From Candidatus Marinacidobacterales bacterium (lineage in GTDB: Bacteria > Acidobacteriota > Vicinamibacteria > Marinacidobacterales > DATDRI01), in the NCBI GenBank assembly GCA_965226495.1, contig OZ245365.1, positions 4,768,001 to 4,832,000 of the forward strand: a DNA stretch of 64,000 nt. The letters are read 5' to 3'. This document shows positions 1-64,000 of this stretch, piece after piece. How positions within the stretch are numbered: position 1 is the first letter of the stretch; each line of letters begins with the position of its first letter. The translations under genes were made by a program, and so were the position numbers. The notes beneath the pieces were generated by a model. That model ran no database searches, had not been told where the DNA came from, and saw only the letters and a program-made list of their open reading frames with translations.

Positions 1-1
1 C

Positions 2-1480
2 GAGCAAAGTCAGCCTCGCTTCATTTGGTGGCCTGCGGCTTGGTCTAGCGCGCAGTTCAAAGCCGAAGAGCTCGCACCGCTTCTACTTCACTATGCGGGC
101 TCGAGCGACCCCTACTTACGAGCGCTGGGAGCGAGAGGGCTGGCGCGTCTTCCGCGCGAGCAATCCGCGCAAGCCATCGTCCAACTGCTCACCGACCCCG
201 ACGAGAAAGTCAGGGTCGAGGCGGTGCGCGCCGCCGGGACGTTGGGTCTCAGCACTTCCGTCCCCCGCCTGCTTCAGCTCGTGGCAGAGGACACCCCTTA
301 TGTGAAAGTGGAAGCGATCCGTGCGTTGGCAACCTTGCCGGATCCACGAGCGGTCGACCCGCTCATCTACCAAATGTCGGACCCCAATCCGTGGATCCGT
401 TCCGCCGCGCTCCGGGCGGTCGCCTTTCAGGACCGAGCGAGCTTCTGGCTCCTCCTGTCAGGGATGGATCCAGACGGTGACTGGAGCGTGCGGGTCACCT
501 TGGCCAGCCTACTCGGTCAAATCAGGGGAGACCGAGCTACCGCTCTGCTCAAAGAGATGGTTGACGATCGAGACTTCCGCGTGCGTCCGGCTGCGATCGA
601 CGGGCTCGTTCAAGCGTCTCCGTCCGAGGCAAGGCCGATCGTCTTGGAGCATCTCAAGAGCGAGGACCCGTTTGAGCGAGCCGCCGCTGCACGCGGCCTC
701 GGCGAGCTCAAACCCGAAGGGGGTGTCGCTCGGCTCCTTTCCGCGCTCGAATCCTCGCTCCGGGAGGACGTCTCCGATCCGGGGCTCGCGATCCTGAGCG
801 CCCTCGAACGCTATGGGACCGAGGCACTCAAGCCAGGGGCGCAGTTAGCCCTTCAAGATCGCTCCTGGCTCGTTCGCAAACGCGCCGCCGAAGTATTGAG
901 GGACCTCGGAGAGGAAACCGCCCGCGCCGAGACTTTGGAGACTGATCGAAACCTCTATGACTATATGGACCTTCTCAATCCGCCCTACACACCCCACGCG
1001 TTCATCCGCACCGAAAAAGGAATCATCGAGGTCGAGCTCTTCATCATCGATGCACCGGTAACGGTTGCCAACTTCATGAAGCTGGCCCGTGAGGGGTTCT
1101 ACAACGGCCTGAGCATCGACCGAGTCGTCCCAAATTTCCTCATCGAGGGGGGCGATCCAAGAGGCGACGGACACGGCGGCCCGGGTTATACCGTGCGTTC
1201 CGAGGTCAACCGTCGGCCTTTCCTTCGAGGAACGCTGGGCATGACGCTCCCAGGTGGCAAAGACACAGCGGCTAGCCAGTTCTTCATCACTCACCTCCCA
1301 CAACCTCAGCTGGCGGGGACCTACACTCCCTTTGGACAGGTCATCAAAGGGATGGACCTAGTGGACCGATTGGTGCGCGGCGACGTCATTCAGAAGGTGA
1401 TCATCTGGGACGGAGTCACGGCCCCTTCCGGCCCGACTACTAGCGCCGGTCAGCCCCCGTCGAATAATTCCATCTTCTAG
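2..1480 (+). CDS. HEAT-repeat protein with C-terminal cyclophilin-type PPIase domain (5' end outside window)
   Basis: Frame is open from position 2; HEAT/PBS repeats (VRVTLASLLG, VRKRAAEVL); cyclophilin core APVTVANFMKLAREGFYNG..RVVPNF..GGDPRGDGHGGPGY. Confidence 0.85.
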   Translation, partial: EQSQPRFIWWPAAWSSAQFKAEELAPLLLHYAGSSDPYLRALGARGLARLPREQSAQAIVQLLTDPDEKVRVEAVRAAGTLGLSTSVPRLLQLVAEDTPYVKVEAIRALATLPDPRAVDPLIYQMSDPNPWIRSAALRAVAFQDRASFWLLLSGMDPDGDWSVRVTLASLLGQIRGDRATALLKEMVDDRDFRVRPAAIDGLVQASPSEARPIVLEHLKSEDPFERAAAARGLGELKPEGGVARLLSALESSLREDVSDPGLAILSALERYGTEALKPGAQLALQDRSWLVRKRAAEVLRDLGEETARAETLETDRNLYDYMDLLNPPYTPHAFIRTEKGIIEVELFIIDAPVTVANFMKLAREGFYNGLSIDRVVPNFLIEGGDPRGDGHGGPGYTVRSEVNRRPFLRGTLGMTLPGGKDTAASQFFITHLPQPQLAGTYTPFGQVIKGMDLVDRLVRGDVIQKVIIWDGVTAPSGPTTSAGQPPSNNSIF

Positions 1481-1488
1481 ACTCGTTC

Positions 1489-2322
1489 ATGCCCCGCTTC
1501 CGCCTCTTGGCGATTGATCTGGACGGAACTCTCCTCAACTCGCAACGAACGGTGCCGGAAGCAAATCGGCGCGCGCTGGAACGAGCGCAGCGACAGGGAG
1601 TGAAGCTCGCGGTGGTGACGGGGCGGCGACTTCCCGCCACCCGACCTTCTCTGGGCGGGCTGAGCCTAGAGATGACGATGGTTCTGAACGGAGGCGCGTT
1701 GATCAGCGAAAGCCTCGACGGGCCGATCGTGAAACGAAACCTGATGCCCCTCGCACTGGGCAAAGAGGTTCTCGGTTTGGCACACCGGGTCGGAGTCGCT
1801 CCCGTCGTCCACGATGGCCCTAACGGAGAAGGCCGCCTGCTGATCCAATCAGGGACTCCTGTGAGTCGCCCGCTCGAGCTCTACCTGGACAAGACGACGC
1901 CTCCCCCCGAATGGGTTCCAGACCTCGCCGCGGCCCTCTCGCGCGATCCTGTCCAAATCATGTTTGCCGGCACCGTCCAGGAGATTCGCGCCGCAGCCAG
2001 CAAGCTCGAGGATGCACTCGGCGCCCGGGTCAGTGTCGCTCGAACGGAGTACGAGATTCCCGATTTTGCTCTGCTGGACATTCTCGCACCGGGTGCTGAC
2101 AAAGCCGAGGCCCTGCGTTTCCTATCGGCAGCGGAAGGTGTGCCGTTCGCCGAGATCATGGCGATTGGAGACAACTGGAATGATCTGGGAATGCTGGAGG
2201 CGGCAGGATTCGCGGTCGTGATGGCCAACGCCGCTCCCGAGCTCCGTGCGCGTGGTTTCGTGGTAACGGGAAGCAACGACGAGGGCGGTGTAGCACAGGC
2301 GATCGATCGATATATTTTGTAG
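1489..2322 (+). CDS. Cof-type HAD-IIB hydrolase
   Basis: AIDLDGTLL motif I, VTGR motif II, AIGDNWNDLGML motif IV. Confidence 0.9.
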   Translation: MPRFRLLAIDLDGTLLNSQRTVPEANRRALERAQRQGVKLAVVTGRRLPATRPSLGGLSLEMTMVLNGGALISESLDGPIVKRNLMPLALGKEVLGLAHRVGVAPVVHDGPNGEGRLLIQSGTPVSRPLELYLDKTTPPPEWVPDLAAALSRDPVQIMFAGTVQEIRAAASKLEDALGARVSVARTEYEIPDFALLDILAPGADKAEALRFLSAAEGVPFAEIMAIGDNWNDLGMLEAAGFAVVMANAAPELRARGFVVTGSNDEGGVAQAIDRYIL

Positions 2323-2343
2323 CTAGCTAGAACCGCCGAGCAC

Positions 2344-2372
2344 AAAAAAAAGGGGGTGAGTTCATCACCCCC
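2344..2372 (-). terminator. Rho-independent terminator of the small basic peptide gene
   Basis: GGGGGTGA-gttca-TCACCCCC hairpin preceded by A8 on + (U8 tail on -). Confidence 0.8.
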
Positions 2373-2399
2373 CGCTCTCGGTACCCCTGAGAGAGTCAG

Positions 2400-2462
2400 T
2401 TACTTCTTTTTCTTGCTCGCCTTTTTCTTGGCTGTCTTGGCTTTCTTTCTGCGCTTTGCCAT
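2400..2462 (-). CDS. 20-aa Lys/Arg-rich small protein MAKRRKKAKTAKKKASKKKK
   Basis: ATG..TAA; SD GAGGAGG 8 nt upstream; own terminator and promoter; below the ORF-track cutoff. Confidence 0.75.
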   Translation of the reverse strand: MAKRRKKAKTAKKKASKKKK

Positions 2463-2700
2463 AATTGTCGCCTCCTCTCTATTTAGGGGTTAGGCATTGG
2501 TCGCGACGTACGGCGCGAGCTGAAAAGTGAGCTTTCTTTTCGAAAACTATCATCATTTCAACTTTTGCCATGCGTCTCATGCCTGCCAGCTCCTGGACTC
2601 AAACAAACTGCACGTCGACCCTCCCCAAGACCCCTCATGGACCTCGAGGAAGTCCGAACAACTAGCAGTTGATTGAGCCTGAGCTTGACATACTATATGT

Positions 2701-2729
2701 AGGATAAGGAAGCTCCCGGAACCTGTCAA
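2701..2729 (-). promoter_or_regulatory. sigma70-type promoter for the small basic peptide
   Basis: TTGACA-N17-TATCCT on - strand; inverted repeat GCTTGACA/TGTCAAGC at 2683-2731. Confidence 0.6.
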
Positions 2730-2876
2730 GCATTTTTTGCACCCCGAGAGAATTGCGTCTTTGGATTGAGAGTCTTAGCCGAATGGCGTTTTACGAAACG
2801 AGAAAAAAGCAGTAAAATAGAGGGTTGGGCGAGTCGGATTATTTTTTGGGGATAGAAAAGAGAAAGTCGAGTCCGA

Positions 2877-4010
2877 TTATTCTTCGGTTTCACTGGCAGA
2901 ATATTTCGTTTCTAGCTTCGTTTTTTGTGAAGCTCGTTCTAATGCGAGCGCGATCAAACGATCGACTAACTCGGAAAACGAAAGACCGCTCGCTTCCCAA
3001 AGTTTCGGATACATGCTGATCGAAGTAAAGCCAGGAATGGTGTTGACTTCGTTCACGAAGAGCTCCCCCGTCGACCGTGAAAGGAAAAGATCGGCGCGAG
3101 CCATGCCCGCGGCGTCTACGGCAGTGAACGCGTCGATCGCCAATTGCTGAGCGCGAGACGTCGTCTCTTCATCCAAGGGCGCGGGGATCAGAAGTTCCGA
3201 GTCGTCGTCAATGTATTTTGCTCGGTAGTCATAGAACTCTCGCGAAGGAACTATCTCACCAGGCAGAGAAGCTCGCGGCTCGTCGTTGCCGAGCACGCTG
3301 ACTTCTATCTCCCTCGCGTCAATCCCCTGCTCGACGATCGCTTTACGATCGTAGCGGAAGGCTTCCCGCAGAGCAGGCGTGAGCTCGGCAAACGTCTTGA
3401 CCTTGCTCACACCGACACTCGAGCCGAGGTTGGCCGGTTTGACGAAGAGCGGATAGGAAAGGGCTTTTTCGATGACCGCGAGTACCTGTTTCGCGGCTCG
3501 ATCCCATACGTGACTGGAGACAACTTCATACGCAAGAACCGGCAGGCCGCAGTCGCGGAAGACGGATTTCATGAGCGCCTTATCCATGGCGACCGCCGAC
3601 GCCGCCACGCCAGCTCCGACGTAGGCGATTCCGGTTAGCTCGAGAAACCCTTGCACGGTACCGTCTTCGCCATAGGTTCCGTGGAGCACAGGAAACACCA
3701 CGTCCAACTGTCCCGGTCCCGCTTGAGGTCGCCAACTCGCTTGCGGTTTCTCTTGAACAAGAAGCTCCGAAGAAGTGGGGTCGGCCAGCAGCCCGATTGG
3801 CTTGGCTTCTTCACCGGCGACCCCTTCGAGGAACGGGTGCTCCCTTGCCGCGGGAAGCCGCCAACCTCCGTCTCGCCCGATCTTGAGCGGGATCACTTCG
3901 TACTTCTCACGATCGAGGGCTGCCACTATCGCCGCCGCTGAACGCAGCGAGACTTCGTGCTCCGCGGAACGGCCTCCGAAGAGCACTCCGACCTTCAGAC
4001 GCTTGGCCAT
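2877..4010 (-). CDS. ddl: D-alanine--D-alanine ligase
   Basis: GGRSAEHEVS, PVLHGTYGEDG, KPANLGSSVG, NEVNTIPGFT; start may be 4019. Confidence 0.95.
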   Translation of the reverse strand: MAKRLKVGVLFGGRSAEHEVSLRSAAAIVAALDREKYEVIPLKIGRDGGWRLPAAREHPFLEGVAGEEAKPIGLLADPTSSELLVQEKPQASWRPQAGPGQLDVVFPVLHGTYGEDGTVQGFLELTGIAYVGAGVAASAVAMDKALMKSVFRDCGLPVLAYEVVSSHVWDRAAKQVLAVIEKALSYPLFVKPANLGSSVGVSKVKTFAELTPALREAFRYDRKAIVEQGIDAREIEVSVLGNDEPRASLPGEIVPSREFYDYRAKYIDDDSELLIPAPLDEETTSRAQQLAIDAFTAVDAAGMARADLFLSRSTGELFVNEVNTIPGFTSISMYPKLWEASGLSFSELVDRLIALALERASQKTKLETKYSASETEE

Positions 4011-4099
4011 TGGGATCATCTCGATTCTAGCATCTCTTCCATTTCAGGCGGCCCGGTTCGTTCGGGTTCTAAGCCGCCCCCCTTTCCGGAAAGTCCTGA

Positions 4100-5233
<1,134 letters not shown>

Positions 5234-5265
5234 TGCGATCGTGGAGCTTGAACTATGATTAAAAA

Positions 5266-5589
5266 ATGTTTCCTATACTGATGGCCGCTGCGGGTGGTGA
5301 AGGACCCGGATTCGCCGATCAGCTCATGCTGATCCTCATCATCTTTAGCATCTTCTACTTCATCGTCTTCCGACCGATGCGCAAGGGGCAAAGGGACACC
5401 GAGGAAATGCGATCGGGTTTGAAGAACGGCGATCGCATCGTGACCAACGGCGGAATCTACGGGACGGTAGTCGGTGTCTCGGAAGACATCGTTCAGGTTA
5501 GAATCGCCGACCAGGTAAAGATTCAACTCGCCAAGTCTGCCGTGGCGCGCCGCGTCGAAGAATCGGCAGGCAAGGGATCCGGCGCGTAA
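5266..5589 (+). CDS. yajC: Preprotein translocase subunit YajC
   Basis: One TM then LKNGDRIVTNGGIYG; tgt-yajC-secD-secF synteny. Confidence 0.93.
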   Translation: MFPILMAAAGGEGPGFADQLMLILIIFSIFYFIVFRPMRKGQRDTEEMRSGLKNGDRIVTNGGIYGTVVGVSEDIVQVRIADQVKIQLAKSAVARRVEESAGKGSGA

Positions 5590-5616
5590 ACAGGATCCAC
5601 GGAGAATTAGCACCCC

Positions 5617-7167
5617 ATGAAAAAAAACTTGAAGTGGAAGGCCGCCCTCATCGCCTTGGTGGTGGTCGTCTTCGGTTTATCGATGAACCCGCCCGAGGAA
5701 AAAATAAAGCTCGGCCTCGATCTTCGAGGGGGCATCCATCTCATCATGAAGGTCAACACCGTGGACGCATTGGTGGCAGTGACCGATGAGACGGTGGACG
5801 CGCTCGGCACTTTGCTCGACGCCGAGAGCATCTCCTTCGACAACGTCGAGTCCGACGAGCCAGGGAGCGTTCGCGTCGTCGGACTCGACGTCAACAAGGA
5901 TCAAGAGTTTCGGACTTTGGTCGAAACGAATCATCCGAGCTGGGATCCCACGCGACCCGAGCCAGGGGTGTGGGAACTCCGCATGCGGCCCGCCGATCTC
6001 AATCGCGTCCGAGAGGAAACGGTCACGCAAGCCATCGAGACCATTCGACGGAGAGTGGATGGGCTGGGGGTGGCAGAACCGGTCATCGCACCGCATGGGG
6101 ATCGAGGGGACCAGATCTTGGTTCAACTGCCCGGTTACGGCAACGTGGCCAACGCCAAGGAGGTCATTCGCTCCACGGCAAAGCTGGACCTCAAGCTCGT
6201 TCAGTCGGCGGCGGCGACAAAAGAGCAATTACTTCAGGGACGCGAGCAGGCGCCCGCAGGCATGGAGGTTCTTCCCGGAAAGGCCGAGACCGGTGCCACC
6301 GACGAAGTCTGGTACATGGTTGAAAAGGTGCCCATGATTACCGGTCGCGACCTGAAGAACGCTCGGCAGTCGATCGACTACGAGACCAACACACCGAATG
6401 TGTCCTTCTTACTGAAGCCAGAGGGCGCAAACAAGTTCCGTCGTGCAACGCAAGAGAACATCGGTCGACAGCTGGCGATCATCCTCGACGACAGAGTCTT
6501 CTCGGCGCCGGTCATCCAATCGTCGATCTACGATGAGGGGCAAATCACGGGCCAATTCACGCTGGAAGAGGCTCAGAATCTGGCGCTCACTTTGAGGTCG
6601 GGCGCCCTACCTGCTTCCCTCGAGTATCAGGAAGAGCGCACGGTCGGACCCAGTTTGGGCGCCGATTCCATTCGCACCGGCGTCATGGCTTCCGCGGTCG
6701 GCCTCGCGGGCGTCGTACTCTTCATCCTTTTCTACTATCGGCTCTCTGGCATCAACGCGGTCGTGGCACTGCTGCTGAACCTGCTCATGCTGTTGGGTGC
6801 CATGGCCTACTTCGGGGCAACGCTGACGCTGCCCGGCATCGCGGGGGTCATTTTGACTATCGGCATCGGCGTCGACTCCAACGTGCTCATCTTCGAGCGT
6901 ATCAAGGAAGAAATGCGGGGTGGAAAGACACCTCGGACTGCGATTTCGGCTGGGTTCAGCAAGGTCTTCTGGACGATCTTCGACACGCACCTTACTAGTT
7001 TGGTGGCTGCTGCCATCCTCTTCCAGTTCGGGACCGGTCCGGTGCAAGGCTTTGCCGTCACCCTCAGCATCGGTTTGATGGCCAACGTTTTCACCGCCAT
7101 CTTCGTCTCGCGCTTCATTTTCGACCTCGTCCTTGGACGTCGACAGGTCGAAGCGCTGTCCATTTAA
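5617..7167 (+). CDS. secD: Protein translocase subunit SecD
   Basis: LGLDLRGG, LRSGALP, VGPSLG, VDSNVLIFERIKEE. Confidence 0.95.
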   Translation: MKKNLKWKAALIALVVVVFGLSMNPPEEKIKLGLDLRGGIHLIMKVNTVDALVAVTDETVDALGTLLDAESISFDNVESDEPGSVRVVGLDVNKDQEFRTLVETNHPSWDPTRPEPGVWELRMRPADLNRVREETVTQAIETIRRRVDGLGVAEPVIAPHGDRGDQILVQLPGYGNVANAKEVIRSTAKLDLKLVQSAAATKEQLLQGREQAPAGMEVLPGKAETGATDEVWYMVEKVPMITGRDLKNARQSIDYETNTPNVSFLLKPEGANKFRRATQENIGRQLAIILDDRVFSAPVIQSSIYDEGQITGQFTLEEAQNLALTLRSGALPASLEYQEERTVGPSLGADSIRTGVMASAVGLAGVVLFILFYYRLSGINAVVALLLNLLMLLGAMAYFGATLTLPGIAGVILTIGIGVDSNVLIFERIKEEMRGGKTPRTAISAGFSKVFWTIFDTHLTSLVAAAILFQFGTGPVQGFAVTLSIGLMANVFTAIFVSRFIFDLVLGRRQVEALSI

Positions 7168-7179
7168 GCAGGAAGGTCC

Positions 7180-8133
7180 ATGGATATTCTCCGCGACACC
7201 AACATCAATTGGTTGAAGTACCGCTGGTACTTCCTCTCCTTTTCGCTCGTCGTGTTTCTGGTGGGAGCCTTCAACGTCTATCGCGAAGGCGGCCTGCGAT
7301 TCGGCATCGATTTCTCGGAAGGCACCATCGTCTACGCGAAGTTCGAGAACACACCACAAGTCGACTCCATCCGTCAGGCGCTCGGCGGCTCCGGCTTGGG
7401 CGAGGCCGTCATCCAGCGCTACGACCAACCCAGCATGAATCAGGTCATGATTCGCGTGGAGCGTGAAGCCCAGCAAACCGGTGAGCTCGATACCACCGCA
7501 AATCAGATCCTGACTACCCTCAGGGAGCAGTACCCGGAAAACACGCTCATCGACTCCAGCACCGAGATCGTGGGCCCGGTGGTGGGGCAAGAGCTTCGTC
7601 GCAAGGCGACCAACGCGACTCTACTCGCGCTGATAGCCATGCTGGTTTACATCGGATTCCGTTTCGAGTTCATCTATGGGGTCGGTGCAACCATCGCCGT
7701 CCTGCATGACGTGTTACTCACCGTGGGACTGGTCTCGATCTTCGGGTACGAAATAAGCTTGAACGTGATCGCGGCCTTCCTAACGTTGGTGGGTTATTCG
7801 GTTAACGACACGATCGTCATATTCGATCGGGTGCGGGAGAATCGGCGGCTCCTGCGACGCAAACCGCTCGACGAGATCATCAATCTCTCTATTAACCAGA
7901 CCCTCCGAAGAACCGTCCTCACCTCGGGAATTACGTTCATCACCGTGGCCTGCTTGTATGTACTCGGCGGCGAGGTATTGCGCTCGTTCGCTTTCGTGCT
8001 GGTCTCGGGCATCATCGTGGGAACGTATTCCTCGATAGCCATCGCCTCGCCGATCGTGAGTTGGTGGCGGAAGTTCCGGGAGAAGCGTGCTTCCAGAAAG
8101 GCGAAGGCGTCGGCCAGAGCCGCCCGCGCCTAG
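7180..8133 (+). CDS. secF: Protein translocase subunit SecF
   Basis: GIDFSEGT, GYSVNDTIVIFDRVRE, GTYSSIAIA. Confidence 0.95.
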   Translation: MDILRDTNINWLKYRWYFLSFSLVVFLVGAFNVYREGGLRFGIDFSEGTIVYAKFENTPQVDSIRQALGGSGLGEAVIQRYDQPSMNQVMIRVEREAQQTGELDTTANQILTTLREQYPENTLIDSSTEIVGPVVGQELRRKATNATLLALIAMLVYIGFRFEFIYGVGATIAVLHDVLLTVGLVSIFGYEISLNVIAAFLTLVGYSVNDTIVIFDRVRENRRLLRRKPLDEIINLSINQTLRRTVLTSGITFITVACLYVLGGEVLRSFAFVLVSGIIVGTYSSIAIASPIVSWWRKFREKRASRKAKASARAARA

Positions 8134-8309
8134 CCGGGAGGTATCGTCACCTCCGTCGTCGCCGGTTCCGCGACTCTCCCCGACTCATTGATTATCTTTC
8201 TGGCGGTTTATTTATAATTTCACATTGAAGCTATTGGATTGCCAAATACATAATTTTTGACATACAATCCCCCGGCGCGAAGTGGGGGTATCGGACTGAG
8301 CCAAAAGGC

Positions 8310-8338
8310 TTGACAGCGCCACCGGTCGAAGCTAGCAT
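8310..8338 (+). promoter_or_regulatory. sigma70-type promoter of the tonB-exbBDD operon
   Basis: TTGACA-N17-TAGCAT downstream of an AT-rich tract. Confidence 0.55.
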
Positions 8339-8710
8339 TAGCGGCTCACAGGGCTAGGTGGTTTCCCAAACCACGCCCAAGATATTGACCCGAGGCTTTA
8401 ATCATTGTAAGCATAGGCAGTCCGGCGCCTTTCCGGAACGGTCCCCATCCCGTCCGAGGCATTGAGAGATGATCGATCCTGTTTTGCCCGTCTTGCCCGC
8501 CAGGGGAGCACAGGTTGTCCGGTCGATACCATCCGTCGTACCCTCCCAAGCCTCGCGGGAACCATTTGCCCTCAATCGGTGTCTAATGGGGTGCCCCGGC
8601 TTTACCAAGCCCTTGGTCTGGAGCGAAACAGGCAGGCTTGGATTTCTGAGGGGAGGCCGGAATTGATCATTGCCGGCCCCTCGAGACTCGAGAAAGGAGC
8701 ATAGAAGCCC

Positions 8711-9430
8711 GTGGCCAAGGAAATGATGACGTTTCTGGTCGAATCTTCTCAGCATCACAGGGGGATGGGGAGGTCGACGGCAAGCTTCGTGACCTCCTTT
8801 GCTATTCAAACCGCCCTTCTCGCCGCCATTATCATCGTTCCGCTGATGGCAACCGACGCGCTGCCCACACCGGCAGGAATCATGACCTTCATGGCGTCCG
8901 CGCCTCCACCCCCACCCCCTCCACCGCCGCCACCGGCGCCGAAAAAGAAGCGGCGTCGGCCGACCGCTCCAAAGCCCGTCCTGAGCTCCACCCCCAAATT
9001 CGTCGCCCCGGTCGAGATCCCTGATGAAATCGGATTAGGGGACTTTGGCGTACCGGGGGGCGTGGAAGGTGGCGTCCCGGGCGGAATGCTCGGCGGCATC
9101 GTGGGTGGTCTTCCCGATGCTCCGGCCATCGACACCTCGCAACCGGTGCGAGTGGGCGGAGATATCAAGCCGCCCAAGAAGATCAAAGATGCGAACCCCG
9201 TCTACCCAGACATCGCAAGGCAGGCCCGCGTTCAAGGAATCGTCATCTTGGAAGCGATTATCGACCCAGCAGGCAACGTCACGAACGTGCGCGTTCTGCG
9301 GTCCATCCCCCTGCTGGATCAGTCGGCCGTCCATGCGGTGAAGCAATGGAAGTACGAGCCAACGAGGCTGAATGGCGTGCCCGTCCCCATCGTCATGACG
9401 GTGACCGTTAATTTTGCCCTACAGAGTTAA
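8711..9430 (+). CDS. tonB: TonB family energy transducer
   Basis: N-terminal TM, poly-Pro linker, C-terminal PVYPDIARQARVQGIV..AVKQWKYEP; SD AAGGAG. Confidence 0.88.
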   Translation: MAKEMMTFLVESSQHHRGMGRSTASFVTSFAIQTALLAAIIIVPLMATDALPTPAGIMTFMASAPPPPPPPPPPPAPKKKRRRPTAPKPVLSSTPKFVAPVEIPDEIGLGDFGVPGGVEGGVPGGMLGGIVGGLPDAPAIDTSQPVRVGGDIKPPKKIKDANPVYPDIARQARVQGIVILEAIIDPAGNVTNVRVLRSIPLLDQSAVHAVKQWKYEPTRLNGVPVPIVMTVTVNFALQS

Positions 9431-9476
9431 AACGAGCTGATTTCGTAATTCAAAGTCCCCAACCGAGGAGGAGAAC

Positions 9477-10154
9477 ATGCAGTTTGGAATGATTGAGATG
9501 ATTGAATCGATGGGTCCGGCGGCTATTGCCACCAACGTCGTCTTGCTAATCATGTCCATGTACTCGATCGGCCTCATGATCGAGCGGGCATGGGCGTTTC
9601 ATCAGGCTAAGACCCAGTCCCGCGCCTACGCGCCTCAGGTCGCCAAGCTGCTGAAGGACGGCAAGATCGGCGACGCCATCAAGCTCAGCGGTAAGAAGGA
9701 CAACCGTTATAGCCACCTGGCGAAAGTACTCTTGGCCGGCCTGCAGGAATATGAGTTCCAGCAGGAAAGTGGTGGAACGAACCGCGAGGACATGATGGAA
9801 GCAGCGCACCGGGCCATCGAGCGGGCCACCGCGGTGAACCTCGCCGATCTCAAGAAGGGACTATCCGGACTGGCCACCATCGGCGCCACGGCCCCCTTCG
9901 TGGGACTGTTCGGAACGGTGCTCGGTATCATCAATGCATTCCGCGGCATGGCGTTGACCGGCTCCGGAGGTATCGGCGCGGTCTCGGCGGGTATTTCCGA
10001 GGCTCTGGTCGCGACTGCTTTCGGTCTCTTCGTGGCCGTGCCTGCGGTGTGGTCCTTCAACTACTTCATCACCCGGGTCGAGGGCTTCACGATAGAGATG
10101 GACAACAGCTCCTCCGAGCTCATCGACTACATGGCCAAGAAAACCACGGGCTAA
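9477..10154 (+). CDS. exbB: ExbB/TolQ/MotA proton channel
   Basis: ATIGATAPFVGLFGTVLGI, GISEALVATAFGL. Confidence 0.9.
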   Translation: MQFGMIEMIESMGPAAIATNVVLLIMSMYSIGLMIERAWAFHQAKTQSRAYAPQVAKLLKDGKIGDAIKLSGKKDNRYSHLAKVLLAGLQEYEFQQESGGTNREDMMEAAHRAIERATAVNLADLKKGLSGLATIGATAPFVGLFGTVLGIINAFRGMALTGSGGIGAVSAGISEALVATAFGLFVAVPAVWSFNYFITRVEGFTIEMDNSSSELIDYMAKKTTG

Positions 10155-10182
10155 GCCCCTTTTTCCAGGAGGATATTAACCC

Positions 10183-10614
10183 ATGGGTATGAGTGGAGGA
10201 GGAGACAGAAGCCCGCTTAACAGCAATATCAATGTGACGCCGCTCGTCGACGTGATGTTGGTGTTACTCATCATCTTCATGGTGGTGACGCCGCTGCTGC
10301 AAAAAGGTGTCGACGTCAAGCTGCCGGTCGCGGAGTATCCAAGCGACCACCCAGACAACGAAAGTGTGGTCACCGTAGCCGTGAAGCGGGATCGCACCCT
10401 CTATCTCGACATGATCCCCGTTGCCAAGAGCGAGCTCCAGGCCAAGGTGCGAGAGAAGTTCGCCGGTCGCGCCGAAAAACTTCTCTTCCTGAAGGCCGAC
10501 GAGGAACTCGAGTATGGCGCGGTGTTGGAGGTCATGGACATCTGCCGCGATGGTGGTGCCGAGGAGATCGGTCTCATTACCGACGTGAAGACGACTGGCA
10601 TAGGCGGCCGCTAG
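10183..10614 (+). CDS. exbD: ExbD/TolR biopolymer transporter
   Basis: INVTPLVDVMLVLLIIFMV. Confidence 0.9.
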   Translation: MGMSGGGDRSPLNSNINVTPLVDVMLVLLIIFMVVTPLLQKGVDVKLPVAEYPSDHPDNESVVTVAVKRDRTLYLDMIPVAKSELQAKVREKFAGRAEKLLFLKADEELEYGAVLEVMDICRDGGAEEIGLITDVKTTGIGGR

Positions 10615-10654
10615 GGTCGCCTCGCTCGTTCATACATAAAAGGAGTAACGACTT

Positions 10655-11065
10655 ATGGCGATGTCATCAGGGGGGGCTAAAGGCCCCAGCTCAGACATCA
10701 ATGTAACGCCTCTCATCGACGTGATGCTGGTGCTGCTCATCATCTTCATGGTGGTGACGCCGCTCACGCAGAAGGGGCTGGACGTAGAGTTGCCGGAGTC
10801 GGAAGACAACATCGTTCAGGAGCAACAGGAGCCAAACCCCAATCAGCTGGTTCTCAATATCGACGAGGATCTGCTGGTTACCATCAACAAACAACCGGTC
10901 ACTCGGGAAGAGCTTCCGTTGAGGATACGGGACATCTTCGAGACCCGTGCCGACAAGACCATTTTCCTTCGCGCTGCGTCCACCCTGACCTATGGCCAGG
11001 TCGTGGATGTGTTGGACGTCGCCAAGGGCAATGGTGTCGAGCGGGTGGGAATTGTCCCGCCTTAG
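10655..11065 (+). CDS. exbD: Second ExbD/TolR paralogue
   Basis: INVTPLIDVMLVLLIIFMV. Confidence 0.9.
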   Translation: MAMSSGGAKGPSSDINVTPLIDVMLVLLIIFMVVTPLTQKGLDVELPESEDNIVQEQQEPNPNQLVLNIDEDLLVTINKQPVTREELPLRIRDIFETRADKTIFLRAASTLTYGQVVDVLDVAKGNGVERVGIVPP

Positions 11066-11085
11066 GATTTCTGAGTTTCGATTTC

Positions 11086-11125
11086 GGAGTGAGGGGAGCC
11101 TCTGACTCCCCTCACTCCAGCCTTT
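11086..11125 (+). terminator. Hairpin terminator after exbD
   Basis: GGAGTGAGGGGAG..CTCCCCTCACTCC 13-bp stem, weak U tail. Confidence 0.55.
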
Positions 11126-11249
11126 CCCTCGCGTAATTAGCCGGTTATTAGCATCAGCGGCCCGCGCCAGAGGTCTCATGCGCCGCAGGCGGGCAGGGTC
11201 AGCCGAGCGCCCCCAAGCTCTTTGACACCCACCGGGATATCTCCGGGCA

Positions 11250-13196
11250 ATCAGGTAGCGAGGGGCGGTTGCCCACCCCCGGCTCCTACACCACCGTGCG
11301 TACGGTCCGTACACGGCGGTTCAAGAAGAACACGCAAGCCTCCGATGCTCGGCGAGGAAGCTCAAGAGACCGTGAGCGTGCAAATAACGAGTAGGGATGG
11401 CCTGGTTCATGTGAGACGCGCCGGCGTTCCACCACGGACCGTGGCCGTTGAAGGCGGAAACGCTAGCTGGAGCCTCAGCCAAGCCACGCGCCATGAGCCC
11501 TCGCCCGCCGGGTCCAGGGTCGCTTCCACTGCCTCCATAACAAGCAGCGCAGCTTCCGGCGAATCCACTTATCCAGCTCCTCGAAGCTCACACGCACGTC
11601 CGACATCCGAAAATACGCCACCCAACCGCGAATCACCGGGTTGAGTTCCTGGATGACGTGGTCGAGCCGACGGCCGCGACCGCGTCGAAAGACCAGCTTC
11701 AGTTTCTCCTTCAGTCGTTTCACCGACTCCGGAGCCACTTTCAGCCAAGGCGTACGGTTCACCGTGACGCTATACCCCAGAAACTTCCGTCGCCAGGGAC
11801 GCGCCACCGCGCTTTTGTCCCGGTTCACCTTGAGCCGGAGCCGCTCCCACACAAACGTCTCCAGCGATGCCTTCACTCGCTCGCCTGCTCGCTGTGACGC
11901 CACGTACACGTTACAGTCGGCGGCGTAGCGACAGAAGCGATGACCTCGTTTTTCGAGTTCCTTATCTAGCTCGTCGAGCAAGACGTTGCTCAAAAGCGGA
12001 GACAGCGGGCCGCCTTGCGGCGTCCCTTCGCTTCGGGCTGACACCACTCCACCCTCCATCAGACCCGCTTGCAGATACCGGCGAATCAGACGAAGCACCT
12101 GTTTGTCCTTCACCCGTCGCGCGACCCGCAACATCAGAATGTCGTGGTTCACTCGGTCAAAGAACTTTTCCAGGTCCAGATCCACAACCCACCGGTAACC
12201 CGCCGCGACATGAAGCCGCGACCAGCTCACCGCTCCCAGAGCGCTCCGCCCCGGACGGAAGCCGAAGCTCCAGTTCGAGAACGTAGACTCGAAGATCGGG
12301 CTGAGGACCTGAAGCAGGCCTTGTTGGATCATTCGCTCCAACACCGTCGGGATACCCAGCCGGCGCGTTCCTTTCCCTCCCGGCTTCGGTATCTCTACAC
12401 ACCTTACCGGTTGAGGTCGGTACCCACCGCTTCGTATCTCTTCTCGGAGGCGCGGCCAATGCGCCCGACAGTGCGCCATGAGCTCGTCGACGGTCATCCC
12501 GTCGAACCCAGCCGCTCCACCGTTTGCAACTACCCGTTGGTACGCTTTCAGCACGTTCTCTCGGCGAAACACCTCCTCGATGAGCGACCGAGCCTCGGGT
12601 TTGGCTTTCTCTCCACGTGCCGTGAGTGCTTGACGCGCGGGGGTCGTACCCTCAGCGGTTCCGCCGCCTACTTTCCGACTCCGCTCCGGCTTCTCAGCCT
12701 TCTTCTCTACGTCTTCTTCACTCATCGAACGCTTCGAGCCAAATCGGCTCCTCCTGTTAGGCCCTTCACCGCTGTGCGCGGCGGCTACTATGGCCTCGGC
12801 TGACTTCTGCTCCTCCTTCGCTACGCCTCTCAGCGGCGCTAGCCACAACGGCAGATGAGCAGACCTCCCAGGGTAAGGCGCGTGACTTTCTTCCCATACA
12901 CCCGTCGCATTTACGCCCCTTCCGTCCGCATGGCATCGGGCTTCGGGTCTTCATGCCCCCTCGCCCACTTCCAGGACGCCTCTATGCGCTTCGTGTTCCT
13001 CGGACACCGGGAGTTTGCTTACAGCTTCCTTCCCACCTCACCTCGCGGTGACGCGGTTGCTGTTCGGCTAGGGGTTCCTGCCATCGAGACCCCCAGAGGA
13101 CTTCCCTTGCGGGGCACCTCCTAGTCACTTCCCGTTTCGCTTTCGCTCTGCGGTTGACAGCGCCAGTCACGGCGCTGCGCGCCATGCCTGGCGCAC
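11250..13196 (-). mobile_element. Group II intron, class C (IIC), degenerate
   Basis: 5' end GTGCGCC at 13196 immediately after a terminator stem and U-tract; domain V GAACCGCCGTGTACGGACCGTACGCACGGTGGTG; domain VI ending CTACCTGAT at 11250. Confidence 0.92.
11321..12725 (-). pseudogene. ltrA: Group II intron reverse transcriptase/maturase, inactivated
   Basis: RT motifs GIPT, DLEKFFD, GTPQGGPLSPLL; catalytic YADD changed to YAAD; frameshift near 11500 separates the tail LMARGL..NGHGPWWNAGASHMN..ACSS*. Confidence 0.85.
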
Positions 13197-13197
13197 A

Positions 13198-13235
13198 TAA
13201 AAAAAGGGGTGAAACGGCTCGCCGTCCCACCCCTC
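13198..13235 (-). terminator. Rho-independent terminator of the TPR gene; intron target site
   Basis: AGGGGTGGGACGG-cgag-CCGTTTCACCCCT followed by a U-tract. Confidence 0.85.
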
Positions 13236-13304
13236 AAAAGAAACTTCTTCTCTCTGGACTCTCTACCCGCAGTGCTCTTTTCTTATAGGAGGTCTTGGGG
13301 GGTC

Positions 13305-14312
13305 TTAGGAGGTCTCCTCAGTGCCTGATGCCGCCGCTCTCGCCGCCTCTTCCTGGGCCTCCTTCTTGATCTCCAACGCCTGATCACGTAGCGCGTTCGC
13401 CTGCTCCTCTAGCTCGGCCCTTCTCCTGGCATTCGGCTCGATCTTCGCTTCCTCTCGCAGCAGCAGATTCTTGTACACGAGCGCGTCAACGTACTGCTCG
13501 TTGAGCTCCAAGGCCTTGTCGAGCTCCTCCTGCCCCAGAACGATGTACTCTTTCCTCTGCGTGTTCGTTAGGTCCGGATCGCGGTACACCTTGTCCCAAT
13601 AGTGCGTGGCCACGATGTAGTAGCCCTCGGGATCGTTGGGGTTGACGTCCCGGGCCCTATTCTGCCACTGCATGGTCTCGTCGAACCGCCCGTACTTGTT
13701 CAGCAGGGCCGCTACGTGCCGATATCCCACCGCGTCCTCCGGGTTCCTCACCACCGGCTGCTGATACGCCTCGATGGCCTTTTCGAGAAGGGGCAGCTCC
13801 TCCTGATCGTCGAAGCGCTCGTACAGATCACCGAGAGCGTAGTACCGTTCCGGCTTTTCCGCATCCAGCGCGATGAGCTCGAGGTAATACTCCTCGGCTA
13901 CCTGGAAATCGTCCTTGATGTCGCGATAAATGGCACCCAGCTGCTCGTAGGCGTACTGTCGAATGGGATCCGCCTCTTCCGTGATATCCAACGTTTTCTC
14001 GTAGAGCTCGATGGCCTTTTCCAGATGGGCATTGTTCTCCGGATCGTCCTTGGTCGGGCGGTAAATTAAGTGATGCGAACTACCCAAATAAAAAAAGGCG
14101 GGCACGATCACTCGCGGATCCCCCTCCGGGTCCAGCTCGAGCACCCGATTATATTTCTCGATGGCCACCTCGTAATCTTTAGCGGCGTATGCGCCGTTGG
14201 CTTCTTTGAAGGCTTGCCGCGCCTTGAGCATGTTGAGTTGCCCCGAACATCCGCCAATTGCCAGAGCACCAACCACGATGACTCCCACGACGTAACCACG
14301 GTGGGTCTTCAT
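13305..14312 (-). CDS. Tetratricopeptide-repeat lipoprotein
   Basis: Lipobox-like ALAIGGC; multiple TPR helices. Confidence 0.85.
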   Translation of the reverse strand: MKTHRGYVVGVIVVGALAIGGCSGQLNMLKARQAFKEANGAYAAKDYEVAIEKYNRVLELDPEGDPRVIVPAFFYLGSSHHLIYRPTKDDPENNAHLEKAIELYEKTLDITEEADPIRQYAYEQLGAIYRDIKDDFQVAEEYYLELIALDAEKPERYYALGDLYERFDDQEELPLLEKAIEAYQQPVVRNPEDAVGYRHVAALLNKYGRFDETMQWQNRARDVNPNDPEGYYIVATHYWDKVYRDPDLTNTQRKEYIVLGQEELDKALELNEQYVDALVYKNLLLREEAKIEPNARRRAELEEQANALRDQALEIKKEAQEEAARAAASGTEETS

Positions 14313-14357
14313 AACCGTATCCCCCTTATTCTCATAGCCTTACGCAAACGGGGTTGT

Positions 14358-14386
14358 ATTATATTACGCGGTTTTCAGCAAGTCAA
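14358..14386 (-). promoter_or_regulatory. sigma70 promoter of the TPR gene
   Basis: TTGACT-N17-TATAAT. Confidence 0.75.
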
Positions 14387-14432
14387 GAAAAGGACACACC
14401 CCATTTCGCTCTTTCCGGACGCCATGTAGTGT

Positions 14433-14518
14433 ATGGCTCCTTCAGCAGTGCGGCGGGGCCCCACCCCCACCGCGGTCCCTTCGCCGGCAAGCGGCTTCGG
14501 GACAGCTGATGGCTCCTT
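14433..14518. repeat. Single ~76-bp module of the GGGGCCCCACCCCC repeat family
   Basis: Near-identical to 16810-16891 (reverse complement) and 33401-33483; bounded by direct repeat ATGGCTCCTT. Confidence 0.85.
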
Positions 14519-14595
14519 AGGTTGATCCTATAGTCCAGCCGGCCTATGATGGAGGGAGGCAAACCCTTTGGGTCTGGGAGTTTGCCCCCTCCAAC

Positions 14596-16761
14596 ATGAA
14601 CATGATTCGTTTCGAAGACATCCTGGAAAAGGTGCGCTCCTACCAACCGGAAGGAGACCTCGATCTCCTGCGACGCGCCTATGTGTTCTCGGCGCGAGAA
14701 CACCGAGACCAGATGCGGTTGTCCGGCGAGCCCTACTTGGTACACCCGCTGGCGGTGGCGGACATCCTCGCGGACATGAAACTCGATGTGGTCTGTGTGG
14801 CCTGTGGGCTGCTCCACGATGTGGTCGAGGACACACTGACTTCGCTGGATAGCCTCGAAGAACACTTCGGCTCGGAGGCGGCTCATATCATCGATGGACT
14901 AACCAAGCTCGGGAAGATTCAGTTTTCTTCCACCGAGGAGCACCAGGCGGAGAATTTCCGCAAGATGCTGATGGCGATGATCGATGACATTCGCATCATC
15001 CTCATCAAGCTCGCCGATCGACTTCACAACATGCGAACCCTCCAGCACTTGCCGGAGGAAAAACGGCACCGCATCGCCAACGAGACGCTGGAAATCTACG
15101 CGCCGCTGGCGGGCCGGTTAGGCATGGGGCGGATCCGGTCCGAGCTCGAGGATCTCTGCTTCCGCTTCCTCCAGCCCGAGGCATATGGCACCCTGGCCAA
15201 GCGCGTGGAATCGAAACGCAAGTGGACGGAAGGCTTCATCTCCGAAATCAAAAGCATCTTGGAGAAAAAGCTCACCGAGAACGGAATCCCAGCCGAAGTG
15301 AGCGGTCGCATCAAGCGCACCTATAGCGTCTACCAGAAGATGCAGCGCCAGGGCATCGAGCTGGACCAAGTCTATGACCTGGTCGCCCTACGGGTGGTTA
15401 CCGACACCGTGCGCAACTGCTACGGCGCCCTCGGCATCATTCACAATACTTGGCGCCCGGTTCCTGGTCGCATCAAGGACTTCATCGCCATGCCGAGACC
15501 AAACGGCTACCGCTCGCTTCACTCCAGCGTGATTCCTGCCTCCAGCGTTCCCTTCGAGATCCAAATCCGAACACCCGAAATGCACCAGATCGCCGAAGAA
15601 GGCATCGCCGCGCATTGGAAGTACAAGGAAGGCAAACCTCTCGAAGAAGGCGACGTCCGCAATTTCGCCTGGCTCCGCCAAATCATCGAATGGCAGCGGG
15701 AAGTCAAGGATCCGCACGAGTTCCTCAATAGCCTCAAGATCGATCTCTACCCCGAAGACGTCTACTGCTTCACACCCAAGGGTGAAGTGAAGTCGTTCGC
15801 GCGCGGCGCGACCCCCATTGATTTCGCCTACGCCATTCACACCGACGTCGGTCACCAATGTGTCGGCGCTAAAGTCAACGGGAAATTGGTCCCCCTCCGT
15901 TATCGGCTAAAGAATGGCGACATCGTCGAGGTCGTTACCACCGCCGGGCACCGACCCAGCCGCGACTGGTTGTCCTTGGCCGTCACCTCTCGCGCCCGTA
16001 GCAAGATCAAGATTTTCCTCAACACCAACGAGAAGCAGCGCAGCATAGAGATCGGCAAAAAGGTGATGGAGAAGGAAGCTCGCCGCTTCGGCCTGGCCCT
16101 CAAAGGCATCACCGAGTCCGAAGGGTTTCCGGAGCTCCTCAAGGATTACGGGAGTGGTAAGGCCGACGATCTATACGCGGCGGTCGGCTACGGTAAAGTC
16201 TCCCCCCGGCAAGTCATCGCTCGCTTCGTGCCGGCGGAGAAGATGGACAAAAAGGACGGTGCCAGAACCAGCCTCGCCCAGGTCGTACGCCGCGTTCTCC
16301 GCGTTCCGGAAGACAAAATCCTCGTGAGGGGAATCAACGATTTGCTGGTGTTTCGGGCCAAATGCTGCAATCCGATTCCGGGAGAGAAGATTACCGGCTA
16401 CATCACGCGCGGGAAGGGAGTATCGGTCCATTCCGTTAAATGTCCGAACGTGGTCAATCTGTTGTACGATCCGGAACGGAAGATAGAAGTCGAGTGGGAG
16501 CGTGACAGAGAAGCGAGGTACGATGTCACGATCTCGGTGGACGTTGACGACCGACAAGGGATCCTGGCGGATATCACTTCCATCATCGCCAGCAGCAACA
16601 CCGATATCCGAAACATCGAGGCCAAGACCTTCGAGGAGGATCACAAGGGGGCGATCGACGTTACTTTGTCCATCAACAACTTGAAACATCTGGAACGCAT
16701 CACTCGCTCGATTCTATCGGTCCAAGGCGTCCGAGACATCGCACGGCATACTCCCCACTAG
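14596..16761 (+). CDS. relA: Bifunctional (p)ppGpp synthetase/hydrolase (Rel)
   Basis: SGEPYLVHP, intact HD (LHDVVEDT), KLADRLHNMRT, AAHWKYKE, TGS and ACT domains. Confidence 0.95.
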   Translation: MNMIRFEDILEKVRSYQPEGDLDLLRRAYVFSAREHRDQMRLSGEPYLVHPLAVADILADMKLDVVCVACGLLHDVVEDTLTSLDSLEEHFGSEAAHIIDGLTKLGKIQFSSTEEHQAENFRKMLMAMIDDIRIILIKLADRLHNMRTLQHLPEEKRHRIANETLEIYAPLAGRLGMGRIRSELEDLCFRFLQPEAYGTLAKRVESKRKWTEGFISEIKSILEKKLTENGIPAEVSGRIKRTYSVYQKMQRQGIELDQVYDLVALRVVTDTVRNCYGALGIIHNTWRPVPGRIKDFIAMPRPNGYRSLHSSVIPASSVPFEIQIRTPEMHQIAEEGIAAHWKYKEGKPLEEGDVRNFAWLRQIIEWQREVKDPHEFLNSLKIDLYPEDVYCFTPKGEVKSFARGATPIDFAYAIHTDVGHQCVGAKVNGKLVPLRYRLKNGDIVEVVTTAGHRPSRDWLSLAVTSRARSKIKIFLNTNEKQRSIEIGKKVMEKEARRFGLALKGITESEGFPELLKDYGSGKADDLYAAVGYGKVSPRQVIARFVPAEKMDKKDGARTSLAQVVRRVLRVPEDKILVRGINDLLVFRAKCCNPIPGEKITGYITRGKGVSVHSVKCPNVVNLLYDPERKIEVEWERDREARYDVTISVDVDDRQGILADITSIIASSNTDIRNIEAKTFEEDHKGAIDVTLSINNLKHLERITRSILSVQGVRDIARHTPH

Positions 16762-17012
16762 CAGGGTGCAGTACGGTTCACTGCACTGCACTGCACTGCA
16801 CTCTGCGCGAGGAGCCATCAGCTGTCCCGAAGCCGCTTGCCGGCGAAGGGACGGCGGTGGGGGTGGGGCCCCGCCGCACTGATGAAGGAGCGAGCCCGGC
16901 CCGAGTGGGCCGACGACAGGTGCGCCGAGCGAGGAGCGAGGCGCCAAGCGCGCGAACGAGGAGTGAGCGCGCACTGATGCACCGGATGTCGGCTTTGTTT
17001 CAGACTTACCTA
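16759..17012 (-). mobile_element. MITE-like long copy of the repeat family, TA-flanked
   Basis: CTAG at both ends; reverse complement aligns with 33320-33520; internal (CACTG)n run. Confidence 0.75.
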
Positions 17013-17043
17013 GTCTCACACATCAAACGTAACGGGAGCACTA

Positions 17044-17427
17044 ATGGACAAAAAAGCCCTGTTTACCGACAAAGCCCCACGCCCCATCGGTCCCTATAGC
17101 CAGGCGATCAAAGCGGGGAATTTTCTTTTCATCGCCGGCCAAGTATCGCTGGATCCTGCCACCAATGAGTTCATTGAGGGCGACATCGCGGCTCAGACCA
17201 GGCACGCGATGGACAACATTATGGCGATCCTCGACAACGCGGGACTCGGATCTGAAAACGTCGTCAAGGCCACGGTGTACCTCGCAGACATGGACGACTT
17301 TGCCGCCATGAACGAAGTCTACGGCACCTATTTCAAGGAGACGCCACCAGCCAGGGCGGCTGTTGAGGTGGCGCGCCTACCGAAAGACGCTAAGGTCGAA
17401 ATCGACATAATCGCCCTAACTGCCTGA
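17044..17427 (+). CDS. ridA: RidA/YjgF family enamine deaminase
   Basis: [35 protein letters not shown]. Confidence 0.93.
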
Positions 17428-17507
17428 CAAAAACAGGCTCAGGATCCGAGCTAGGGTGTCGGGTTGAAAGAGAGCCCTTGAGGGCTGGCAGTACTAGGCG
17501 GGTTTGT

Positions 17508-17699
17508 TCACGCCGCTTTGACGACTTTGCCGGACCGGATGCAGCGCGTGCAGACGCGGATGCGTTTCCGAACGCCCTCGACGAGGGCATGAACCCGCTG
17601 AAGGTTCGGATACCACTTCCTTCTCGTCAAATTGTGGGCATGGCTAACCCGGTTGCCACTCAGGGGACCCTTGCCACAAATCTCACAAACTCTTGCCAT
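17508..17699 (-). CDS. rpmB: 50S ribosomal protein L28 (Zn-binding form)
   Basis: [32 protein letters not shown]. Confidence 0.95.
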
Positions 17700-17772
17700 A
17701 CTTCGTAAATCCTTTCCGCAACAAACGCCTATGATAACGGAGCTTGATGGTTGGTGCAAGTATTGGGAAATC

Positions 17773-17983
17773 TATCAGCGGCGTTGGGGCCCCACCCCCA
17801 TGCTCGTCGCTTCGGCAACCGGTGCCTGCGCGACAGCTGAAGGCTCCCCCGCTCGCTACTCGCTACGCGACTCGCTTCGCTCGCGCTGCGCTCGGGCTCA
17901 GGGCTGTTATCAGTGGCGTTGGGGCCCCACCCCCAACGCCCCATGCTCCGTCGGCAAGCGACTGCGCATGGGCTCAAGGCTGT
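17773..17983. repeat. Two tandem modules of the GGGGCCCCACCCCC family
   Basis: Both start TATCAG.GGCGTTGGGGCCCCACCCCCA (17773, 17908) and end GGCTCA.GGCTGT. Confidence 0.8.
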
Positions 17984-19416
17984 GCGCATTTCTCGCAGGG
18001 GCAGAGCTCTCGCAAACTACTGAAGCTGTATATTCCCGTATTGTGTCCGTCCGACCAGGAGGGCTGGATGGCGTAGTTCCCCACCGGATTGATACCGAGG
18101 GGACGGAAGTCCGACGGCAAGAGCAAGATGAGGTTCTTTCGCTTCCCTGTCCACTCATCGACACAAACCGCACAGGGACAGTGGTTGCGCAGCAGCTCGA
18201 ACGAATAACGCGAGTCGTGACCGTCCGCCCACACGATCCGTAATTTGCCCTCGCCTTCACTGATTTCCTTCGGCTTCGCCGAACTGCCACTCTCGTGGTT
18301 CACGACCGAGGCGGCGGCGGCCACACGTTTAGCGATCGTAAGATAGGCCTGAGAGGTGGGAGAGTCAGGATTCCTAGCCACGATCGGCTCGCCTTCGTCC
18401 CCGCTGGCAACGATTTCCGGGTCGATGGGGATACCACCCAGGAAAGGCAGGCCGAGCTCGCTGCAGATTCTTTGGCCTCCGCCCTGGCTAAAGATGTGAG
18501 TACGCTCCTGGCAGTGGGAACACTCGAAATAACTCATGTTCTCGATGATGCCGAGCACCGGGACCTGGACCGGTTGGAACATCCGAAGCCCCTTCTCCGC
18601 GATCGTGCGCGCAACGTCCTGGGGGGTCGTAACGATGACCGCACCGGTCAACGGCACACTCTGTGTCAGGGTGAGCTGAACGTCACCCGTTCCCGGCGGC
18701 AAGTCGATGATCAGGTAATCGAGCGCTCCCCAAGCGACGCCGGCGAGGAATTGCTGAATCAGCTTGGTGGCCATCGGGCCTCGCCAAATCACCGGAGTCT
18801 CCTTGTTGGTGAGTAGGCCCATCGACATGAGCTTCACGCCGTGGGCCTCCACCGGGATCAAGCGGCGATCCGGATCGGCCTCCGGTCTCTGGTCCACGCC
18901 GAACATCGTTCCTTGTGAAGGTCCGTACACGTCGGCGTCACACAATCCGACAGAAGCCCCCGTCCGTTGGAGAGCCACCGCCAGGTTCGCGGCGACGGTG
19001 GACTTCCCGACTCCGCCTTTCCCCGACGCTATGGCGATCATGCTCTGGATCTCCGACAACGGAGCCGCCTGGGCATGCTGGCCAGGCTGTCCGGCCGGTC
19101 TGGGATCGCGAACCGGCGGGGTCGAGGAAATCTGAACATTCACTTCTTCGATTCCAGGAAGCCCTTTGACCGCCGCTTCAGCGTCTGTCTTCAGCCGTTC
19201 TTTCACCAAACTCGCGGGTGAGCTGCGTTCTATATCGAAGCTAATAATGGGGGAGCAAATCTTGATGTTCTTCACGAACCCCAACGACACGATATCTCGT
19301 CGTAGATCCGGGTCCTGAACCGTTTTCAGCTTCTCTAAGACGTCGGCCTCATCAATACTGTCAGGTTTTCCAGACCTGTCAGAGGAGTCCGCGGTGTCGG
19401 CCTTGCCCTGCTGCAT
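17974..19416 (-). CDS. mrp: Mrp/NBP35 (ApbC) Fe-S carrier ATPase with N-terminal FeS-assembly domain and C-terminal DUF971-like domain
   Basis: ASGKGGVGKST, DADVYGPS, WRGPM, DLPPGTGD, ENMS-CxxC; tail CPCAVC..VGNYAI..WSDGH..GIY. Confidence 0.9.
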   Translation of the reverse strand: MQQGKADTADSSDRSGKPDSIDEADVLEKLKTVQDPDLRRDIVSLGFVKNIKICSPIISFDIERSSPASLVKERLKTDAEAAVKGLPGIEEVNVQISSTPPVRDPRPAGQPGQHAQAAPLSEIQSMIAIASGKGGVGKSTVAANLAVALQRTGASVGLCDADVYGPSQGTMFGVDQRPEADPDRRLIPVEAHGVKLMSMGLLTNKETPVIWRGPMATKLIQQFLAGVAWGALDYLIIDLPPGTGDVQLTLTQSVPLTGAVIVTTPQDVARTIAEKGLRMFQPVQVPVLGIIENMSYFECSHCQERTHIFSQGGGQRICSELGLPFLGGIPIDPEIVASGDEGEPIVARNPDSPTSQAYLTIAKRVAAAASVVNHESGSSAKPKEISEGEGKLRIVWADGHDSRYSFELLRNHCPCAVCVDEWTGKRKNLILLLPSDFRPLGINPVGNYAIQPSWSDGHNTGIYSFSSLRELCPCEKCAQP

Positions 19417-19528
19417 ATTCCCTCCGTGTGAATCGCCGACCATTATAGTCACAATGTCGACAGTCCCCCATTCGGAGCGGATCCCTCCCCTTGGCCTCAG
19501 CCGAGTCGCCGGACTATGATGTTGAGCG

Positions 19529-20455
19529 ATGCCAGCCATCCGTTGTCACAATCTCTACAAAACCTACGATGGGCACGTCGAGGCGGTTCGAGGCCTGGAC
19601 CTGACGGTCGAAGAGGGCGAGTGCTTCGGCCTTTTGGGGCCCAACGGTGCCGGCAAGACGACCACGATCGAGATCCTAGAAGGATTGCTCCCGCCTACCG
19701 CCGGCGACGTGGAAGTGCTAGGTCGGCGCTGGGGAGAGCACGATCAAGAGATCAGGGAACGGCTAGGGATCTCCCTTCAAGAGACCCAGCTCTCGGAGAA
19801 GCTCTCCGTCGCCGAAACCCTCAGCCTCTTCGGCAGCTTCTATCGGAGGCCTCGCGAAATGGACGGGCTGATGAAGGAAGTTGGATTGCTCGAGAAGCGC
19901 TCGAGTTGGGTGGGAAAACTCTCCGGGGGCCAAAAACAGCGCCTCGCGGTAGCGAGTGCTCTAGTCGGCGATCCGGAGCTCTTGTTCCTGGACGAACCGA
20001 CCACCGGGCTCGATCCCCAGTCGCGCCTACAATTGTGGGACATCGTTCGCGGCTTCAAGCGACGTGGCCGAACCGTCCTGTTCACAACCCACTATATGGA
20101 GGAAGCGGAAAGACTCTGCGACCGTGTGGCAATCGTGGACCACGGCAAGGTCATCGCGCTCGGCTCGCCGAACGATCTCATTGCGCGGTTGGGAGCAGAA
20201 CATGTGGTGGAGTTTTCGGTGGACCCCATGACCGGACTCGAGCCGGAGGCGTTTGCTTCTTTACCGGCGGTGCGCTCCGTGCATTTCGAGAACGGCATCG
20301 GCGCACTCACAGTAACCGAAGTCCACGTCGCCCTACCCGCGTTGCTAGAGAATCTGCGTTCTCAGGGAAAGAAGCTAGTGGGTCTTAGCACGCGACACGC
20401 AAGCCTCGAGGATGTCTTCGTCTCTCTCACCGGAAGGCATTTGCGTGATGATTAG
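19529..20455 (+). CDS. ABC transporter ATP-binding protein (ABC-2 type)
   Basis: GPNGAGKTT, LSGGQ, LDEPTTGLDP, TTHYMEEAE. Confidence 0.93.
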   Translation: MPAIRCHNLYKTYDGHVEAVRGLDLTVEEGECFGLLGPNGAGKTTTIEILEGLLPPTAGDVEVLGRRWGEHDQEIRERLGISLQETQLSEKLSVAETLSLFGSFYRRPREMDGLMKEVGLLEKRSSWVGKLSGGQKQRLAVASALVGDPELLFLDEPTTGLDPQSRLQLWDIVRGFKRRGRTVLFTTHYMEEAERLCDRVAIVDHGKVIALGSPNDLIARLGAEHVVEFSVDPMTGLEPEAFASLPAVRSVHFENGIGALTVTEVHVALPALLENLRSQGKKLVGLSTRHASLEDVFVSLTGRHLRDD

Positions 20456-21482
20456 ATTCCGACCCTTTTCCCAACTACTGACCGCTCGTTTGCGTGAGGC
20501 ACTCCGGGAGCCGGAAGTCATTTTCTGGGTCTTTGGGTTTCCCATCCTTATCGCCCTCGGATTGGGAATCGCGTTTCGCAACAAACCTCCGGAGCGAATC
20601 TCCCTAGCGGTGCAAGAGCACACCGAGGCGGCCGCGATCGTAGAGCTTCTGAACGAAAGTCCCCAATTCGACGCGCGGCTGCTCTCCAACCAGAATAGCG
20701 CCTCGCAACTTCGCCTTGGCAAGGTGGCACTGGTCCTCGTGCCCGGCCGCAGTTTCGAGTATCGATTCGACCCCAACCGGCCGGACAGCCTCCTCGCGCG
20801 GGCGCTCGTCGATCAATTCCTCCAAGAAGCCGCAGGCAGAGAGGACCCCATCGAGAAAATCGAAACACCGGTAAGCGAGCCCGGGGCCCGCTATATCGAC
20901 TTCCTTATTCCCGGTCTCATCGGTTTGAACCTTATGAGCGGGGGCATGTGGGGCGTAGGTTTCGTCACGGTGGACATGAGAAGCCGCAAGCTGCTCAAGC
21001 GCCTGGTCGCGACTCCCATGCGCAAGGGCGAGTTCCTCTCCGCATTGATCGCGAGTCGCATTGTTTTTATGTTCATCGAGGTCCTGCTTCTGCTCGCCTT
21101 TGGATGGCTGGTCTTCGACTTGGTCTTGCGAGGCTCGTTTCTCCTCACGTTGGCCATCGGTCTCTTGGGAGCGTTGTGTTTCGGCAGCCTGGGGTTGTTA
21201 GTGGCGAGTCGGGCCCGGAAGGTCGAAGCGGTTTCTGGACTCATGAATCTAGTGATGCTTCCTATGTTCGTCTTCTCCGGAATCTTTTTCTCGTCCGATA
21301 GGTTCCCCGACGTGATCCAACCTGTCATCCGCGCGCTTCCCCTATCTGCACTGAACGACGCCTTGCGGGCGGTCATCATCGAGGGGGCGGACTTCTCCTC
21401 CCAAATCGGAAGGCTCGCTATCCTAGTAGCGTGGATGGTGGTGAGTTTCGCAGTGTCTCTGCGAATTTTTAGATGGAGTTAG
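20448..21482 (+). CDS. ABC-2 type permease
   Basis: Six TM segments, YIDFLIPG, LKRLVATP; overlaps the ATPase stop. Confidence 0.9.
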   Translation: MIRFRPFSQLLTARLREALREPEVIFWVFGFPILIALGLGIAFRNKPPERISLAVQEHTEAAAIVELLNESPQFDARLLSNQNSASQLRLGKVALVLVPGRSFEYRFDPNRPDSLLARALVDQFLQEAAGREDPIEKIETPVSEPGARYIDFLIPGLIGLNLMSGGMWGVGFVTVDMRSRKLLKRLVATPMRKGEFLSALIASRIVFMFIEVLLLLAFGWLVFDLVLRGSFLLTLAIGLLGALCFGSLGLLVASRARKVEAVSGLMNLVMLPMFVFSGIFFSSDRFPDVIQPVIRALPLSALNDALRAVIIEGADFSSQIGRLAILVAWMVVSFAVSLRIFRWS

Positions 21483-21502
21483 ACAGGAAATTCATCAGGG
21501 GC

Positions 21503-21696
21503 GGACAGCCTTGAGCCCGAGCGCAGCGCGAACGGAGTGAGACGCGGAGCGAGTAGCGAGCGGGGAGAGCCGTCCGCCGTCGCGCAGGCACCGGTTGCCG
21601 AAGCGACGAGCATGGGGGTGGGGCCCCGTGCAACTGAGAGATTGCGGCCCGCGAGCGCTAATAAATGCCTGCAGGCGCGCCGGCTCAGGGCTGTCC
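21503..21696. mobile_element. Repeat-family element with 15-bp terminal inverted repeats
   Basis: GGACAGCCTTGAGCC ... GGCTCAGGGCTGTCC; body is the reverse complement of 17786-17907. Confidence 0.75.
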
Positions 21697-21714
21697 TTCG
21701 CCTCCGAGCACACC

Positions 21715-22764
21715 CTATTTCAGCGAGTCCATCACCTCATCCAAGGCTTCCTTGGGAGGTCGGAGCTTTTCCTGAGAAAGGTGCGCCAGCGGTTCATCCA
21801 CGAGATTGAGAAGCTCCAGAAAGTTCTGGCGGTTAGGATCCACGTAGAGCAAGCCGGTAATAAACTGCTGGTCCTGCATCGCCCCGCGCAGTAGATCCAA
21901 GGCACGGCGGGCATCGGTGGGATCGTAGCTGCGCTCGAGCTTCTTGAGCACGATACGAGAACCATCGTGAAGCTCCACTTCCATGGCAGTTCCCTCCTCG
22001 TAGTCCACTTCAATTTGCTCGAAGTAAGGAACGAAATCCACCTCATGAAGCATATCTTCGTTCTCTTTGCCCCAAGTGTAACTCTTGGTGGAGCCAGGGT
22101 GATTGTTGAAGGTCACGCAAGGACTGATGATGTCCAGAACCGCCGTTCCTTTGTGAGAGAGAGCGCCCTCGAGTAGAGCCAAGACCTGCTTCGGATCGCC
22201 CGCGAACGATCTAGCGACGTACGTGGCGCCCAGCTCAACGGCCATCGTGCACAAATCGATCGCCGGCAAATCGTTGACCACTCCTGTTTTCAATTTGGAG
22301 CCAAGGTCCGCAGTTGCGGAAAACTGACCCTTGGTGAGTCCGTAAACGCCATTGTTCTCGACGATATAGACGATGGGCAAATTCCGACGCATCAAATGAA
22401 CGAACTGGCCAACACCGATCGAAGCGGTGTCACCGTCCCCGGAAACGCCGACCGCCCTCAGGCTCCGATTGGCGAGCACGGTCCCAGTGGCGACCGAGGG
22501 CATGCGGCCGTGAACCCCGTTGAACCCATGGCTCTTGCCCAAGAAATAGGCCGGTGTCTTTGAGGAACAACCGATCCCCGAGAGCTTCGCCACTTGGTGC
22601 GGGCGAACACCCAGTTCGTAGAACGCCTTGGTGAGCTGGCTACTGATGGAATCGTGGCCGCAGCCGCTGCACAACGTCGAAGGTTGCCCCTTGTAGTCGA
22701 GCAGCGCGAGGCCAATGCGATTCGTCTTCTTGGGGGGGCCGGGGCGATCTGTTACGGTGGCCAT
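21715..22764 (-). CDS. 2-oxoacid:ferredoxin oxidoreductase beta subunit
   Basis: CSGCGH, SGIGCS, HGR, GDGD..ENNGVYGLTKGQ TPP motif. Confidence 0.93.
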   Translation of the reverse strand: MATVTDRPGPPKKTNRIGLALLDYKGQPSTLCSGCGHDSISSQLTKAFYELGVRPHQVAKLSGIGCSSKTPAYFLGKSHGFNGVHGRMPSVATGTVLANRSLRAVGVSGDGDTASIGVGQFVHLMRRNLPIVYIVENNGVYGLTKGQFSATADLGSKLKTGVVNDLPAIDLCTMAVELGATYVARSFAGDPKQVLALLEGALSHKGTAVLDIISPCVTFNNHPGSTKSYTWGKENEDMLHEVDFVPYFEQIEVDYEEGTAMEVELHDGSRIVLKKLERSYDPTDARRALDLLRGAMQDQQFITGLLYVDPNRQNFLELLNLVDEPLAHLSQEKLRPPKEALDEVMDSLK

Positions 22765-22773
22765 CTTGAGCTC

Positions 22774-24654
22774 CTATATTTTTTTCTTGGAAGGGGAAGA
22801 GTTGGACGTCGTCTTTTCCCGACCCGCGATCTCATCGGTCACAGAGCGTGCATCGATGGGCAGGCCGTTGTAGTGAAGAACGCTTCTGATCTTGTCCTGC
22901 GCTCCGGGCTCGCTCGAGACCTCGAGACGCAGGAGCTGTGCCATTTGCGCATCACGATTCTGCTCCACGACGTAAACTCGTTTGCAGGATCGAATGAACG
23001 ATGCGACCTCTTCGTTGAAAGGCAGGGCGCGGAGACGAAGATAGCGTGTCTTGAGGTTTTCATCCGCCTCTAACTGATCTCGTGACTCCATCACCGCCCA
23101 GTGCGAACTACCGAATGCAATGATCCCGATCTCCACATCGGCCTCACCAACAACCTCGGGAGCGGGGACGTACTTCCGCGCCGTCTCGAACTTGCGGGCC
23201 AGTCGATCCATATTGTTTTGATAATCGCCGGGTCGCTCGGTGTACTGGGCGTTCTCGTTGTGGCCGCTCCCGCGCGTAAAGTAGGCGGCCGCAGGATGGT
23301 CGGTTCCGGGAAGCGTTCGATACGGGATTCCGTCGCCGTCGACGTCACGATAGCGCCCAAAGCTGCCCAGCTTTTCCAAATCTTCCGCTGTCAGAACTTT
23401 CCCGCGGTCGAAGGGCTTTTCCGGATATGGGAACGGATCCGACATCCAGTAATTCATTCCCAAATCCAGGTCGGAAAGGACAAACACGGGGGTCTGCAGA
23501 CGTTCGGCGAGATTGAACGATTCGGTACCGAACTCGAAACACTCCTCGACCGAAGCCGGGAGAAGGCAAACATGCTTGGTGTCGCCATGCGATAGAAGAT
23601 GGGTCGACATGACGTCTCCTTGTGCCGTTCGCGTAGGAAGACCGGTGGATGGACCCACCCGCTGGATATTCCAGATAACGACCGGGATCTCGGCGTAGTA
23701 TCCGAACCCGACGAATTCCGACATCAACGAAATGCCCGGCCCACTGGTGGCGGTCATGGAACGCGCGCCCGTCCAGCCAGCGCCGAGCGCCATGCCGATG
23801 GCGGCCAATTCGTCTTCTGCCTGCACAATGGCAAAGGTGGCTTTGCCCGTCTCTTTGTCGACCCGATATTCCCTCATGAAATCGATGAGCTGCTCGCAAA
23901 CACTGGAAGAGGGTGTGATGGGGTACCAGGTCACCACGCTTACACCGCCGAACATCGCTCCCAGCGCGGCCGCTGCGTTACCATCGATCAAGACCTTGCC
24001 CTCGGTTTTGTTCATGCGTTCCACGCGAAGGGGATCGGTTTTGGTGAAATTTTGCTGGGCATAATCGAAACCCATGTCGATGGCATTTTGATTGAGCTCG
24101 ATCGCCTTTTTCTTCGACTTGAACTGTTTGCTGACCGTGGTCTGGATCTCTCCCCTGTCGATAGACAGCAACTGACCGACGACACCGACGTAGATCATGT
24201 TAGCCAAGAGTTTTCGGAGCTTGACTTCCGGTATCAATTCTTTGGCTAGCTCTGCGAACGGAACGGGGTAGTACACCAGATCAGAACGCGAACCCTCGAG
24301 CTTGAGCGTTTGCTCGTAGACAACGGCCGCACCCGGCCTCAGGCTCGCAACGTCCTCGTGCGCCGTCTGAGGATTCATCGCCACCAGGAAATCGACCTCC
24401 TTGCGGCGAGCGAGGTACCCGTGCTTGCTGGCTCGAATCGTGAACCAGGTGGGGAGGCCGGCGATGTTCGAAGGAAACAGGTTCTTGCCGCTGACCGGAA
24501 CACCCATGCGAAAGATGGAACGCATGAGGACGTTGTTGGAGGATTGACTTCCCGAGCCGTTAACGGTCGCTACTTGAATCGAAAAGTCGTTGATGACTGG
24601 CTCTGGCTGAGCCTCCCGCTTATGCTTCTCACTCACCGCCGCTTCTGTAGTCAA
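22774..24654 (-). CDS. 2-oxoacid:acceptor oxidoreductase alpha subunit
   Basis: YPITPSS, QAEDELAA, TATSGPG, QRVGPSTGLPTR. Confidence 0.93.
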   Translation of the reverse strand: MTTEAAVSEKHKREAQPEPVINDFSIQVATVNGSGSQSSNNVLMRSIFRMGVPVSGKNLFPSNIAGLPTWFTIRASKHGYLARRKEVDFLVAMNPQTAHEDVASLRPGAAVVYEQTLKLEGSRSDLVYYPVPFAELAKELIPEVKLRKLLANMIYVGVVGQLLSIDRGEIQTTVSKQFKSKKKAIELNQNAIDMGFDYAQQNFTKTDPLRVERMNKTEGKVLIDGNAAAALGAMFGGVSVVTWYPITPSSSVCEQLIDFMREYRVDKETGKATFAIVQAEDELAAIGMALGAGWTGARSMTATSGPGISLMSEFVGFGYYAEIPVVIWNIQRVGPSTGLPTRTAQGDVMSTHLLSHGDTKHVCLLPASVEECFEFGTESFNLAERLQTPVFVLSDLDLGMNYWMSDPFPYPEKPFDRGKVLTAEDLEKLGSFGRYRDVDGDGIPYRTLPGTDHPAAAYFTRGSGHNENAQYTERPGDYQNNMDRLARKFETARKYVPAPEVVGEADVEIGIIAFGSSHWAVMESRDQLEADENLKTRYLRLRALPFNEEVASFIRSCKRVYVVEQNRDAQMAQLLRLEVSSEPGAQDKIRSVLHYNGLPIDARSVTDEIAGREKTTSNSSPSKKKI

Positions 24655-24750
24655 CTTGGGAATCTCCGGATAGGCCTGCTCGAGCTTAGGGCATTAAGAC
24701 ATGATAACAAATCACTTAGGCTTATTGAACCCGCTTCGACAAGAATCTTG

Positions 24751-24820
24751 TCGGCAAGCGGCTTCGGTACAGCCGATGGCTCCTCGCGCAGGGTGCAGTG
24801 AGTCTTCAAGCACCCTGCTA
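24751..24820. repeat. Right-end fragment of the MITE-like family
   Basis: CGGCAAGCGGCTTCGG..GATGGCTCCTCGCGCA.GGTGCAGTG..AGCACCCTGCTA, as in 33450-33520. Confidence 0.75.
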
Positions 24821-24905
24821 TCCACCCTGGTGAGGGAGAGCCTCTTCTGAGCCCCTCGGTTTCCAGCATACAAAGTGCCTCTGTTCGTCGCAAGAGTTCG
24901 TGGGC

Positions 24906-26313
24906 CTATTTCCGACGAGCTCGACCCAATTCCGGGTTGCGCCTCGGTACAGGCTTCCGAGATACGCCGTACCGGGCGATCTTGTAGTGAAGGGCCCGCG
25001 GACTGATGCCGAGGATTCTCGCCGCCTTCTGGCGATGGTCGGTGACCTCTTCCAAGGTCTTCCGGATCATGATTTCCCACCTTGCGCAGGGGTGTCCCGA
25101 GGGGAACGTAGACGTCCCGGGCGGTTCCGTCGGAGCTCACCAGTTCGGGTGGCAGGTGCTCCGGGCGGATGGAGGTCGAATGCACCGTGACCGTCATGCG
25201 CTCGATGACGTTCCGCAGCTCCCGAATATTGCCCGGCCAGCCATAGCGCATCAAGATCTCTAGAGCCTCCCGACTCAGCTTCTTGGCTCGCTTTCGGTTC
25301 ATTCGCGCGAACTCCTTCAAGAAGCCGTCGGCCAACAGCGGGATGTCTTCTCGCCGCTCGCGTAGGGACGGCAAGTGAATCGGCACCACTGCCAACCGAT
25401 AGTAGAGGTCCTGACGGAAACGGCCTGCCTCGACTTCTTCCTTCAAGTCCTTGATGGTGGCGGTGATGATGCGGACGTCGACCCGGATCGTCTTGCCGCC
25501 GCCCAGCCGCAACAACTCTTTCTCTTGCAGCACCCTCAAGAACTCCACCTGCGTCTTGGCGGTCATTTGGCCCACTTCGTCCAGAAGCAGAGTGCCGCTG
25601 TGAGCGAGCTCGATCTTCCCCGCCTTGGTTTCGCCCCCGCCGCTGAACGCTCCCCGCTCGAAGCCGAAGAGCTCGCTCTCCAAGAGCCCTTCGGGAAGCG
25701 CACCGCAGTTGATCGTGACGAACGGACCGTCGCGGCGATCTCCACGCTTATGGATTGCCTTGGCCACCAGCTCCTTCCCGGTACCACTTTCCCCGGTGAG
25801 AAGCACGGTGGCATTGGTAGCAGCCACCTGAGTAGCCACTTCGTAGACTTCCGTGATGAGTCGACTCTTCCCCACTACCTTGCCATACTCGTCTTTCAAG
25901 GACAGCCGTTGCCTGAGACTGCGGTTTTCCTGCGCGAGGCCCCGCTTCTCCAGCGCCCGCTCTACCAGAACCGAAAGTCTCGCGAGGTCGAGTGGCTTGA
26001 GAAGATAGTCATAAGCCCCCTCCCTCATCGCCGCCACGGCGGCCTCAATGGAACCGTGTGAGGCGGTAACCATGACTTCCGTTTCGGGTGATCGCTGCTT
26101 GAGCTGCGCGAGGCGTTCCGCCCAGTCGTTGCCGAGAGTTCCAAGATCCAAGATCACCAGACCGTACTCGTTTCTCGAAGCTCGCTCCGTGGCACCGTCG
26201 ATCCGCTCAGGGGCATTCACGGAAAACCCTCGAGGACTCAAGGCCTCGACGATCGATTGTCGTTCCCGCTGCGATGGCTCGATGACCAGAATCCGCTCTC
26301 GCAGCGAAGGCAT
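24906..26313 (-). pseudogene. NtrC/AtoC-type sigma54 response regulator, frameshifted before the HTH
   Basis: REC plus AAA+ (GESGTGKE, WPGNIREL); the Fis HTH (KAARILGISPRALHYKI) lies in another frame after ~25077; GAFTGA changed to GAFSGG. Confidence 0.75.
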
Positions 26314-26736
26314 GGGCTTACTGTCCCCGTCGGCGGCTGGAGGCGATTTCCGCTACTCCAAACTCTCCCGCATAACGACCGAACCGTCGCAATGGGAGCG
26401 CGGATAGCTGGGTCCGGGACGGCCCACTAACGTCTTTTGAAAGAAGGACTTCTGCCCGTTCGCCCCGGGTCCCTTTCCTGACCTGCATTGTTTGCACTCG
26501 ACCCAAAACTAGCCCATACCGAGTAGGTGGTCAAATGACTCCGGGAGGACTGTGATTTGGGCCAAAATGGTGTGAGATCGATCGATCAGCACCTCTGCAT
26601 TTCTTGCGTTGTAGACATGACGAGTGTCGGGCGTCGTTGGTCGCGCTGGTTCACATTACCTGAAGCCGCCTCCACGCTTGCCGCCAAAACGGAACATCGG
26701 CAAGGTCCACACGTGGCCGGGCGGCGGTTCAGTTCG

Positions 26737-26766
26737 TTGACAGCGACTCTGTGCCGACTCTACACT
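26737..26766 (+). promoter_or_regulatory. Putative sigma70 promoter of ku-lig
   Basis: TTGACA-N18-TACACT. Confidence 0.5.
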
Positions 26767-26879
26767 GGCACCTGGCTAAGCCGATGGAGGCAACCAGACA
26801 TTTTGGTGCCCTTCACATTTTGGGCGGCGTTGCGGCCTTCTCGGCTTTATCGATAGAGGATCACGAAAGGGAGTTGATC

Positions 26880-27704
26880 GTGAGGCCTACGTGGAAAGGT
26901 TTTCTCAAGCTATCGTTGGTCAATATACCGGTGCGAATGTATCCGGCCGCCCGCTCACAGTCACTTCACTTCAATCAGATTCACAAGACCTGCAGTACAC
27001 GAATCAAATACGACAAGAAATGCCCCACGTGTAATTGCAGTGTGAGCAACGATGACATCGTCAAGGGCTATGAGCTCGCGAAGGACCAATACGTAATCCT
27101 CGACGCCGAGGACTTCGACAAGGTCCAGCTGGAGTCCACCAAGTCCATCTCCATCGTCCAGTTCGTGAGCGACGGCGACATCGACCCTGTGTACTACCAC
27201 GGATCCCATTTTTTGGTTCCGGACGGACCGGTTGCGATCGAGAGTTACGCAACGATCCGTATGGTAATGGAGGAAAAGCGACGCGTGGCACTCGCCAAAG
27301 TCGTCCTCAGCGGAAAGGAACAGGTCATGGCCATCCGCCCGAAAGATGATGGCCTTGTCATGTCCGGCCTTTACTACGGAGACGAAGTGCGGAGCATGAG
27401 CGCCCTCGAGGAGCTCCAGAACCAACCGGATGCCACCCCACAAGAGGTCGAGCTCGCCGGCCAGCTCATCGACAGCATCACCAAGCCGTTCCACCCCGAG
27501 TCGTTCGAAGACGAGTACCGCAAGCAGTTGCTCGACATCATCACTGCGAAGGCGGATGGCAAGGAGATCGTGGAGCCACCCCAAGTCGAAACAGGAAAGG
27601 TCATCAATCTCATGGACGCTCTCAAGAACAGCCTCGAGCGGGCACGAACCCCTGCCGCAGAAAGCGACAACGAGGAGCTCCCGGCCACCGGCACGACTCC
27701 ATGA
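26880..27704 (+). CDS. ku: Ku protein (NHEJ)
   Basis: GTG start after GGGAG; RPTWKGFLKLSLVNIPV, IVKGYE, VINLMDALK. Confidence 0.93.
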   Translation: MRPTWKGFLKLSLVNIPVRMYPAARSQSLHFNQIHKTCSTRIKYDKKCPTCNCSVSNDDIVKGYELAKDQYVILDAEDFDKVQLESTKSISIVQFVSDGDIDPVYYHGSHFLVPDGPVAIESYATIRMVMEEKRRVALAKVVLSGKEQVMAIRPKDDGLVMSGLYYGDEVRSMSALEELQNQPDATPQEVELAGQLIDSITKPFHPESFEDEYRKQLLDIITAKADGKEIVEPPQVETGKVINLMDALKNSLERARTPAAESDNEELPATGTTP

Positions 27705-27735
27705 AGTAGAACACTGAGGTGGGTCGGCTCCTCGA

Positions 27736-28689
27736 ATGACAGACTGGCTTGACAAGAAGATCACCCCCATGCTGGCCTCCTCGGGCCAGCCCTTCGACTC
27801 CAGTAAGCATCTCTACGAGATCAAGTGGGATGGGATTAGGGTCCTCGCCTTTTTCGGGAAAGACCGGATACGACTCCAAACGCGCCGCCATCTAGATACG
27901 ACACACCGATATCCAGAGATCGTCCGCGCCCTCAGCGAGCTCCCCGGAGAAGGGATCTTGGACGGCGAGGTCGTCGTCTTCGACGGAGACAAACCGAGTT
28001 TCGAACGGGCGCTCGAGCGCGAGCTGGTGTCCAATCCGGCCCGGATCGCGCAGCGTTCTCGCGACATCCCTGCGTACTACGTCGCCTTCGACCTTCTCTA
28101 CCTGGACGGACGCGTGCCCATGGAAGAGCCTCTATCCGAACGGAAGCGGCTTCTGTCGGGGCTCCTCACGGCAAGCCCTCCCCAACCCATTGTCGAGTCC
28201 GCCTACATTCTGGAGCGCGGATCCGCGTACTACCAGGAAGCCGCCGAACGGGGGCTCGAGGGCATCGTGGCCAAGACCCTCGACGGCCGTTACCTTCCAG
28301 GCAAACGCACGCGAGACTGGATCAAAATCAAAACCCGTCGCACAATCGATTGCGTCGTCTTGGGAACCGTCCGCGAGAAAGGCACGGGACGAGTGAAGTC
28401 CTTAGTGCTTGGTGCCTACCGAAACGGTGAGCTCACCTGGATCGGCAATGTTGGAAGCGGCTTGGATGGAAAGACACTGCAAGCGCTCAAGCAGGAGCTG
28501 GGTCCGCTCGAAAGTGGCCCGCCGGAAGGGCTCAAGGTCGTCGCGCCGGGCCACGTCCGCTGGCTCATGCCTGCCCTCGTTGCCCGCGTCGAGTACGCCG
28601 AGACGACCCGGGAAGGAAGGCTGAGGGCGCCGGTCTTCTTGGGGTTCGTGGACTCCCCACTCGAGAAATGCCTGGCCCCCAGCCAATGA
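27736..28689 (+). CDS. ATP-dependent DNA ligase (LigD/LigC-type ligase domain only)
   Basis: PML, EIKWDGIR, LDGE, FDLL, EGIVAK, WIKIK, LRAPVF. Confidence 0.9.
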   Translation: MTDWLDKKITPMLASSGQPFDSSKHLYEIKWDGIRVLAFFGKDRIRLQTRRHLDTTHRYPEIVRALSELPGEGILDGEVVVFDGDKPSFERALERELVSNPARIAQRSRDIPAYYVAFDLLYLDGRVPMEEPLSERKRLLSGLLTASPPQPIVESAYILERGSAYYQEAAERGLEGIVAKTLDGRYLPGKRTRDWIKIKTRRTIDCVVLGTVREKGTGRVKSLVLGAYRNGELTWIGNVGSGLDGKTLQALKQELGPLESGPPEGLKVVAPGHVRWLMPALVARVEYAETTREGRLRAPVFLGFVDSPLEKCLAPSQ

Positions 28690-28690
28690 C

Positions 28691-29260
28691 TCAACTCCCC
28701 ACAGGCAGAAGCTCTATCAGCTCTTTCACCAAACGCCCGGTGATTCCCCAGATGTCGTGCTCCCCGTGACGATAGTGATAGATGGGAATCCTTTGACCTG
28801 GCGATATCTCTCGCCGTTCTATGGAAAGCACGTCCGGTTCCCGAAGCGCGGCCAGAGGCACGAGTAACAGTTCTTCCACCTCGTGGTTAGTTCGAAATGC
28901 ATAGGGACCTTTTACCAAACCGACGAAGGGCGTGATGCAAAACCCAGTGATCGTTGGCATTTCGTCCATCTGTCCGAGAATATGGACGTCCGACGCTTTG
29001 AGTCCTACCTCTTCCTCGCTCTCTCTCAACGCCGCGGCCAGTGGAGAGGCGTCGCCCGGATCGATGGCCCCGCCGGGAAAAGAGATGTCGCCTGGCTGCC
29101 GCCGCAAGGAAGCGGCTCGGACCGTCAAGAGAAGCTTGTAGTCGCCCTCCTCCGAAACTAGTGGCAGAAGAACGGCTGCCGGCCGCAGATCGTCACTTAC
29201 CGCGTGTCGCGGCTTGCGGGCCTCCAGGCGACGACGTATCTCCTGCTCTATCTCGGCCAT
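28691..29260 (-). CDS. Nudix CoA pyrophosphatase
   Basis: AAVLLPL, ISFPGG..AALRESEEEVG, IWGITG. Confidence 0.9.
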   Translation of the reverse strand: MAEIEQEIRRRLEARKPRHAVSDDLRPAAVLLPLVSEEGDYKLLLTVRAASLRRQPGDISFPGGAIDPGDASPLAAALRESEEEVGLKASDVHILGQMDEMPTITGFCITPFVGLVKGPYAFRTNHEVEELLLVPLAALREPDVLSIERREISPGQRIPIYHYRHGEHDIWGITGRLVKELIELLPVGS

Positions 29261-29396
29261 GGCCCGTATTATGTTCCATCGACCGACGACTTTGATTGCG
29301 GAGGGTTGCTGCTGTTGGCTATAATGTCGATCCTCTCGAAGAGTCGGGCTGCCTTCGGCGGTCCCGACAGCGAACGAATGAGCCAGGAAATCCCCC

Positions 29397-30416
29397 GTGC
29401 CGAAGAATGTACCGAAGAGCCTCCGAGCCCGCGCGCCTACCCGTATCGATCTGGCGGGCGGGACCCTCGACATTTGGCCGGTCTATATGATGCTGGAACA
29501 GGCGGCCACCGTGAATGTCGCTATCGACCTCTATGCCGGGGCGACCATCGAGCCGTCCACTTCCACATGGCGCGTTACGGTCGAGGACGGCGGGCGGCAG
29601 ATCGAATCTCTGTCACCAGGGGAGCTCTCTAAGCAGATCGGCGCTGAGATCGCCGGTACGCTTCTCAGTTTCTTCACACCCGACGAGCCCGTCTCGGTCA
29701 CAACCCGCAGCCAAGCACCTTCACAATCGGGACTCGGAGCTTCCTCAGCGCTTGGAATCGCGCTGGCCGGTGGCCTGAACGAATGGACCGGCTCTCGGTA
29801 CGAGCCTTCGGACCTTATCGAGATCGTGAAGAACACTGAGGTAAAGATACTCGGGACGATGACAGGAGCGCAGGATCACTACCCTCCCGTCTACGGCGGT
29901 GCCAGCTGTCTCTGGTGGGGTATGAGCGGCGATCGACGCGAGCCGCTGCCCCTCGATGCCTCGAGTTTCGAGGACCGCTTCTTGCTCGCCTACACGCACC
30001 AACCGCACCGCTCGGGCGTCAACAATTGGGCAGTCGTAAAACGCTTCCTCGACGGAAATGCGGCAACACGCCTAGCTTTCGAGACCATCGGGGCCATCGC
30101 GGTTCAGATGCGGGAGGCGCTCGTAAACGGGGACCTGGAGCGCGCGACAGAGCTAGTCGGTGAAGAATGGGAGGCCCGTCAACGGCTGGCTCCCGCCGTC
30201 TCAAGCCCCGAAGTCGAACGGATCCTGAGCGCCGCGCTACAGTCTGGGGCCGATAGCGGGAAGGCGTGTGGCGCGGGTGGCGGCGGGTGCCTCCTCATCG
30301 CGGCACGGCCCGATAAGCGGGCGGCGGTTGAGGATGCGATTCGCGCCGCCGGAGGTTCCCTGGTAGCCTTTCACGTCGACACCCAGGGATTGCAACTGGA
30401 TTCAGCAGGAGGATAA
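29397..30416 (+). CDS. GHMP kinase (HddA/heptose-phosphate kinase-like)
   Basis: APTRIDLAGGTLD, PSQSGLGASS, GAQD, GKACGAGGGG. Confidence 0.85.
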   Translation: MPKNVPKSLRARAPTRIDLAGGTLDIWPVYMMLEQAATVNVAIDLYAGATIEPSTSTWRVTVEDGGRQIESLSPGELSKQIGAEIAGTLLSFFTPDEPVSVTTRSQAPSQSGLGASSALGIALAGGLNEWTGSRYEPSDLIEIVKNTEVKILGTMTGAQDHYPPVYGGASCLWWGMSGDRREPLPLDASSFEDRFLLAYTHQPHRSGVNNWAVVKRFLDGNAATRLAFETIGAIAVQMREALVNGDLERATELVGEEWEARQRLAPAVSSPEVERILSAALQSGADSGKACGAGGGGCLLIAARPDKRAAVEDAIRAAGGSLVAFHVDTQGLQLDSAGG

Positions 30417-30417
30417 T

Positions 30418-30981
30418 TTGGCCACCGCAACACAAATACGCAAAGGCTGGGTGATCAAACTGAACGACGAGCTTTTCTTAGTGCTCGCCATGGATCACAT
30501 CACGCCCGGCAAGGGTAAAGCCTTCGTTCAAACCAAACTACGAGGTCTCAAAAGCGGTCGGCTCCTCGACCACCGGTTCCGCTCTGCCGATAGCGTCGAG
30601 AAGGCCATCCTGACAAACGTCGAAATGAACTACCTGTACGGCTCGGGCGGAGAGCACCACTTCATGAACAACGAGACCTATGAGCAGCTCATCCTCACAG
30701 AGGTGATCCTCGGCGATGCGATGAACTATCTGGTGCCCAATAGCACCCTGAAGGTACAGATGCACGAGGGCACGGCGGTCGGCATCGAGCTTCCGGGCTC
30801 GGTGGAGCTCAAGGTCGTCGATACCGAGCCGGGGATCAAGGGTGCCTCGGCGCAGCAGCAATCCAAACCGGCCACTCTCGAGACGGGCCTGGTGGTGCAG
30901 GTTCCTTACTTCATAAACAAGGACGAAGTGATTCGGATCGACACCTTCGAAAGTAAGTACGTCGAGCGAGTCAAGTCGTGA
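30418..30981 (+). CDS. efp: Elongation factor P
   Basis: HITPGKG, KPATLETG, VPYFI. Confidence 0.95.
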   Translation: MATATQIRKGWVIKLNDELFLVLAMDHITPGKGKAFVQTKLRGLKSGRLLDHRFRSADSVEKAILTNVEMNYLYGSGGEHHFMNNETYEQLILTEVILGDAMNYLVPNSTLKVQMHEGTAVGIELPGSVELKVVDTEPGIKGASAQQQSKPATLETGLVVQVPYFINKDEVIRIDTFESKYVERVKS

Positions 30982-31659
30982 GTGACCATTGAGGGGAGAT
31001 CGACATTGATAGTTGCCATTGGCTCCACACGGGGTCCCAAGGTCGAGGCGGTCAGACGCGCACTGTCCATACTCAAGGAGCGATTCCCCGGTTTTTTTCG
31101 AGACGAACTCCGTCTCATCGCGAGGGCCGTACCCTCGGGGACCGCATCTACTCCCCTTTCGACGGCCGAGCTCATGCAAGGCGCCCAAACACGCGCGCAG
31201 GGACTCTTCGAGATTCTCTCCGAAGAGGGAACCGTCCCCAAGCTGTCGATCGGGCTCGAGGGAGGACTACGACGTGAAATCTTTGCGGGACTCGAGGAGC
31301 CGGTGGTTTCGTTAGAGGCATGGGCCTACGTCACCGACGGAGTGAGCGGTTTCTTTGGAAGCAGCGGTTGTTTGCCGCTTCCCGGCGAGCTCGTTCAAGC
31401 GGTGGTCGAACGAGGCGAAGACCTCGGGAACGCGGCAGACAAATTCTACGGCCAACAGGATGTAGCTGGACGGCAAGGAACGTTCGGGGTCCTAACTGCC
31501 GATCTAGTGACACGCGAGGAAGCGTTCGTGCGCGCTCTTCTCCACACCTTGGCCCCCTTCTACAACGCTTCCGCGTACGCAGAACGGGTTACCGAGAAGC
31601 CGACGAAGAAACGTCCGGGGGCATCGCCACAGGCGCCGCCAGCGCCTCACGAAGCTTAG
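30982..31659 (+). CDS. yjjX: Inosine/xanthosine triphosphatase (YjjX/DUF84)
   Basis: GSTRGPKVEAV, VPSG, GAQTRA, IGLEGG, GTFGVLT. Confidence 0.8.
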   Translation: MTIEGRSTLIVAIGSTRGPKVEAVRRALSILKERFPGFFRDELRLIARAVPSGTASTPLSTAELMQGAQTRAQGLFEILSEEGTVPKLSIGLEGGLRREIFAGLEEPVVSLEAWAYVTDGVSGFFGSSGCLPLPGELVQAVVERGEDLGNAADKFYGQQDVAGRQGTFGVLTADLVTREEAFVRALLHTLAPFYNASAYAERVTEKPTKKRPGASPQAPPAPHEA

Positions 31660-31671
31660 GGCCGATCGCAC

Positions 31672-32244
31672 ATGGATGTTGTTCGCTCTCGCACGGGGTG
31701 GATCGAGGTCATCACCGGGAGCATGTTCAGTGGTAAGAGCGAGGAGCTGATCCGCCGCATACGTCGCGCCCAGATCGCTCGGCAACGGGTCCAGGTCTTC
31801 AAACCGAGCATCGATGGCCGCTACAGTCTGGAGCATATCGTCTCCCACAACGACCAGCGACTCGAGGCGGAGCTAGTCCCCAACGCGGATGAAATCGAGA
31901 AACGCCTCGAGCACCGAACCGAGGTCGTTGGCATCGACGAGGCCCAGTTCTTCGATCCCGAACTGGCCAATGTGTGTAACCAATTGGCTAACATGGGCAA
32001 GCGAGTCATCGTCGCTGGCCTCGACCAAGACTACCTAGGCAAGCCCTTCGAACCGATCCCACAGTTACTCGCCATTGCGGAATACATCACCAAGACCTTG
32101 GCCATCTGCATGCGTTGCGGAAACCCTGCGAATCACACCCAGCGACTCGTCACGTCTCACGAGAGAGTCGTGGTCGGCGGCTCGGAGGCCTACGAAGCGC
32201 GCTGTAGACGGTGCTTCGAGCCCGGCCCGGCGAGCGACAACTGA
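31672..32244 (+). CDS. tdk: Thymidine kinase
   Basis: [28 protein letters not shown]. Confidence 0.95.
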
Positions 32245-33308
32245 ACCTTTCGCAGCCCTTCCACCCATAGGTTGGCGCCGAGCACTGCAAGGGTAAGCGC
32301 CCCACCCGGCACGGCGAGCGTCCACCAGTATCGCGTCATCGAAGTGTAGTTCGAGGCCGCGGATGCCAACATGTTTCCCCAACTCGCATTCGGCTCTTGC
32401 ACTCCAAGGCCTAAGAACGAAAGCGTCGCCTCACCCAAAAGGAAATACGGTAGCGTGAGCCCCACCTGCAACAGCAACAGAGGAAGCGTATTCGGAAGGA
32501 TGTGCCGGAAGAAGAGTCGACTCCGGCCGGCCCCAGCGGCGACCGCGGACGTGGCAAATTCGCGCTCTCGCAGCGACAAAACGTGCCCTCGCACAAGTCG
32601 TGAAACACCGCACCAGCCCACGAGCGCCAACGACCCAACCAGAATCAAGGCTGCCCAACCCGGGGCCAGGTCGTCAGGAAAGACGTTTCGGACCGCGAGA
32701 ATCAGATAAAGCGCCGGGAGAGCCATGAAGAGCTCCGTCGACCGCATCAACCATCGATCCCAGACTCCTCCGCCAATAGCCGCCGCGGCTCCCACCAGAG
32801 CGCCCAAGGTCACAGTGAGCAGAACGCCTAAGATCGCGGCGGTCGCACTAACCCTGGCACCATGGAGCACCCTCGACAGTAGGTCTCTTCCCAGAGCGTC
32901 GGTACCCAGGAGATGGGCTCGGCAACCCTGAAATCCGAACAAATGAGTGGACCCATTCTCGTCCGCCACCAGCCAGCGAACCGAGCAGCCTGCGCTCGGA
33001 AGCGAAGGCGGATGGTGGAAGCTCTCCCGATCCTGGGATCGCGGGCTGTAGGGTGCCAAGAAGGAAGCCCCGAGTCCGGCGACCGCGATGACCGAAAGCA
33101 GGGCGATCCCGATGCGGGAACCTCTATCAATGCCGCGGGGCCCCACCCCCACGGCTTGTCCCTTCGCCGGCAAGCGGCTGCAGAACGGCTGAGGGCTCTT
33201 ATTATCAATGCCGCGGGGCCCCACCCCCACGGCTTGTCCCTTCGCCGGCAAGCGGCTGCAGGACGGCTGAGGGCTCTTATTAGCCCACCAACTTGGTTTC
33301 CACAACAT
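32190..33308 (-). CDS. Peptide ABC transporter permease DppC/OppC with in-frame repeat insertion
   Basis: [29 protein letters not shown]; the N-terminus carries two 26-aa repeat units. Confidence 0.85.
33125..33282. repeat. Two tandem 78-bp modules inserted in frame in dppC
   Basis: Units 33125-33202 and 33203-33280 differ at one base; TA at each junction. Confidence 0.9.
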
Positions 33309-33520
33309 TAGTGACTCACTGCGCGCTCACTCCACGTTCGCGCGCTTGCCGCCTCGCTCCTCGCTCGGCGGTCTGTTGTCGGCCCACTCGGGCCGGGCTC
33401 GCTCCCTTATCAATGCGGCGGGGTCCCCACCCCCACCGCCGTCCCTTCGCCGGCAAGCGGCTCCGGGACAGCTGATGGCTCCTCGCGCAAGGTGCAGTGC
33501 GCTCCTTGAGCACCCTGCTA
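33309..33520 (+). mobile_element. MITE-like element between dppB and dppC, TA-flanked
   Basis: Matches 16759-16975 (reverse complement); TA at both ends. Confidence 0.8.
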
Positions 33521-34489
33521 GCCTTCTTCCATTCTGATTCGTGGGTCGGCGGCGCCGGTCAACAGGTCCGCGATCAGATTGCCGAAGAGGATCAAGACCG
33601 ATGCAAGAACCAACACACCGAGCAGCAAGAACGAATCCCGGGCGAGCAATCCGCCGAATGCGAGCCTCCCCATACCCGGCCATCCGACAATCACCTCGAT
33701 GAGAAATGCGCCGTTCAAGAACCGCGCTAGAGAAGCACCCGCGAATGCGATGAGTGGGACCATTGCCGGCCGAAGACCGTAGCGCACGAGTATCTGGCTT
33801 TCGGTAAGACCACGGGAACGCGCCGCCCTCACGAACTCCGAGGGTAGGACTTCGAGTAAAGCGCCTCTAGCCTGCAGAAAGAAAAGAGGGGACATCGAAA
33901 AACTAAGGAGGAGCGCCGGCAACAGCAGATGCCGAGCATGATCCAACACCCGGCTCGACCATGGGAGCTCGAGAGAGCCGGCCATGGAGCCACCACCGGT
34001 TGGAAGCAAACCGGTGGCGGCGGCAATTCCCAAACCACCCACCGCGAGTACCAAAGTGGGAACCGAGACGGCCCCGAGTGCTAGGCCAGCGAGGATTCGA
34101 TCTAGCGATCGTCCCGGACGAACCATCGCGAGAAGGCCGAGCCCCAAACCGACGAGGGACGAAACGACCAAGGCCGTCAGCACGAGCGCAAGCGTATAGA
34201 GGGCGGCCTCGCCCAGGAGCTCCGCTACTGGACGTTGAAACCGCAGAGAGACGCCCAGGTCGCCGCGGACCGCTCCCGTCAGCCACGACAGGTATTGTTC
34301 ATACCAAGGTTTGTCGAGACCGAAGCGGCTCACTAACGCGTCGACCGTCGAGGGAGGGATCCCTGGATCCAGACGCAAGCGATCGACAAACGCGCCGGGC
34401 GCCAGGTGGAGGAGCAGAAACGAGAAGAAGCTCACCCCGAAGAGCAAGGGAATGGCAGCCAGCAATCTCGTGAGCGCCATACGAGCCAC
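33518..34489 (-). CDS. Peptide ABC transporter permease DppB/OppB
   Basis: GLDKPWYEQY, GDLGVS, ARSRGL, WPGMG, ADPRIR. Confidence 0.9.
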   Translation of the reverse strand: MARMALTRLLAAIPLLFGVSFFSFLLLHLAPGAFVDRLRLDPGIPPSTVDALVSRFGLDKPWYEQYLSWLTGAVRGDLGVSLRFQRPVAELLGEAALYTLALVLTALVVSSLVGLGLGLLAMVRPGRSLDRILAGLALGAVSVPTLVLAVGGLGIAAATGLLPTGGGSMAGSLELPWSSRVLDHARHLLLPALLLSFSMSPLFFLQARGALLEVLPSEFVRAARSRGLTESQILVRYGLRPAMVPLIAFAGASLARFLNGAFLIEVIVGWPGMGRLAFGGLLARDSFLLLGVLVLASVLILFGNLIADLLTGAADPRIRMEEG

Positions 34490-34569
34490 GACGCGTCAAG
34501 CCTCGACAACAGGTCGCTTAGGGCGTGGGTAACAAACCCTCATGGGGGCCAGAAGATTCCGCCGCTCGT

Positions 34570-37080
34570 TTATCCCACGCGGCGATCGGTCTTGTCCTCG
34601 GCTCCGAAGAGGCTGGGCTGATGTGCGGTGCGATCGGACTCCTCCGGTCTCCGGCGACGCATCTTTCGACGACTCTTTTGATCGTACATGTTTCTATCCG
34701 CCGCCATGAGCAGCGACTCGAGATCGTCGCCGTCGGCGGAGAAAGCCGCGAGCCCGAGGGATATGCCAACGCTCAACATCTTTCCGATCCCGACGTCGAT
34801 GTCGGATGTCTCCACGACCTCCTGCAGCCGACGGGAGAACTGAACGGCCTGTTCCATCGTGGTTTTTGGCAAGACAGCAATGAACTCGTCCCCGGCATAG
34901 CGGACCAACACGTCACTGTCTCGCATCTCGGCCTTCAGGATGCGTCCCACTTCTTTGAGGAACCGATCCCCGGCATGATGACCGAAACGGTCGTTGACGC
35001 TCTTGAAGTCGTCCAGGTCCAGCTCGATGACGGTGAGCGGCTCGTCGTAGCGTTTGGCTTCCGAAAGGGTCTGCTCGAAGAAAATGTAGAGGAAGCGCGA
35101 GTTCGCCAGACCGGTCAAGCGATCGGTGAAGGCGTCCTCCTGGGTCTCCTCGAAGCGAATGGCGTTGTAGAGCGCGATCGATGAACGGTTGGCGATGATC
35201 TCCATCAACCGCACATGGTCATGCGAATACCGCTCGTTCCCCGACCAATAGAGCGCGATCGTTCCGAGCGGTCGTTCCTCGTGAACCAACGGAGCCAAGA
35301 TGGAGTTGTGGTAGTTCTTTCGGAACTGCTCAGGAAGAAGCATCACGTCCGGACCTGGGTGCACGTTGTAGAGCATACGGTTGTTGGCGGCCACCCAACC
35401 CGCCAATCGGGTCCCGAACTCGATGGACACCTCCTTGAAGGCGTCTGGGTTTTGCCCGGTGATGTGAGCAGGTGTTAGTACTCCCTGGCCATCGTCCACC
35501 AGATAGATGACGAGCGTGCTAAACGGAATGATCTTCTCGATCTTGGATGCAATGATGGTGAGCGTGTCGGGACGGGACAAGGAGTTGCCAATGGTCTGCA
35601 AGATTTCGAATAGAGCAAATACCTCCCGCTGCGGCTCGGAGATAGAGTCGCTAAAAGCGGGTGCCTGAGGCACGCCCACGATGTCCGGCATCCGTTTCCT
35701 GTCTCGATACTCCTTCGGCGCCGCCATCTCCCGCACCGCCAATGTTCCTAGCTGCTCGTCGAGCTCATCTACGATCTCCAGGAATTTGTTGAAGACCCGG
35801 GGATCGAACCGATGTGCTTCCCGTTTCATGGTCGAGATTGCCGTTTCCCGATCCAGGGAGCGGCGGTAGACTCGGCGGGCGGTGAGCGCCTCGTAACAAT
35901 CGGCAACCGACATGATCCGGGAGCCAAACGGGATCTCTTCGCCTTTGAGCCCGTCCGGGTAACCGCTCCCGTCCCAATTCTCGTGATGATGTTTCACATA
36001 GGGAATGACCGGTACCGGAAAGTCGATAGTGGAGAGGATCTGAGCACCCACCGCTGGGTGCGTACTCATCTTCTGGAACTCCCTTTCCGTCAAACGCGTG
36101 GGTTTGTGAAGGATGTACGACGGGATCGAGATCTTGCCCACATCGTGTAACACGGAGGCGAACCAAAGTCCCTCATAAGTCTTATCGTCGACACCCAACG
36201 CGCGCGCCAATGCCAGTGTCAGCAAACGGGTGCGCTGAATATGTGTACTGGTGTGATGCTTGTAGTCAGTATGGAGCTCTAGCGCGTCGATCGAGAGCGC
36301 GAAGGCCTCCGCGGTCTGATAGTAGAGCTGGGTCAGGTCCTCGTACTTCTCGTTGTAGAAATGATGGGCGTAGTAAACCACCAGAAGGATAGGGAGACCG
36401 AGCAGGAAAGCCCAGGGCCCGGCTACTTGATGGAAAAAGAAGATGACGGCTGCCCCGGAAGCGGAAGCGAGAAAGTAAAGGGGAACCAAAGGTAGATTCT
36501 GTCGCCACATGGCCCAGAAGCCACCTCGACCGGTTACCGCCATCATGGCGTGCATCGATGCCGAATTGATGAGGAAGTAGGTTCCAGCCAACAAGACGAC
36601 CGGAGGAATTATTTGATAGGCGCTTGTCAATTCCGGAGGCACGAAGGCGTAATACACATGACCATAGACGAAGGCGAAGATGCCACCTGATGCAGTATTG
36701 AAGATGGCTTGACTGCTCTTCCAGCCTAGGCTCTTGGATCGATGTACCAGCTGCTTCTTCTTGGTCGTGAACCAGTAACCGACCAAGTGAAAGAGGCCGT
36801 TCGCGACGACCCCCGGCGCCACTCCGTAGATCAGGGTGACGGAGAGAATCAAACAGTCGGCGACGGCCATCCAGGTGTTGGTGCGGGGGATTCGAACGAC
36901 CCATTTGGAGCTGAGCGAAGCGACGGCGGTCAGGGCGGCGAGGGATATCCAGTCCTGCCAAGTGTAAACTTGCCGGAGTTGGATGAGATTATGGACGGCC
37001 CAGACGAAAATAGGGACCGCCGCGGCGACGGATGCCGCAATATAAAGTTTGACTCTGGCTGGCCGATTTTGCCAGTCCAA
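34570..37080 (-). CDS. Multi-TM sensor with HD-GYP, GAF and GGDEF (AGDEF) c-di-GMP domains
   Basis: About 7 N-terminal TM segments; LHDVGK, HHENWDGSGYPDGL; GAF; TDRLTGL, DLDDFKSVND, RYAGDEF. Confidence 0.92.
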   Translation of the reverse strand: MDWQNRPARVKLYIAASVAAAVPIFVWAVHNLIQLRQVYTWQDWISLAALTAVASLSSKWVVRIPRTNTWMAVADCLILSVTLIYGVAPGVVANGLFHLVGYWFTTKKKQLVHRSKSLGWKSSQAIFNTASGGIFAFVYGHVYYAFVPPELTSAYQIIPPVVLLAGTYFLINSASMHAMMAVTGRGGFWAMWRQNLPLVPLYFLASASGAAVIFFFHQVAGPWAFLLGLPILLVVYYAHHFYNEKYEDLTQLYYQTAEAFALSIDALELHTDYKHHTSTHIQRTRLLTLALARALGVDDKTYEGLWFASVLHDVGKISIPSYILHKPTRLTEREFQKMSTHPAVGAQILSTIDFPVPVIPYVKHHHENWDGSGYPDGLKGEEIPFGSRIMSVADCYEALTARRVYRRSLDRETAISTMKREAHRFDPRVFNKFLEIVDELDEQLGTLAVREMAAPKEYRDRKRMPDIVGVPQAPAFSDSISEPQREVFALFEILQTIGNSLSRPDTLTIIASKIEKIIPFSTLVIYLVDDGQGVLTPAHITGQNPDAFKEVSIEFGTRLAGWVAANNRMLYNVHPGPDVMLLPEQFRKNYHNSILAPLVHEERPLGTIALYWSGNERYSHDHVRLMEIIANRSSIALYNAIRFEETQEDAFTDRLTGLANSRFLYIFFEQTLSEAKRYDEPLTVIELDLDDFKSVNDRFGHHAGDRFLKEVGRILKAEMRDSDVLVRYAGDEFIAVLPKTTMEQAVQFSRRLQEVVETSDIDVGIGKMLSVGISLGLAAFSADGDDLESLLMAADRNMYDQKSRRKMRRRRPEESDRTAHQPSLFGAEDKTDRRVG

Positions 37081-37220
37081 CTGTGGCTCCCGGTTAGCAG
37101 AAAGAAAAGTCGAGTTAAGAGAGACTTCTATTTAAAAGTCCGATTCGATGACTGCTTTTCTTTTCCCCGTTACCGGGTTCATATTAATGAATGAGAACGG
37201 CGACAGAATGGAGAGAGGCG

Positions 37221-37250
37221 ATAGTAGCACAGCGGTACTGTGCCGGTCAA
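37221..37250 (-). promoter_or_regulatory. Promoter of the HD-GYP/GGDEF gene with a palindrome in the spacer
   Basis: TTGACC-N18-TACTAT with extended TGn; GCACAG-N5-CTGTGC. Confidence 0.55.
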
Positions 37251-37273
37251 GATACTTGGGCGGGAAGCAAGCT

Positions 37274-37297
37274 GGAGGCCGCCGGGGGGCGGCCTCC
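37274..37297 (-). terminator. Strong hairpin downstream of the micro-ORF cluster
   Basis: GGAGGCCGCC-N4-GGCGGCCTCC; no clear U-tract. Confidence 0.45.
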
Positions 37298-37344
37298 CTC
37301 GCAAAGTCAATCAATTCAGGACGATCGGGTAACCAGCTTTTCTT

Positions 37345-37371
37345 CTAGACCCAAAGGATTCCGCGATTCAT
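37345..37371 (-). CDS. Octapeptide MNRGILWV (putative signal peptide)
   Basis: ATG AAT CGC GGA ATC CTT TGG GTC TAG; same GILWV* as 37582-37608; weak SD (ACGGTG). Confidence 0.6.
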   Translation of the reverse strand: MNRGILWV

Positions 37372-37416
37372 GACATACACCGTTTCGGTTAATTGGTTAA
37401 CTTTCGGAGCCGACTA

Positions 37417-37512
37417 TTAGTTCCAAATCATCCCAGCAGCAGGAGCGGTCCGCTCTTCGAGCTCTTCCACGGTTAGTTCAACGATTTCGATGTTGTCGTT
37501 TTGAGTTTCCAT
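37417..37512 (-). CDS. 31-aa precursor-like peptide METQNDNIEIVELTVEELEERTAPAAGMIWN
   Basis: SD-like AAAGGGA, tandem stops TAA TAG, acidic leader with short hydrophobic core. Confidence 0.75.
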   Translation of the reverse strand: METQNDNIEIVELTVEELEERTAPAAGMIWN

Positions 37513-37581
37513 TGTTAGTCCCTTTCTTTCAATTAGTTGCGCCAGATTTAACTGAAAATCAAGAAATAAGCAATTTGAAAA

Positions 37582-37608
37582 CTAAACCCACAAAATTCCC
37601 TTGGTCAT
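37582..37608 (-). CDS. Octapeptide MTKGILWV (putative signal peptide)
   Basis: SD GGAGGTG, then ATG ACC AAG GGA ATT TTG TGG GTT TAG. Confidence 0.65.
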   Translation of the reverse strand: MTKGILWV

Positions 37609-38035
37609 CGGTCACCTCCGTGAGATGCCCGACCTGGAAGGACACGCCGACCGGGCCGGGGATTGGGAAGGAAGCCCCCCTTGGAGGGATCTTCGCTCCC
37701 GGACTGAAAGGTTGAGTTGTTAAGAGGAGTGGTTCGGGTAAGCCAGCGGAAGGGGACTTGTTGGAACTGTCATGAATTCAAATAAAGGTCTTTGAATAAC
37801 TCAAGAACCCTTGGTGCAGCCCCTTTAGACCCACCGAAATTACCTACAAACCCTGCCTCTCGACCTCACCTCCTTGGACACTTAACCCACCGAACTTACA
37901 ACTCGAAACGTCTGCTATTTCTTGGACTTTTACTCTACGGTGGGAAAATACTCCGAGCACACCCGACAGTCAGTGACCGGGATCACCAAAGAGAAAATAT
38001 GGGATTTTCCCCCCGTTTTTCGGTTGTACCCTAAA

Positions 38036-39775
38036 TCACCTTATTAAGTAAAGTGCTTCGCTGTTCCAGAGGGTAGGGTGCCAGAAGGGCGTCGGCTCGA
38101 GGTTCCCGAGCCGGACGGTGGTACCCACCAAGGCGTGCGGCACGACCAGATCGATGACGGGGAGCTCTTCGACCACCAAGGCCTGCAGCTCGTCGATCAA
38201 TCCTTTGCGAGCTTCGTATTCGACCGCCATCATCTGCTGCTCCATCAGCTCGTCCAATCGCGCTTCCCATACAGAGGCGGGTTGCGACTGAGAGGGATGC
38301 CATACGTGCAAGGGCGAATGGCTGAGCCAAAGAGGCCTCTGCGTGGACGGATCGGGATCGGTAAAGCTAATCCCGAAGAGGCATGCCTGGTAGTCGAATG
38401 TACGCGTGATTCGGCTTATTAGGGTGGCGAAATCGAGCGAAACGAGGCTCATTTCGACCCCGATCCGCGCGAGGTCTTCTTGGATGAGCGTGGCCGTCTT
38501 CACGCGGGAGGGGTTGTTGGCGTTGGTGAGGAGCGTGAACCGCACGCGTTCTCCCCTTGGACCCACAAGCACTTCTCTCTCCTCGGTGAAGCCGGCCTGC
38601 GCCAGCAGTTCTCGAGCACGCTGCGGATCGTAGGGCGGAGGAGCGATAGACTCGTTCCACCACCGTCGGTTTGCCGAGGTGATGGGGCCGGCCGCCGGAG
38701 AAGCCAAACCCGCGTAGACGGCCTTCACGATGGATTGCCGGTCGATGGCCAGGGAAATGGCCCTTCGGAAGCGTCGATCGGTGAACCACGCTCGTTGCTC
38801 GGGCGACACCGAGCTCTCCGGGTTGAGATTGAACCAGATGCGCTCGGGAGTCGTCCCAGGGCCCAGATCGATGAGGCGCCGATCCGGAGCATCCTTCTCC
38901 CTGAAGCTGATGAAGTCCTCCGGCGGCAAGGGACTCAGAAGGTCGAGCTCCCCAGAGCCGAAGCGAAGCGCCAGAGCGTTCGCATCGGATAGGATTTCGA
39001 AAGTGATTCCGTCCAAATAAGGAAGCTGCTCTCCGTCCGGTCCGTACTTCCAGTAGTTGGGGTTGCGGCGGAGAACCACTCTCTGGCCAGGCACATACCG
39101 CTCGAGGACGAACGGGCCTAGACCTACGATCCCCTCAGAAACCCCGATTCCGTATTCGGATGCGAAGCTCCCATCCTCGAGCGAGGCTTGGAGCCTATGT
39201 CGAGGCAGGACCGGAATGCTATCGAAGATCCTCTCCACCACCGCGGTACGACGGGGTAGTCGGAACCGAACTGTTAACGGATCGACGACCTCTGGAACCA
39301 GAGGCTTCCCTTCGACCATCGCCGTTTCGACGAGCGGACTCGCCACTGCAGGATCATGCAAAGCCTGAAATGTGAACGCGACATCTGCAGCGGTCAGAGG
39401 CGTGCCATCTGAAAAACGGACATCGGGCCGGAGCTTGAAAGTCAGCTCCCGACTGTCCTCAGAGAAGGACCACGATTCGGCGAGCTCGGGCTCGAGCTCC
39501 TGCGTCAGCCGATTGACCCTTAGCAGAGCGGCGTGCAGACGCTCGGTAATTTGGTGGCTCACTTCATCGGTCGCAAGAAGTCGGTTCCAAGTCTGCGGCT
39601 CGCTGCGAATCCCCACTCGCAGCATGCCGCCGGCGACCGGGGTGCCGGGGATGGACGAATCCCCTTGGACCGCCTCCTCCTCCGTCAAACGGCACTGAGG
39701 GGCGATGAAGAGCGCCATGGTGGCGAGCGCAAGGGGCAAGGTAGATGCGCGTGACATCCACGTCATTGGGCCCAA
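38036..39775 (-). CDS. Peptide ABC transporter substrate-binding protein (family 5)
   Basis: Signal/lipobox-like APQC; PELAESW, VRFSDGTPLTAADV, GLGPF, NPNYW, FRRAISLAIDR. Confidence 0.92.
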   Translation of the reverse strand: MGPMTWMSRASTLPLALATMALFIAPQCRLTEEEAVQGDSSIPGTPVAGGMLRVGIRSEPQTWNRLLATDEVSHQITERLHAALLRVNRLTQELEPELAESWSFSEDSRELTFKLRPDVRFSDGTPLTAADVAFTFQALHDPAVASPLVETAMVEGKPLVPEVVDPLTVRFRLPRRTAVVERIFDSIPVLPRHRLQASLEDGSFASEYGIGVSEGIVGLGPFVLERYVPGQRVVLRRNPNYWKYGPDGEQLPYLDGITFEILSDANALALRFGSGELDLLSPLPPEDFISFREKDAPDRRLIDLGPGTTPERIWFNLNPESSVSPEQRAWFTDRRFRRAISLAIDRQSIVKAVYAGLASPAAGPITSANRRWWNESIAPPPYDPQRARELLAQAGFTEEREVLVGPRGERVRFTLLTNANNPSRVKTATLIQEDLARIGVEMSLVSLDFATLISRITRTFDYQACLFGISFTDPDPSTQRPLWLSHSPLHVWHPSQSQPASVWEARLDELMEQQMMAVEYEARKGLIDELQALVVEELPVIDLVVPHALVGTTVRLGNLEPTPFWHPTLWNSEALYLIR

Positions 39776-39918
39776 CCTTTCGTTGATGACTGTTTACGGA
39801 ACGTTACATTCTCCAATAATGAATACTGAATAGCCAGAGGTTTCCGTGGCGACGGTTACAGTCCCCAAGATCTTGCGGGGAAGCCCGATAGTGAGCTAAG
39901 GTTAACTGAATTCAAGAC

Positions 39919-40782
39919 TTGGACTTGCGGACGAAAACCCTCTCGGAATCAGAAGCGGTGGACATCCTGTTAAACACTCTAAACATCAGTCTTCCGACGC
40001 TTTACGCCTTAGCATGGGCCGATTACGCCCTGTTGTTCTTTCGCAACGACGCCTTCGCCGAGAAGACGGCCCCATGGCTGCTCAGGCTGGCCGCAATTCT
40101 GCACGGCATTTACCTCGTCCTGCTGGAGGCTCACCAACCGCACTTTCCAGTGGCAACGGTCTTCGAGGCTTTTTCACTTTTGGCGCTCTCGGTCTTGGTC
40201 GTCTATCTGTTCATCGAATCCCGCATTGGCGTCCGCACCACCGGTTTTTTCATCGTGGGCCTGGTCTTCGCGTTTCAGCTGGTGTCCTCGGCCTTTATCA
40301 CCCGTCCGACCGAAATCAATCCGCTACTCGCGGAGCCTTCGTTCGTCCTACACGCTGCGACCGCCGTGCTGGGTTACTCGGGGATGGCGATTTCAGCCAT
40401 CTATGGTCTGCTCTACTTGATGCTCTTCCATGACATCAAGAAGAACCGCTTCGGACTCATCTACAAACAACTCCCCTCTTTGGAAGTCATGGCGAACTTC
40501 ACCTACCGAGCGGCCACGTTGGGGTTCATCTTCCTGACTGTGGCCATGGCGCTGGGGTTGGCATTGATCGCCAAAATCGACCAGCCGGGATGGACATGGG
40601 ATCCGAAGTTGATCATTACCTTTGTGGCTTGGCTCATCTACGGTGCGTGCACCGTGGGCCGCAAGTTCTGGGGTTGGTCGCCGCGTCGAGTGGCCTTCGC
40701 GTCGTTGACCGGTTTCGCCGTCATTTTGTTCTCGTTCGTGGTCGTGAACCTTCTCTTCACGTCGTTTCACGGATTCGTCTGA
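39919..40782 (+). CDS. ccsA: Cytochrome c assembly protein (CcsA/HemX-like)
   Basis: Eight TM segments, LPSLE, WTWDPK, C-terminal FH; directly upstream of hemA. Confidence 0.8.
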   Translation: MDLRTKTLSESEAVDILLNTLNISLPTLYALAWADYALLFFRNDAFAEKTAPWLLRLAAILHGIYLVLLEAHQPHFPVATVFEAFSLLALSVLVVYLFIESRIGVRTTGFFIVGLVFAFQLVSSAFITRPTEINPLLAEPSFVLHAATAVLGYSGMAISAIYGLLYLMLFHDIKKNRFGLIYKQLPSLEVMANFTYRAATLGFIFLTVAMALGLALIAKIDQPGWTWDPKLIITFVAWLIYGACTVGRKFWGWSPRRVAFASLTGFAVILFSFVVVNLLFTSFHGFV

Positions 40783-40783
40783 C

Positions 40784-42124
40784 ATGAACCTTCTCGTTGT
40801 TGGAATGAACCACCGCACCGCTCCGATCGATGTACGGGAGCAGGTAGCCTTCAGCGACATCGAAGTACGGGACATCCTCTCGCGAACCCGTTCCGAGCAA
40901 ACGCTCGGCGAAATGCTGGTTCTCTCCACATGCAATCGAACCGAGTTCTACGGGCTTTCCAGGGACAACGGAGCGGCGGAGATGTACATCCGGAACCTCA
41001 TCGTCCGGCAGAAGCAAGTAGATTTGGCGTCTCATCCCGGCTATGCCTACACGCTTTCGGATGTCGAGTCGGCACGCCATCTGATACGGGTAGCCACCGG
41101 CTTGGACTCGATGCTCCTCGGCGAGCCGCAGATCCTCGGCCAAGTGAAGCAAGCCCACCAGCTATCCGTGGAGTCCGGCGCCTGCGGGCTCGTCCTGAAT
41201 CGCCTCCTGCAAGCTGCGATCATCGCGGGGAAGAGGGTCCGCACCGAGACGCGTCTCGGGGGAGGGGCGGTTTCGGTAGCGAGCGCCGCCTCCGAGCTCG
41301 CCGGCAAGATCTTCCGGGATCTTTCGACCCGCTCGGTTCTACTCATCGGAGCCGGGGAAATGGGTGAGCTCACGGCTCGCCACATGTTGGAACGAGGAGT
41401 ATCCGATCTCACCATCGCCAACCGAACGTTCAGCAAAGCGCTCGAGCTTTCGCGCGAGCTCGAGGGAAAGGCGCTTCCCCTGAACCGTGTCGAAGAGGCA
41501 CTCGGTTCCGCCGACATCGTCATCAGCTCTACCGGAGCCAGCGAACCCATCATTAGCGAAGCGCAGATGAGGGCTATCGTATCCAAGCGGTCCGGGAGGC
41601 CGATCTACATCATCGATATCGCCGTGCCTCGCGACTTCGAGCCACGAATAGAACGGCTCGACGGAGTCTTCCTTCACAATTTGGACTCGATGAATCTTTT
41701 GGTGGAAAAGGGCCTCGAGGAACGACGCGGCGAGATTCCCAAGGCGGAAGTGATCGTAGAGGAAGAATTAGAAGGGTTCCTGAATTGGCGAGACTCCCTT
41801 GCGGCCACCCCCACGATCAAACAACTCAAGGAAAAATTTGAGGAAATCCGTCGTCAGGAGGTGGCTCGCTACCGCGGCCGCTTCTGCGACGAGGATCAAG
41901 AGCAGTTGGACCGGCTGACGGAAGGTTTGATGAAGAAGATCATTCATCCCGCAATGGGCAGGATTCGAGATTGGAGCGGAAAGGAAGAGTTGGGAGCCCT
42001 CCGCATCGACACGATCTACGAGCTATTCGAATTGCCCCGCCGGCCCGGACAGCCCGGACAGCCCGGACAGGACGACCTCGCCCAACCTGAGCAAGACGCC
42101 GGGGACGAGGAGTCTCAAGGGTGA
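40784..42124 (+). CDS. hemA: Glutamyl-tRNA reductase
   Basis: LSTCNRTE, GLDSMLLGEPQILGQ, GAGEMG, DIAVPRD. Confidence 0.96.
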   Translation: MNLLVVGMNHRTAPIDVREQVAFSDIEVRDILSRTRSEQTLGEMLVLSTCNRTEFYGLSRDNGAAEMYIRNLIVRQKQVDLASHPGYAYTLSDVESARHLIRVATGLDSMLLGEPQILGQVKQAHQLSVESGACGLVLNRLLQAAIIAGKRVRTETRLGGGAVSVASAASELAGKIFRDLSTRSVLLIGAGEMGELTARHMLERGVSDLTIANRTFSKALELSRELEGKALPLNRVEEALGSADIVISSTGASEPIISEAQMRAIVSKRSGRPIYIIDIAVPRDFEPRIERLDGVFLHNLDSMNLLVEKGLEERRGEIPKAEVIVEEELEGFLNWRDSLAATPTIKQLKEKFEEIRRQEVARYRGRFCDEDQEQLDRLTEGLMKKIIHPAMGRIRDWSGKEELGALRIDTIYELFELPRRPGQPGQPGQDDLAQPEQDAGDEESQG

Positions 42125-43088
42125 GAGCCCTACGGGTCGGAACCCGTGGTAGCGAGCTGGCGCTGGCGCAAACCCGAGGGATTGTGGCGACGCTGAAGCA
42201 GCGGCTGCCCGACATCGAAATCGAAATCCAGGTCATCAAGACAATCGGCGACGTCGTTACCGACGTCCCCTTGTCTCAAGTTGGAGATCGCGGGCTCTTC
42301 ATCAAAGAGATCGAAAACGCTCTCCTGAAGGGTTCGGTAGATTTCGCCGTCCACAGCATGAAAGACCTTCCGAGCTCGTTGCCACCCGGACTTACGATAG
42401 CGGCGGTGACCGTGAGGCTCGACCCGCGAGACGCACTCATCTCGCGCGAGGCGCGTTCCATCGAAACCCTGCCTCGAAACGGCACGCTCGCCACCGGCAG
42501 CCTGCGCCGGCGCTCACAAGTGCTCGCAATGCGTCCGGATCTCCGAGTCGTCGAATTACGAGGCAACATCACGACAAGGCTGCTGAAGTTCGATGAGTCG
42601 AGTTGGGATTCGATGGTCCTAGCGAGCGCGGGTCTCACTAGACTCGGCCTCGAGGGGCGCATCGCAACCGCCATTTCTATGGACCAGATGCTACCCGCCG
42701 TGGGCCAGGGGGCGCTCGGGCTCGAAGCGCGGGCCGACGATTCCGAGGTCAGCGAGTGTCTCGCAAACCTCAACGACCAGGAATCCGCGACCGCGGTGAC
42801 AGCGGAGCGCGCGTTGCTCCGCCGTTTACAAGGAGGCTGTCAGGTACCGATCGGAGCACACGGCCGAATCCGCGAAAGGGGGTTGGTCTTGGACGCGTAC
42901 ATCGGGAGCACCGATGGACGGCGGCACCTAAGACGCCAGGCCGAGGGAGCGCCGGAACGAGCCGAAGAGATCGGTGAATCTTTGGCGGAGCAGATGCTAG
43001 GCGAGGGGGGAGACGAGATTCTCGAGGAAACTCGGGCAGAGGCGCCTGAAACGCCTGTAGGGAAAGAAACAAAAGAAACACAATCGCC

Positions 43089-43092
<4 letters not shown>
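42121..43092 (+). CDS. hemC: Hydroxymethylbilane synthase
   Basis: GTRGSELALAQ, AVHSMKD, SLRR, PAVGQGAL, GGCQVPIG. Confidence 0.96.
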
Positions 43093-46219
<3,127 letters not shown>

Positions 46220-46220
<1 letters not shown>

Positions 46221-46528
46221 TGGCCGAGATTCGCGTCGCCGATACTCAAGAAGTGCCCGAGGGCACGGGGATTGTCGTCGACGTGAAGGGCAAACGGCTG
46301 GCCATCTTTCGATATCAAGGTGAATTCTTCGCACTCGACGAGACTTGCCCGCATCGAGGAGGTCCTCTTCACGAAGGTCCTGTCCAAGAAGGAGTCGTCG
46401 CTTGTCCCTGGCATCTATGGCAGTTCAATCTCAAGACCGGCCTTTCCCCCGTTAATCCCCTGTCCAAGGTCCAGGCATACAAGACACGCGTCGACGGCAG
46501 CGATGTTCTAGTAGAGATCAAAGACTAG
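46220..46528 (+). CDS. Rieske [2Fe-2S] ferredoxin
   Basis: CPHRGGPL..CPWH. Confidence 0.9.
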
Positions 46529-46612
46529 ACAGGATAACAGGATGGACAGGATTAGAGAGTTGCAATCGAAAACGGAGTGCGGTCCTATCCTGTTTATCCT
46601 GTAATCCCGTCT
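46527..46612. repeat. Inverted triple ACAGGAT repeat element
   Basis: AGACAGGATAACAGGATGGACAGGAT ... ATCCTGTTTATCCTGTAATCCCGTCT. Confidence 0.8.
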
Positions 46613-46626
46613 GATTTCTTTGTCTT

Positions 46627-47460
46627 TTAGGCGGTTGATGCTTCGCGGATTTTTTCTAGCGCTTCCGAAGTGAGTTCCGGACAACCCAAGCTGGTAGGAC
46701 CTGGACCCTCCGGATTATGGAAATCGGATCCGCCGGTCACCAGCAAACCCAATCGCGCCGACATCTGCACATAGTGGGAAGCGATCTCCGGTGGATGGTC
46801 GCTGTGGTACGTCTCGATGGCCTGGAGACCATCATCGACCATCTTCGGAATGAGCTCATCTCGCTTCAGCAGCACCGGGTGTGCCAAAGACGCCACACCA
46901 CCGGCTCGCTGGATGAGGTCGGTGGCATCGCGCAGGGTCACTTTTTCATAACCCGCATCCGCGGGCGCGTCATGACCGAGGTACCGGTCGAACGCCTCTT
47001 TGAAGCTGGAAACGAAACCACGGTCGACGAGCACCTCGGCGATGTGCGGACGCCCCACCGTTCCGTGTGACGATTTGGCGAAGACGTCCGCTGCCTCTAT
47101 GTGGACGTCGACCGCTTCAAGCTTCTCCAGAATCTGATGGACCCGTTCGATACGCCGCTCACTCGCCGCCGAAAAAAACTCGACCAACCACGGCTCACGA
47201 TGACGAACGAACAACCCCAGAACGTGTACCGAGGCATCTTCGAAGTTGGCACTCACCTCGACTCCGGCGATGATCTCGAGTCCGTTCCCGGAAAGCTTGG
47301 CCGCCGCATCACGAGCAGAGTCGATCCCATCCACCGTATCGTGGTCGGTCACTGCGAACGAGGAAACATTCTCCGCGACTGCTTTTTGGACCAGTTCTTC
47401 GGAGCTGAGCCGCCCGTCCGAGGCGGTAGTATGAGTGTGCAGATCGTACAGCTTTTTCAT
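46627..47460 (-). CDS. PHP-domain phosphoesterase
   Basis: DLHTHTTASDG, TDHD, GRPHIA, AHP, TGGSDFH. Confidence 0.92.
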   Translation of the reverse strand: MKKLYDLHTHTTASDGRLSSEELVQKAVAENVSSFAVTDHDTVDGIDSARDAAAKLSGNGLEIIAGVEVSANFEDASVHVLGLFVRHREPWLVEFFSAASERRIERVHQILEKLEAVDVHIEAADVFAKSSHGTVGRPHIAEVLVDRGFVSSFKEAFDRYLGHDAPADAGYEKVTLRDATDLIQRAGGVASLAHPVLLKRDELIPKMVDDGLQAIETYHSDHPPEIASHYVQMSARLGLLVTGGSDFHNPEGPGPTSLGCPELTSEALEKIREASTA

Positions 47461-47528
47461 CGTCTGGTTTGGAGCCGAATTTTTTATGCTACGGCGCACC
47501 TTGACGGTTGTCAAGCTTTGGCCGTATC

Positions 47529-48041
47529 ATGAGCGCCATGATCAAGAAAGTGAAACGCCCCCCGCTCAACTATCTCGAACGCGCCTATATTCCGGAAGTG
47601 GCGCGGGCGCTCGTCATCACCTCCCGCCACTTCTTCCGTAACGTGACACGTCATCTGGCCCATTTACTCCGGCTCAAATTGGATGACCCGGCGGCGGTGA
47701 CTTTTCAGTATCCCGAGCAGCGGCGACCGATGGCCCGCAGACATCGCTCCCGACACCGACTGACCCAGCGGGACGATGGCAGTCCTCGCTGCGTGGCTTG
47801 CATGATGTGCGAGACGATCTGCCCTGCTTTCTGCATCTTCATCGTAGCCGACGAGCACCCCGACCCGAGCATTGAGAAATACCCGACAACCTTCGATATC
47901 GACTATGGCAAATGTGTTTTTTGCGGGCTCTGTGTGGAGGCCTGTCCAGAAGATGCGATACGGATGGATACCGGGATCTTGGAAATAAGCGCGCCATCGA
48001 GGGGCGAGCTGGTCTATTCGAAAGACCGTCTATTAGGTTGA
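47529..48041 (+). CDS. nuoI: NADH-quinone oxidoreductase subunit I (stand-alone)
   Basis: TFQYPE, CVACMMCETICP, CVFCGLCVEACP. Confidence 0.88.
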   Translation: MSAMIKKVKRPPLNYLERAYIPEVARALVITSRHFFRNVTRHLAHLLRLKLDDPAAVTFQYPEQRRPMARRHRSRHRLTQRDDGSPRCVACMMCETICPAFCIFIVADEHPDPSIEKYPTTFDIDYGKCVFCGLCVEACPEDAIRMDTGILEISAPSRGELVYSKDRLLG

Positions 48042-48061
48042 ATCTACTACGGTTCCGCCGC

Positions 48062-48121
48062 TTGACAGTTTCTGGAGTCGTTAGTATACTTGGGGTGTCT
48101 GACCAATTTGATGGGGTTTAT
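48062..48121 (+). promoter_or_regulatory. sigma70 promoter plus possible Rrf2/IscR-type operator
   Basis: TTGACA-N17-TATACT; downstream TCTGACCAATTTGATGGGGTTT. Confidence 0.55.
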
Positions 48122-48201
48122 CACACTTGCTCTTAATGGCCTGGAAAACACTAGGAAATTAAGACCTATCTAGACCAGTAAAGCACAAAGAGGGCTTAGC
48201 G

Positions 48202-48525
48202 ATGTTGACTTTGAGTACGACTGCCGCCGGTAAGGTAAAAGAGTTCCTGGTCGATAATGGCAAACCCGATGCCGCCTTGAGAGTTCGCGTTGTCGGTGGA
48301 GGCTGCTCCGGATTCTCGTATCAACTCGCGCTTGATGAGGAAGCCGGTACCGAGGACAAGGTCTACGAACAAAATGGTGTGAAGCTATTTGTCGACGCCA
48401 AGAGCCTTCTCTACCTTGAAGGAACCGAGATCGACTATGTGGAAGACATCATGGGCTCGGGATTCCGTTTCAACAATCCGAACTCGAAGGGGACCTGCGG
48501 CTGCGGGGAATCTTTCCAAGTTTAA
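48202..48525 (+). CDS. iscA: A-type Fe-S carrier (IscA/ErpA/HesB)
   Basis: GGGCSGFSY, FNNPN, CGCGESF. Confidence 0.93.
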   Translation: MLTLSTTAAGKVKEFLVDNGKPDAALRVRVVGGGCSGFSYQLALDEEAGTEDKVYEQNGVKLFVDAKSLLYLEGTEIDYVEDIMGSGFRFNNPNSKGTCGCGESFQV

Positions 48526-48587
48526 GAGAGCCTAGCCTAGTCATACGACGCGTTCAAATCTAACTGCGTCTTTTCGAACTCATCGCG

Positions 48588-48619
48588 GCACCCTCGGATC
48601 ACACCGGGGGTATTTTTTT
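48588..48619 (+). terminator. Rho-independent terminator after iscA
   Basis: ACCCTCGG..CCGGGGGT followed by T7. Confidence 0.6.
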
Positions 48620-48653
48620 GTGCTTCCTATCCCAGAATTGCAGGCGGAGCATA

Positions 48654-48962
48654 ATGAGTTCAGCAGACACCGAATACGACACCTTCGAACGGCTCGTGAA
48701 TATCGAGATCGAAGGCACCTCCTTCGCCGTTCCAGCGAACAACATTCTTCTCAACTGCGTTCAGTTCATCCTCGACGAAGGCATGGTGCTGGGACGTTTC
48801 TGTTGGAGCAACGAGTGCGGCAACTGCGAGCTCACCTGCCATACGCCCAACCAGCCGGAGGCCCAGCGAGCTCGTGGATGTCAAACGATCGTCCAGGAAG
48901 GGATGGTTCTTTCCGAGCTCACCCCTGATCTGAGATACTGGCTGCGCGAGAAACTGAAGTAA
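48654..48962 (+). CDS. Small [2Fe-2S]-binding protein
   Basis: CWSNECGNC..RGCQT cysteine pattern; NuoG-N/Fer2-like start. Confidence 0.7.
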   Translation: MSSADTEYDTFERLVNIEIEGTSFAVPANNILLNCVQFILDEGMVLGRFCWSNECGNCELTCHTPNQPEAQRARGCQTIVQEGMVLSELTPDLRYWLREKLK

Positions 48963-48996
48963 CGCGTATCTGCCTCATTCCTAGAGAGTCGACGTA

Positions 48997-49755
48997 TTGA
49001 TCCCAGCGGTCATATCCCTGTTGTCTGCCCACTTGGCGGTCGGTACCTTGCTAATCTCAGCTGCGCTGGTGCTGCGCCAGCGACTGCCCGATCCTTTCCT
49101 CCGATTCTGCGCCGTCGGCTCTGCATTTGCGGCGGGGGTCAGCTGGCTGCTAAGTCCGAGGGGAAACCTCGCCTACGGTGCCGTCGCAGCCGCAGCGGTC
49201 TTTTGGTATTTCTGGTTGCGCCGTCGGGGAGGCGGCTCTCCGTTCCCTGCGGTGGCGGCCGCGGTCGTCGGCTTAGGAGCACTGGCTACCGAATGCCTCG
49301 GCAACAACACCGCGGGCTGGCCGCTTTGTTTCGCAGGTTCCGTCAGTTCGGCGCTGTTGCTCGGGGCGGTCGTGGTGAGCATGGTCCTCGGCCATTGGTA
49401 CCTCGTCGATACGAAGCTATCCATCGCTCCGCTCAAACAGGGGGCCCTCTGGTTCGCCGTTGCGGTGGTCGCACGTTGGGTAAGTGTCAGTACGACTCTT
49501 TCCCGCGAAGGATTGCAGGTCGTTCAGGTCGTGCGAACCTCCGACCTGGTCTTCTCGACTCTTGGCCTATTCTTCCTTTTCAGGTTTATTTCCGGCCTCA
49601 TTGCTCCAGCGCTGCTGGCGGGTCTCATCTGGCAAACGGTGAAGATACGCTCGACGCAGTCCGCGACGGGGCTCCTCTACGTCGCGCTCGTCCTGGTGCT
49701 CTTCGGAGAGCTGATCGCACAATTCCTGGTGGTCGCTACAGGCTTCCCACTATGA
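48997..49755 (+). CDS. Uncharacterised polytopic membrane protein
   Basis: About 8 hydrophobic segments; MVLGHWYL and TQSATGLLY blocks. Confidence 0.7.
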   Translation: MIPAVISLLSAHLAVGTLLISAALVLRQRLPDPFLRFCAVGSAFAAGVSWLLSPRGNLAYGAVAAAAVFWYFWLRRRGGGSPFPAVAAAVVGLGALATECLGNNTAGWPLCFAGSVSSALLLGAVVVSMVLGHWYLVDTKLSIAPLKQGALWFAVAVVARWVSVSTTLSREGLQVVQVVRTSDLVFSTLGLFFLFRFISGLIAPALLAGLIWQTVKIRSTQSATGLLYVALVLVLFGELIAQFLVVATGFPL

Positions 49756-49776
49756 AATCACACGAGACGCAGCGGG

Positions 49777-50247
49777 TTGACTGAAGAACAAGCGAATTTT
49801 TTGACAGCGGGCTTCTTTTGCCCAGAGTGCTCCCGCTACAGCGAGTACACGCTTTCGCCTCGGGAGACCGTCCACGCCTGTTCTCATTGCGGGCATGAGT
49901 CAGAAAGCAATGCCAGTCCCGCGCTCCTAGCAGGGGGACCGATCGATCGATGTCCGCATTGTGACAATCGGGAATTCTTCCTCGGAAAGGATTTCCCCCA
50001 GCAACTCGGCTGCGCCGCGGTGACATTGACGGTTGTCCTGTCCACCCTAGCTTATGCCTTCTGGGGGTTTCTTCCATCTTTGGCAGTACTGGTCATCGCC
50101 AGTCTCCTCGACTTCGTTCTCTACCATCGGCTGGGAGAAGTGACGATTTGTTACCGGTGCCATTCGGAGCTCCGCGGGTTTGCTCCCAATCCGACACACG
50201 GGCCCTTTGACATGCATCGGGCGGAAGAGTACGACGAGGGAACGTAG
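49777..50247 (+). CDS. Zinc-ribbon membrane protein
   Basis: Four CxxC pairs around two TM helices. Confidence 0.7.
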   Translation: MTEEQANFLTAGFFCPECSRYSEYTLSPRETVHACSHCGHESESNASPALLAGGPIDRCPHCDNREFFLGKDFPQQLGCAAVTLTVVLSTLAYAFWGFLPSLAVLVIASLLDFVLYHRLGEVTICYRCHSELRGFAPNPTHGPFDMHRAEEYDEGT

Positions 50248-50495
50248 ACCTCGGGAGCTCGCGGGGGTCGCCGTCGACTAGTGGGGCTGTAACAATGAAA
50301 TCGACACCGGAGTTTATTGCCACTATCCACAACCCCCTCACCCGACGCCTGGCCACGTTGACTCAAAGCAACCCGCTCCTGTGGCGTCCTCTGGCGGCGG
50401 GCGACCTCTCCCCCGCGGGGACAGCGGGCGTCAAAACAGGTCATGCCGCTAGCAACGACGCCAGACGCCGGTACCAACCTCGTTGGTACGGCCTA

Positions 50496-50936
50496 CTAGG
50501 CGGGGTCGATGCTAACCAGGGGGTGGTTGGGGGCCTTCAGCATGTCCGCCATAGTGACGTTGCCCAGAAAATCCACAGTCTGCTTTTGGGCCATGTTCCA
50601 GACGTGTTGCATCTCACAACCATCTAGGATGGAGCAATCGTCGTGGTCTCCGTCCACGCATCGGTTGAGCTTCAACGGTCCCTCAACGGCTTCGATGACC
50701 GCGAGAAAAGTGATCTCGGAGGGAGACCTTGCGAGCGCGTAGCCCCCGCGCGCACCTTGCTGGGACTTCACAACGCCTCGATTCGCCAGGATGGGAAGAA
50801 TCTGCGCGAGGAAAGCCTGGGGGATGTCTTTGGCTTTGGCGATCTCACTCACGCGACCGTAGCGATCGGAGCTAAGGCGCGCAAGATAAATGACCGCCCG
50901 CAACGCATAGTCGCTTTTTCGCGACAGTTCTAGCAT
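50496..50936 (-). CDS. Rrf2 family transcriptional regulator
   Basis: DYALRA, GARGGYALAR, VIEAVEG, three Cys plus His. Confidence 0.92.
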   Translation of the reverse strand: MLELSRKSDYALRAVIYLARLSSDRYGRVSEIAKAKDIPQAFLAQILPILANRGVVKSQQGARGGYALARSPSEITFLAVIEAVEGPLKLNRCVDGDHDDCSILDGCEMQHVWNMAQKQTVDFLGNVTMADMLKAPNHPLVSIDPA

Positions 50937-51116
50937 CTCAGTGTTGCCTCGACCGATTCGTACGGAATCCGCGCCGATTATAGTGCAGCTTGCTGGGGTG
51001 TTCAAGCCAACATCGAAAAGGGGCCTTTCAGTGCGGAAAAGGTACCGCTCGCTGATCGGGCGCCCCAACGCTAGACCATTGACCGTCATTACCAGCGTCG
51101 ATAGGATGACTGCCGA

Positions 51117-51770
51117 GTGGACCTAATTATCTTCGATTTGGATGGCACCCTTGTCGATTCTCGTAAGGACATTGCCACGTCGGTGAACGAGCTACTGACT
51201 CGTTTGGGGCGGCCGGAGCTGCCGTCGGAGCAGGTTTTCGATTTCATAGGGAATGGCGTGCGAAGACTCCTCGAACGTGCTTTGGGCGAGTCCGCGGCCT
51301 CGGACGAGCTGGACCAGGCCGTCCGACTCTATTTGCAGATCTATGGCCGCCGTCTTCTCGAAACTACGAGCGCATACCCAGGTGTGTGCGAGGCCCTGGC
51401 CGAGCTCCAAGCGTTGCAGACTGCGCCGCGGATGGCAGTTCTCACGAACAAGCCGACCAAGGAGAGTCTGGAAGTGCTCGAGGGACTCGAGCTCATGCGG
51501 TATTTCGATCAAGTGCACGGGGGGGACAGTTTTCCACGACGCAAACCAGATCCGATGGGGGCCGACGCCCTCATCAAAAACACTGGCGCACGGCGAGAGC
51601 TGACCCTAATGGTGGGTGACTCCCGCGTGGACTACGAGACCGCTCTCAACGCTCGAATCCGGGTATCGCTAGTTACATACGGAATCGGCGCCAAAGAAGT
51701 CCAGGCTCTCTCCCCAGACTATTTCATCGACGACATGAGAGAGCTCCTCCCGATTGTGGGCCCTGAATAG
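51117..51770 (+). CDS. gph: HAD phosphoglycolate phosphatase-like
   Basis: FDLDGTLVDS, LTNKP, KPDP, MVGDS. Confidence 0.85.
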   Translation: MDLIIFDLDGTLVDSRKDIATSVNELLTRLGRPELPSEQVFDFIGNGVRRLLERALGESAASDELDQAVRLYLQIYGRRLLETTSAYPGVCEALAELQALQTAPRMAVLTNKPTKESLEVLEGLELMRYFDQVHGGDSFPRRKPDPMGADALIKNTGARRELTLMVGDSRVDYETALNARIRVSLVTYGIGAKEVQALSPDYFIDDMRELLPIVGPE

Positions 51771-51853
51771 AGGATCGAAGCCAGCTTTGAAAGGCCCTCA
51801 CCCCGGCCCTCTCCCAGAGGGAGAGGGAGTAAAGGATCGAAACCAGCTTTGAA
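51771..51853. repeat. CCCTCTCCC-type REP hairpin flanked by 21-bp direct repeats
   Basis: AGGATCGAA(G/A)CCAGCTTTGAA twice, around CCCTCACCCCGGCCCTCTCCCAGAGGGAGAGGG. Confidence 0.75.
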
Positions 51854-51967
51854 TATGTAAACTCGGGATGCTACCCTCACCTATTCGCAGTCGCTAACGG
51901 ATCGAGCCAGGCAGCGTTTGCTATCCATCGTCAAACGCTTACAGGAGAGATCCCTTCGAATCGCCAG

Positions 51968-53386
51968 ATGAAGAAGATGAGCAAGCTACCGACGAAAACA
52001 CGGCAACGCTCTAGCGCCACCGACCCTGCAGGGGCGGCGTCCATCTTGCTCATTGATGACCAAAGCGAGGTTCGCGAGATATCTCTGGCGACGCTTCGAC
52101 GCAACGGGTACGAAACCCACGCCGTCGAGAGTGGGGAAGAAGCGCTGGAGGTTCTTGCGCAACGCCCGTTCGACTTGGTGGTCACCGAACTTCGACTCTC
52201 CGGAATGGACGGCACGGAAATTCTACACACCGTGAAGCGCACCTCGCCAGATACGGAGGTCGTGGTCACCACCGCTTCCGCCACACTGGAAGGTGCAATG
52301 GAGGCTGTCAAAGACGGAGCTTATGACTATGTCGCCAAGCCTTTCCAGCCCCAAGCGCTACTCTTGACAGTCCGACGGGCGTTGGAGCACAAGGGCCTAG
52401 CACAGAAGGTACGTGTGCTCGAGCGAGCGATGGACGGCCGCACATCTTTCGACGGGCTCATCGGTACCTCGGCGGCTATCACGGAAATTCTGAAGATGGT
52501 CGAGCAGGTAGCTCGCCTGGACTCCACCGTTTTGATCTCCGGCGAGAGAGGTACCGGTAAGGAATTAGTTGGACGCGCGCTTCATAATCTCTCTCCTCGA
52601 AAGGACAAACCTCTAGTCATCATCAACTGCGACGCCATCCCCGAGAGCTTACGGGAGAGCGAGCTCTTCGGACACGCCAAGGGCGCGTTCACCGGAGCTC
52701 ATGCCGACAAGAGAGGTCTCCTCGAGGAGGCCAATGAAGGAACCGCCTTCCTGGACGAGATCGAGAGGCTGACGCCCGCAGCCCAAATCAAGATGCTGCG
52801 GTTTCTTCAGAATGGTGACGTTCGTCGAGTCGGAACCACCGTCAGTCGAAACCTCGACGTCCGTATCATTGCCTCCACTCACCGTGACTTGGAGAAGTGC
52901 GTTGAGGAGCAAACCTTTCGAGAGGACCTCTACTACCGCCTCAACATCATTCCGTTCCATCTGCCGCCGTTACGGGAGCGAACCGAGGATATTCCTCTCC
53001 TGGCACAGCACTTCGCGAGGGCTTCCGCGGCAAGACTGGGACATGCCACACCTGCCATATCCTCTCGAGCCATGTCGGTTCTCGTTTCCCACACGTGGGA
53101 AGACAATGTTCGTGAGCTCGAGCAAGTCATCGAAAGAGCCATTGCCCTGGATCGCGACGGGGTCATTGGCCTCGATGATCTACCCTTCGCCGATTCGCCG
53201 GCGGCGTCCGACAAGATCATCGATCGGGCAAGAAGCAACACCCTCACACTGAGCGAGCTCGAGCGCGAGTATCTCTTGGAGATTCTCGCGGAAAGCGGAG
53301 GTAGCCGTAAGAAAACCGCGGAAAAACTGGGTATCACCACCGCCACCCTGTGGAGAAAGCTCAAGCGGTACGAGAAGGGCGATTGA
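51968..53386 (+). CDS. sigma54-dependent response regulator (REC-AAA+-Fis HTH)
   Basis: GERGTGKE, GAFTGA, FREDLYYRL, HTH LGITTATLWRKL; receiver Asp replaced by Glu. Confidence 0.9.
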   Translation: MKKMSKLPTKTRQRSSATDPAGAASILLIDDQSEVREISLATLRRNGYETHAVESGEEALEVLAQRPFDLVVTELRLSGMDGTEILHTVKRTSPDTEVVVTTASATLEGAMEAVKDGAYDYVAKPFQPQALLLTVRRALEHKGLAQKVRVLERAMDGRTSFDGLIGTSAAITEILKMVEQVARLDSTVLISGERGTGKELVGRALHNLSPRKDKPLVIINCDAIPESLRESELFGHAKGAFTGAHADKRGLLEEANEGTAFLDEIERLTPAAQIKMLRFLQNGDVRRVGTTVSRNLDVRIIASTHRDLEKCVEEQTFREDLYYRLNIIPFHLPPLRERTEDIPLLAQHFARASAARLGHATPAISSRAMSVLVSHTWEDNVRELEQVIERAIALDRDGVIGLDDLPFADSPAASDKIIDRARSNTLTLSELEREYLLEILAESGGSRKKTAEKLGITTATLWRKLKRYEKGD

Positions 53387-53409
53387 GTGAGGAACAGGAC
53401 ACCGGCATC

Positions 53410-54927
53410 TTAGTCGGGGATCGGAAAGCTCGGATCGAGGGCGCGCACTTGCTCGAACAACTTCTCCGCCCGTAGGCTCATACCGGCGTCCTGATAGACC
53501 CTTCCGAGCGCCACCAAATACTCCGGCTTCCACGGATCCAACTTGATCGCGATCTTGAGGTTTCGCTCCGCGTCCTGGCGCCACTTGGGATTCTCTCTTT
53601 GGGCCATGCCCAGTAAGTGGTAGTACTCTGGTTGATCGCTGATGATCTCGATCGCCTGTTGGCAAAATTGGATCGTCATCCAGTAGTCGCACTTGAGGAA
53701 TGCGTTCTTGGCTTGTGCAAAAAACGCCTTCCCTTCTTTTGCGTCCCGCACTGGGGCGGGGGTACTCTTGTCTTCCTTGATTGATTTCTTTTCGCGAGGA
53801 GCCTCTTTGGGAGGCGCACTCCACTCTTTGTTTTGCTTTTCGTACTGCTGCTCTTTCTTGGTGAGCTCCTCGTAACCTTTAGCCTTTGCCTTTCCGGTCA
53901 GCGTTTGGTGGGCTTCGTTCAGCCGACAGAAAACGTGCGTGAGTTTCTCCTGAAACCCTCTGTCTGGGATATGGTAATAGTTATCGGGATGATAGAGCCG
54001 ACTCTTTTCACGAAACGAGGCGTCCATCTCCTCTAGGCTCGAACCTCGCTTGACGCCCAACACGGTCCAGTGATCCTGGGTCTGGTATTGCTCGTAGAGG
54101 TGCTCGATGACTTTCTTGGCGCTTTCCCGGGCGTCCACCACTTGATTGCGCGGCTCGTTAGTAGCCGCAGGAGGGGGAGGGGTCGGTTCCCCTTTTCGAC
54201 TCGATTCGGCGTAGCTGATGGGTGGGGTGTCCGATTCGACCGGCGGTTGGTCCTGGGCCTCGACGATGCCCGCCTCCATGAGCCCTAGCAGCGTCCGGGC
54301 CGTCTCCACCTCTGAAAGGGGACTTACTTTGACGATGCTCTCGGGCGTTTCGTGACCGTCGACCCGAGACGCGATGAAACCCTCCTCGGAAGTCAGGTTG
54401 ACGTCTTGGGATCGGAGCACGGGATCCTGAGCAAGCTGGAGCGGTTTATCGAGGGCGAGTAACGCCTTCAAACGAGCCGCGACCTGGGCGGAACGGCGGG
54501 TCGCTTCCAGAATGACGTCGGCGACGGAGACAGGTTGTTCTACCGTTTCTTCGACGCTCTCCATATCGGTAAACACCATCCGCGCCGGCGGTGTGAGGAG
54601 CAAACCGCAGAGAATATCCACGAGTTGATTTTTTACCATTTCGACGATATCGCTAGATTGGATGTACCCGAGCTCGACGAGAATCTCCCCCAGCTTCAAT
54701 CCACTCTTGATATGCTTTGCAGCTTCTTCGAGTTGCAGCCGGCTGATCTTGCCGTGGCGAATCATCACCTCACCTAAGCGATCTTCCATAGGCGATGAAC
54801 GGGCTCCTACCAGCGCACCGGCTCGCAGCATAATGCTCCGCTTCGCTTCCTCTCCCTCTCCGAGAAGGACTCCCGTCCGCTTATCGACGTAGAGTTCCCG
54901 TAACGCTTTCGCGACCTGGCTGTTCAC
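53410..54927 (-). CDS. DUF4388/MshEN-like, J-domain and TPR protein
   Basis: RLGEVMIRHG and KLGEILVELG repeats; HWTVLGV..YHPD J-domain; C-terminal TPRs. Confidence 0.82.
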   Translation of the reverse strand: MNSQVAKALRELYVDKRTGVLLGEGEEAKRSIMLRAGALVGARSSPMEDRLGEVMIRHGKISRLQLEEAAKHIKSGLKLGEILVELGYIQSSDIVEMVKNQLVDILCGLLLTPPARMVFTDMESVEETVEQPVSVADVILEATRRSAQVAARLKALLALDKPLQLAQDPVLRSQDVNLTSEEGFIASRVDGHETPESIVKVSPLSEVETARTLLGLMEAGIVEAQDQPPVESDTPPISYAESSRKGEPTPPPPAATNEPRNQVVDARESAKKVIEHLYEQYQTQDHWTVLGVKRGSSLEEMDASFREKSRLYHPDNYYHIPDRGFQEKLTHVFCRLNEAHQTLTGKAKAKGYEELTKKEQQYEKQNKEWSAPPKEAPREKKSIKEDKSTPAPVRDAKEGKAFFAQAKNAFLKCDYWMTIQFCQQAIEIISDQPEYYHLLGMAQRENPKWRQDAERNLKIAIKLDPWKPEYLVALGRVYQDAGMSLRAEKLFEQVRALDPSFPIPD

Positions 54928-55150
54928 TCGTTTGCCTCGGTGGATATTGCCTTTCTTAGATTGTACTAGACTGCGCAACGTTCGGGAGCCAACAAAGGGG
55001 CGGCCGGAGAACGTGCTGAGTCAGGCAGGCTCAGGCTGGCTCAGGCTGGCTGAGGCGTCCATCTATCTCCTTGACCCACAGCAACCTAGCAGATACTCTA
55101 AAAGTGATGCTGAGCTTCCTCATCGGCGGCAAGAGCCTCCGGAGGAAAGT

Positions 55151-55465
55151 ATGACGACCATTCCCAACTGGATCGGAAAATTCGCTGAGGTGAAGGAACC
55201 CGGCACCCCCGGGTGGGGTCCTGAAGGTGTCGTGACCTACCCGGAAGGACTCGGCGGCTTCGTGGTCCGAGGCGACGACGAAGGTAGGCCTGTCGTTCGC
55301 CTCAGTCACTTCCACGGCAAATCCAACCGCAACCTCACAGAATACGGCGAAGTAGCTTTTCAGGTTGAAGACCTTACTTTCGGAGACGGCGTGCAGTCAC
55401 GGGAAGAGCACGAGCGTCGGCGGGACGATCCGGGGGCGTCACGGTTTGAAGAGTCGGAGGCCTAA
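55151..55465 (+). CDS. Hypothetical protein (104 aa)
   Basis: SD GGAGGA before ATG; fills the gap upstream of the GGDEF gene. Confidence 0.6.
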   Translation: MTTIPNWIGKFAEVKEPGTPGWGPEGVVTYPEGLGGFVVRGDDEGRPVVRLSHFHGKSNRNLTEYGEVAFQVEDLTFGDGVQSREEHERRRDDPGASRFEESEA

Positions 55466-55492
55466 GGCTAGGCAGTTCCGGCGGACGACCGA

Positions 55493-58075
55493 ATGATCCG
55501 GCGATTCAAGTCACGGCTCCAAGGTAGTAGCGAAGTCTCCGCGGACGGGGAGACGCGCACGGAAACGCTTCATCGCTTCCAAGCCACCTTCTCTCTCGTC
55601 TACTGGCTGGTGACGCTTCTCGTACTCGCGTACGCTTTTTCTCTGGCTCGAATCGGCGACCGCCCCCTACTCATCGGGCTCGCACTGATGGCGGCCACAG
55701 TCAATTTCATTTTCCTTCACTTCCGGCCTCAGCGGTTCTCGCTCTCTCACGGAGCTCTGGCGATGGTCGTCGTCACGTCGGTCTTTGCCCTGCTCCTCGT
55801 CTATTGGACCGGCCCGCTCGATTCCCCCTTCTTCGCCGCCATCCTGCTCCTGGTTCTCACCGCGTCCCTCGTCCTCAGCCGGGTTGCTGCGGTGGCAGTG
55901 GTCTCCGGAATCTCCTTGGCATTCCTCGGCATCGTCGCCCTGGCGAGCCAGCTAGGCACCCCGTCTTCCCTTCTCACCGCGGGGGTCCAACTCGCCACGC
56001 TCTGGGTGATGGCGTACGTAGGAGGTTTCTTGTCCCAAGAGCTCACACTCAGGGACGGTGAGCTCAGCCAGTGGGAGCTCGAGCAGCGCGTCCGGGACGC
56101 CAGTCAAGGGGCGAGGGACGTGTTCGCCGGAACGATCAACGACCTCAAGAACGCGTTGGATGAGGTGCTAGAGCGTGCAACCTTTGCCCTGCGCATACCC
56201 GCCGCCGGAATCTTCCTCCTCGATGAGGAAAAACGGGGCCTGATCTTGACCAGTTACACGGGCCTACCCAGCGATCTCGCCGAGCTCGTTGCCGTGCAGC
56301 GGCTCACCGAGCCGGGTGCAGGATTGGCAAGTCGAGCCGCCCTGCAACGTAAGCCCTTCGTCTTGGACGATCTCATCACCGACCCTCTCGTGGAGGAGTT
56401 CCGCGAGGCGATCCTTCTTTCCGGGTGGCGCTCGACCGCTTGTTTACCCATGGTATCGAGGGGAAGAATTGTCGGGGTCCTCCAGCTCTTCGCCGACGAG
56501 ATGGGCTTCTTCAGAGAGTCACGTCTGAACGCATTGGGAGCTCTGACGAATGAGCTCGGTCTGACCATCGAGAACGTCTCGCTCGCCGAAGAAGAGAAGA
56601 AGCGGCGAACCGAGCTCGCCGCGCTCCACGGCGCGGCCAAGACCATGACCTCCACCCACACTCTCGACGAGGCCGTACATAGTGCCATCGACGCCATCGA
56701 CCGTCTCGGGTTCCCTCATGCTAAGGTCCTGCTGCTCGACGAGCGCCGACGCCACCTCGTGCCACAACCTTCCGTGCCCGGAGCGGCAGCGGAAGCGATG
56801 GCACCAACCCCGCTCGGCAAGGGCGCGGCGGGACAGGCGGCTCAAACTGGGGAGGTCGTACTGATTCCGGACACGGCAGAATTACCGCTCGCTGACGGAG
56901 ACCACGAAGGAGCCCGCTCCCAGATCGCGGTTCCCCTCAAGGTAAAGAGGAATCTCATCGGAGTGCTGGACATCGGGCACGAACAACCCAATGCTTTCGG
57001 TGACAAAGACATCCGCATCCTGACTTCGTTTGCCAATCAAGCCGCCATCGCCATCGACAACGCACGGCTCTACCAAGCGGAGAAGACACGGACCGAACAT
57101 CTGGGTGCCTGGCGCGATTACTCGGCGCGGATACAAACGGCTCAAACAGAATCGGAAGTTCTTGCGGCGCTCCTTCATTATCTGGACCGACTCGTAGCAC
57201 CCAACCAGTCGGTCGTGTACCGACCGATTCCAGAAGACAACCTCCTCGAGGTCACCCAGCACGTGGGTTTGCCCGGCCGGTGCGGGCACGACTCCCGCTT
57301 CGATGCGGCGAGCTGCATCGCCTATCGGACCGGCAAAGCATTTCGCTACGACGGCGCGAAAGAGCTCCCCTGTCCGATAAAATCTTCGACCGAGGGCGGG
57401 GATAGTTACCTCTGTCTTCCCATGGTGGTTGGCGGGTCCACGATCGGAGTCATTCACTTGGACAGTCTCCAAGAGGCTTATTGGAGCGAGGAGCGAACCG
57501 AGCTCGCGCGTGGCTTCGTGGATTACGCCGCACCCATTCTCCAGAACGTCCGTTACTTCAAGCGACTTCAGCAAAGAGCGATTCAGGACGAGCTTACCGG
57601 TCTCTACAACCGGCGTTTCCTGGAAGGACATCTACACAAACAACTTGCGATGGCCTCTCGTTACGAGCAACCGCTCGCGGTTCTCATGCTGGACATCGAC
57701 CTCTTCAAAACGATCAACGACCGCTTTGGACATGATGCGGGCGATCGCGTCCTGCGGAGCTTCTCCGTGAACTTGTCACAGACGATTCGGGCGTCAGACG
57801 TTGTCGCCCGATGGGGCGGAGAGGAGTTTGTGGTCGTCCTACCTTCAACCATCGGCCGCGCCGCCAAAGTACTGGCGGAGAAGATCCGGAGATCAATCGA
57901 AGCGCTTTCCTTCGAAGAGCAGGTTCCGGGTCTAGATGGGATAACGGTGAGTATCGGCACCGCCGCCTACCCGGACGACGGCGCAACCGAGGAGCTCTTG
58001 CTGAAGAGCGCGGACCTCGCTCTATACCGTGCCAAGCAACGGGGCCGCAACCGCGTCGAGGCGGCAGCAGTCTAA
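55493..58075 (+). CDS. Membrane diguanylate cyclase with three GAF domains
   Basis: N-terminal TMs, three GAF domains, DELTGLYNRR, RASD I-site, RWGGEEF. Confidence 0.92.
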   Translation: MIRRFKSRLQGSSEVSADGETRTETLHRFQATFSLVYWLVTLLVLAYAFSLARIGDRPLLIGLALMAATVNFIFLHFRPQRFSLSHGALAMVVVTSVFALLLVYWTGPLDSPFFAAILLLVLTASLVLSRVAAVAVVSGISLAFLGIVALASQLGTPSSLLTAGVQLATLWVMAYVGGFLSQELTLRDGELSQWELEQRVRDASQGARDVFAGTINDLKNALDEVLERATFALRIPAAGIFLLDEEKRGLILTSYTGLPSDLAELVAVQRLTEPGAGLASRAALQRKPFVLDDLITDPLVEEFREAILLSGWRSTACLPMVSRGRIVGVLQLFADEMGFFRESRLNALGALTNELGLTIENVSLAEEEKKRRTELAALHGAAKTMTSTHTLDEAVHSAIDAIDRLGFPHAKVLLLDERRRHLVPQPSVPGAAAEAMAPTPLGKGAAGQAAQTGEVVLIPDTAELPLADGDHEGARSQIAVPLKVKRNLIGVLDIGHEQPNAFGDKDIRILTSFANQAAIAIDNARLYQAEKTRTEHLGAWRDYSARIQTAQTESEVLAALLHYLDRLVAPNQSVVYRPIPEDNLLEVTQHVGLPGRCGHDSRFDAASCIAYRTGKAFRYDGAKELPCPIKSSTEGGDSYLCLPMVVGGSTIGVIHLDSLQEAYWSEERTELARGFVDYAAPILQNVRYFKRLQQRAIQDELTGLYNRRFLEGHLHKQLAMASRYEQPLAVLMLDIDLFKTINDRFGHDAGDRVLRSFSVNLSQTIRASDVVARWGGEEFVVVLPSTIGRAAKVLAEKIRRSIEALSFEEQVPGLDGITVSIGTAAYPDDGATEELLLKSADLALYRAKQRGRNRVEAAAV

Positions 58076-58710
58076 GCCCTCACCGAGCGGACCCGCCGCC
58101 CGGCTAGCTCCGGTCAAAGCAACCAGGTAACTTGGCGGCCAACACGCGACTCCGCATGGGCTCATGGCTGCTTTCGGGCGCTAGGAACCTCGCCGAATCG
58201 TCCGCCTTGGGGCTGCTTGAGGGTATCAGATGTCCCGGAATCACTTCGGAGCTACCTCACCCGGGTACTGTCGCACCTCCGCGACGGCTAACGTACCCAG
58301 CCCCTTCCGTCGGGCTTCCGCTTGAAGGGTGGAAAGATCCGATCGCGCCTGTTCAAGCTGCCACTCGAGATTGCTCCGTCCGATCAAATTGTCGGGATCA
58401 GGTTGAATCCGATCCGGTCCAGGTCCACATCGATCCATAGGTCGGAAGGCTGGTGATGGGGAGGACCGGAGGCGGTTTCTTGTAGGTGAGGCAAACCGAG
58501 CCCAGGCACGGCACCGGCTGCGACAATGAATTCTCGTCGATCCATGTGAAAGCCACTGGACGCGGGAAGCCTAGCATGAAAGGTGCCTTTCAGATCCTGC
58601 CGGGCGCCAAAAAACGGGGTTGCCGTCTAGTCAGGGCCAGGCGCCTCTCAGATACTGAAAGATCGGGAAGAAGCTGCCCCCGCCCTTAAGGACGAGGGCA
58701 GTCCTTCCGA

Positions 58711-61326
58711 TTAGGAGCTCAGTACGGCTTCGACCGGAGCGGATTCGAAAACGAGCGCCCGGTCGCGGAGGTCGATCCGAAGGGTGGTCCCGGACTGGAT
58801 CTCCCCGGCCAACAGTTTGCGGGCAATCACGCTCTCGAGCTCACGCTGCACGGCTCGGCGCAGTGGACGAGCTCCGTAAACCGGATCCCATCCGACTTCC
58901 GCCAGGTAGCGTTTGGCTTTGTCGGACAGCTCGATGTCGAGATGGCGATCTTCCAATCGCTGCCTCAGCCGATCGAGTTGGATGTCCACGATGGTGACCA
59001 ACTGTTCCTTAGTCAATCCATGGAAGACCACCATTTCGTCGACTCGATTGAGGAACTCCGGCCGGAAATGATTTCTTAGCTGCTCCAGCACTCGGTTTTT
59101 CATCTTGCGGTAGTTTTCATCATCCACCGAGCCCTGGAACTCGAGGATGTCCGAGCTGCCGACGTTGGAGGTCATGATGAGTACCGTGTTCCGAAAGTCG
59201 ACGGTGCGCCCGTGAGAGTCGGTGAGTCGTCCCTCGTCCAAAATCTGCAGAAGCAAGTTGAAGACATCGTAGTGTGCCTTCTCCACCTCGTCGAAGAGCA
59301 CCACCGAGAAGGGTTTGCGACGCACCGCTTCGGTGAGCTGTCCTCCGTCTTCGTACCCCACGTAGCCGGGAGGCGCACCGATCAAGCGGGCGACGTTGTG
59401 CTTCTCCATATACTCGCTCATATCGATACGCACCAGCGCCTTCTCGTCGTTGAAGAGATACTCCGCCAGAGCGCGTGCCAACTCCGTCTTTCCCACACCA
59501 GTAGGACCAAGGAAGATGAAGCTCCCAATCGGCCGCTGGGGATCCTTGATTCCCGCGCGAGCACGAAGGACCGCGTCCGCGACCGCGTGGACTGCCTCAT
59601 CCTGTCCGACGACGCGCTCATGAAGATGCTCCTCCAGGTGGAGCAGTTTCTGGACTTCGCCTTCCATCAGCTTCGAGATCGGAATCCCCGTCCAACGAGA
59701 CACCACTTGAGCGATGTCCTCTTCGTCTACCTCCTCCTTGAGGAGCACGGTCTTTCGCTCGGTCAGCGCCTGCTCGGCCTCTTGGAGGCTCGCTTCCAAC
59801 TCGTTCAAACGGCCGTAGCGAAGCTCTGCGACCTTGTCGAGCTCGTAGGCGCGCTCGGCCTTTTCGATCGCGACCTTGGTCTCCTCGATTTCCTTCCGAA
59901 GCTCCCGCACCTTGCCGATCGACTCTTTCTCCTGTTGCCACTGGATCGCGAGTACGTCGGCATGGGAACGGATCTCCGCAAGCTCCTTCTCCAAGAGGGA
60001 GAGCCTTTGCTTGGAGGCCTTGTCTTTTTCTTTTCGAAGCGCCTGCCGTTCGATCTCGAGCTGCAGCTGGCGACGCTTCAGCTCGTCGAGTTCGGTCGGC
60101 ATGCTGTCCATCTCGGTACGCAACCGTGCCGCTGCCTCGTCGACCAGATCGATCGCCTTGTCGGGTAGGAATCGATCCGAGATGTAGCGGCGGGAAAGAG
60201 TCGCCGCTGCCACCAGAGCCGGATCTTTGATCCGCACGCCGTGGTGAACCTCATAGCGCTCCTGCAGACCGCGAAGAATCGAAATCGTGTCTTCTACCGT
60301 GGGCTCATCGACGGTCACGGTCTGAAACCGGCGCTCGAGCGCCGCGTCCTTTTCGATGTGCTTACGATGCTCGTCGAGCGTCGTTGCACCGATACAGTGC
60401 AACTCTCCCCGCGCCAGCATTGGCTTCAGCAGGTTCCCGGCGTCCATGGGTGCGCCCTCGGCGCGGCCCGCACCGACGACATTATGCAGCTCGTCGATGA
60501 AGAGGATGATTTGCCCCTGGGAATCCTGTACCTCCTTCAGCACCGCTTTGAGGCGCTCTTCGAACTCTCCTCGGAACTTGGCACCGGCAATGAGTGCGCC
60601 CATGTCGAGGGCAATGACTTTTTTGTTCTTCAGCCCCTCGGGCACATCCCCGCGCACGACGCGCTGAGCGAGCCCTTCGACGATGGCGGTCTTTCCCACC
60701 CCGGGCTCACCAATCAAGACCGGGTTGTTCTTGGTCCGCCGGGAAAGAATCTGGATGACCCGTCGGATCTCGTCGTCACGGCCGATGACGGGATCGACCT
60801 TTCCCTGGCTCGCCAGCTTGGTCAGATCGCGCCCATACTGCTCGAGGGACTCGTAGGTCGACTCCGGGTTTTGGCTCGTTACCCGCTGACTGCCTCGAAT
60901 GGTCTGCAAGACCTCGAGAATGTGGTCTCTCGTGACGCCATAACCCTTGAGGAGTCGTCCTGCCTCACCGCCCTCTTCGAAGATCGAGAGAAGCAGGTGT
61001 TCTACGCTCGCGTACTGGTCTTTCATCTCTTCCGCCTGCCGACGCGCCTTTTCCAGGACCTTATTGAGGCGGCCCGAAATGTAGAGCTCCACGCCCGCAC
61101 CGTTAACCGATGGCACTTTGGCCAGGTGACTCTCTAGCCGATGGCTCAGCTCCGGGACAGGTACTTCTAGCCGTCCCAACACCTTGGGCACCAGCCCACC
61201 GTCCTGCTGGAGCAGGGCGAAAAGGAGGTGCTCCACATCGATCTGCTGATGGTTCCGCTCGGAAGCTAGTGACTGAGCCGCCGCCATCGCCTCCTGAGAC
61301 TTCTGGGTAAGTCGATTGAAGTCCAT
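58711..61326 (-). CDS. clpB: ATP-dependent chaperone ClpB
   Basis: Two Walker A motifs ([16 protein letters not shown]), middle coiled coil, [14 protein letters not shown]; SD GAGGAGG. Confidence 0.97.
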
Positions 61327-61406
61327 ATACATCCTCCTCGAATCAAAGTTTCGGCCTGAAGCAACCGACGCGGAATCCCGGCGTGGGATTGCCAAGCCAC
61401 AACGTC

Positions 61407-61494
61407 ATTATAGAATATGATTTACTTATAGTCAAATTATATAATCTGATTACACTAAGTTTTACTTGACACATATGCCTTCAGTCGCTATAAT
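61407..61494. promoter_or_regulatory. Divergent sigma70 promoters for clpB and dnaK
   Basis: - strand TTGACT-N17-TATAAT (61435-61407); + strand TTGACA-N17-TATAAT (61466-61494). Confidence 0.8.
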
Positions 61495-61629
61495 CACGTA
61501 TGGAGATTCAGAGGTGCCTGGCCTAGCTCCGTGTGAGAGTGACACGGCCTGGCTTGGGTAATCCTTATAATCTAAGACATTTAAATCACTGACCCAAATA
61601 ATTATGGGTCATTTGGAGGCAAAACCAAT

Positions 61630-63546
<1,917 letters not shown>

Positions 63547-63569
63547 TAAACGCCTAAAGGCGTAGTAGA

Positions 63570-63608
63570 AGAGGCGAGGCCGGCTAACCCCGGCCTCGCC
63601 TCTTTTTG
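63570..63608 (+). terminator. Rho-independent terminator after dnaK
   Basis: AGAGGCGAGGCCGG..CCGGCCTCGCCTCT followed by a T-tract. Confidence 0.85.
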
Positions 63609-63609
63609 T

Positions 63610-63999
63610 TCAAGCTCCCAGCTTCGACATCGCCGCAGCTAGCCCAGCTTGGAGGTCCGTCTTGCAGTCCTGTACAGCAAGGGCGGTCGACAGGGCAGAA
63701 AGGAAGAAGAGGATTTTCTCTGCCGACGAGGAGTAGCCCATCAGCCCCACGCGCCACACCCTGCCCTTGAGCACGCCAAGCCCGCCGCCGATCTCGAGGT
63801 TAAACGACTCCAGAAGATGCCCTCGTATTTTGCTATCGTCCACACCTTCCGGAATCCGAATGGCGTTCAACGACGGCAGGCGGTGCTCCGGAGCCACCAA
63901 CATTTGAAGTCCCATTGCCTCGACACCCGCCACCAAGGCTCTATGATTCTTCAGGTGCCTCTCGATTCGATTCGTGAGACCTTCTTCTTCGATTAGAAA
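63610..63999 (-). CDS. Class V aminotransferase (alanine-glyoxylate type), C-terminal part
   Basis: IEEEGL..RH, RLPSLNAI, FNLEIGGGLG, WRVGLMG. Confidence 0.85.
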   Translation of the reverse strand, partial: FLIEEEGLTNRIERHLKNHRALVAGVEAMGLQMLVAPEHRLPSLNAIRIPEGVDDSKIRGHLLESFNLEIGGGLGVLKGRVWRVGLMGYSSSAEKILFFLSALSTALAVQDCKTDLQAGLAAAMSKLGA

Positions 64000-64000
64000 A

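What the first reader, a model, noticed from the sequence alone, without database searches (positions are those of the whole stretch)
32190..39775. Candidate peptide-signal to c-di-GMP system nested in a peptide ABC transporter cluster
Seen in sequence, all on the - strand: family-5 substrate-binding protein, three GxxW micro-ORFs, a ~7-TM sensor fused to HD-GYP, GAF and GGDEF, then dppB and dppC. No dppD/F ATPase is present in the cluster. Established: HD-GYP degrades and GGDEF makes c-di-GMP, and Opp/Dpp systems import short pheromones in Gram-positive quorum sensing. Inference: the TM domain (possibly MASE9-like) senses the Trp-containing peptides and the transporter re-imports or clears them. 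That would be quorum-like signalling read out through c-di-GMP rather than through a kinase or RRNPP regulator.
Basis: inference. Interest (0 to 1): 0.88.

Follow-up and report, generated by a model that had tools for sequence, protein, structure and literature searches.

The report
Tiny peptide genes beside c-di-GMP sensor
A group of uncultured soil and sediment Acidobacteria keeps two or three tiny, unannotated peptide genes between a peptide-type binding protein and a membrane enzyme that makes and breaks the messenger c-di-GMP, which looks like a peptide-sensing switch of a kind not yet described.

Summary
On the - strand lie a family-5 binding protein, three micro-ORFs ending G-x-x-W-x (MTKGILWV, a 31-aa peptide, MNRGILWV), a multi-pass membrane HD-GYP/GAF/GGDEF protein, then dppB and dppC, with no ATPase in the cluster.

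The micro-ORFs are real genes. They recur in 17 of 18 related genome loci and 19 of 20 metagenome loci, and their variation is at synonymous sites. Contigs from two RNA libraries cover them.

New anatomy:
- The peptides form their own transcription unit, with a conserved CRP-like palindrome set 22 nt before a -10 box and a covarying terminator hairpin.
- The sensor has its own promoter.
- The 30-aa peptide has an invariant acidic leader (VEELEERTAP) and a variable hydrophobic five- or six-residue tail. Trp is not conserved there.
- The missing ATPase is ordinary here: four of five dppBC pairs in this genome lack one, and an orphan dppDF pair exists.

Best reading (0.42): locus-made hydrophobic peptides, captured by the binding protein, control the c-di-GMP enzyme. 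Binding is not shown; co-folding gave only weak support.

Rivals: a cis-acting Trp-x-stop leader peptide, a RiPP product, an intracellular regulator, or plain synteny.

The scan noted this kind of locus before on other DNA (e1-782638).

The parts
38036..39775 (-). Family-5 (Opp/Dpp/Nik-type) substrate-binding protein, 579 aa, with an N-terminal hydrophobic signal ending in Cys (lipoprotein-like)
   Evidence: Pfam SBP_bac_5, E 4e-86. All NCBIfam equivalog hits are far below their cut-offs. Best solved relatives are AppA 1xoc, SPH1118 and Lmo0135 at E about 1e-34. The signal with Cys appears in the printed orthologues. A 492-aa form, 100% identical and listed as the window's own protein, also came up; orthologues support the longer N-terminus.
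37999..38016 (.). Hairpin followed by a T-run just after the binding-protein stop codon; likely its terminator
   Evidence: Terminator-like site in the scan. The position is conserved at the start of alignment A3.
37973..37986 (-). Palindrome GTGATCCCGGTCAC (GTGA-N6-TCAC), a candidate CRP/FNR-family binding site
   Evidence: Present in 16 of 17 intergenic regions. In 27 of 28 distinct sequences it lies exactly 22 nt before a TAnnnT hexamer, across an unconserved spacer.
37945..37950 (-). -10-like hexamer TATTTT of the peptide transcription unit; the palindrome centre lies 29.5 nt upstream of its first base
   Evidence: The transcription start is not mapped. One RNA-library contig ends at 37950, which cannot be read as a start.
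37867..37875 (-). Invariant AAGGAGGTG block in the roughly 330-nt leader, with no conserved start codon behind it; unexplained
   Evidence: Alignments A3 and A4.
37582..37608 (-). Micro-ORF A, MTKGILWV plus stop, with the Shine-Dalgarno GGAGGTG at 37613-37619
   Evidence: The family M-x(1-2)-G-[IV]-[LV]-W-[VIA]-stop is found in 17 of 18 genome loci and 19 of 20 metagenome loci.
37417..37512 (-). 31-aa peptide METQNDNIEIVELTVEELEERTAPAAGMIWN: an acidic leader followed by a short hydrophobic tail
   Evidence: Entropy by codon position in the leader is 0.50, 0.30 and 1.21.
37345..37371 (-). Micro-ORF B, MNRGILWV plus stop; a second copy found only in the window's own family (f1)
   Evidence: It differs from micro-ORF A at synonymous sites: ATT/ATC, TTG/CTT, GTT/GTC.
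37274..37298 (-). GC-rich hairpin GGGAGGCCGCC..GGCGGCCTCC; likely the terminator of the peptide unit
   Evidence: The position is conserved and both arms change together: GGAGACC/GGTCTCC in most loci, GGACGGAGGC/GCCTCCGTCC in L029.
37221..37250 (-). Sigma-70-type promoter of the sensor operon: TTGACC, 18 nt, TACTAT, preceded by TG
   Evidence: scan. TTG[AC][CT]..TGnTAnnnT was found in all 17 intergenic regions.
34570..37080 (-). 836-aa membrane protein. Residues 1-241 form a multi-pass MASE9-like domain. HD-GYP spans 272-429, GAF 501-637, and GGDEF 650-807 with AGDEF and an RxxD site. The C-terminal motif QPSLF is conserved.
33518..34489 (-). DppB/OppB-type permease, 323 aa, starting 80 nt after the sensor stop
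33125..33485 (.). Three copies of a 78-nt dispersed repeat between dppB and dppC (33125-33202, 33203-33280, 33408-33485)
   Evidence: Translated copies also match elsewhere in the genome.
32190..33308 (-). DppC/OppC-type permease. The listed frame has 372 aa, but the true start is probably near residue 62
   Evidence: relatives align from residue 13 to 136, seven of the twelve from 60 onward.

Best explanation
This is a lineage-specific signalling module of uncultured Vicinamibacteria-type Acidobacteria.

Proposed mechanism (all steps below are inferred, none shown):
1. A small transcription unit, driven by an activator-dependent (CRP/FNR-type) promoter, makes two kinds of ribosomal peptide. 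One is a leaderless 7-8-mer, M-x-G-I-L-W-V. The other is a 30-mer whose invariant acidic leader (..IVELTVEELEERTAP) precedes a variable, purely hydrophobic five- or six-residue tail.
2. The tail is released, probably by cleavage after the Pro.
3. The free peptide is captured outside the cytoplasmic membrane by the lipoprotein-like family-5 binding protein encoded just upstream.
4. The bound peptide acts on the neighbouring MASE9-like/HD-GYP/GAF/GGDEF enzyme. That enzyme has no periplasmic domain. The peptide would therefore reach it inside the membrane, or after import through DppBC powered by the genome's orphan DppDF pair, or the enzyme would sense the working transporter.
5. The result is a shift between c-di-GMP hydrolysis (HD-GYP, all motifs intact) and synthesis (AGDEF with an I-site).

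Shown here: the genes, their conservation at the peptide level, their fixed association, the promoter and terminator architecture, and the presence of the peptide unit in contigs from RNA libraries.
For: 1. The peptide genes are under selection as peptides.
- Among the 22 micro-ORFs matched by the search pattern, Gly uses 4 codons, Leu 5, and all 3 stop codons occur. That pattern did restrict the residues allowed.
- In alignment A3, which is independent of the pattern, variation falls on third positions.
- In the leader, all 17 third positions vary, with entropy 1.21 against 0.50 and 0.30 at positions 1 and 2.

2. The association is fixed.
- The peptide and micro-ORF motifs occur only at this locus in the genome.
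- Genome loci: the micro-ORF is in 17 of 18, and a leader-bearing ORF in 17 of 17 intergenic regions.
- Metagenome: 21 of 41 pattern hits are real peptide loci. Of those with enough flank, 16 of 17 have the binding protein upstream, 15 of 16 the sensor downstream, and 19 of 20 the micro-ORF.
- The one exception, L088, carries a divergent peptide next to a divergent sensor (32% identity) of the same MASE9-like/HD-GYP type.

3. Binding protein, peptides and sensor persist in the four lineages where dppBC was not found in the stretch fetched (L027, L030, L031, L032).

4. The peptide has leader-plus-variable-tail anatomy.
- 44 database relatives were retrieved, 35 of them exactly 30 aa. The leader is invariant from E9 to P24; the tail is hydrophobic and variable.
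- The tail is identical in 27 of 27 pairs whose sensor TM domains are at least 90% identical, and in none of 323 pairs below 85%.

5. In one relative (G038) a YcaO-TfuA pair sits between the peptide terminator and the sensor promoter, on the same strand. Such pairs thioamidate peptide backbones (PMC8120280, abstract start seen).

6. Co-folding of the binding protein with the 31-mer gave 'weak support'.
- ipSAE was 0.54, 0.51 and 0.54; the best of 3 controls was 0.01.
- The partner's pLDDT was 35-37, and the runs agreed in at least 56% of contacts.
- Calibration: the mark was reached by 116 of 157 solved complexes and 2 of 215 mismatched pairs. At 0.60 or under it was reached by only 18 of those 157, and by both mismatches that passed.

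7. Contigs from two metatranscriptome runs of one study, identical to the window, cover 37244-37440, 37495-37796 and 37604-37950.

8. The sensor's loops are at most 23 residues. This fits the intramembrane ligand binding proposed for MASE9.
Against: - No exporter, signal peptide or protease for the peptides lies in the locus. The single C39-type transporter and the three PqqD-like genes of the genome lie elsewhere.
- Homology does not identify the binding protein's ligand. The family binds peptides, nickel, opines, haem and sugars, and all named hits are distant.
- The co-folding pass is weak, and peptide-binding-protein complexes are common among solved structures, so it may reflect likeness only.
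- The housekeeping genes on both sides (ccsA/hemA, thymidine kinase) are syntenic too, so adjacency is partly inherited.
- In G003 the sensor is intact while the binding protein is truncated, the peptide frameshifted and dppC split by a transposase.
- The strict Trp-x-stop ending of the micro-ORFs fits a cis-acting leader peptide equally well.
- No YcaO was found in the other 23 genomes of families f1 and f2.
- Distant MASE9-like homologues elsewhere in the phylum have no such peptide genes within 1.5 kb, in 0 of 29 loci.
Confidence: 0.42

Rival explanations
1. The 7-8-codon ORFs are cis-acting regulatory leader peptides. Ribosomes pause or fail to terminate at ..G-I-L-W-V-stop, perhaps in response to a small molecule. 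This sets how much of the downstream 30-aa peptide RNA is made or translated. The heptapeptide itself has no function in trans.
For: - Trp sits two codons before the stop in 22 of 22 genome micro-ORFs and in the 19 metagenome ones.
- Micro-ORF A has a strong Shine-Dalgarno sequence and lies 65-110 nt before the next ORF.
- The second residue is free to vary while GILWV is fixed.
- TnaC-type termination arrest is the recalled precedent.
Against: - All three stop codons are used: TAG 8, TAA 3, TGA 11. No single release factor is therefore implied.
- No conserved RNA structure was found around or after the micro-ORF.
- Micro-ORF B lies after the peptide gene and 46 nt before the terminator hairpin, too far for a stalled ribosome to mask it.
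- The same G-hydrophobic-hydrophobic-W motif ends the 30-mer in the window's own family, which points to a shared peptide product.
Confidence: 0.2
2. The 30-mer is the precursor of a secreted natural product (RiPP or bacteriocin-like). The binding protein and DppBC serve for its re-uptake or for self-protection. The c-di-GMP enzyme is merely a neighbour.
For: - The peptide has an invariant leader and a variable core.
- YcaO-TfuA lies beside the precursor in G038.
- Longer metagenomic proteins repeat the unit ..EELEExxAP-G-hydrophobic..NHNETLV two to four times, like multi-core precursors.
- Among named ESM Atlas clusters, the nearest are lantibiotic (0.77) and ComC (0.75) precursors. Both are below the 0.9 level and count as leads only.
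- A family-5 binding protein for a RiPP exists: the MbnE chain 5icq is among the hits, though its role is recalled, not tested.
Against: - No modifying enzyme, exporter or immunity gene is present in the other 23 of 24 f1+f2 genomes for YcaO, or in the 64-kb window.
- A five-residue, all-aliphatic core offers little chemistry.
- The sensor is the most constant neighbour. It also accompanies the divergent peptide in L088, where no binding-protein match or further long ORF was seen in the 4-kb stretch held.
Confidence: 0.15
3. The peptides never leave the cell. The 30-mer (acidic strand or helix plus greasy tail) and the heptamer bind the cytoplasmic face of the sensor, at the conserved basic loops or the GAF domain, as genetically encoded allosteric regulators. 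The CRP-type promoter sets their level.
For: - There is no signal peptide and no exporter in the locus.
- The sensor's most conserved TM-domain loops are the K/R-rich ones, RWVVRIPRT and residues 102-124 with 6 K/R.
- A leaderless ORF gives a cytoplasmic product directly.
- The peptide unit has its own regulated promoter.
Against: - This reading leaves the constant extracytoplasmic binding protein without a role.
- A variable tail behind an invariant leader is more typical of processed, exported peptides.
Confidence: 0.13
4. There is no functional link. A nutrient peptide transporter, a c-di-GMP enzyme and small genes of unrelated function simply share an old syntenic block.
For: - The flanking housekeeping genes are equally syntenic.
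- The three parts are separate transcription units.
- Parts decay independently in G003, G016 and G018.
Against: - The peptide genes occur nowhere else in the genome.
- In metagenomes they are found with both neighbours in all but one locus.
- That one divergent peptide again sits next to a sensor of this type.
- Binding protein, peptides and sensor stay together where dppBC is not found.
Confidence: 0.1

Closest known systems
MASE9-HD-GYP-GAF-GGDEF proteins (Galperin and Chou, bioRxiv 10.1101/2021.11.05.467447; passages read)
   Same: The order of domains is the same. The membrane domain is multi-pass with very short outer loops. The paper lists this architecture and proposes ligand binding inside the membrane.
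   Different: - The N-terminal domain matches Pfam MASE9 only below its cut-off.
- In the passages read, no ligand, partner protein or neighbouring peptide gene is described for any MASE9 protein.
- The paper's Figure S5 is a supplement that I could not open, and it may bear on membership.
NspS-MbaA of Vibrio cholerae and PruR-DcpA of Agrobacterium: a periplasmic binding protein controlling a bifunctional c-di-GMP enzyme (PMC8967002, PMC8079147, PMC11194511; listings and abstract starts seen)
   Same: The gene for a periplasmic binding protein sits beside a membrane-bound enzyme that can both make and break c-di-GMP. An external ligand sets the enzyme's direction.
   Different: - Those ligands are polyamines or pterins, and the enzymes are of the GGDEF-EAL type.
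- That those sensors dock the binding protein on a periplasmic domain is recalled, not checked.
- Here the enzyme is HD-GYP/GGDEF, has no loop longer than 23 residues, belongs with a family-5 peptide-type binding protein, and the candidate ligand is encoded in the locus.
Peptide pheromone systems that use Opp import: Rgg/SHP, ComRS and RRNPP of Firmicutes (recalled; no paper read)
   Same: A small precursor gene lies beside its receptor gene. The active part is a short hydrophobic C-terminal piece. An Opp/Dpp-type binding protein and permeases are involved.
   Different: - The host phylum is diderm.
- The leader is acidic and not signal-like.
- The receptor is a membrane c-di-GMP enzyme, not a cytoplasmic TPR or Rgg regulator.
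- An extra leaderless 7-8-codon gene is present.
- Export and processing steps are unknown.
Termination-stage arrest or leader peptides such as TnaC (recalled)
   Same: A very short ORF with a strong ribosome-binding site, an invariant Trp close to the stop codon, and a position upstream of another ORF.
   Different: - All three stop codons are used.
- No conserved RNA switch was found.
- The motif also ends the neighbouring 30-mer.
- A second copy lies downstream of that 30-mer.
YcaO-TfuA thioamidated RiPPs (PMC8120280; abstract start seen)
   Same: A short precursor with leader and core. In G038, YcaO and TfuA genes lie directly after it on the same strand.
   Different: The enzymes were found in 1 of 24 related f1+f2 genomes only. 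In G038 they lie beyond the peptide unit's terminator hairpin.

Membership tests
MASE9-HD-GYP-GAF-GGDEF signalling proteins | N-terminal MASE9 membrane domain (Pfam PF20972 at or above its gathering score) | tested here: inconclusive
   The score is 17.8-19.9 bits against a cut-off of 24.3. Ten of 12 orthologues match at E up to 1, the best at E 7.7e-4.
MASE9-HD-GYP-GAF-GGDEF signalling proteins | HD-GYP domain with the HD, HHExxDGxGYP motifs | tested here: met
   HD_5 E 4.8e-41. HD and HHENWDGSGYP are invariant in 12 of 12, apart from one Ser/Thr change. The nearest solved chains are HD-GYP phosphodiesterases.
MASE9-HD-GYP-GAF-GGDEF signalling proteins | GAF domain followed by a GGDEF domain with the GG(D/E)EF active site | tested here: inconclusive
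   GAF_2 E 1.7e-11 and GGDEF E 8.4e-41. The motif reads RYAGDEF in 12 of 12, with RxxD five residues before it. One AGDEF enzyme is reported active (PMC3974145, title and abstract start seen). Another AGDEF domain is called degenerate (10.64898/2026.03.20.713172, abstract start seen).
Opp/Dpp-type ABC importer | Family-5 binding protein plus two BPD_transp_1 permeases | tested here: met
Opp/Dpp-type ABC importer | Two DppD/F-type ATPases encoded with the permeases | tested here: not met
   No oligo_HPY match lies in the window. The two pairs are at 4.112 Mb (no tblastn match to this cluster's dppB nearby; a short dppC match about 1.3 kb away is the repeat element) and 4.471 Mb. Four of the five dppBC pairs in the genome lack an adjacent ATPase.
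Opp-dependent peptide pheromone systems (Rgg/SHP, RRNPP) | Cytoplasmic TPR or Rgg-type receptor regulator next to the peptide gene | tested here: not met
   Pfam finds only HD-GYP, GAF and GGDEF in the neighbouring protein. No such regulator occurs among the 46 further window ORFs scanned.
Opp-dependent peptide pheromone systems (Rgg/SHP, RRNPP) | Precursor with a secretion signal or a basic-hydrophobic N-terminus | tested here: not met
   The N-terminal 24 residues are acidic (M-D/E-N-x-Q-E-V-Q-E-I-V-E-L-T-V-E-E-L-E-E-R-T-A-P) in 33 aligned peptides.
Binding-protein-coupled c-di-GMP sensors (NspS-MbaA type) | Periplasmic domain on the sensor that can dock the binding protein | tested here: not met
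   Crude hydropathy gives no loop over 23 residues. The loops without K/R are at most 7 residues.
RiPP precursor with its biosynthetic cluster | Conserved leader and variable core | tested here: met
RiPP precursor with its biosynthetic cluster | Modifying enzyme encoded next to the precursor | tested here: not met
   None appears in the window. YcaO-TfuA is present only in G038, that is in 1 of 24 f1+f2 genomes searched with that YcaO.
Termination-arrest leader peptides (TnaC type) | Arrest at a defined stop codon, coupled to a downstream RNA switch or Rho site | tested here: inconclusive
   Trp-x-stop is invariant, but all three stop codons occur. No consensus structure was found. Arrest itself cannot be tested with these tools.
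Class II CRP/FNR-dependent promoter | Palindrome of the TGTGA-N6-TCACA type centred near -41.5 | tested here: inconclusive
   The core GTGA-N6-TCAC is in 16 of 17 regions. Spacing of 22 nt to TAnnnT holds in 27 of 28, which places the centre at -41.5 if the hexamer spans -12 to -7. The transcription start is not mapped. The consensus and geometry are recalled. The genome encodes at least 3 Crp-family regulators.

The most novel reading that the evidence does not exclude
Ribosomally made micro-peptides are the dedicated ligands of a MASE9-type c-di-GMP enzyme. One is a leaderless heptamer that stays in the producer cell. The other is a leader-bearing 30-mer whose hydrophobic tail is released and recaptured by a family-5 binding protein. 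This would be the first peptide-to-c-di-GMP signalling circuit in a diderm phylum, and the first ligand assigned to any MASE9 domain. A CRP-type activator would close a nucleotide-peptide-nucleotide loop.
Probability: 0.28. Interest if true: 0.85.

Novelty: new variant of a known kind. Interest (0 to 1): 0.72.

Why it matters
Most c-di-GMP enzymes have sensor domains whose signals are unknown. In the passages I read, MASE9 has no known ligand.

This locus offers concrete, synthesizable candidate ligands (heptamers and five- or six-residue tails), a candidate co-receptor and a defined promoter. The question can therefore be put to a direct test.

Peptide-based cell-cell signalling is textbook for Firmicutes but hardly known in Acidobacteria, an abundant and poorly cultured soil phylum. 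The locus also shows that 7-8-codon genes, invisible to gene callers, can be among the most conserved elements of a locus.

Three full-text searches found no paper describing this arrangement: 'MASE9'; c-di-GMP with substrate-binding protein, periplasmic, peptide and HD-GYP; and Acidobacteria with signaling peptide and c-di-GMP. The library covers open-access papers and preprints only.

Tried and rejected
- Rfam on 36900-38200 at E up to 1: one chance-level hit (asX1, 23 bits against 70), so no known riboswitch.
- Consensus folding of the 300-nt leader and of the stretch around micro-ORF A gave 0 pairs. Single-sequence folds of the micro-ORF-to-peptide stretch showed no common shape. The alignments are poor, so a structure is not excluded.
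- Regulon of the palindrome: 29 sites in the genome against about 21 expected. Only 3 have the promoter geometry. The palindrome is not enriched.
- Block gain or loss tested against family f3: those genomes are too distant. Thymidine kinase was found in 0 of 5 and hemA in 1 of 5 at 29% identity, so nothing could be learned.
- Peptide genes near distant MASE9-like homologues in the phylum: 0 of 29 loci. The homologues themselves occur in 48 of 401 genomes.
- Genomic context of the multi-core relatives: a degenerate pattern found nothing in 401 Acidobacteriota genomes. Their clusters carry no names.
- The YcaO of G038 in other relatives: only weak matches (27-32% identity) in f3, none in the other f1 and f2 genomes.
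- One C39-peptidase transporter and three PqqD-like genes lie elsewhere in the genome. These were not followed up.
- RNA-library contigs do not cover the binding-protein, sensor or dppB genes. A part without cover proves nothing, and contig ends are not transcript ends.
- ESM Atlas: the nearest named clusters score 0.75-0.77 and are leads only.
- A 31-aa query was too short for the word-index protein search. A natural 44-aa frame of locus L060 containing the peptide was used instead.
- An alignment call failed because I guessed the coordinates wrongly. It was repeated without those rows.
- Rejected idea: that the lack of an ATPase marks the permeases as non-transporting.

Full report
THE OBSERVATION

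The - strand of 32190-39775 carries four protein genes.
- A 579-aa family-5 binding protein (Pfam SBP_bac_5, E 4e-86).
- An 836-aa protein with HD-GYP, GAF and GGDEF domains behind a hydrophobic N-terminus.
- Two BPD_transp_1 permeases of the DppB and DppC type.

The 955-nt gap between the binding protein and the sensor holds three small ORFs ending G-x-x-W-x:
- MTKGILWV, 37608-37582, behind GGAGGTG.
- METQNDNIEIVELTVEELEERTAPAAGMIWN, 37512-37417.
- MNRGILWV, 37371-37345.

The two 8-codon ORFs differ at synonymous sites: ATT/ATC, TTG/CTT, GTT/GTC. In the whole 6.3-Mb genome the micro-ORF motif occurs only at these two places, and the leader motif with a short tail occurs only here.

THE ORGANISM AND THE RANGE

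Titles of the public records that match the sensor's membrane domain name uncultured Acidobacteriota, Vicinamibacteria, or 'Candidatus Marinacidobacterales'. That scan found 18 loci among one genome each of 185,579 species.

Among 40 relatives, sensor matches at 57% identity or more, over all or part of its length, occur in 21 of the 24 genomes of families f1 and f2. G001, G022 and G040 gave only domain-level matches. None of the 16 genomes of family f3 has a match.

I fetched 18 neighbourhoods of relatives and mapped them with the window's proteins.
- Sixteen keep the order binding protein, intergenic region (0.4-3.8 kb), sensor.
- Twelve also have dppB and dppC behind the sensor.
- Four (L027, L030, L031, L032) show no dppBC in the stretch fetched but keep an intact binding protein, the peptide region and the sensor.
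- Two (L036, L037) hold only remnants.
- In G003 (L022) the binding protein is truncated, the peptide is frameshifted and dppC is split by a Mutator-family transposase, while the sensor is intact.

The flanking genes (ccsA and hemA on one side, thymidine kinase on the other) are syntenic as well. Adjacency alone is therefore weak evidence for a functional link.

One of these loci, L038, comes from the unpublished genome G007. It adds one locus to the counts, and no claim depends on it alone.

THE SMALL GENES ARE REAL

Micro-ORF.
- A 7-8-codon ORF, M-x(1-2)-G-[IV]-[LV]-W-[VIA]-stop, is present in 17 of 18 genome loci. That makes 22 ORFs, because family f1 has a second copy.
- The first copy has a GGAGG-type ribosome-binding site 5-9 nt upstream in most loci. 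The weakest versions are GGAGA in L034 and GGAGC in L022.
- Among the 22, Gly is written with 4 codons, Leu with 5, and all three stop codons occur.
- The search pattern restricted the residues allowed. Alignment A3, which does not depend on it, shows the same third-position variation.
- In the remaining locus (L032) the stop codon is lost and the ORF runs on. A database protein (P0002) shows the same fusion of micro-ORF and 30-mer.

Thirty-residue peptide.
- An ORF bearing the leader ..[IV]-V-E-L-x-[VI]-E-E-L-E-E-R-x-A-P is in all 17 intergenic regions. It lacks an in-frame ATG in L021 and is frameshifted in L022.
- Over 32 distinct nucleotide versions of a 17-codon block, all 17 third positions vary. 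Mean entropy is 0.50, 0.30 and 1.21 for codon positions 1, 2 and 3.

Wider collections.
- The 5.8-billion-protein collection holds 45 clusters of this peptide including the query. Of the 44 retrieved, 35 are exactly 30 aa, and none carries a name beyond 'hypothetical protein'.
- A profile search of 1.84 billion cluster representatives found 41 proteins at E up to 0.001, 7 of them at E up to 1e-10.
- The leader is invariant from E9 to P24 in 33 aligned peptides. The tail after Pro is Gly plus four or five hydrophobic residues and varies: GLVVVW, GMIVVL, GIIIGL, GLIYAG, GTIINI and others.
- Trp is thus a feature of the heptamer, and of the tail in the window's own family, but not of the peptide family as a whole.

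THE ASSOCIATION HOLDS IN METAGENOMES

A degenerate pattern for the leader hit 41 metagenome contigs. Twenty-one are true small-peptide loci; the other 20 are chance matches inside long GC-rich frames.

Among the true loci with enough flanking DNA:
- 16 of 17 have the binding protein upstream on the same strand;
- 15 of 16 have the sensor downstream;
- 19 of 20 have the micro-ORF 120-170 nt upstream, one of them with a GTG start.

The single exception to all three, L088, is instructive. It encodes a divergent peptide (MNTLHVEDLILEVEELEERTAPQLIWDDGGDPN). That gene lies back to back with a divergent membrane HD-GYP sensor of the same build, at 32% identity. No binding-protein match or further long ORF was seen in the 4-kb stretch held.

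Distant homologues of the membrane domain are common in the phylum, in 48 of 401 genomes. None of the 29 loci examined has such peptide genes within 1.5 kb.

ARCHITECTURE OF THE INTERGENIC REGION

Alignment of 11 regions, together with pattern counts, gives this order.
1. A hairpin with a T-run follows the binding-protein stop codon.
2. A palindrome GTGAY-N4-RTCAC is present in 16 of 17 regions.
3. Exactly 22 nt later, in 27 of 28 distinct sequences, comes a TAnnnT hexamer. The spacer between them is not conserved.
4. A leader of about 330 nt follows, with one invariant block, AAGGAGGTG, that has no start codon behind it.
5. Micro-ORF A comes next.
6. The 30-mer gene follows, with its own AAGGAG.
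7. In family f1 only, micro-ORF B follows.
8. A GC hairpin comes next, whose two arms change together between lineages.
9. A TTGACC-17/18-TGnTAnnnT promoter follows.
10. The sensor's 5' UTR ends the region.

If the hexamer spans -12 to -7, the palindrome centre lies at -41.5. That is the recalled geometry of class II CRP/FNR-dependent promoters. The genome has at least three Crp-family regulators, but the palindrome is not enriched genome-wide.

Binding protein, peptides and sensor-dppBC are therefore three separate transcription units. This is an inference; no transcription start was mapped.

RNA

Twenty public runs from seven studies hold this stretch or part of it. Two of them, from one study, are metatranscriptomes.

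Their contigs were laid on 31600-40800. Three match the window without a single difference, at 37244-37440, 37495-37796 and 37604-37950. Together they cover nearly the whole predicted peptide unit. One further piece lies in ccsA, and two short pieces lie in the 78-nt repeats.

Contigs cannot show strand, ends or expression level, and DNA can contaminate RNA libraries. This is a hint of expression, not proof.

THE PROTEINS

Sensor.
- It is 64-89% identical across the two families. HD and HHENWDGSGYP are conserved, RYAGDEF is invariant, and an RxxD site lies five residues before it. A C-terminal QPSLF motif is invariant as well.
- The membrane domain is less conserved: 44-47% identity between families against 64-66% for the whole protein.
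- It matches Pfam MASE9 only below the cut-off.
- Hydropathy shows no loop longer than 23 residues. The K/R-rich loops fit a cytoplasmic side.
- The paper that defined MASE9 lists the architecture MASE9-HD-GYP-GAF-GGDEF. It argues for ligand binding within the membrane and reports no ligand (passages read).
- AGDEF sites can be active (PMC3974145, title and abstract start) or degenerate (a 2026 preprint, abstract start). Cyclase activity here is therefore open.

Binding protein.
- It has a hydrophobic N-terminus ending in Cys, as do its printed orthologues, so it is probably a lipoprotein outside the cytoplasmic membrane.
- Its nearest solved relatives bind oligopeptides, pectin fragments, glutathione, haem, nickel or opines, at E 1e-34 and weaker. 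The ligand therefore cannot be read from homology.

ATPases.
- The genome has two dppDF-type pairs.
- The pair at 4.112 Mb has no match to this cluster's dppB nearby. A short match to the repeat-derived start of the dppC frame lies about 1.3 kb away.
- Four of the five dppBC pairs have no adjacent ATPase.
- The missing ATPase is thus a habit of this genome, not a mark of this cluster.

DOES THE BINDING PROTEIN BIND THE PEPTIDE?

I co-folded residues 45-579 of the binding protein (alignment of 103 rows) with the 31-mer (33 rows). The verdict was 'weak support'.
- ipSAE was 0.54, 0.51 and 0.54, against 0.01 for the best of three controls.
- The partner's pLDDT was 35-37, and the runs agreed in at least 56% of contacts.
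- By the tool's calibration the mark was reached by 116 of 157 solved complexes and 2 of 215 mismatched pairs.
- At 0.60 or under, only 18 of those 157 passed, and both of the passing mismatches fall in that range.

Peptide complexes of this protein family are common among solved structures, so the pass may be likeness only. I take it as a small push, no more.

A RiPP FLAVOUR

In G038 a YcaO gene and a TfuA-domain gene lie between the peptide unit's terminator hairpin and the sensor promoter, on the same strand. Such pairs thioamidate peptide backbones (PMC8120280, abstract start).

The same YcaO was not found in the other 23 genomes of f1 and f2. Modification is therefore not part of the general system. 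Its placement does suggest that the 30-mer is treated as a precursor there.

Weaker profile hits (E 6e-5 to 1e-3) are longer metagenomic proteins that repeat ..V-E-E-L-E-E-x-[IT]-A-P-[GA]-hydrophobic.. followed by NHNETLV two to four times. That is how multi-core precursors look, and it marks E-E-L-E-E-x-x-A-P as a recognition or cleavage signal. Their genomic context could not be recovered.

TEMPO OF THE TAIL

Among 28 loci with both a full membrane domain and a tail, results by identity of the membrane domains were:
- identical tail in 27 of 27 pairs at 90% identity or more;
- identical tail in 12 of 28 pairs between 85 and 90%;
- identical tail in none of 323 pairs below 85%.

The tail therefore changes with lineage, much faster than the leader. 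It does not switch among near-identical strains.

WHAT IT MOST LIKELY IS

The constant core is binding protein, micro-ORF, 30-mer and sensor. The permeases are optional.

My best reading (0.42) is a peptide-to-c-di-GMP circuit. The locus makes small hydrophobic peptides. The extracytoplasmic binding protein captures the released tail. The signal reaches an enzyme that has no outer domain by one of three routes: through the membrane, by import, or by the enzyme sensing the loaded transporter. The balance between HD-GYP hydrolysis and AGDEF synthesis shifts as a result.

Everything beyond the gene anatomy, conservation and association is inference.

The rivals are listed with their odds:
- a cis-acting Trp-x-stop leader peptide (0.20), which could also coexist with a trans-acting 30-mer;
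- a secreted natural product with uptake genes and an unrelated neighbour (0.15);
- purely intracellular peptide regulators (0.13);
- plain synteny (0.10).

COMPARISON AND NOVELTY

The domain order of the sensor is known. Binding-protein-coupled c-di-GMP enzymes are known for polyamines and pterins. Opp-linked hydrophobic peptide pheromones are known in Firmicutes (recalled).

New here would be the combination:
- peptide genes wired to a MASE9-like c-di-GMP enzyme in a diderm phylum;
- a leaderless heptamer gene beside a leader-bearing one;
- an activator-type promoter in front of them.

Three full-text searches found no description of this arrangement. The library holds open-access papers and preprints only, and I could not open the supplement of the MASE9 paper.

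Earlier notes of this scan describe the same kind of locus in another genome (e1-782638) and a Trp-x-stop uORF before HD-GYP genes elsewhere (e1-1368339). I saw both after my own analysis of the locus. They are unchecked AI notes and not independent evidence.

Noticed in passing
window 33125-33485 (also genome positions near 808244 and 4110616): A 78-nt dispersed repeat stands three times between dppB and dppC. It is translated as the first 61 residues of the listed dppC frame ([25 protein letters not shown], twice). RNA-library contigs with loose ends match it, presumably from other copies.
   Followed up: partly
L028 4642-7649 (G038): A YcaO gene and a 565-aa TfuA-domain gene are inserted between the peptide unit's terminator hairpin and the sensor promoter, on the same strand. 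This was found only in this one relative.
   Followed up: partly
proteins P0190, P0191, P0194, P0197, P0202 (metagenomic; no context available): Longer proteins repeat the unit ..VEELEExxAP-G-hydrophobic..NHNETLV two to four times, like multi-core peptide precursors related to the 30-mer's leader.
   Followed up: partly
L088 1964-2089 (-) and 2242-4026 (+): A divergent peptide (..LILEVEELEERTAPQLIWDDGGDPN) lies back to back with a divergent MASE9-like HD-GYP/GAF sensor (32% identity). A secreted repeat protein follows the peptide gene, and no binding-protein match was found.
   Followed up: partly
window 37867-37875: An invariant AAGGAGGTG sits in the peptide unit's leader about 250 nt before micro-ORF A, with no conserved start codon after it. 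Its function is unknown.
   Followed up: partly
L032 (G034) and protein P0002: The micro-ORF has lost its stop codon and reads in frame into the 30-mer, giving a 63-aa product (MQGILWVYNF...APGLVVVWIPYP). In the same genome the sensor frame carries a TAG.
   Followed up: no
window 34570-34650 (sensor C-terminus): The motif Q-P-S-L-F, followed by acidic residues, is nearly invariant at the sensor's C-terminus in 12 of 12 orthologues (one has R for P). It could be a docking or degradation tag.
   Followed up: no
L022 5433-6743; L021 11159-11611: Mobile elements sit inside the module in relatives. A Mutator-family transposase splits dppC in G003. An IS1595-type zinc-ribbon ORF lies in the widened intergenic region of G002.
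   Followed up: partly
window 11475-12848 (-); 55493-58075 (+); 14596-16761 (+): Other genes of the window include a group II intron reverse transcriptase/maturase, a second large GAF-GAF-GGDEF protein, and a RelA/SpoT enzyme.
   Followed up: no
window 38036-39775: A 492-aa form of the binding protein, 100% identical to it, is listed as the window's own protein. Orthologues align from near residue 2, and the longer form carries the signal peptide with Cys, so the shorter start looks wrong.
   Followed up: partly

Follow-up and report, generated by a model that had tools for sequence, protein, structure and literature searches.

A compact cassette lies between a gene for an OppA-like solute-binding lipoprotein and a gene for a membrane protein with HD-GYP, GAF and GGDEF domains in the 64,000-nt stretch of DNA analysed here (the window). 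Two open reading frames of eight codons, mini-ORF 1 and mini-ORF 2, flank a precursor-like ORF, and genes for two Opp-like permeases lie beyond the HD-GYP gene (Table 1).

Table 1. Features of the cassette and its surroundings, in window positions
Feature	Position	Strand	Basis or remark
OppC-like permease	32190..33308	-	Pfam + NCBIfam, synteny
OppB-like permease	33518..34489	-	Pfam + NCBIfam, synteny
836-aa protein joining a polytopic membrane domain to HD-GYP, GAF and GGDEF domains	34570..37080	-	Pfam + NCBIfam
Promoter-like site of HD-GYP gene, TTGACC-18-TACTAT	37221..37250	-	downstream of cassette hairpin
G+C-rich hairpin, GGAGGCCGCC-CCCC-GGCGGCCTCC, terminator-like, weak T run	37274..37297	-	read from sequence
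Mini-ORF 2, MNRGILWV-stop, ATGAATCGCGGAATCCTTTGGGTCTAG	37345..37371	-	read from sequence
Precursor-like ORF, 31 aa, METQNDNIEIVELTVEELEERTAPAAGMIWN then stop	37417..37512	-	six-frame pattern match, family alignments
Mini-ORF 1, MTKGILWV-stop, ATGACCAAGGGAATTTTGTGGGTTTAG	37582..37608	-	read from sequence; orthologous mini-ORFs at related loci
Shine-Dalgarno GGAGGTG of mini-ORF 1	37613..37619	-	read from sequence
Conserved 5' leader of cassette, about 330 nt	37620..37950	-	alignments
Palindrome GTGATCCCGGTCAC (GTGA-N6-TCAC)	37973..37986		just past SBP gene
OppA-like solute-binding lipoprotein (SBP_bac_5)	38036..39775	-	Pfam + NCBIfam

The gene order SBP, cassette, HD-GYP, OppB, OppC is retained in two bacterial families, termed f1 and f2, between which the HD-GYP protein is about 65% identical; OppBC is absent in four relatives. 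The SBP orthologues have lipobox-like N-termini and the nearest solved structure is that of Bacillus subtilis AppA (E = 4e-34). No ATPase gene adjoins the OppA/B/C-like genes at the cassette. The hydrophobic segments of the HD-GYP protein fall within residues 1-240, and the protein gives a faint match to MASE9 (E = 8e-4, under the cut-off). Decay of the cassette in several relatives (G002, G003, G016 and G034) shows that it is dispensable.

Several noncoding elements accompany the genes. The hairpin that closes the cassette has a conserved f2 equivalent, GGAGACC..GGTCTCC, and is absent from the list produced by a consensus terminator scan. The promoter-like site of the HD-GYP gene likewise has a conserved equivalent in f2, TTGAY-N17-TGTGATA. 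Within the 5' leader the block AAGGAGGTG (37867-37875) precedes no ORF, and its GGAGGT is invariant in 13 of 13 cases. The palindrome next to the SBP gene, a putative CRP/FNR-like site, occurs in all loci with an intact spacer except one that is truncated; GTGA-N6-TCAC is not enriched genome-wide (29 seen, 21 expected). A search of positions 36900-38150 against Rfam gave no credible family, the best matches at E<=5 being asX1 (23 bits, gathering score 70) and mir-4429.

Both mini-ORFs are present exactly where the first-pass annotation had placed them, mini-ORF 1 with its GGAGGTG; the ribosome-binding site of mini-ORF 2 is weak only (GGTG). The codons for the common GILWV differ at four positions, all silent (ATT/ATC, TTG/CTT twice, GTT/GTC). 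The flanks were said to be unrepeated and are so: direct repeats of at least 10 nt (7-nt seed) are absent from 37200-37760, and the likeness of the mini-ORFs therefore does not come from DNA duplication. Translated in all six frames, the entire 6.34-Mb genome contains GILWV-stop three times, twice at the present locus; the looser G[ILMV][ILMV]W.-stop is found 11 times, of which three fall inside these 255 bp. This clustering is more than chance.

The third of these looser matches is the 31-residue ORF, which ends in GMIWN. It was missed by the first-pass annotation, which thus overlooked a leader-bearing precursor gene flanked by both mini-ORFs, and its presence changes the picture. The precursor belongs to a family with at least 401 database relatives, none of them named, and no Pfam or NCBIfam family was matched. 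Family members combine a conserved acidic leader (...EELEERxAP, then G) with a hypervariable hydrophobic tail that may end in L, F, W, V, I, M, G, T, N, S or other residues. The last five to seven residues follow the same G-hydrophobic-hydrophobic pattern as the mini-ORFs and are hypervariable between strains. At related loci a mini-ORF lies 45-100 nt 5' of the precursor ATG, and a second mini-ORF 3' of the precursor or precursors is seen in family f1 only. Sensor kinases and GAF proteins adjoin other members of the leader class. An orphan precursor in one relative has a MacB-like permease and DUF885 as neighbours, which are uninformative.

The mini-ORFs of relatives share one design: a Shine-Dalgarno sequence, ATG, one to three and at most four variable residues that are polar or basic, then G-[IV]-[LV]-W-[VIA] and a stop. 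The first-pass annotation had proposed a comparison of orthologous HD-GYP loci, and at 15 of 16 related loci a mini-ORF is retained upstream of the HD-GYP gene, in the spacer between it and the SBP gene. A mini-ORF is also present at 14/14 metagenome loci, which were located by the precursor leader alone. Among 33 mini-ORFs from relatives pN/pS is 0.11, with a pS of 0.65; codon position 2 has changed once among 165 codons, no degenerate third position is fixed, and all 33 copies keep the Gly and the Trp. The last residue is V, I or A, and TAA, TAG and TGA are all found as stops. The suggestion that the peptide, and not a DNA site, is under selection is thus strongly supported. The term octapeptide, used at the outset, describes both ORFs here but not a fixed length, since those of relatives have seven to nine codons and possibly 11.

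A GGAG, GAGG or AGGA site stands 4-18 nt upstream of 17 of the 19 cassette mini-ORFs and of all 14 copies that lie outside a cassette. The strict pattern gave 32 matches in 19 of the 55 genomes of the order; the reversed-pattern control gave 15, limited to four of the same 55 genomes. Among 185,579 species, SD-ATG-x(1-3)-GILWV-stop in frame was found in 16 ORFs, all in Acidobacteriota records, with only three in-frame look-alikes outside the phylum. A relaxed pattern applied to five f1 genomes returned the known cassette copies and only five matches elsewhere; three of the five are stop-ended and lie at the ends of longer frames lacking a Shine-Dalgarno sequence, and the other two end in TGG. 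No source annotates the mini-ORFs, consistent with the claim that gene callers overlook them, and no mention of GILWV was found in the literature searched, supplements aside.

RNA libraries from two runs of one study contain contigs identical to 37244-37440, which includes mini-ORF 2, to 37495-37796, which includes mini-ORF 1, and to 37604-37950. We read these contigs as a hint of transcription, as the libraries may hold DNA and contigs give neither ends nor strand. One contig covers both mini-ORF 1 and the precursor; the mini-ORFs and the precursor appear to be co-transcribed at the locus, and the first copy is likely to be on the same transcript as the precursor. In these two runs no contig fell on the flanking SBP and HD-GYP genes, and contig gaps say nothing on expression.

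The third GILWV copy in the genome (C1:1918867-1918893, - strand) is free-standing. It has the upstream box common to the free-standing copies of the sister family f2, but a different gene downstream: a VIT-VWA gene here, whereas the f2 counterparts stand about 110 nt before an aconitase-family gene. The aconitase orthologue of the present genome has no mini-ORF, and no informative second site for the upstream box was found in this genome. A free-standing unit comprises the conserved upstream box, a promoter, a UTR of about 45 nt, the ORF with a small hairpin after it, and lastly a strong hairpin with a T run; the transcript is compact, at some 150 nt, and both hairpins are conserved. A TATAAT box lies between the terminator and the aconitase gene. 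With the 16 nt from the stop codon onward kept unpaired to mimic a ribosome footprint, the terminator was unchanged in 13/13 f2 units, and on this ground we reject an attenuator role for the free-standing unit.

Free-standing genes with their own promoter and terminator favour a trans-acting peptide over a leader-peptide switch. A point against our reading, set out below, is that the free-standing mini-gene is retained in four relatives (G012, G016, G018 and G022) in which no precursor was detected and the HD-GYP orthologue has been lost or disrupted. Its target therefore cannot be the present cassette alone.

The related leaders offer an indication of how the precursor might be handled. In five of the seven loci examined they lie beside genes for proteins in which an RRE, a PqqD-type domain for peptide recognition, is fused to an M50 protease and an HlyD adaptor, and these fusions match the daptide and YydH/LiaK leader metalloproteases. 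The present genome encodes one full-length homologue, of 843 residues, at C1:563063-565591, 4.2 Mb from the cassette. It matches NF041824 (daptide_HExxH) with E = 1e-60 and 205.6 bits, under the family cut-off of 300, and NF058609 with E = 3e-13. Downstream of the M50-HlyD gene, 9/12 loci have a class V aminotransferase-like gene (PF00266). By analogy with the other leader subfamilies we infer that this protein, the gene of which is not adjacent, may process the cassette precursor. M50-HlyD homologues, some fragmentary, also occur in f1 and f2 genomes without the precursor, so that co-occurrence does not discriminate within these families; split genes in several assemblies may be sequencing frameshifts, which makes pseudogene calls there unsafe. 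With supplements aside, the literature search found no paper combining at least four of M50, HlyD, PqqD, leader peptide, RiPP recognition element and site-2 protease, and, among the papers listed, nothing relevant on Vicinamibacteria, RiPPs and HD-GYP.

The mini-ORFs exist, are conserved as peptides, have ribosome-binding sites, belong to a cassette that is itself conserved, and are represented in RNA libraries. Judged from sequence, the likeliest mode of action of their product is in trans, as a short hydrophobic peptide in free form; to the joint proposition that it does so and that the mini-ORFs are real micro-genes of a lineage-specific family we assign a chance a little short of even. The conserved mini-ORFs and precursor, with a c-di-GMP enzyme among their neighbours, point to an undescribed peptide signalling system, and the suggestion in the first-pass annotation that the mini-ORFs encode leaderless signals is plausible. 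On our best reading, Vicinamibacteria-like Acidobacteriota have here a peptide cassette of an undescribed kind that is coupled to uptake of the Opp type and to the turnover of c-di-GMP.

The mechanism that we infer, comprising translation, a cleavage site, export, a receptor and an output, would run as follows. The precursor would be recognized, cut after the Pro of ...EELEER(T/S)AP, ahead of the Gly, and exported by the RRE-M50 protease-HlyD fusion encoded 4.2 Mb away. The freed penta- to heptapeptides, predicted to be AAGMIWN here and to include GIIIGL in relatives, could be bound by the adjacent OppA-like lipoprotein and imported via OppBC, could be sensed by the polytopic membrane domain of the HD-GYP-GAF-GGDEF enzyme so as to change c-di-GMP, or both. 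The mini-ORF peptide would be the invariant leaderless member of the peptide set and would serve this pathway as a common ligand or as a regulator inside the cell. We know of no export route for a leaderless 7-9-mer. In its fullest form, which we advance only tentatively, this would be peptide cell-cell signalling of a kind undescribed in diderms, with strain-specific peptides read as c-di-GMP and the invariant x-GILWV as a second, lineage-wide signal or an intracellular set-point.

The mini-ORFs might instead encode cis-acting leader peptides, which we think unlikely while granting it some weight. The nascent x-GILWV would stall or slow the ribosome at the stop, perhaps on a small molecule or an imported peptide, and the downstream gene, controlled in its translation or its transcription, would be the precursor ORF, the HD-GYP gene or the sister-family aconitase gene. 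A length of seven to nine codons, a strong Shine-Dalgarno sequence and a conserved C-terminal string immediately before the stop would all suit such a role, and the mini-ORFs are always 5' of something, be it the precursor or the f2 aconitase gene, at the distances given above, or the HD-GYP gene, about 265 nt away here. Nevertheless, the strong intrinsic terminator of the free-standing units is indifferent to footprint masking and is followed by the TATAAT box ahead of the aconitase gene, while in the present genome the unit precedes the VIT-VWA gene and the aconitase orthologue goes without. The use of all three stop codons excludes a release-factor-specific mechanism. There is no conserved hairpin between the mini-ORF and the precursor Shine-Dalgarno sequence, single-sequence folds varying among 12 loci, and RNAalifold predicts a single 6-pair helix in the 5' leader with a consensus energy near zero, which is weak evidence as the alignments are gappy. 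Neither mutually exclusive RNA structures nor Shine-Dalgarno sequestration was found in the 13 masked f2 units, in the mini-ORF/Shine-Dalgarno pairing at 12 loci or with RNAalifold.

That the mini-ORFs are minimal leaderless RiPP precursors, the x-GILWV being altered chemically (at one end, say, or on Trp) by the product of a distant gene and active in its modified form, we consider doubtful. Genes as small as this for the substrates of tailoring enzymes are known (bytA, mccA), Gly and Trp are invariant, and the class V aminotransferase-like gene that follows the M50-HlyD gene is conserved. Against this, no tailoring enzyme is common to the cassette, the M28 peptidase/aconitase and the VIT-VWA sites, no MccB-like or P450 gene adjoins any copy examined, and the peptides have neither a terminal Asn nor the biarylitide aromatic pattern.

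A dual-function or RNA-level element, in which the short transcripts are small RNAs and the ORF is incidental or secondary, is improbable: the compact free-standing transcript with its hairpins and the long conserved cassette leader, with an invariant GGAGGT that starts no ORF, could be read in this way, but it is the peptide and not the RNA that is common to the cassette and free-standing copies, the flanks being unrelated and the wobble positions free, and no Rfam family matches. We give hardly any credence to the view that the mini-ORFs arose by chance or are defunct C-terminal remnants left by duplication of precursor genes, for although the mini-ORF tail is like the precursor tails GLVWT, GMIWT and GIVWGG, this is contradicted by the pN/pS value and the independent metagenome loci, by an ATG and Shine-Dalgarno sequence retained across two families with HD-GYP proteins so far diverged, and by free-standing copies with a promoter and terminator of their own.

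If the fullest form of this reading is correct, the x-GILWV genes would be among the shortest functional genes known, working without processing. Genes of seven to nine codons are invisible to annotation, and this family provides unusually clean comparative evidence of selection at the peptide level, in a host lineage of soil Acidobacteriota that is abundant and little studied. The hypervariable precursor tails carry the signature of pherotype-like diversification. The locus joins a large unannotated precursor family, a leader class common to many other precursors of short peptides encoded near RRE-M50-HlyD exporters and sensor kinases, and a c-di-GMP membrane enzyme. Were the peptides signals, this would be peptide quorum sensing wired to c-di-GMP in Acidobacteria; were the mini-ORFs nascent-chain sensors, they would present a new arrest motif.

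Several known systems invite comparison. The leader peptides of the cat/cmlA, erm and msrD genes, which have six to nine codons, and TnaC are short, with a strong Shine-Dalgarno sequence and conservation concentrated in the residues before the stop. The mini-ORFs resemble them in length, Shine-Dalgarno strength and C-terminal conservation, but differ in that the search for alternative RNA structures and for a regulated terminator revealed neither and one class forms a stand-alone transcription unit.

The seven-codon gene mccA encodes the microcin C heptapeptide, which has a C-terminal Asn and an adjacent gene for the adenylyltransferase MccB. Like mccA and bytA, the mini-ORFs have fewer than ten codons and their own ribosome-binding site and are missed by gene callers. 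Unlike microcin C, they end in V, I or A, with no ThiF-like gene among the neighbours. The bytA gene has five codons and encodes a biarylitide pentapeptide with Tyr/His handles, and a P450 gene is directly adjacent; biarylitides are covered in two sources (bioRxiv 10.1101/2020.07.21.214643; PMC12002111). The mini-ORF peptides do not share this aromatic pattern and no P450 gene is among the neighbours examined.

For daptides, a preprint gives the leader motif E(-8) L(-7) D(-6) ... P(-1) and a cluster of a DUF-RRE protein (MpaB), an oxidative decarboxylase, a class III aminotransferase and a methyltransferase (bioRxiv 10.1101/2023.03.08.531785). The precursor aligns with this motif as E(-8) L(-7) E(-6) ... 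P(-1) if cleavage occurs after Pro, and the RRE-fused intramembrane site-2 (M50) peptidase homologue is a candidate counterpart of MpaP/DapP and YydH/LiaK. The homologue differs from the daptide protease in its fusion to an HlyD adaptor, in its NF041824 score, which is below the equivalog cut-off, and in the location of its gene; the precursor lacks the invariant C-terminal Thr of daptides. None of the four cluster genes was found in the stretches examined, namely the cassette and the surroundings of the M50-HlyD gene, the only aminotransferase-like gene there being the class V one (PF00266) beside the latter.

A further parallel is with the short hydrophobic peptide pheromones of Firmicutes, a subject treated in two reviews (PMC13361665; PMC12445099). 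The cassette departs from the RRNPP systems in its diderm acidobacterial host and in an acidic helical leader as opposed to a basic signal-like N-terminus. The neighbour is the membrane HD-GYP-GAF-GGDEF enzyme and not a TPR/Rgg-type receptor gene; no TPR/HTH regulator is present in 21.7-37.1 kb and 38.0-42.1 kb of the window. The leaderless genes of seven to nine codons have no known counterpart in RRNPP. In SHP/Rgg, ComS/XIP and PapR/PlcR, small ORFs encode peptides with five to eight active, hydrophobic C-terminal residues and strain-variable tails, which are taken up by Opp. The cassette is like them in its small unannotated ORFs, a hydrophobic C-terminal stretch that may be the active part, strain-variable tails and neighbouring genes for an Opp-type binding protein and permeases. 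The sequences fit the pattern of a small precursor in which the last five to nine residues, hydrophobic in character, would be the mature signal, and OppA/B/C-like genes, with a predicted role in transport, flank the cassette in both families.

The two eight-codon ORFs that the first-pass annotation had described as encoding GILWV with different synonymous codons (mini-ORFs 1 and 2) are both present, and all four differences between their GILWV codons are silent. The flanking DNA had been called unrepeated, and indeed 37200-37760 contains no direct repeat that reaches 10 nt. In a six-frame translation of the source genome (6,337,479 bp, 59.1% G+C) GILWV-stop occurs three times, twice in the cassette between the genes for the OppA-like solute-binding protein (SBP) and the HD-GYP protein; matches to the looser pattern G[ILMV][ILMV]W.-stop number 11, of which three fall inside a 255-bp stretch of the cassette. 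A 31-residue ORF between the mini-ORFs, here called the precursor, was missing from the first-pass annotation.

Features of the cassette and of related loci (window coordinates, except for G000 C1, which refers to the source genome)
Feature	Position	Strand	Remarks
HD-GYP protein	34570-37080	-	836 aa; polytopic N-terminal membrane domain, then HD-GYP, GAF, GGDEF
Mini-ORF 2	37371-37345	-	ATGAATCGCGGAATCCTTTGGGTCTAG, peptide MNRGILWV-stop
Precursor	37512-37417	-	31 aa, METQNDNIEIVELTVEELEERTAPAAGMIWN-stop; tail fits G[ILMV][ILMV]W.-stop; between the mini-ORFs
Mini-ORF 1	37608-37582	-	ATGACCAAGGGAATTTTGTGGGTTTAG, peptide MTKGILWV-stop
Shine-Dalgarno-type GGAGGTG	37619-37613	-	before mini-ORF 1
AAGGAGGTG block	37867-37875	-	invariant in 13/13 leaders aligned; mini-ORF 1 follows about 260 nt downstream
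Palindrome GTGA-N6-TCAC	37973-37986		just after SBP gene; kept in all full-spacer loci of both families
OppA-like family-5 SBP	38036-39775	-	upstream of cassette
M50-HlyD homologue	G000 C1:563063-565591	-	843 aa; 32-33% identity over about 800 residues
Third GILWV-stop of the genome (free-standing copy)	G000 C1:1918867-1918893	-	GGAGGT-N5-TTG GGT CAA AAG GGT ATT CTC TGG GTC TAG

The gene order CcsA (divergent), SBP, a spacer of about 850 nt, HD-GYP, OppB, OppC and thymidine kinase is kept in the window's own family and in its sister family, the OppB-like and OppC-like permease genes coming after the HD-GYP gene; OppBC is absent from four loci, and some genes at syntenic loci are split or truncated. 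The closest solved relative of the SBP is the oligopeptide-binding protein AppA, and SBP orthologues have lipoprotein-like N-termini. The membrane domain of the HD-GYP protein matches MASE9 only faintly. A search of 41 related genomes gave HD-GYP orthologues of 85-89% identity in the own family and about 65% in the sister family, and none in the 16 genomes searched of a third family with small genomes. Elsewhere in the window, adjoining Ku and ATP-dependent DNA ligase genes (26751-28689, + strand) form a bacterial end-joining pair.

The check suggested earlier, a search for such ORFs upstream of related membrane HD-GYP genes, found in 15 of 16 orthologous SBP/HD-GYP spacers at least one ORF that consists of ATG, one to three codons, G-[IV]-[LV]-W-[VIA] and a stop. 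In the sixteenth (L032 of genome G034) the mini-ORF is present with its stop codon lost, and the HD-GYP gene contains an in-frame TAG. The spacer peptides are MQGILWV, MRGILWV, MRGVLWV, MNGILWV, MNGILWA, MSGILWV, MKGIVWI, MRGIVWI, MNRGIVWI, MKRGILWV and MNNGVLWV; MCRGILWV and MNPGILWV are contributed by the unpublished genome G007, which otherwise enters only the tallies of the HD-GYP search, of GILWV-stop and precursor per genome and of M50-HlyD co-occurrence. Cassette decay is also seen at L022 of G003 (precursor frameshifted, SBP truncated), at L021 of G002 (precursor without ATG, SBP split, 2.7-kb spacer) and at L034 of G016 and L038 of G018 (deletions or rearrangements), some of these gene splits being possible assembly errors.

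Across 33 mini-ORFs (19 cassette and 14 free-standing copies, the latter lying elsewhere in the genomes) there is one change in 165 second codon positions, the third positions of the Gly, Ile/Val, Leu/Val and Val/Ile codons each take three or four bases, and TAA, TAG and TGA are each used as stops. These figures, with a pN/pS of 0.11 (pS = 0.65), should be read descriptively and not as a test, because kin are not independent. All 14 free-standing copies and 17 of the 19 in cassettes have GGAG, GAGG or AGGA at a distance of 4-18 nt upstream. Such variation is the pattern expected of a coding sequence and not of a DNA or RNA site, and it bears out the earlier view that selection acts on the peptide. 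A scan of metagenome contigs with the precursor leader EELEER.APG, which is blind to the mini-ORF, returned at least 119 loci; among the matches listed, 14 have a Vicinamibacteria-type precursor, and in all 14 the leader motif is preceded, at a distance of 97-150 nt, by M-x(1-2)-GILWV-stop with a Shine-Dalgarno sequence. We consider it very probable that the mini-ORFs are real peptide-coding micro-genes under purifying selection.

The strict GILWV-stop pattern has 32 sites in 19 of the 55 genomes of the order (own family 3/7 plus the source genome, sister family 15/19, third family 0/28); the reversed pattern, as a control, has 15, limited to four of the 55. A search of 185,579 species, each represented by one genome, for GGAGG...ATG...GILWV-stop gave 33 loci; 16 of these are in-frame mini-ORFs, and the records of all 16 bear the title Acidobacteriota, Vicinamibacteria or Candidatus Marinacidobacterales. 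In-frame look-alikes elsewhere number only three (an archaeon, a Verrucomicrobiales MAG and Ideonella), which is compatible with chance.

The layout of the spacer is conserved: the palindrome is followed by a leader of about 330 nt with the AAGGAGGTG block, mini-ORF 1, an A+T-rich gap, the precursor or precursors, the second mini-ORF (own family only), a G+C hairpin and a promoter-like site that would serve the HD-GYP gene. The palindrome, which we take to resemble a CRP/FNR-family site, shows no genome-wide enrichment; if TATTTT (37950-37945) is the -10 element, the start lies about 41 nt downstream of the centre of the palindrome. After the AAGGAGGTG block, neither a start codon nor an ORF is conserved in the 13 aligned leaders. 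Contigs identical to 37244-37440, 37495-37796 and 37604-37950 are present in two metatranscriptome runs of one study and jointly cover nearly exactly the cassette unit; precursors of other strains are also among the contigs of these runs. Such contigs, silent on ends, strand and level and possibly including DNA, give only a hint that the cassette is transcribed.

Precursor orthologues occur in nearly all SBP/HD-GYP spacers, and no Pfam or NCBIfam model matches them. A profile of 13 precursors found 401 proteins at E <=0.01 among 8000 candidates scored, all unnamed or 'hypothetical' and without Pfam domains. In 120 of these relatives the length is mostly 29-30 residues and the build is M[DE]N..., E[IV]VEL[TE][VI]EELEER[TS]AP, an invariant Gly and four or five widely varying hydrophobic residues. 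The tail is GIIIGL in 27 of the 120, there are 68 other tails, none is GILWV, and two of the 120 are leader-core-leader-core fusions. Among 251 genomes of the class, 20 carry the family (own family 4/7 plus the source genome, sister family 14/19, third family 0/28, all others 1/196). G004 has three copies (L033) and an orphan on another contig, G005 has two (L036), and in the metagenome sequences P0001 and P0002 two leader-core units are joined in one 65-aa ORF.

Among the matches listed, the metagenome scan also gave many more peptides with the leader end ..EL.VEELEE(R/V)IAPG and quite different cores, which are Gly/Asn-rich, His-rich, short polar tails or repeats of [leader + 3-7-aa core + NHNETLV]. 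By this common leader end there is a much larger precursor superfamily (L131-L248; P0142, P0144, P0145, P0152, P0155, P0166), for which Pfam and NCBIfam have no model and many members of which adjoin PqqD-M50-HlyD fusions and sensor kinases. Two same-class precursors about 900 nt apart at L203, L157 and L241 adjoin two further genes, one for a PAPS-reductase-like protein that has an HTH domain and one for a sulfate-activation enzyme of CysN/CysC type, neighbours that hint at sulfur or sulfate modification in this subfamily. Other neighbours of the leader class are a prolyl oligopeptidase, 7TM and GAF histidine kinases, a Ser/Thr kinase with TPR repeats and a GAF-GAF-HlyD protein.

On five of seven metagenome contigs with longer flanks the precursor adjoins a protein of 690-820 residues. 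Four of the five match Peptidase_M50 and HlyD in Pfam, two of them PqqD as well; the fifth matches HlyD only, yet aligns over its full length with the M50-HlyD homologue of the source genome. The N-terminal half matches the NCBIfam daptide intramembrane metalloprotease (E 1e-60 to 3e-71, under the cut-off) and the YydH/LiaK epipeptide maturation protease. The source genome has exactly one full-length M50-HlyD homologue and exactly one ORF with the leader motif, the window's precursor. A class-V aminotransferase-like gene follows the homologue in nine of 12 loci. In the source genome (C1:561000-567000; L249:5026-9592) the two form a unit kept in the own and sister families, the 843-aa protein comprising a zinc-ribbon/RRE-like domain, M50 protease and HlyD adaptor and its 609-aa class V partner having a 250-aa N-terminus without an assigned domain. 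In daptides an RRE-fused site-2 protease removes a leader with the motif E(-8) L(-7) D(-6) P(-5) M(-4) E(-3) P(-1) (bioRxiv 10.1101/2023.03.08.531785); the precursor leader here would run E(-8) L(-7) E(-6) E(-5) R(-4) T(-3) A(-2) P(-1), assuming a cut after Pro. By analogy, the precursor would be cut there, with the invariant Gly as the first residue of the product.

In the source genome the free-standing copy lies amid DDE, Y2 and rve-type transposase genes (L039, C1:1911000-1927000); transposase genes adjoin it, and a VIT-VWA gene follows about 195 nt downstream. Most genomes of the sister family have a counterpart, M[KNTM]T[NS]GILWV-stop, between genes for a PA-domain M28 peptidase and an aconitase-family protein; the source genome has no mini-ORF at its aconitase orthologue. 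These different sites suggest that the unit has moved. Alignment of the sister-family units shows, one after another, an upstream box that is conserved, a promoter-like site (TTGAC-N17-TGGCAnnAT), a UTR of about 45 nt and the ORF; behind the ORF come first a small hairpin, then a strong one that is G+C-rich and has a T run, and finally TATAAT before the aconitase start. The upstream box is common to the source-genome copy despite the different downstream gene. Free-standing copies are kept in G012, G016, G018 and G022, four genomes that yielded no precursor and whose HD-GYP orthologue is either broken or missing.

The main rival explanation is that the mini-ORFs act as a nascent-peptide regulatory switch. 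It may still hold for the cassette copies, but it is weakened by the stand-alone GILWV copies and because no alternative RNA structures were found. Attenuation by the free-standing copies is rejected, since with the stop codon and 13 nt held unpaired to mimic a ribosome the terminator hairpin is intact in 13 of 13 sister-family units. With their own promoter-like site, terminator and shared box, the free-standing copies are therefore stand-alone micro-genes.

Since one pentapeptide is kept in three unrelated RNA contexts, one of them a self-contained transcription unit, a trans-acting peptide is the simplest reading, and on balance we lean towards GILWV working in trans. The mini-ORF resembles precursor tails and appears to be co-transcribed, which would place it in the same functional set as the precursor. 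The conserved leader and hypervariable tail, together with an exporter-protease associated with the leader class and sensor proteins adjoining other members of that class, point to a precursor family that may yield exported short peptides for signalling. Such signals would most obviously be received by the membrane HD-GYP/GGDEF enzyme, the Opp-like lipoprotein and the permeases; a full signalling circuit with c-di-GMP output is a more doubtful, tentative proposal.

GILWV was not found in the main texts of the literature searched, nor was the RRE-M50-HlyD architecture as a combination; the precursor has no name in any source and no family library entry. Short hydrophobic pheromones, RRE-dependent leader peptidases and genes of fewer than ten codons each resemble a part of what is described here. 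Their combination has to our knowledge not been described before; what appears to be new above all is that, in Acidobacteria and adjoining a c-di-GMP enzyme, a conserved mini-gene without a leader stands beside hypervariable paralogues that have one.

Follow-up and report, generated by a model that had tools for sequence, protein, structure and literature searches.

A conserved 31-codon precursor gene beside a peptide-binding protein and a c-di-GMP enzyme may encode a cell-to-cell signal in soil Acidobacteria

Introduction

What does a 31-codon open reading frame encode when it lies, with a micro-ORF of only eight codons on either side, between the genes of a peptide-binding protein and a c-di-GMP enzyme? 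Acidobacteria are abundant in soil and sediment, and to our knowledge their cell-cell signalling is almost wholly undescribed. Signalling by leader-cleaved oligopeptides that are sensed through Opp systems is textbook knowledge for Firmicutes, and we are aware of hardly any case in Gram-negative-type phyla. Given these neighbours of the precursor, a cell-to-cell signal is a possible answer. Here, we examine the locus within a 64-kb window (i.e., the whole stretch of DNA that was analysed), within the genome that carries it, and among relatives. As judged from comparative sequence data, the 31-codon ORF is a real, conserved gene, and soil Acidobacteria may use its product to signal between cells.

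Results and discussion

The small-ORF locus

The precursor ORF had been pointed out by an initial annotation of the window, and its coordinates, 31-aa translation, SD-like AAAGGGA (6 nt 5' of the ATG) and tandem stops all held on re-examination, as did its placement between two octapeptide ORFs, MTKGILWV and MNRGILWV (Table 1). A genome-wide pattern search of the whole 6.34-Mb genome recovered the acidic leader motif in one ORF only and the pattern ATG-x(1-2)-G-[IV]-[LV]-W-[VI]-stop in two ORFs, both at this locus. The cluster thus exceeds chance expectation, because these sole genomic copies are all confined to 264 nt and the control search of the reversed genome gave 0 matches to the small-ORF patterns.

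Table 1 Features of the locus, in window coordinates and from the binding-protein gene to the second permease gene.
Feature	Position	Strand	Basis or remark
Family-5 solute-binding protein, 579 aa, oligopeptide-binding type	38036..39775	-	Pfam SBP_bac_5, 289.8 bits
Inverted repeat GTGA-N6-TCAC	37973..37986	-	Directly after binding-protein stop
AAGGAGGTG block, nearly invariant	37867..37875	-	In long 5' region before micro-ORF 1; 16 upstream regions aligned
Micro-ORF 1, MTKGILWV + stop	37582..37608	-	Strong SD GGAGGTG; ATG ACC AAG GGA ATT TTG TGG GTT TAG
Precursor ORF (31 aa)	37417..37512	-	ATG start; ORF list and translation
Precursor parts: leader METQNDNIEIVELTVEELEERTAP and tail AAGMIWN, then TAA	37417..37512	-	
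Second stop TAG after precursor TAA	37414..37416	-	Tandem stops TAA TAG
Micro-ORF 2, MNRGILWV + stop	37345..37371	-	Weak SD; ATG AAT CGC GGA ATC CTT TGG GTC TAG
GC-rich stem-loop GGAGGCCGCC-CCCC-GGCGGCCTCC	37274..37298	-	Closes small-ORF unit; no U-tract
Sigma-70-like promoter TTGACC-18-TACTAT with TG	37221..37250	-	Between stem-loop and downstream gene
Membrane protein, 836 aa: membrane-spanning N-terminus (MASE9-like), HD-GYP, GAF, GGDEF	34570..37080	-	Pfam HD_5, GAF_2, GGDEF
ABC permease (BPD_transp_1)	33518..34489	-	Same operon; synteny
Second ABC permease (BPD_transp_1)	32190..33308	-	Synteny

Several non-coding elements surround these ORFs. The GTGA-N6-TCAC palindrome is aligned in most loci of one family of the order (f2), and its likeness to CRP/FNR-type sites makes it a possible operator of the small-ORF unit. 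In the alignment of upstream regions, the AAGGAGGTG block is not followed by a conserved ORF. The closing stem-loop has a folding energy of -29 kcal/mol (44-nt window) and was not called by the terminator scan; a stem of the same type, GGAGRCC...GGYCTCC, occupies the equivalent place in other loci, with one pair being G:C, G:U or A:U. The sigma-70-like promoter is the only promoter-like site in 36900..38200, where shuffled sequences average 0.7. Over the same interval Rfam returned asX1 alone and below threshold (23.3 bits vs 70), hence no known RNA family is present there. RNA-library contigs (four runs of one study, DNA carry-over being possible) are identical to the window at 37244-37440, 37448-37716, 37495-37796, 37604-37950 and 37618-37879, and the same four runs also contain the leader versions of relatives. 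The flanking genes within 36000..39000 are uncovered by these contigs, which is not evidence for a separate transcript.

A widespread family of precursor peptides

The precursor belongs to a widespread family of small peptides with an acidic leader, predicted to be cleavable, and a short hydrophobic tail. It had been described as a leader-plus-core peptide, and the alignments agree, with the acidic leader as the conserved part and the tail as the variable part: of the nine columns that do not vary in alignment A1, eight belong to the leader (E, E, L, E, E, L, E, R) and the ninth is the tail's G. A search for homologous small ORFs in other genomes, set beforehand as a test of the idea, showed them to be abundant. 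Of the 55 genomes in the window's order, the precursor profile hits 20, with 5/7 in family f1 (own genome aside), 14/19 in f2 and 0/28 in f3. It also matches 34 library representatives at E<=0.001, about 31 of which we judged true. Short ORFs with the motif [VI]EELEERxAPG occur in at least six further phyla; a degenerate DNA pattern for this motif, scanned over 185,579 species genomes, picked out 49 stretches, in 46 of which the motif lies 4-52 residues ahead of a stop (two of the remaining three lack the encoded motif, and one lies within a long protein). Synonymous codons of the motif differ across phyla. In a 401-genome sample of the phylum, the own genome aside, four weak matches came up (E 7.4e-4 to 9.5e-3). 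Three fall in frames of 435-1420 aa, and none of the four was counted as a member. None of the NCBIfam and Pfam models matched the precursor peptides. Full-text searches of the literature returned no description of the family, locus or motif; the supplements of the daptide papers (precursor lists, logos) could hold related sequences.

The tail after the proline is hypervariable. Among 42 distinct tails, 40 begin with G and 31 are six residues long (range 5-10), and I, V, L, M, F and W predominate in them; in other phyla, relatives carry tails that are longer (up to about 50 residues) and Gly/Asn/Pro-rich. The likeness of GMIWN to the GILWV of the octapeptides, proposed in the initial annotation, is present in the window but does not extend to the family. 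The C-terminal W motif, whose conservation was the other test set beforehand, is not conserved, G-x-x-W occurring in only 8/42 distinct tails and any W in 14/42, so that GxxWx is not a family feature.

The MxxGILWV micro-ORFs

The micro-ORFs are conserved in their own right. Across 22 copies, G and W never change, six different codons are used for Leu, and pairwise codon differences comprise 443 synonymous and 201 non-synonymous changes; the two copies in the window likewise differ synonymously at ATT/ATC, TTG/CTT and GTT/GTC. These codon patterns point clearly to selection at the amino-acid level, and the 7-codon MxGILWV gene would be among the smallest conserved genes known. Conservation of the peptide runs right to the stop, and a TTTTC motif directly after it is also conserved. 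Within the order, micro-ORF and precursor stand in tandem in all 17 main-locus copies with an intact upstream region (including the variants in G034 and G026), and in metagenomes a precursor gene follows the micro-ORF in 27 of 31 in-frame matches. The second copy 3' of the precursor gene is seen in family f1 loci. In other phyla, no micro-ORF with an SD was found near the precursor peptides (33 loci).

The micro-ORF does not track the tail: GILWV pairs with GIIIGL, GVIVAF, GMIVVL and others. Two genomes carry copies apart from any precursor gene, where the stand-alone micro-ORF precedes a hairpin upstream of an aconitase-family gene (in G010, the hairpin is followed by a canonical U-tract terminator). 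Conservation is much stronger in the micro-ORF than in the tail, and the micro-ORF occurs off-locus in these two genomes; its peptide and the tail are therefore not simply versions of one product. The two micro-ORF contexts have only an 18-nt coding stretch in common, which rules out duplication of a larger unit as their origin.

A candidate processing protein

The initial annotation had stated that no modifying enzyme or protease is visible in the 64-kb window, which stands, and had suggested looking for co-occurring proteases elsewhere. In other phyla, fusion proteins of a PqqD/RRE domain, an HExxH Peptidase_M50 domain and HlyD adjoin the precursor peptides, ten members of this cluster having been scanned with Pfam and the others assigned by BLAST clustering and the HExxH motif. 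The window's genome encodes one such protein, 4.2 Mb from its one precursor. The N-terminal domain of this protein has a predicted fold (pLDDT 85.5) like the RRE domains of lasso-peptide and PqqD systems, TbiB1 with its leader being matched at a probability of 1.00 and a TM of 0.69 (by target length), and the profile comparison of the domain with PDB sequences gave weak matches only (TfuB1, E 0.047; PqqD, E 0.36). The assignment of an RRE fold is supported by this structural modelling.

A full-length single match to the protease is present in 11 of the 20 precursor-bearing genomes. Among the seven f1/f2 genomes without a precursor, it is interrupted or fragmentary in five, split over contig ends in one and absent from one. 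The correspondence is incomplete in both directions. G034 and G026, which are complete, single-contig genomes with the precursor and the HD-GYP gene, gave no RRE-protease-HlyD match at E<=1e-15 or family match at E<=1e-5, and G022 retains the protease (with one in-frame TGA) in the absence of the precursor; the protease is therefore not an obligate partner in every lineage, or is replaceable.

The nearest published parallel is the daptides (MpaA/DapA). Their leader is reported to carry the motif ELExMEAP, with Pro at -1 and a Met(-4) that is essential in MpaA, and to be cut after Pro by an RRE-fused site-2 protease; the core is rich in branched aliphatic residues, and the pHMMs named for daptides are for Actinomycetota and Bacillota. 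The peptides here resemble daptides in the acidic leader ending in Ala-Pro (ELEERTAP), in the tail rich in branched aliphatic residues and in a partner protein whose N-terminal RRE is fused to an intramembrane HExxH protease, as in MpaP/DapP. Cleavage after Pro, as the initial annotation had suggested, would agree with the published daptide leader. Aligned with that sequence by eye, E, L, E, A and P agree, whereas Met(-4) is Arg and Glu(-3) is Thr. Further differences set the two systems apart. Tails here have 5-10 residues vs about 20 or more in daptides; the invariant C-terminal Thr of daptides ends 1/42 distinct tails, the window's own tail ending in Asn; the phyla are Acidobacteriota, Gemmatimonadota and others, as opposed to those named for the daptide pHMMs; and in the window's order the precursor is unlinked from the protease, unlike in the daptide system. 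The protease also carries an added HlyD adaptor that MpaP/DapP lack, and it falls below the family cut-off: daptide_HExxH (NF041824) scored 205.6-225.1 bits on three fusion proteins, with the HlyD-fused one of the own genome at 205.6-207.7 against a cut-off of 300. The remaining daptide enzymes (DUF-RRE, dehydrogenase, aminotransferase) were not found within the window. Genome-wide, daptide_RRE (NF041823) had 0 matches, likewise none in 14 control genomes, daptide_DH (NF041822) reached 45.5 bits at best vs a cut-off of 300, no better than in the controls, and daptide_amino (NF041821) reached 209.4 bits at best vs 450, like all 14 controls.

Neighbouring genes

With neighbours called by a crude ORF picker, the binding protein lies directly upstream of the small-ORF unit, a place that it takes in 18 of 20 loci. 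Its nearest solved relative is AppA of B. subtilis (1xoc, E 4.1e-34), and its best NCBIfam match is Opp4A (150.7 bits, under the cut-off of 650). On the other side, the 836-aa protein carries the motifs HDVGK, HHENWDGSGYP, AGDEF and RxxD, and its N-terminus may be MASE9-like (likeness 0.95 by language-model features), which we treat as a lead only. Its HD-GYP-GAF-GGDEF orthologues occur where the precursor peptide occurs. The permease operon contains no ATPase gene, the next gene being a thymidine kinase on the opposite strand. No RRNPP/TPR receptor is encoded at the locus, and the neighbour conserved there is the HD-GYP-GAF-GGDEF protein. In Zixibacteria, Ignavibacteria and Gemmatimonadales, the relatives have TPR kinases and STAND regulators beside them.

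The order AppA-like binding protein, micro-ORF, precursor, HD-GYP-GAF-GGDEF protein and two permeases is fixed within the window's order and, as it is fixed within this one order only, shared ancestry accounts for part of it. The module is lost or degraded jointly in G001, G012, G016, G018, G022 and all of f3. Adjacent genes get deleted together whatever their function.

What the locus may do

We give a probability of roughly one in two to the reading in which the precursor yields a leader-cleaved, exported hexa- or heptapeptide signal that is sensed by the products of the neighbouring genes; its cleavage site, export, signalling role and receptor are what we infer. The acidic leader (..ELTVEELEERTAP) would be a tag for recognition and cleavage, as the leader of daptides is, and the RRE domain would bind to it. 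The membrane-embedded HExxH (site-2-type) protease would then cut after Pro, and the fused HlyD-type adaptor would pass the tail outward, both presumably in the sole protein of this type in the window's genome, encoded at the distant site described above. The freed tail, AAGMIWN here and mostly a hexapeptide G-[ILVMT]-[IV]-x-x-x in relatives, would probably be un- or lightly modified and may act as a strain-variable signal bound by the AppA-like protein encoded upstream. From there, either the two permeases could import it or the HD-GYP-GAF-GGDEF protein could receive it at its membrane domain, with changes in c-di-GMP as the outcome. The MxxGILWV micro-ORFs would be translated, obligate companions of the precursor gene.

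In enterococci and streptococci, the site-2 protease Eep matures hydrophobic pheromones (cCF10/cAD1, SHP), which then enter the cell via Opp with a dedicated OppA-like protein. Shared with them are aliphatic peptides of 6-8 residues (most tails here have six, the mature form being predicted), a maturase that is probably a membrane site-2-type protease, and, beside the precursor gene, permeases and a binding protein of the oligopeptide type, predicted to bind peptide. They differ in that the phylum here is of the Gram-negative type and the leader is acidic and RRE-type, whereas theirs derive from signal peptides, and in that, with no RRNPP/TPR receptor, the HD-GYP-GAF-GGDEF neighbour would couple the peptide directly to c-di-GMP. 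A more specific and tentative proposal, which we consider rather doubtful as a whole, is a new acidobacterial pheromone circuit in which the RRE-site-2-protease-HlyD protein would cut off a daptide-type leader and free a strain-specific hexapeptide, capture by a dedicated OppA-like protein would follow, and the peptide would act directly on the HD-GYP-GAF-GGDEF protein and thereby on c-di-GMP. MxGILWV would then be an invariant second peptide that either gates precursor translation or is the receptor's resident ligand.

The peptide could instead be a modified natural product (a RiPP, either short and daptide-like or modified at Trp/aliphatic residues) with an antimicrobial or other non-signalling role, the enzymes being encoded elsewhere and the transporter and c-di-GMP genes being bystanders. 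We regard this as unlikely. The leader motif and the RRE-protease partner point to a RiPP class, a conserved leader with a hypervariable core is typical for RiPPs, and the long tails in other phyla look more like products than signals. However, a modifying enzyme is absent from the window, the other daptide families were not found at family level in the own genome, and the Thr that daptide chemistry needs is nearly always missing. In other phyla, the Pfam scan of the conserved neighbour clusters returned protease-HlyD, GAF-HlyD, kinases and STAND regulators, with no known modifying enzyme among them. Six-residue tails are also short for a membrane-active antibiotic, and binding protein, HD-GYP gene and precursor are gained and lost jointly.

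A similarly improbable alternative has two related ligands acting on one receptor, a strain-variable exported tail and a near-invariant leaderless (or trimmed) MxGILWV kept in the cell as resident ligand or antagonist. Tail and micro-ORF peptide are of similar size, each with Gly and an aliphatic/aromatic run, their tandem is obligate, and the micro-ORF combines amino-acid-level selection with the stronger SD; enterococcal pheromone systems also pair agonist and inhibitor peptides. Against this, the sequence of the micro-ORF does not follow that of the tail, and copies are found apart from any precursor. Accumulation and binding of the micro-ORF product are conjecture, and peptides of 7-8 residues are usually degraded fast in the cytoplasm. 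The small coding genes mccA (7 codons, microcin C) and bytA (5 codons, biarylitides) offer a parallel in size, strong SD and conservation as peptides, but the micro-ORFs here do not end in Asn, the window lacks MccB-like and P450 genes, and the micro-ORFs are tied to a leader-bearing precursor gene.

We consider it quite improbable that the small ORFs are cis-acting leader peptides with no product that matters, whose translation (of MxxGILWV, of the Ile/Val/Leu-rich end of the precursor ORF, or of both) would sense charged-tRNA supply or a small molecule and set read-through of the stem-loop into the HD-GYP/permease operon. The unit does lie between a promoter-like region and a peptide-uptake operon and is closed by a strong stem-loop, its tails and micro-ORF are rich in Ile, Leu and Val, and the stand-alone copies precede a hairpin, with a terminator in G010. 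Like leader-peptide attenuators and arrest peptides (ilvL, tnaC, erm/msr leaders), it places a short, conserved Ile/Leu/Val/Trp-rich ORF ahead of a gene, and the conservation up to the stop and of the TTTTC after it is reminiscent of arrest peptides. Unlike in those systems, no conserved alternative RNA structure was found: RNAalifold gave 0 conserved pairs from micro-ORF to precursor start (37 sequences), and single-sequence folds of this stretch had no common pattern. Each regulatory residue is a single codon here, and the micro-ORF peptide is kept in two unrelated flanking contexts. The stem-loop lacks a U-tract and is separated from the downstream gene by the sigma-70-like promoter. The conserved part of the precursor is the acidic motif, common to peptides beside RRE-protease-HlyD genes in other phyla that have no such operon after them, and G004 has an extra precursor copy at another site with neither micro-ORF nor operon. 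The aconitase gene behind the stand-alone micro-ORF has its own TATAAT, which is kept in the window's genome where that micro-ORF is missing. A chance or non-coding ORF is ruled out by the conservation data.

Implications

Returning to the proposed leader-cleaved, exported signal peptide, the locus brings a defined peptide together with a binding protein and a c-di-GMP enzyme in a set that can be tested. Other genomes can now be searched with the leader pattern and with the combined SD and micro-ORF pattern, and a 7-8-codon micro-ORF under amino-acid selection is the kind of gene that gene callers miss. Beyond the window's order, the [VI]EELEERxAPG peptides form a cross-phylum family tied to RRE-site-2-protease-HlyD fusions, which would extend the leader and protease logic of daptides to products without daptide chemistry.

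Precursor peptide and its conservation within the order

The precursor ORF joins an acidic leader (ELEERTAP) to the tail AAGMIWN; its 31-codon translation in the ORF listing is identical to that of the initial annotation, and the sequence reads AAAGGGA six bases 5' of the ATG and tandem stops (TAA TAG) at its end. Throughout the 6.34-Mb genome that contains the window (hereafter the own genome), the acidic-motif ORF occurs once and micro-ORFs of the form MxxGILWV occur twice, all at one locus, and the reversed genome, used as a control, contained no ORF of either kind. No Rfam family matched the small-ORF region. Searching 41 related genomes at the DNA level gave matches in 14, with the best-kept stretch (window 37442..37488) being the leader. 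Every matching locus has short ORFs reading M..E[IV]VEL[TE][VI]EELEERxAPG and then some hydrophobic residues, with a Shine-Dalgarno (SD) sequence in front of each. In an alignment of eleven peptides, nine columns were invariant: eight in the leader (E, E, L, E, E, L, E, R) and a single G in the tail. Of 55 genomes in the order, 20 matched a peptide profile, distributed over its families as 5/7 in f1 (own genome excluded), 14/19 in f2 and 0/28 in f3. In 401 genomes sampled evenly across the phylum, only four weak matches lay outside the own genome, and these were not counted as members. The counts of the DNA search and of the profile, protease, 836-aa-protein and micro-ORF surveys each include one unpublished genome, G007, which also supplies one row of the alignment; no claim depends on it alone, and its sequence is not quoted.

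Contigs identical to the window (37244-37440, 37448-37716, 37495-37796, 37604-37950 and 37618-37879) were present in four RNA-library runs of one study, where DNA carry-over is possible. The same runs held contigs with relatives' versions of the leader that continue into unlike sequence. These contigs carry no strand or end information.

Features of the precursor locus and other observations in the window
Feature	Coordinates	Strand	Remarks
Precursor ORF	37417..37512	-	ATG start, 31 codons, from ORF listing
Micro-ORF 1, MTKGILWV	37582..37608	-	70 bases upstream of precursor ORF; strong GGAGGTG
Micro-ORF 2, MNRGILWV	37345..37371	-	46 bases downstream of precursor ORF
GTGA-N6-TCAC inverted repeat	37973..37986	-	directly 3' of binding-protein stop; conserved across the order's loci
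Nearly invariant AAGGAGGTG block	37867..37875	-	long 5' region, about 260 nt ahead of micro-ORF 1; conserved across the order's loci
836-aa protein	34570..37080	-	membrane HD-GYP-GAF-GGDEF
Binding protein	38036..39775	-	
Second permease	32190..33308	-	duplicated N-terminal stretch
Second large GAF-GGDEF protein	55493..58072	+	860 aa
Reverse transcriptase/maturase	11478..12848	-	group II intron type (RVT_1 + GIIM)

The leader family beyond the order

The motif [VI]EELEERxAPG, written as a degenerate DNA pattern and scanned over 185,579 species with one genome each, returned 49 stretches, two without the encoded motif and one within a long protein. The remaining 46 place the motif 4 to 52 residues ahead of a stop; in nearly all of them an SD sequence and a start codon define a peptide 16 to 77 residues long. 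The order's own type accounts for thirteen stretches; the contig titles of the others read Gemmatimonadales (many), Zixibacteria, Ignavibacteria, other Acidobacteria, Rokubacteria, Limnocylindrales and Verrucomicrobia. Homologous small ORFs, on whose existence elsewhere the initial annotation had hinged, were thus found by profile and DNA pattern both in the order and in other phyla. Codons within the leader motif show free synonymous variation, which places selection at the protein level. No Pfam or NCBIfam model matched any of 19 peptides tested; nevertheless, the profile recovered 34 representatives (E<=0.001) from 1.84 billion library proteins, about 31 of them true members, so that some gene callers already predict peptides of this family.

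In some relatives (library proteins P0032 and P0033; loci L091, L071, L077 and L048), two leader-plus-tail units lie within one ORF, with tails ending ..NHNETL.., or two to three precursor genes stand in tandem, which suggests multi-core or multi-copy arrangements. A further subfamily of 24-25-aa peptides ends in GGY[TI]GAGS (L063, L070, L072, L079, L089 and L107, titled Zixibacteria, Ignavibacteria or uncultured bacterium). It adjoins Ser/Thr kinase-TPR proteins about 1150 aa long, with GAF-PAS histidine kinases too in four of the six loci; at L072, L079, L089 and L107 another protein cluster follows, whose single scanned member has a Por_Secre_tail domain.

Variable tails without daptide chemistry

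Among 42 distinct tails after Pro (G007 excluded), 40 start with G and 31 are exactly six residues long, typical examples being GIIIGL, GVIVAF, GMIVVL, GIIIAV, GLVVVL and GIVWGG. The tail in the window is one of two that begin with A. The C-terminal W motif noted in the initial annotation is not conserved, given that W is present in 14 tails and G-x-x-W in eight. A true daptide was ruled out as the identity of the precursor: daptide_RRE had no match in the own genome (the control genomes gave none for it either), the best daptide_DH match reached 45.5 bits against a cut-off of 300, daptide aminotransferase matches were no better than in all 14 control genomes, and one tail of the 42 ends in Thr. 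The earlier remark that the window shows no modifying enzyme or protease was confirmed, the rest of the 64 kb holding only housekeeping genes (hem operon, relA/spoT, secDF, Ku/ligase, chaperones and two sigma-54 activators). These enzyme results bear on one rival reading, a modified natural product, with which the daptide-type leader would agree.

A companion micro-ORF

Micro-ORFs 1 and 2 differ from each other by three synonymous changes. Every main-locus copy in the order with an intact upstream region has a micro-ORF 5' of the peptide gene, f1 loci have a second copy downstream, and the degraded locus of genome G003 retains only the downstream copy. Over 22 copies, G and W are invariant and Leu is written in six different codons. 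To test the pairing independently, metagenomes were scanned for an SD followed by a micro-ORF, with no condition on the peptide. Of the 41 stretches obtained, 31 were in frame with a stop, and in 27 of these a peptide gene of the family lies 120-175 nt further 3'. Judged by these patterns, the micro-ORF is a translated unit under peptide-level selection, far more constrained than the tail with which it was compared; it may work either while nascent, on the ribosome, or after release as a free peptide. None was seen near the peptides of other phyla, and we found no precedent for a conserved 7-8-codon companion ORF in the literature searched. A short TTTTC motif follows the stop.

Two genomes have extra copies far from any precursor (L141, G010:C19, locus 6999; L142, G454:C22, locus 6761). 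Each reads M..MTNGILWV with a strong SD and its own promoter-like sequence, followed in G010 by a canonical U-tract terminator, and lies 5' of genes for a 681-aa aconitase-family protein (swivel domain first) and an ETF-ubiquinone oxidoreductase (ETF-QO), in flanks unrelated to those of the main locus. The own-genome orthologue of that aconitase-family gene is without a micro-ORF.

Two rival readings bear on this unit. A two-ligand system, in line with the initial annotation's idea of related ligands made by two routes, would agree with the constraint on the micro-ORF, to be set beside its copies far from any precursor. If the small ORFs were instead purely cis-acting leader peptides, the stem-loop at the end of the unit would fit; against this, no conserved RNA structure joins the micro-ORF to the peptide start, and the stem-loop has no U-tract.

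The gene module

The order of genes in the 20 loci is binding protein, small ORFs, 836-aa protein and permeases, with divergent hem genes upstream. A crude gene picker placed the binding protein in 18/20 loci and the 836-aa protein in 15/20. The former is of the oligopeptide type, with AppA as its closest solved relative. The latter has hydrophobic segments within its first 260 residues (MASE9-like by language-model features only), intact HD-GYP motifs, a GAF domain, and a GGDEF domain reading AGDEF with an RxxD site. Its orthologues were found where the peptide was found; in peptide-less genomes it is missing (G001, G022, G040), 5'-truncated or scattered (G012, G016, G018) or broken at a contig end (G006). 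No binding-protein orthologue was found at E<=1e-40 in G001, G012 and two f3 genomes, and G022 retains the binding protein, followed by an IS remnant and an ammonium-transporter-like gene (both by eye from translation). The four module parts travel together, but because they are adjacent, losing them at once argues only weakly for a shared function.

The GTGA-N6-TCAC repeat is possibly an operator, and the AAGGAGGTG block possibly an RNA or ribosome-binding element. The unit ends in a GC-rich stem-loop without a U-tract, and a sigma-70-like promoter lies 3' of it. In the second permease, an N-terminal stretch of about 30 residues is duplicated, and related sequence words reappear upstream in overlapping frames, pointing to a possible local DNA repeat. 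The second large GAF-GGDEF protein is about 35% identical to the GGDEF end of the 836-aa protein.

A candidate leader-cleaving partner

Neighbours outside the order were clustered with a crude ORF picker and BLAST. The commonest cluster comprises proteins of 510-840 residues, and its members in nine loci have an HExxH motif preceding HlyD domains. Pfam, run on ten members, found Peptidase_M50 plus HlyD in the six with HExxH, PqqD or GAF plus HlyD in three, and one GAF-PAS histidine kinase without HlyD. The NCBIfam model 'daptide biosynthesis intramembrane metalloprotease' scored 205.6 to 225.1 bits on three proteins tested (cut-off 300), and 'YydH/LiaK epipeptide maturation metalloprotease' 47.0-51.5 bits on the protease-HlyD fusions tested. 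Signalling proteins also recur among the neighbours: Ser/Thr kinase-TPR proteins (about 1150 residues) beside Zixibacteria/Ignavibacteria-type peptides, and BTAD-AAA_16 regulators and GAF-HlyD proteins beside those of Gemmatimonadales.

The own genome encodes a single protease-HlyD fusion homologue (563063..565591 of the single contig, 4.2 Mb from the window), 36-42% identical to the protein beside an acidobacterial peptide pair; it contains HELAH and HlyD domains and matches Peptidase_M50 weakly. Structure prediction for its residues 72-185, run together with eleven relatives, gave a confident model (pLDDT 85.5), whose best structural matches in Foldseek were RRE domains (TbiB1 with leader peptide, PqqD, TfuB1, TruD, TglHI, TigE and PbtF; E-values 0.006 and higher, top probabilities near 1). 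No precursor-like ORF adjoins the gene; with precursor and protease each single and unlinked, the genome thus holds one orphan of each. Beside the protease gene (L112, about 82..852, plus strand) lies a 256-aa ORF with about eleven Gly-His-Leu repeats from a 9-nt tandem repeat.

Protease matches in the 20 peptide-bearing genomes were full-length and single in 11, split or partial in six, fragments in one (G003, whose peptide is frameshifted too) and none in two (G034 and G026, both single contigs, where the family model also found none). None of the seven peptide-less f1/f2 genomes had an uninterrupted match: in G001, G012, G016, G018 and G022 the matches are fragmentary or contain internal stops, in G006 contig ends divide the match, and in G040 nothing matched. 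The fit between peptide and protease across the order is good, not perfect; some breaks may be assembly errors, and relatives are non-independent samples.

The only two peptide-bearing genomes without a protease match also have variant micro-ORFs. In G034 (L054, about 767-959; library protein P0007) the micro-ORF stop has become TAT, fusing it in frame with the peptide ORF into a 63-aa ORF, and in G026 it reads GILWA. This may be coincidence or a link.

Leader logic and overall reading

The daptide-defining paper describes discovery RRE domains fused to an intramembrane site-2 protease, Pro as residue -1 of the leader, and leader removal by the protease MpaP. ELEERTAP agrees with the daptide leader motif ELExMEAP at E, L, E, A and P, with Arg in place of Met(-4) and Thr in place of Glu(-3); cleavage after Pro, guessed in the initial annotation, therefore has a published precedent in the nearest known family. 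The best-supported reading is an exported hexa- or heptapeptide, released by leader cleavage, that its neighbours would sense. The system resembles the daptides in its leader and in a probable RRE-site-2-protease logic; it differs from them in being without daptide chemistry, in the added HlyD adaptor, in its new genomic setting and in the conserved companion ORF of 7-8 codons.
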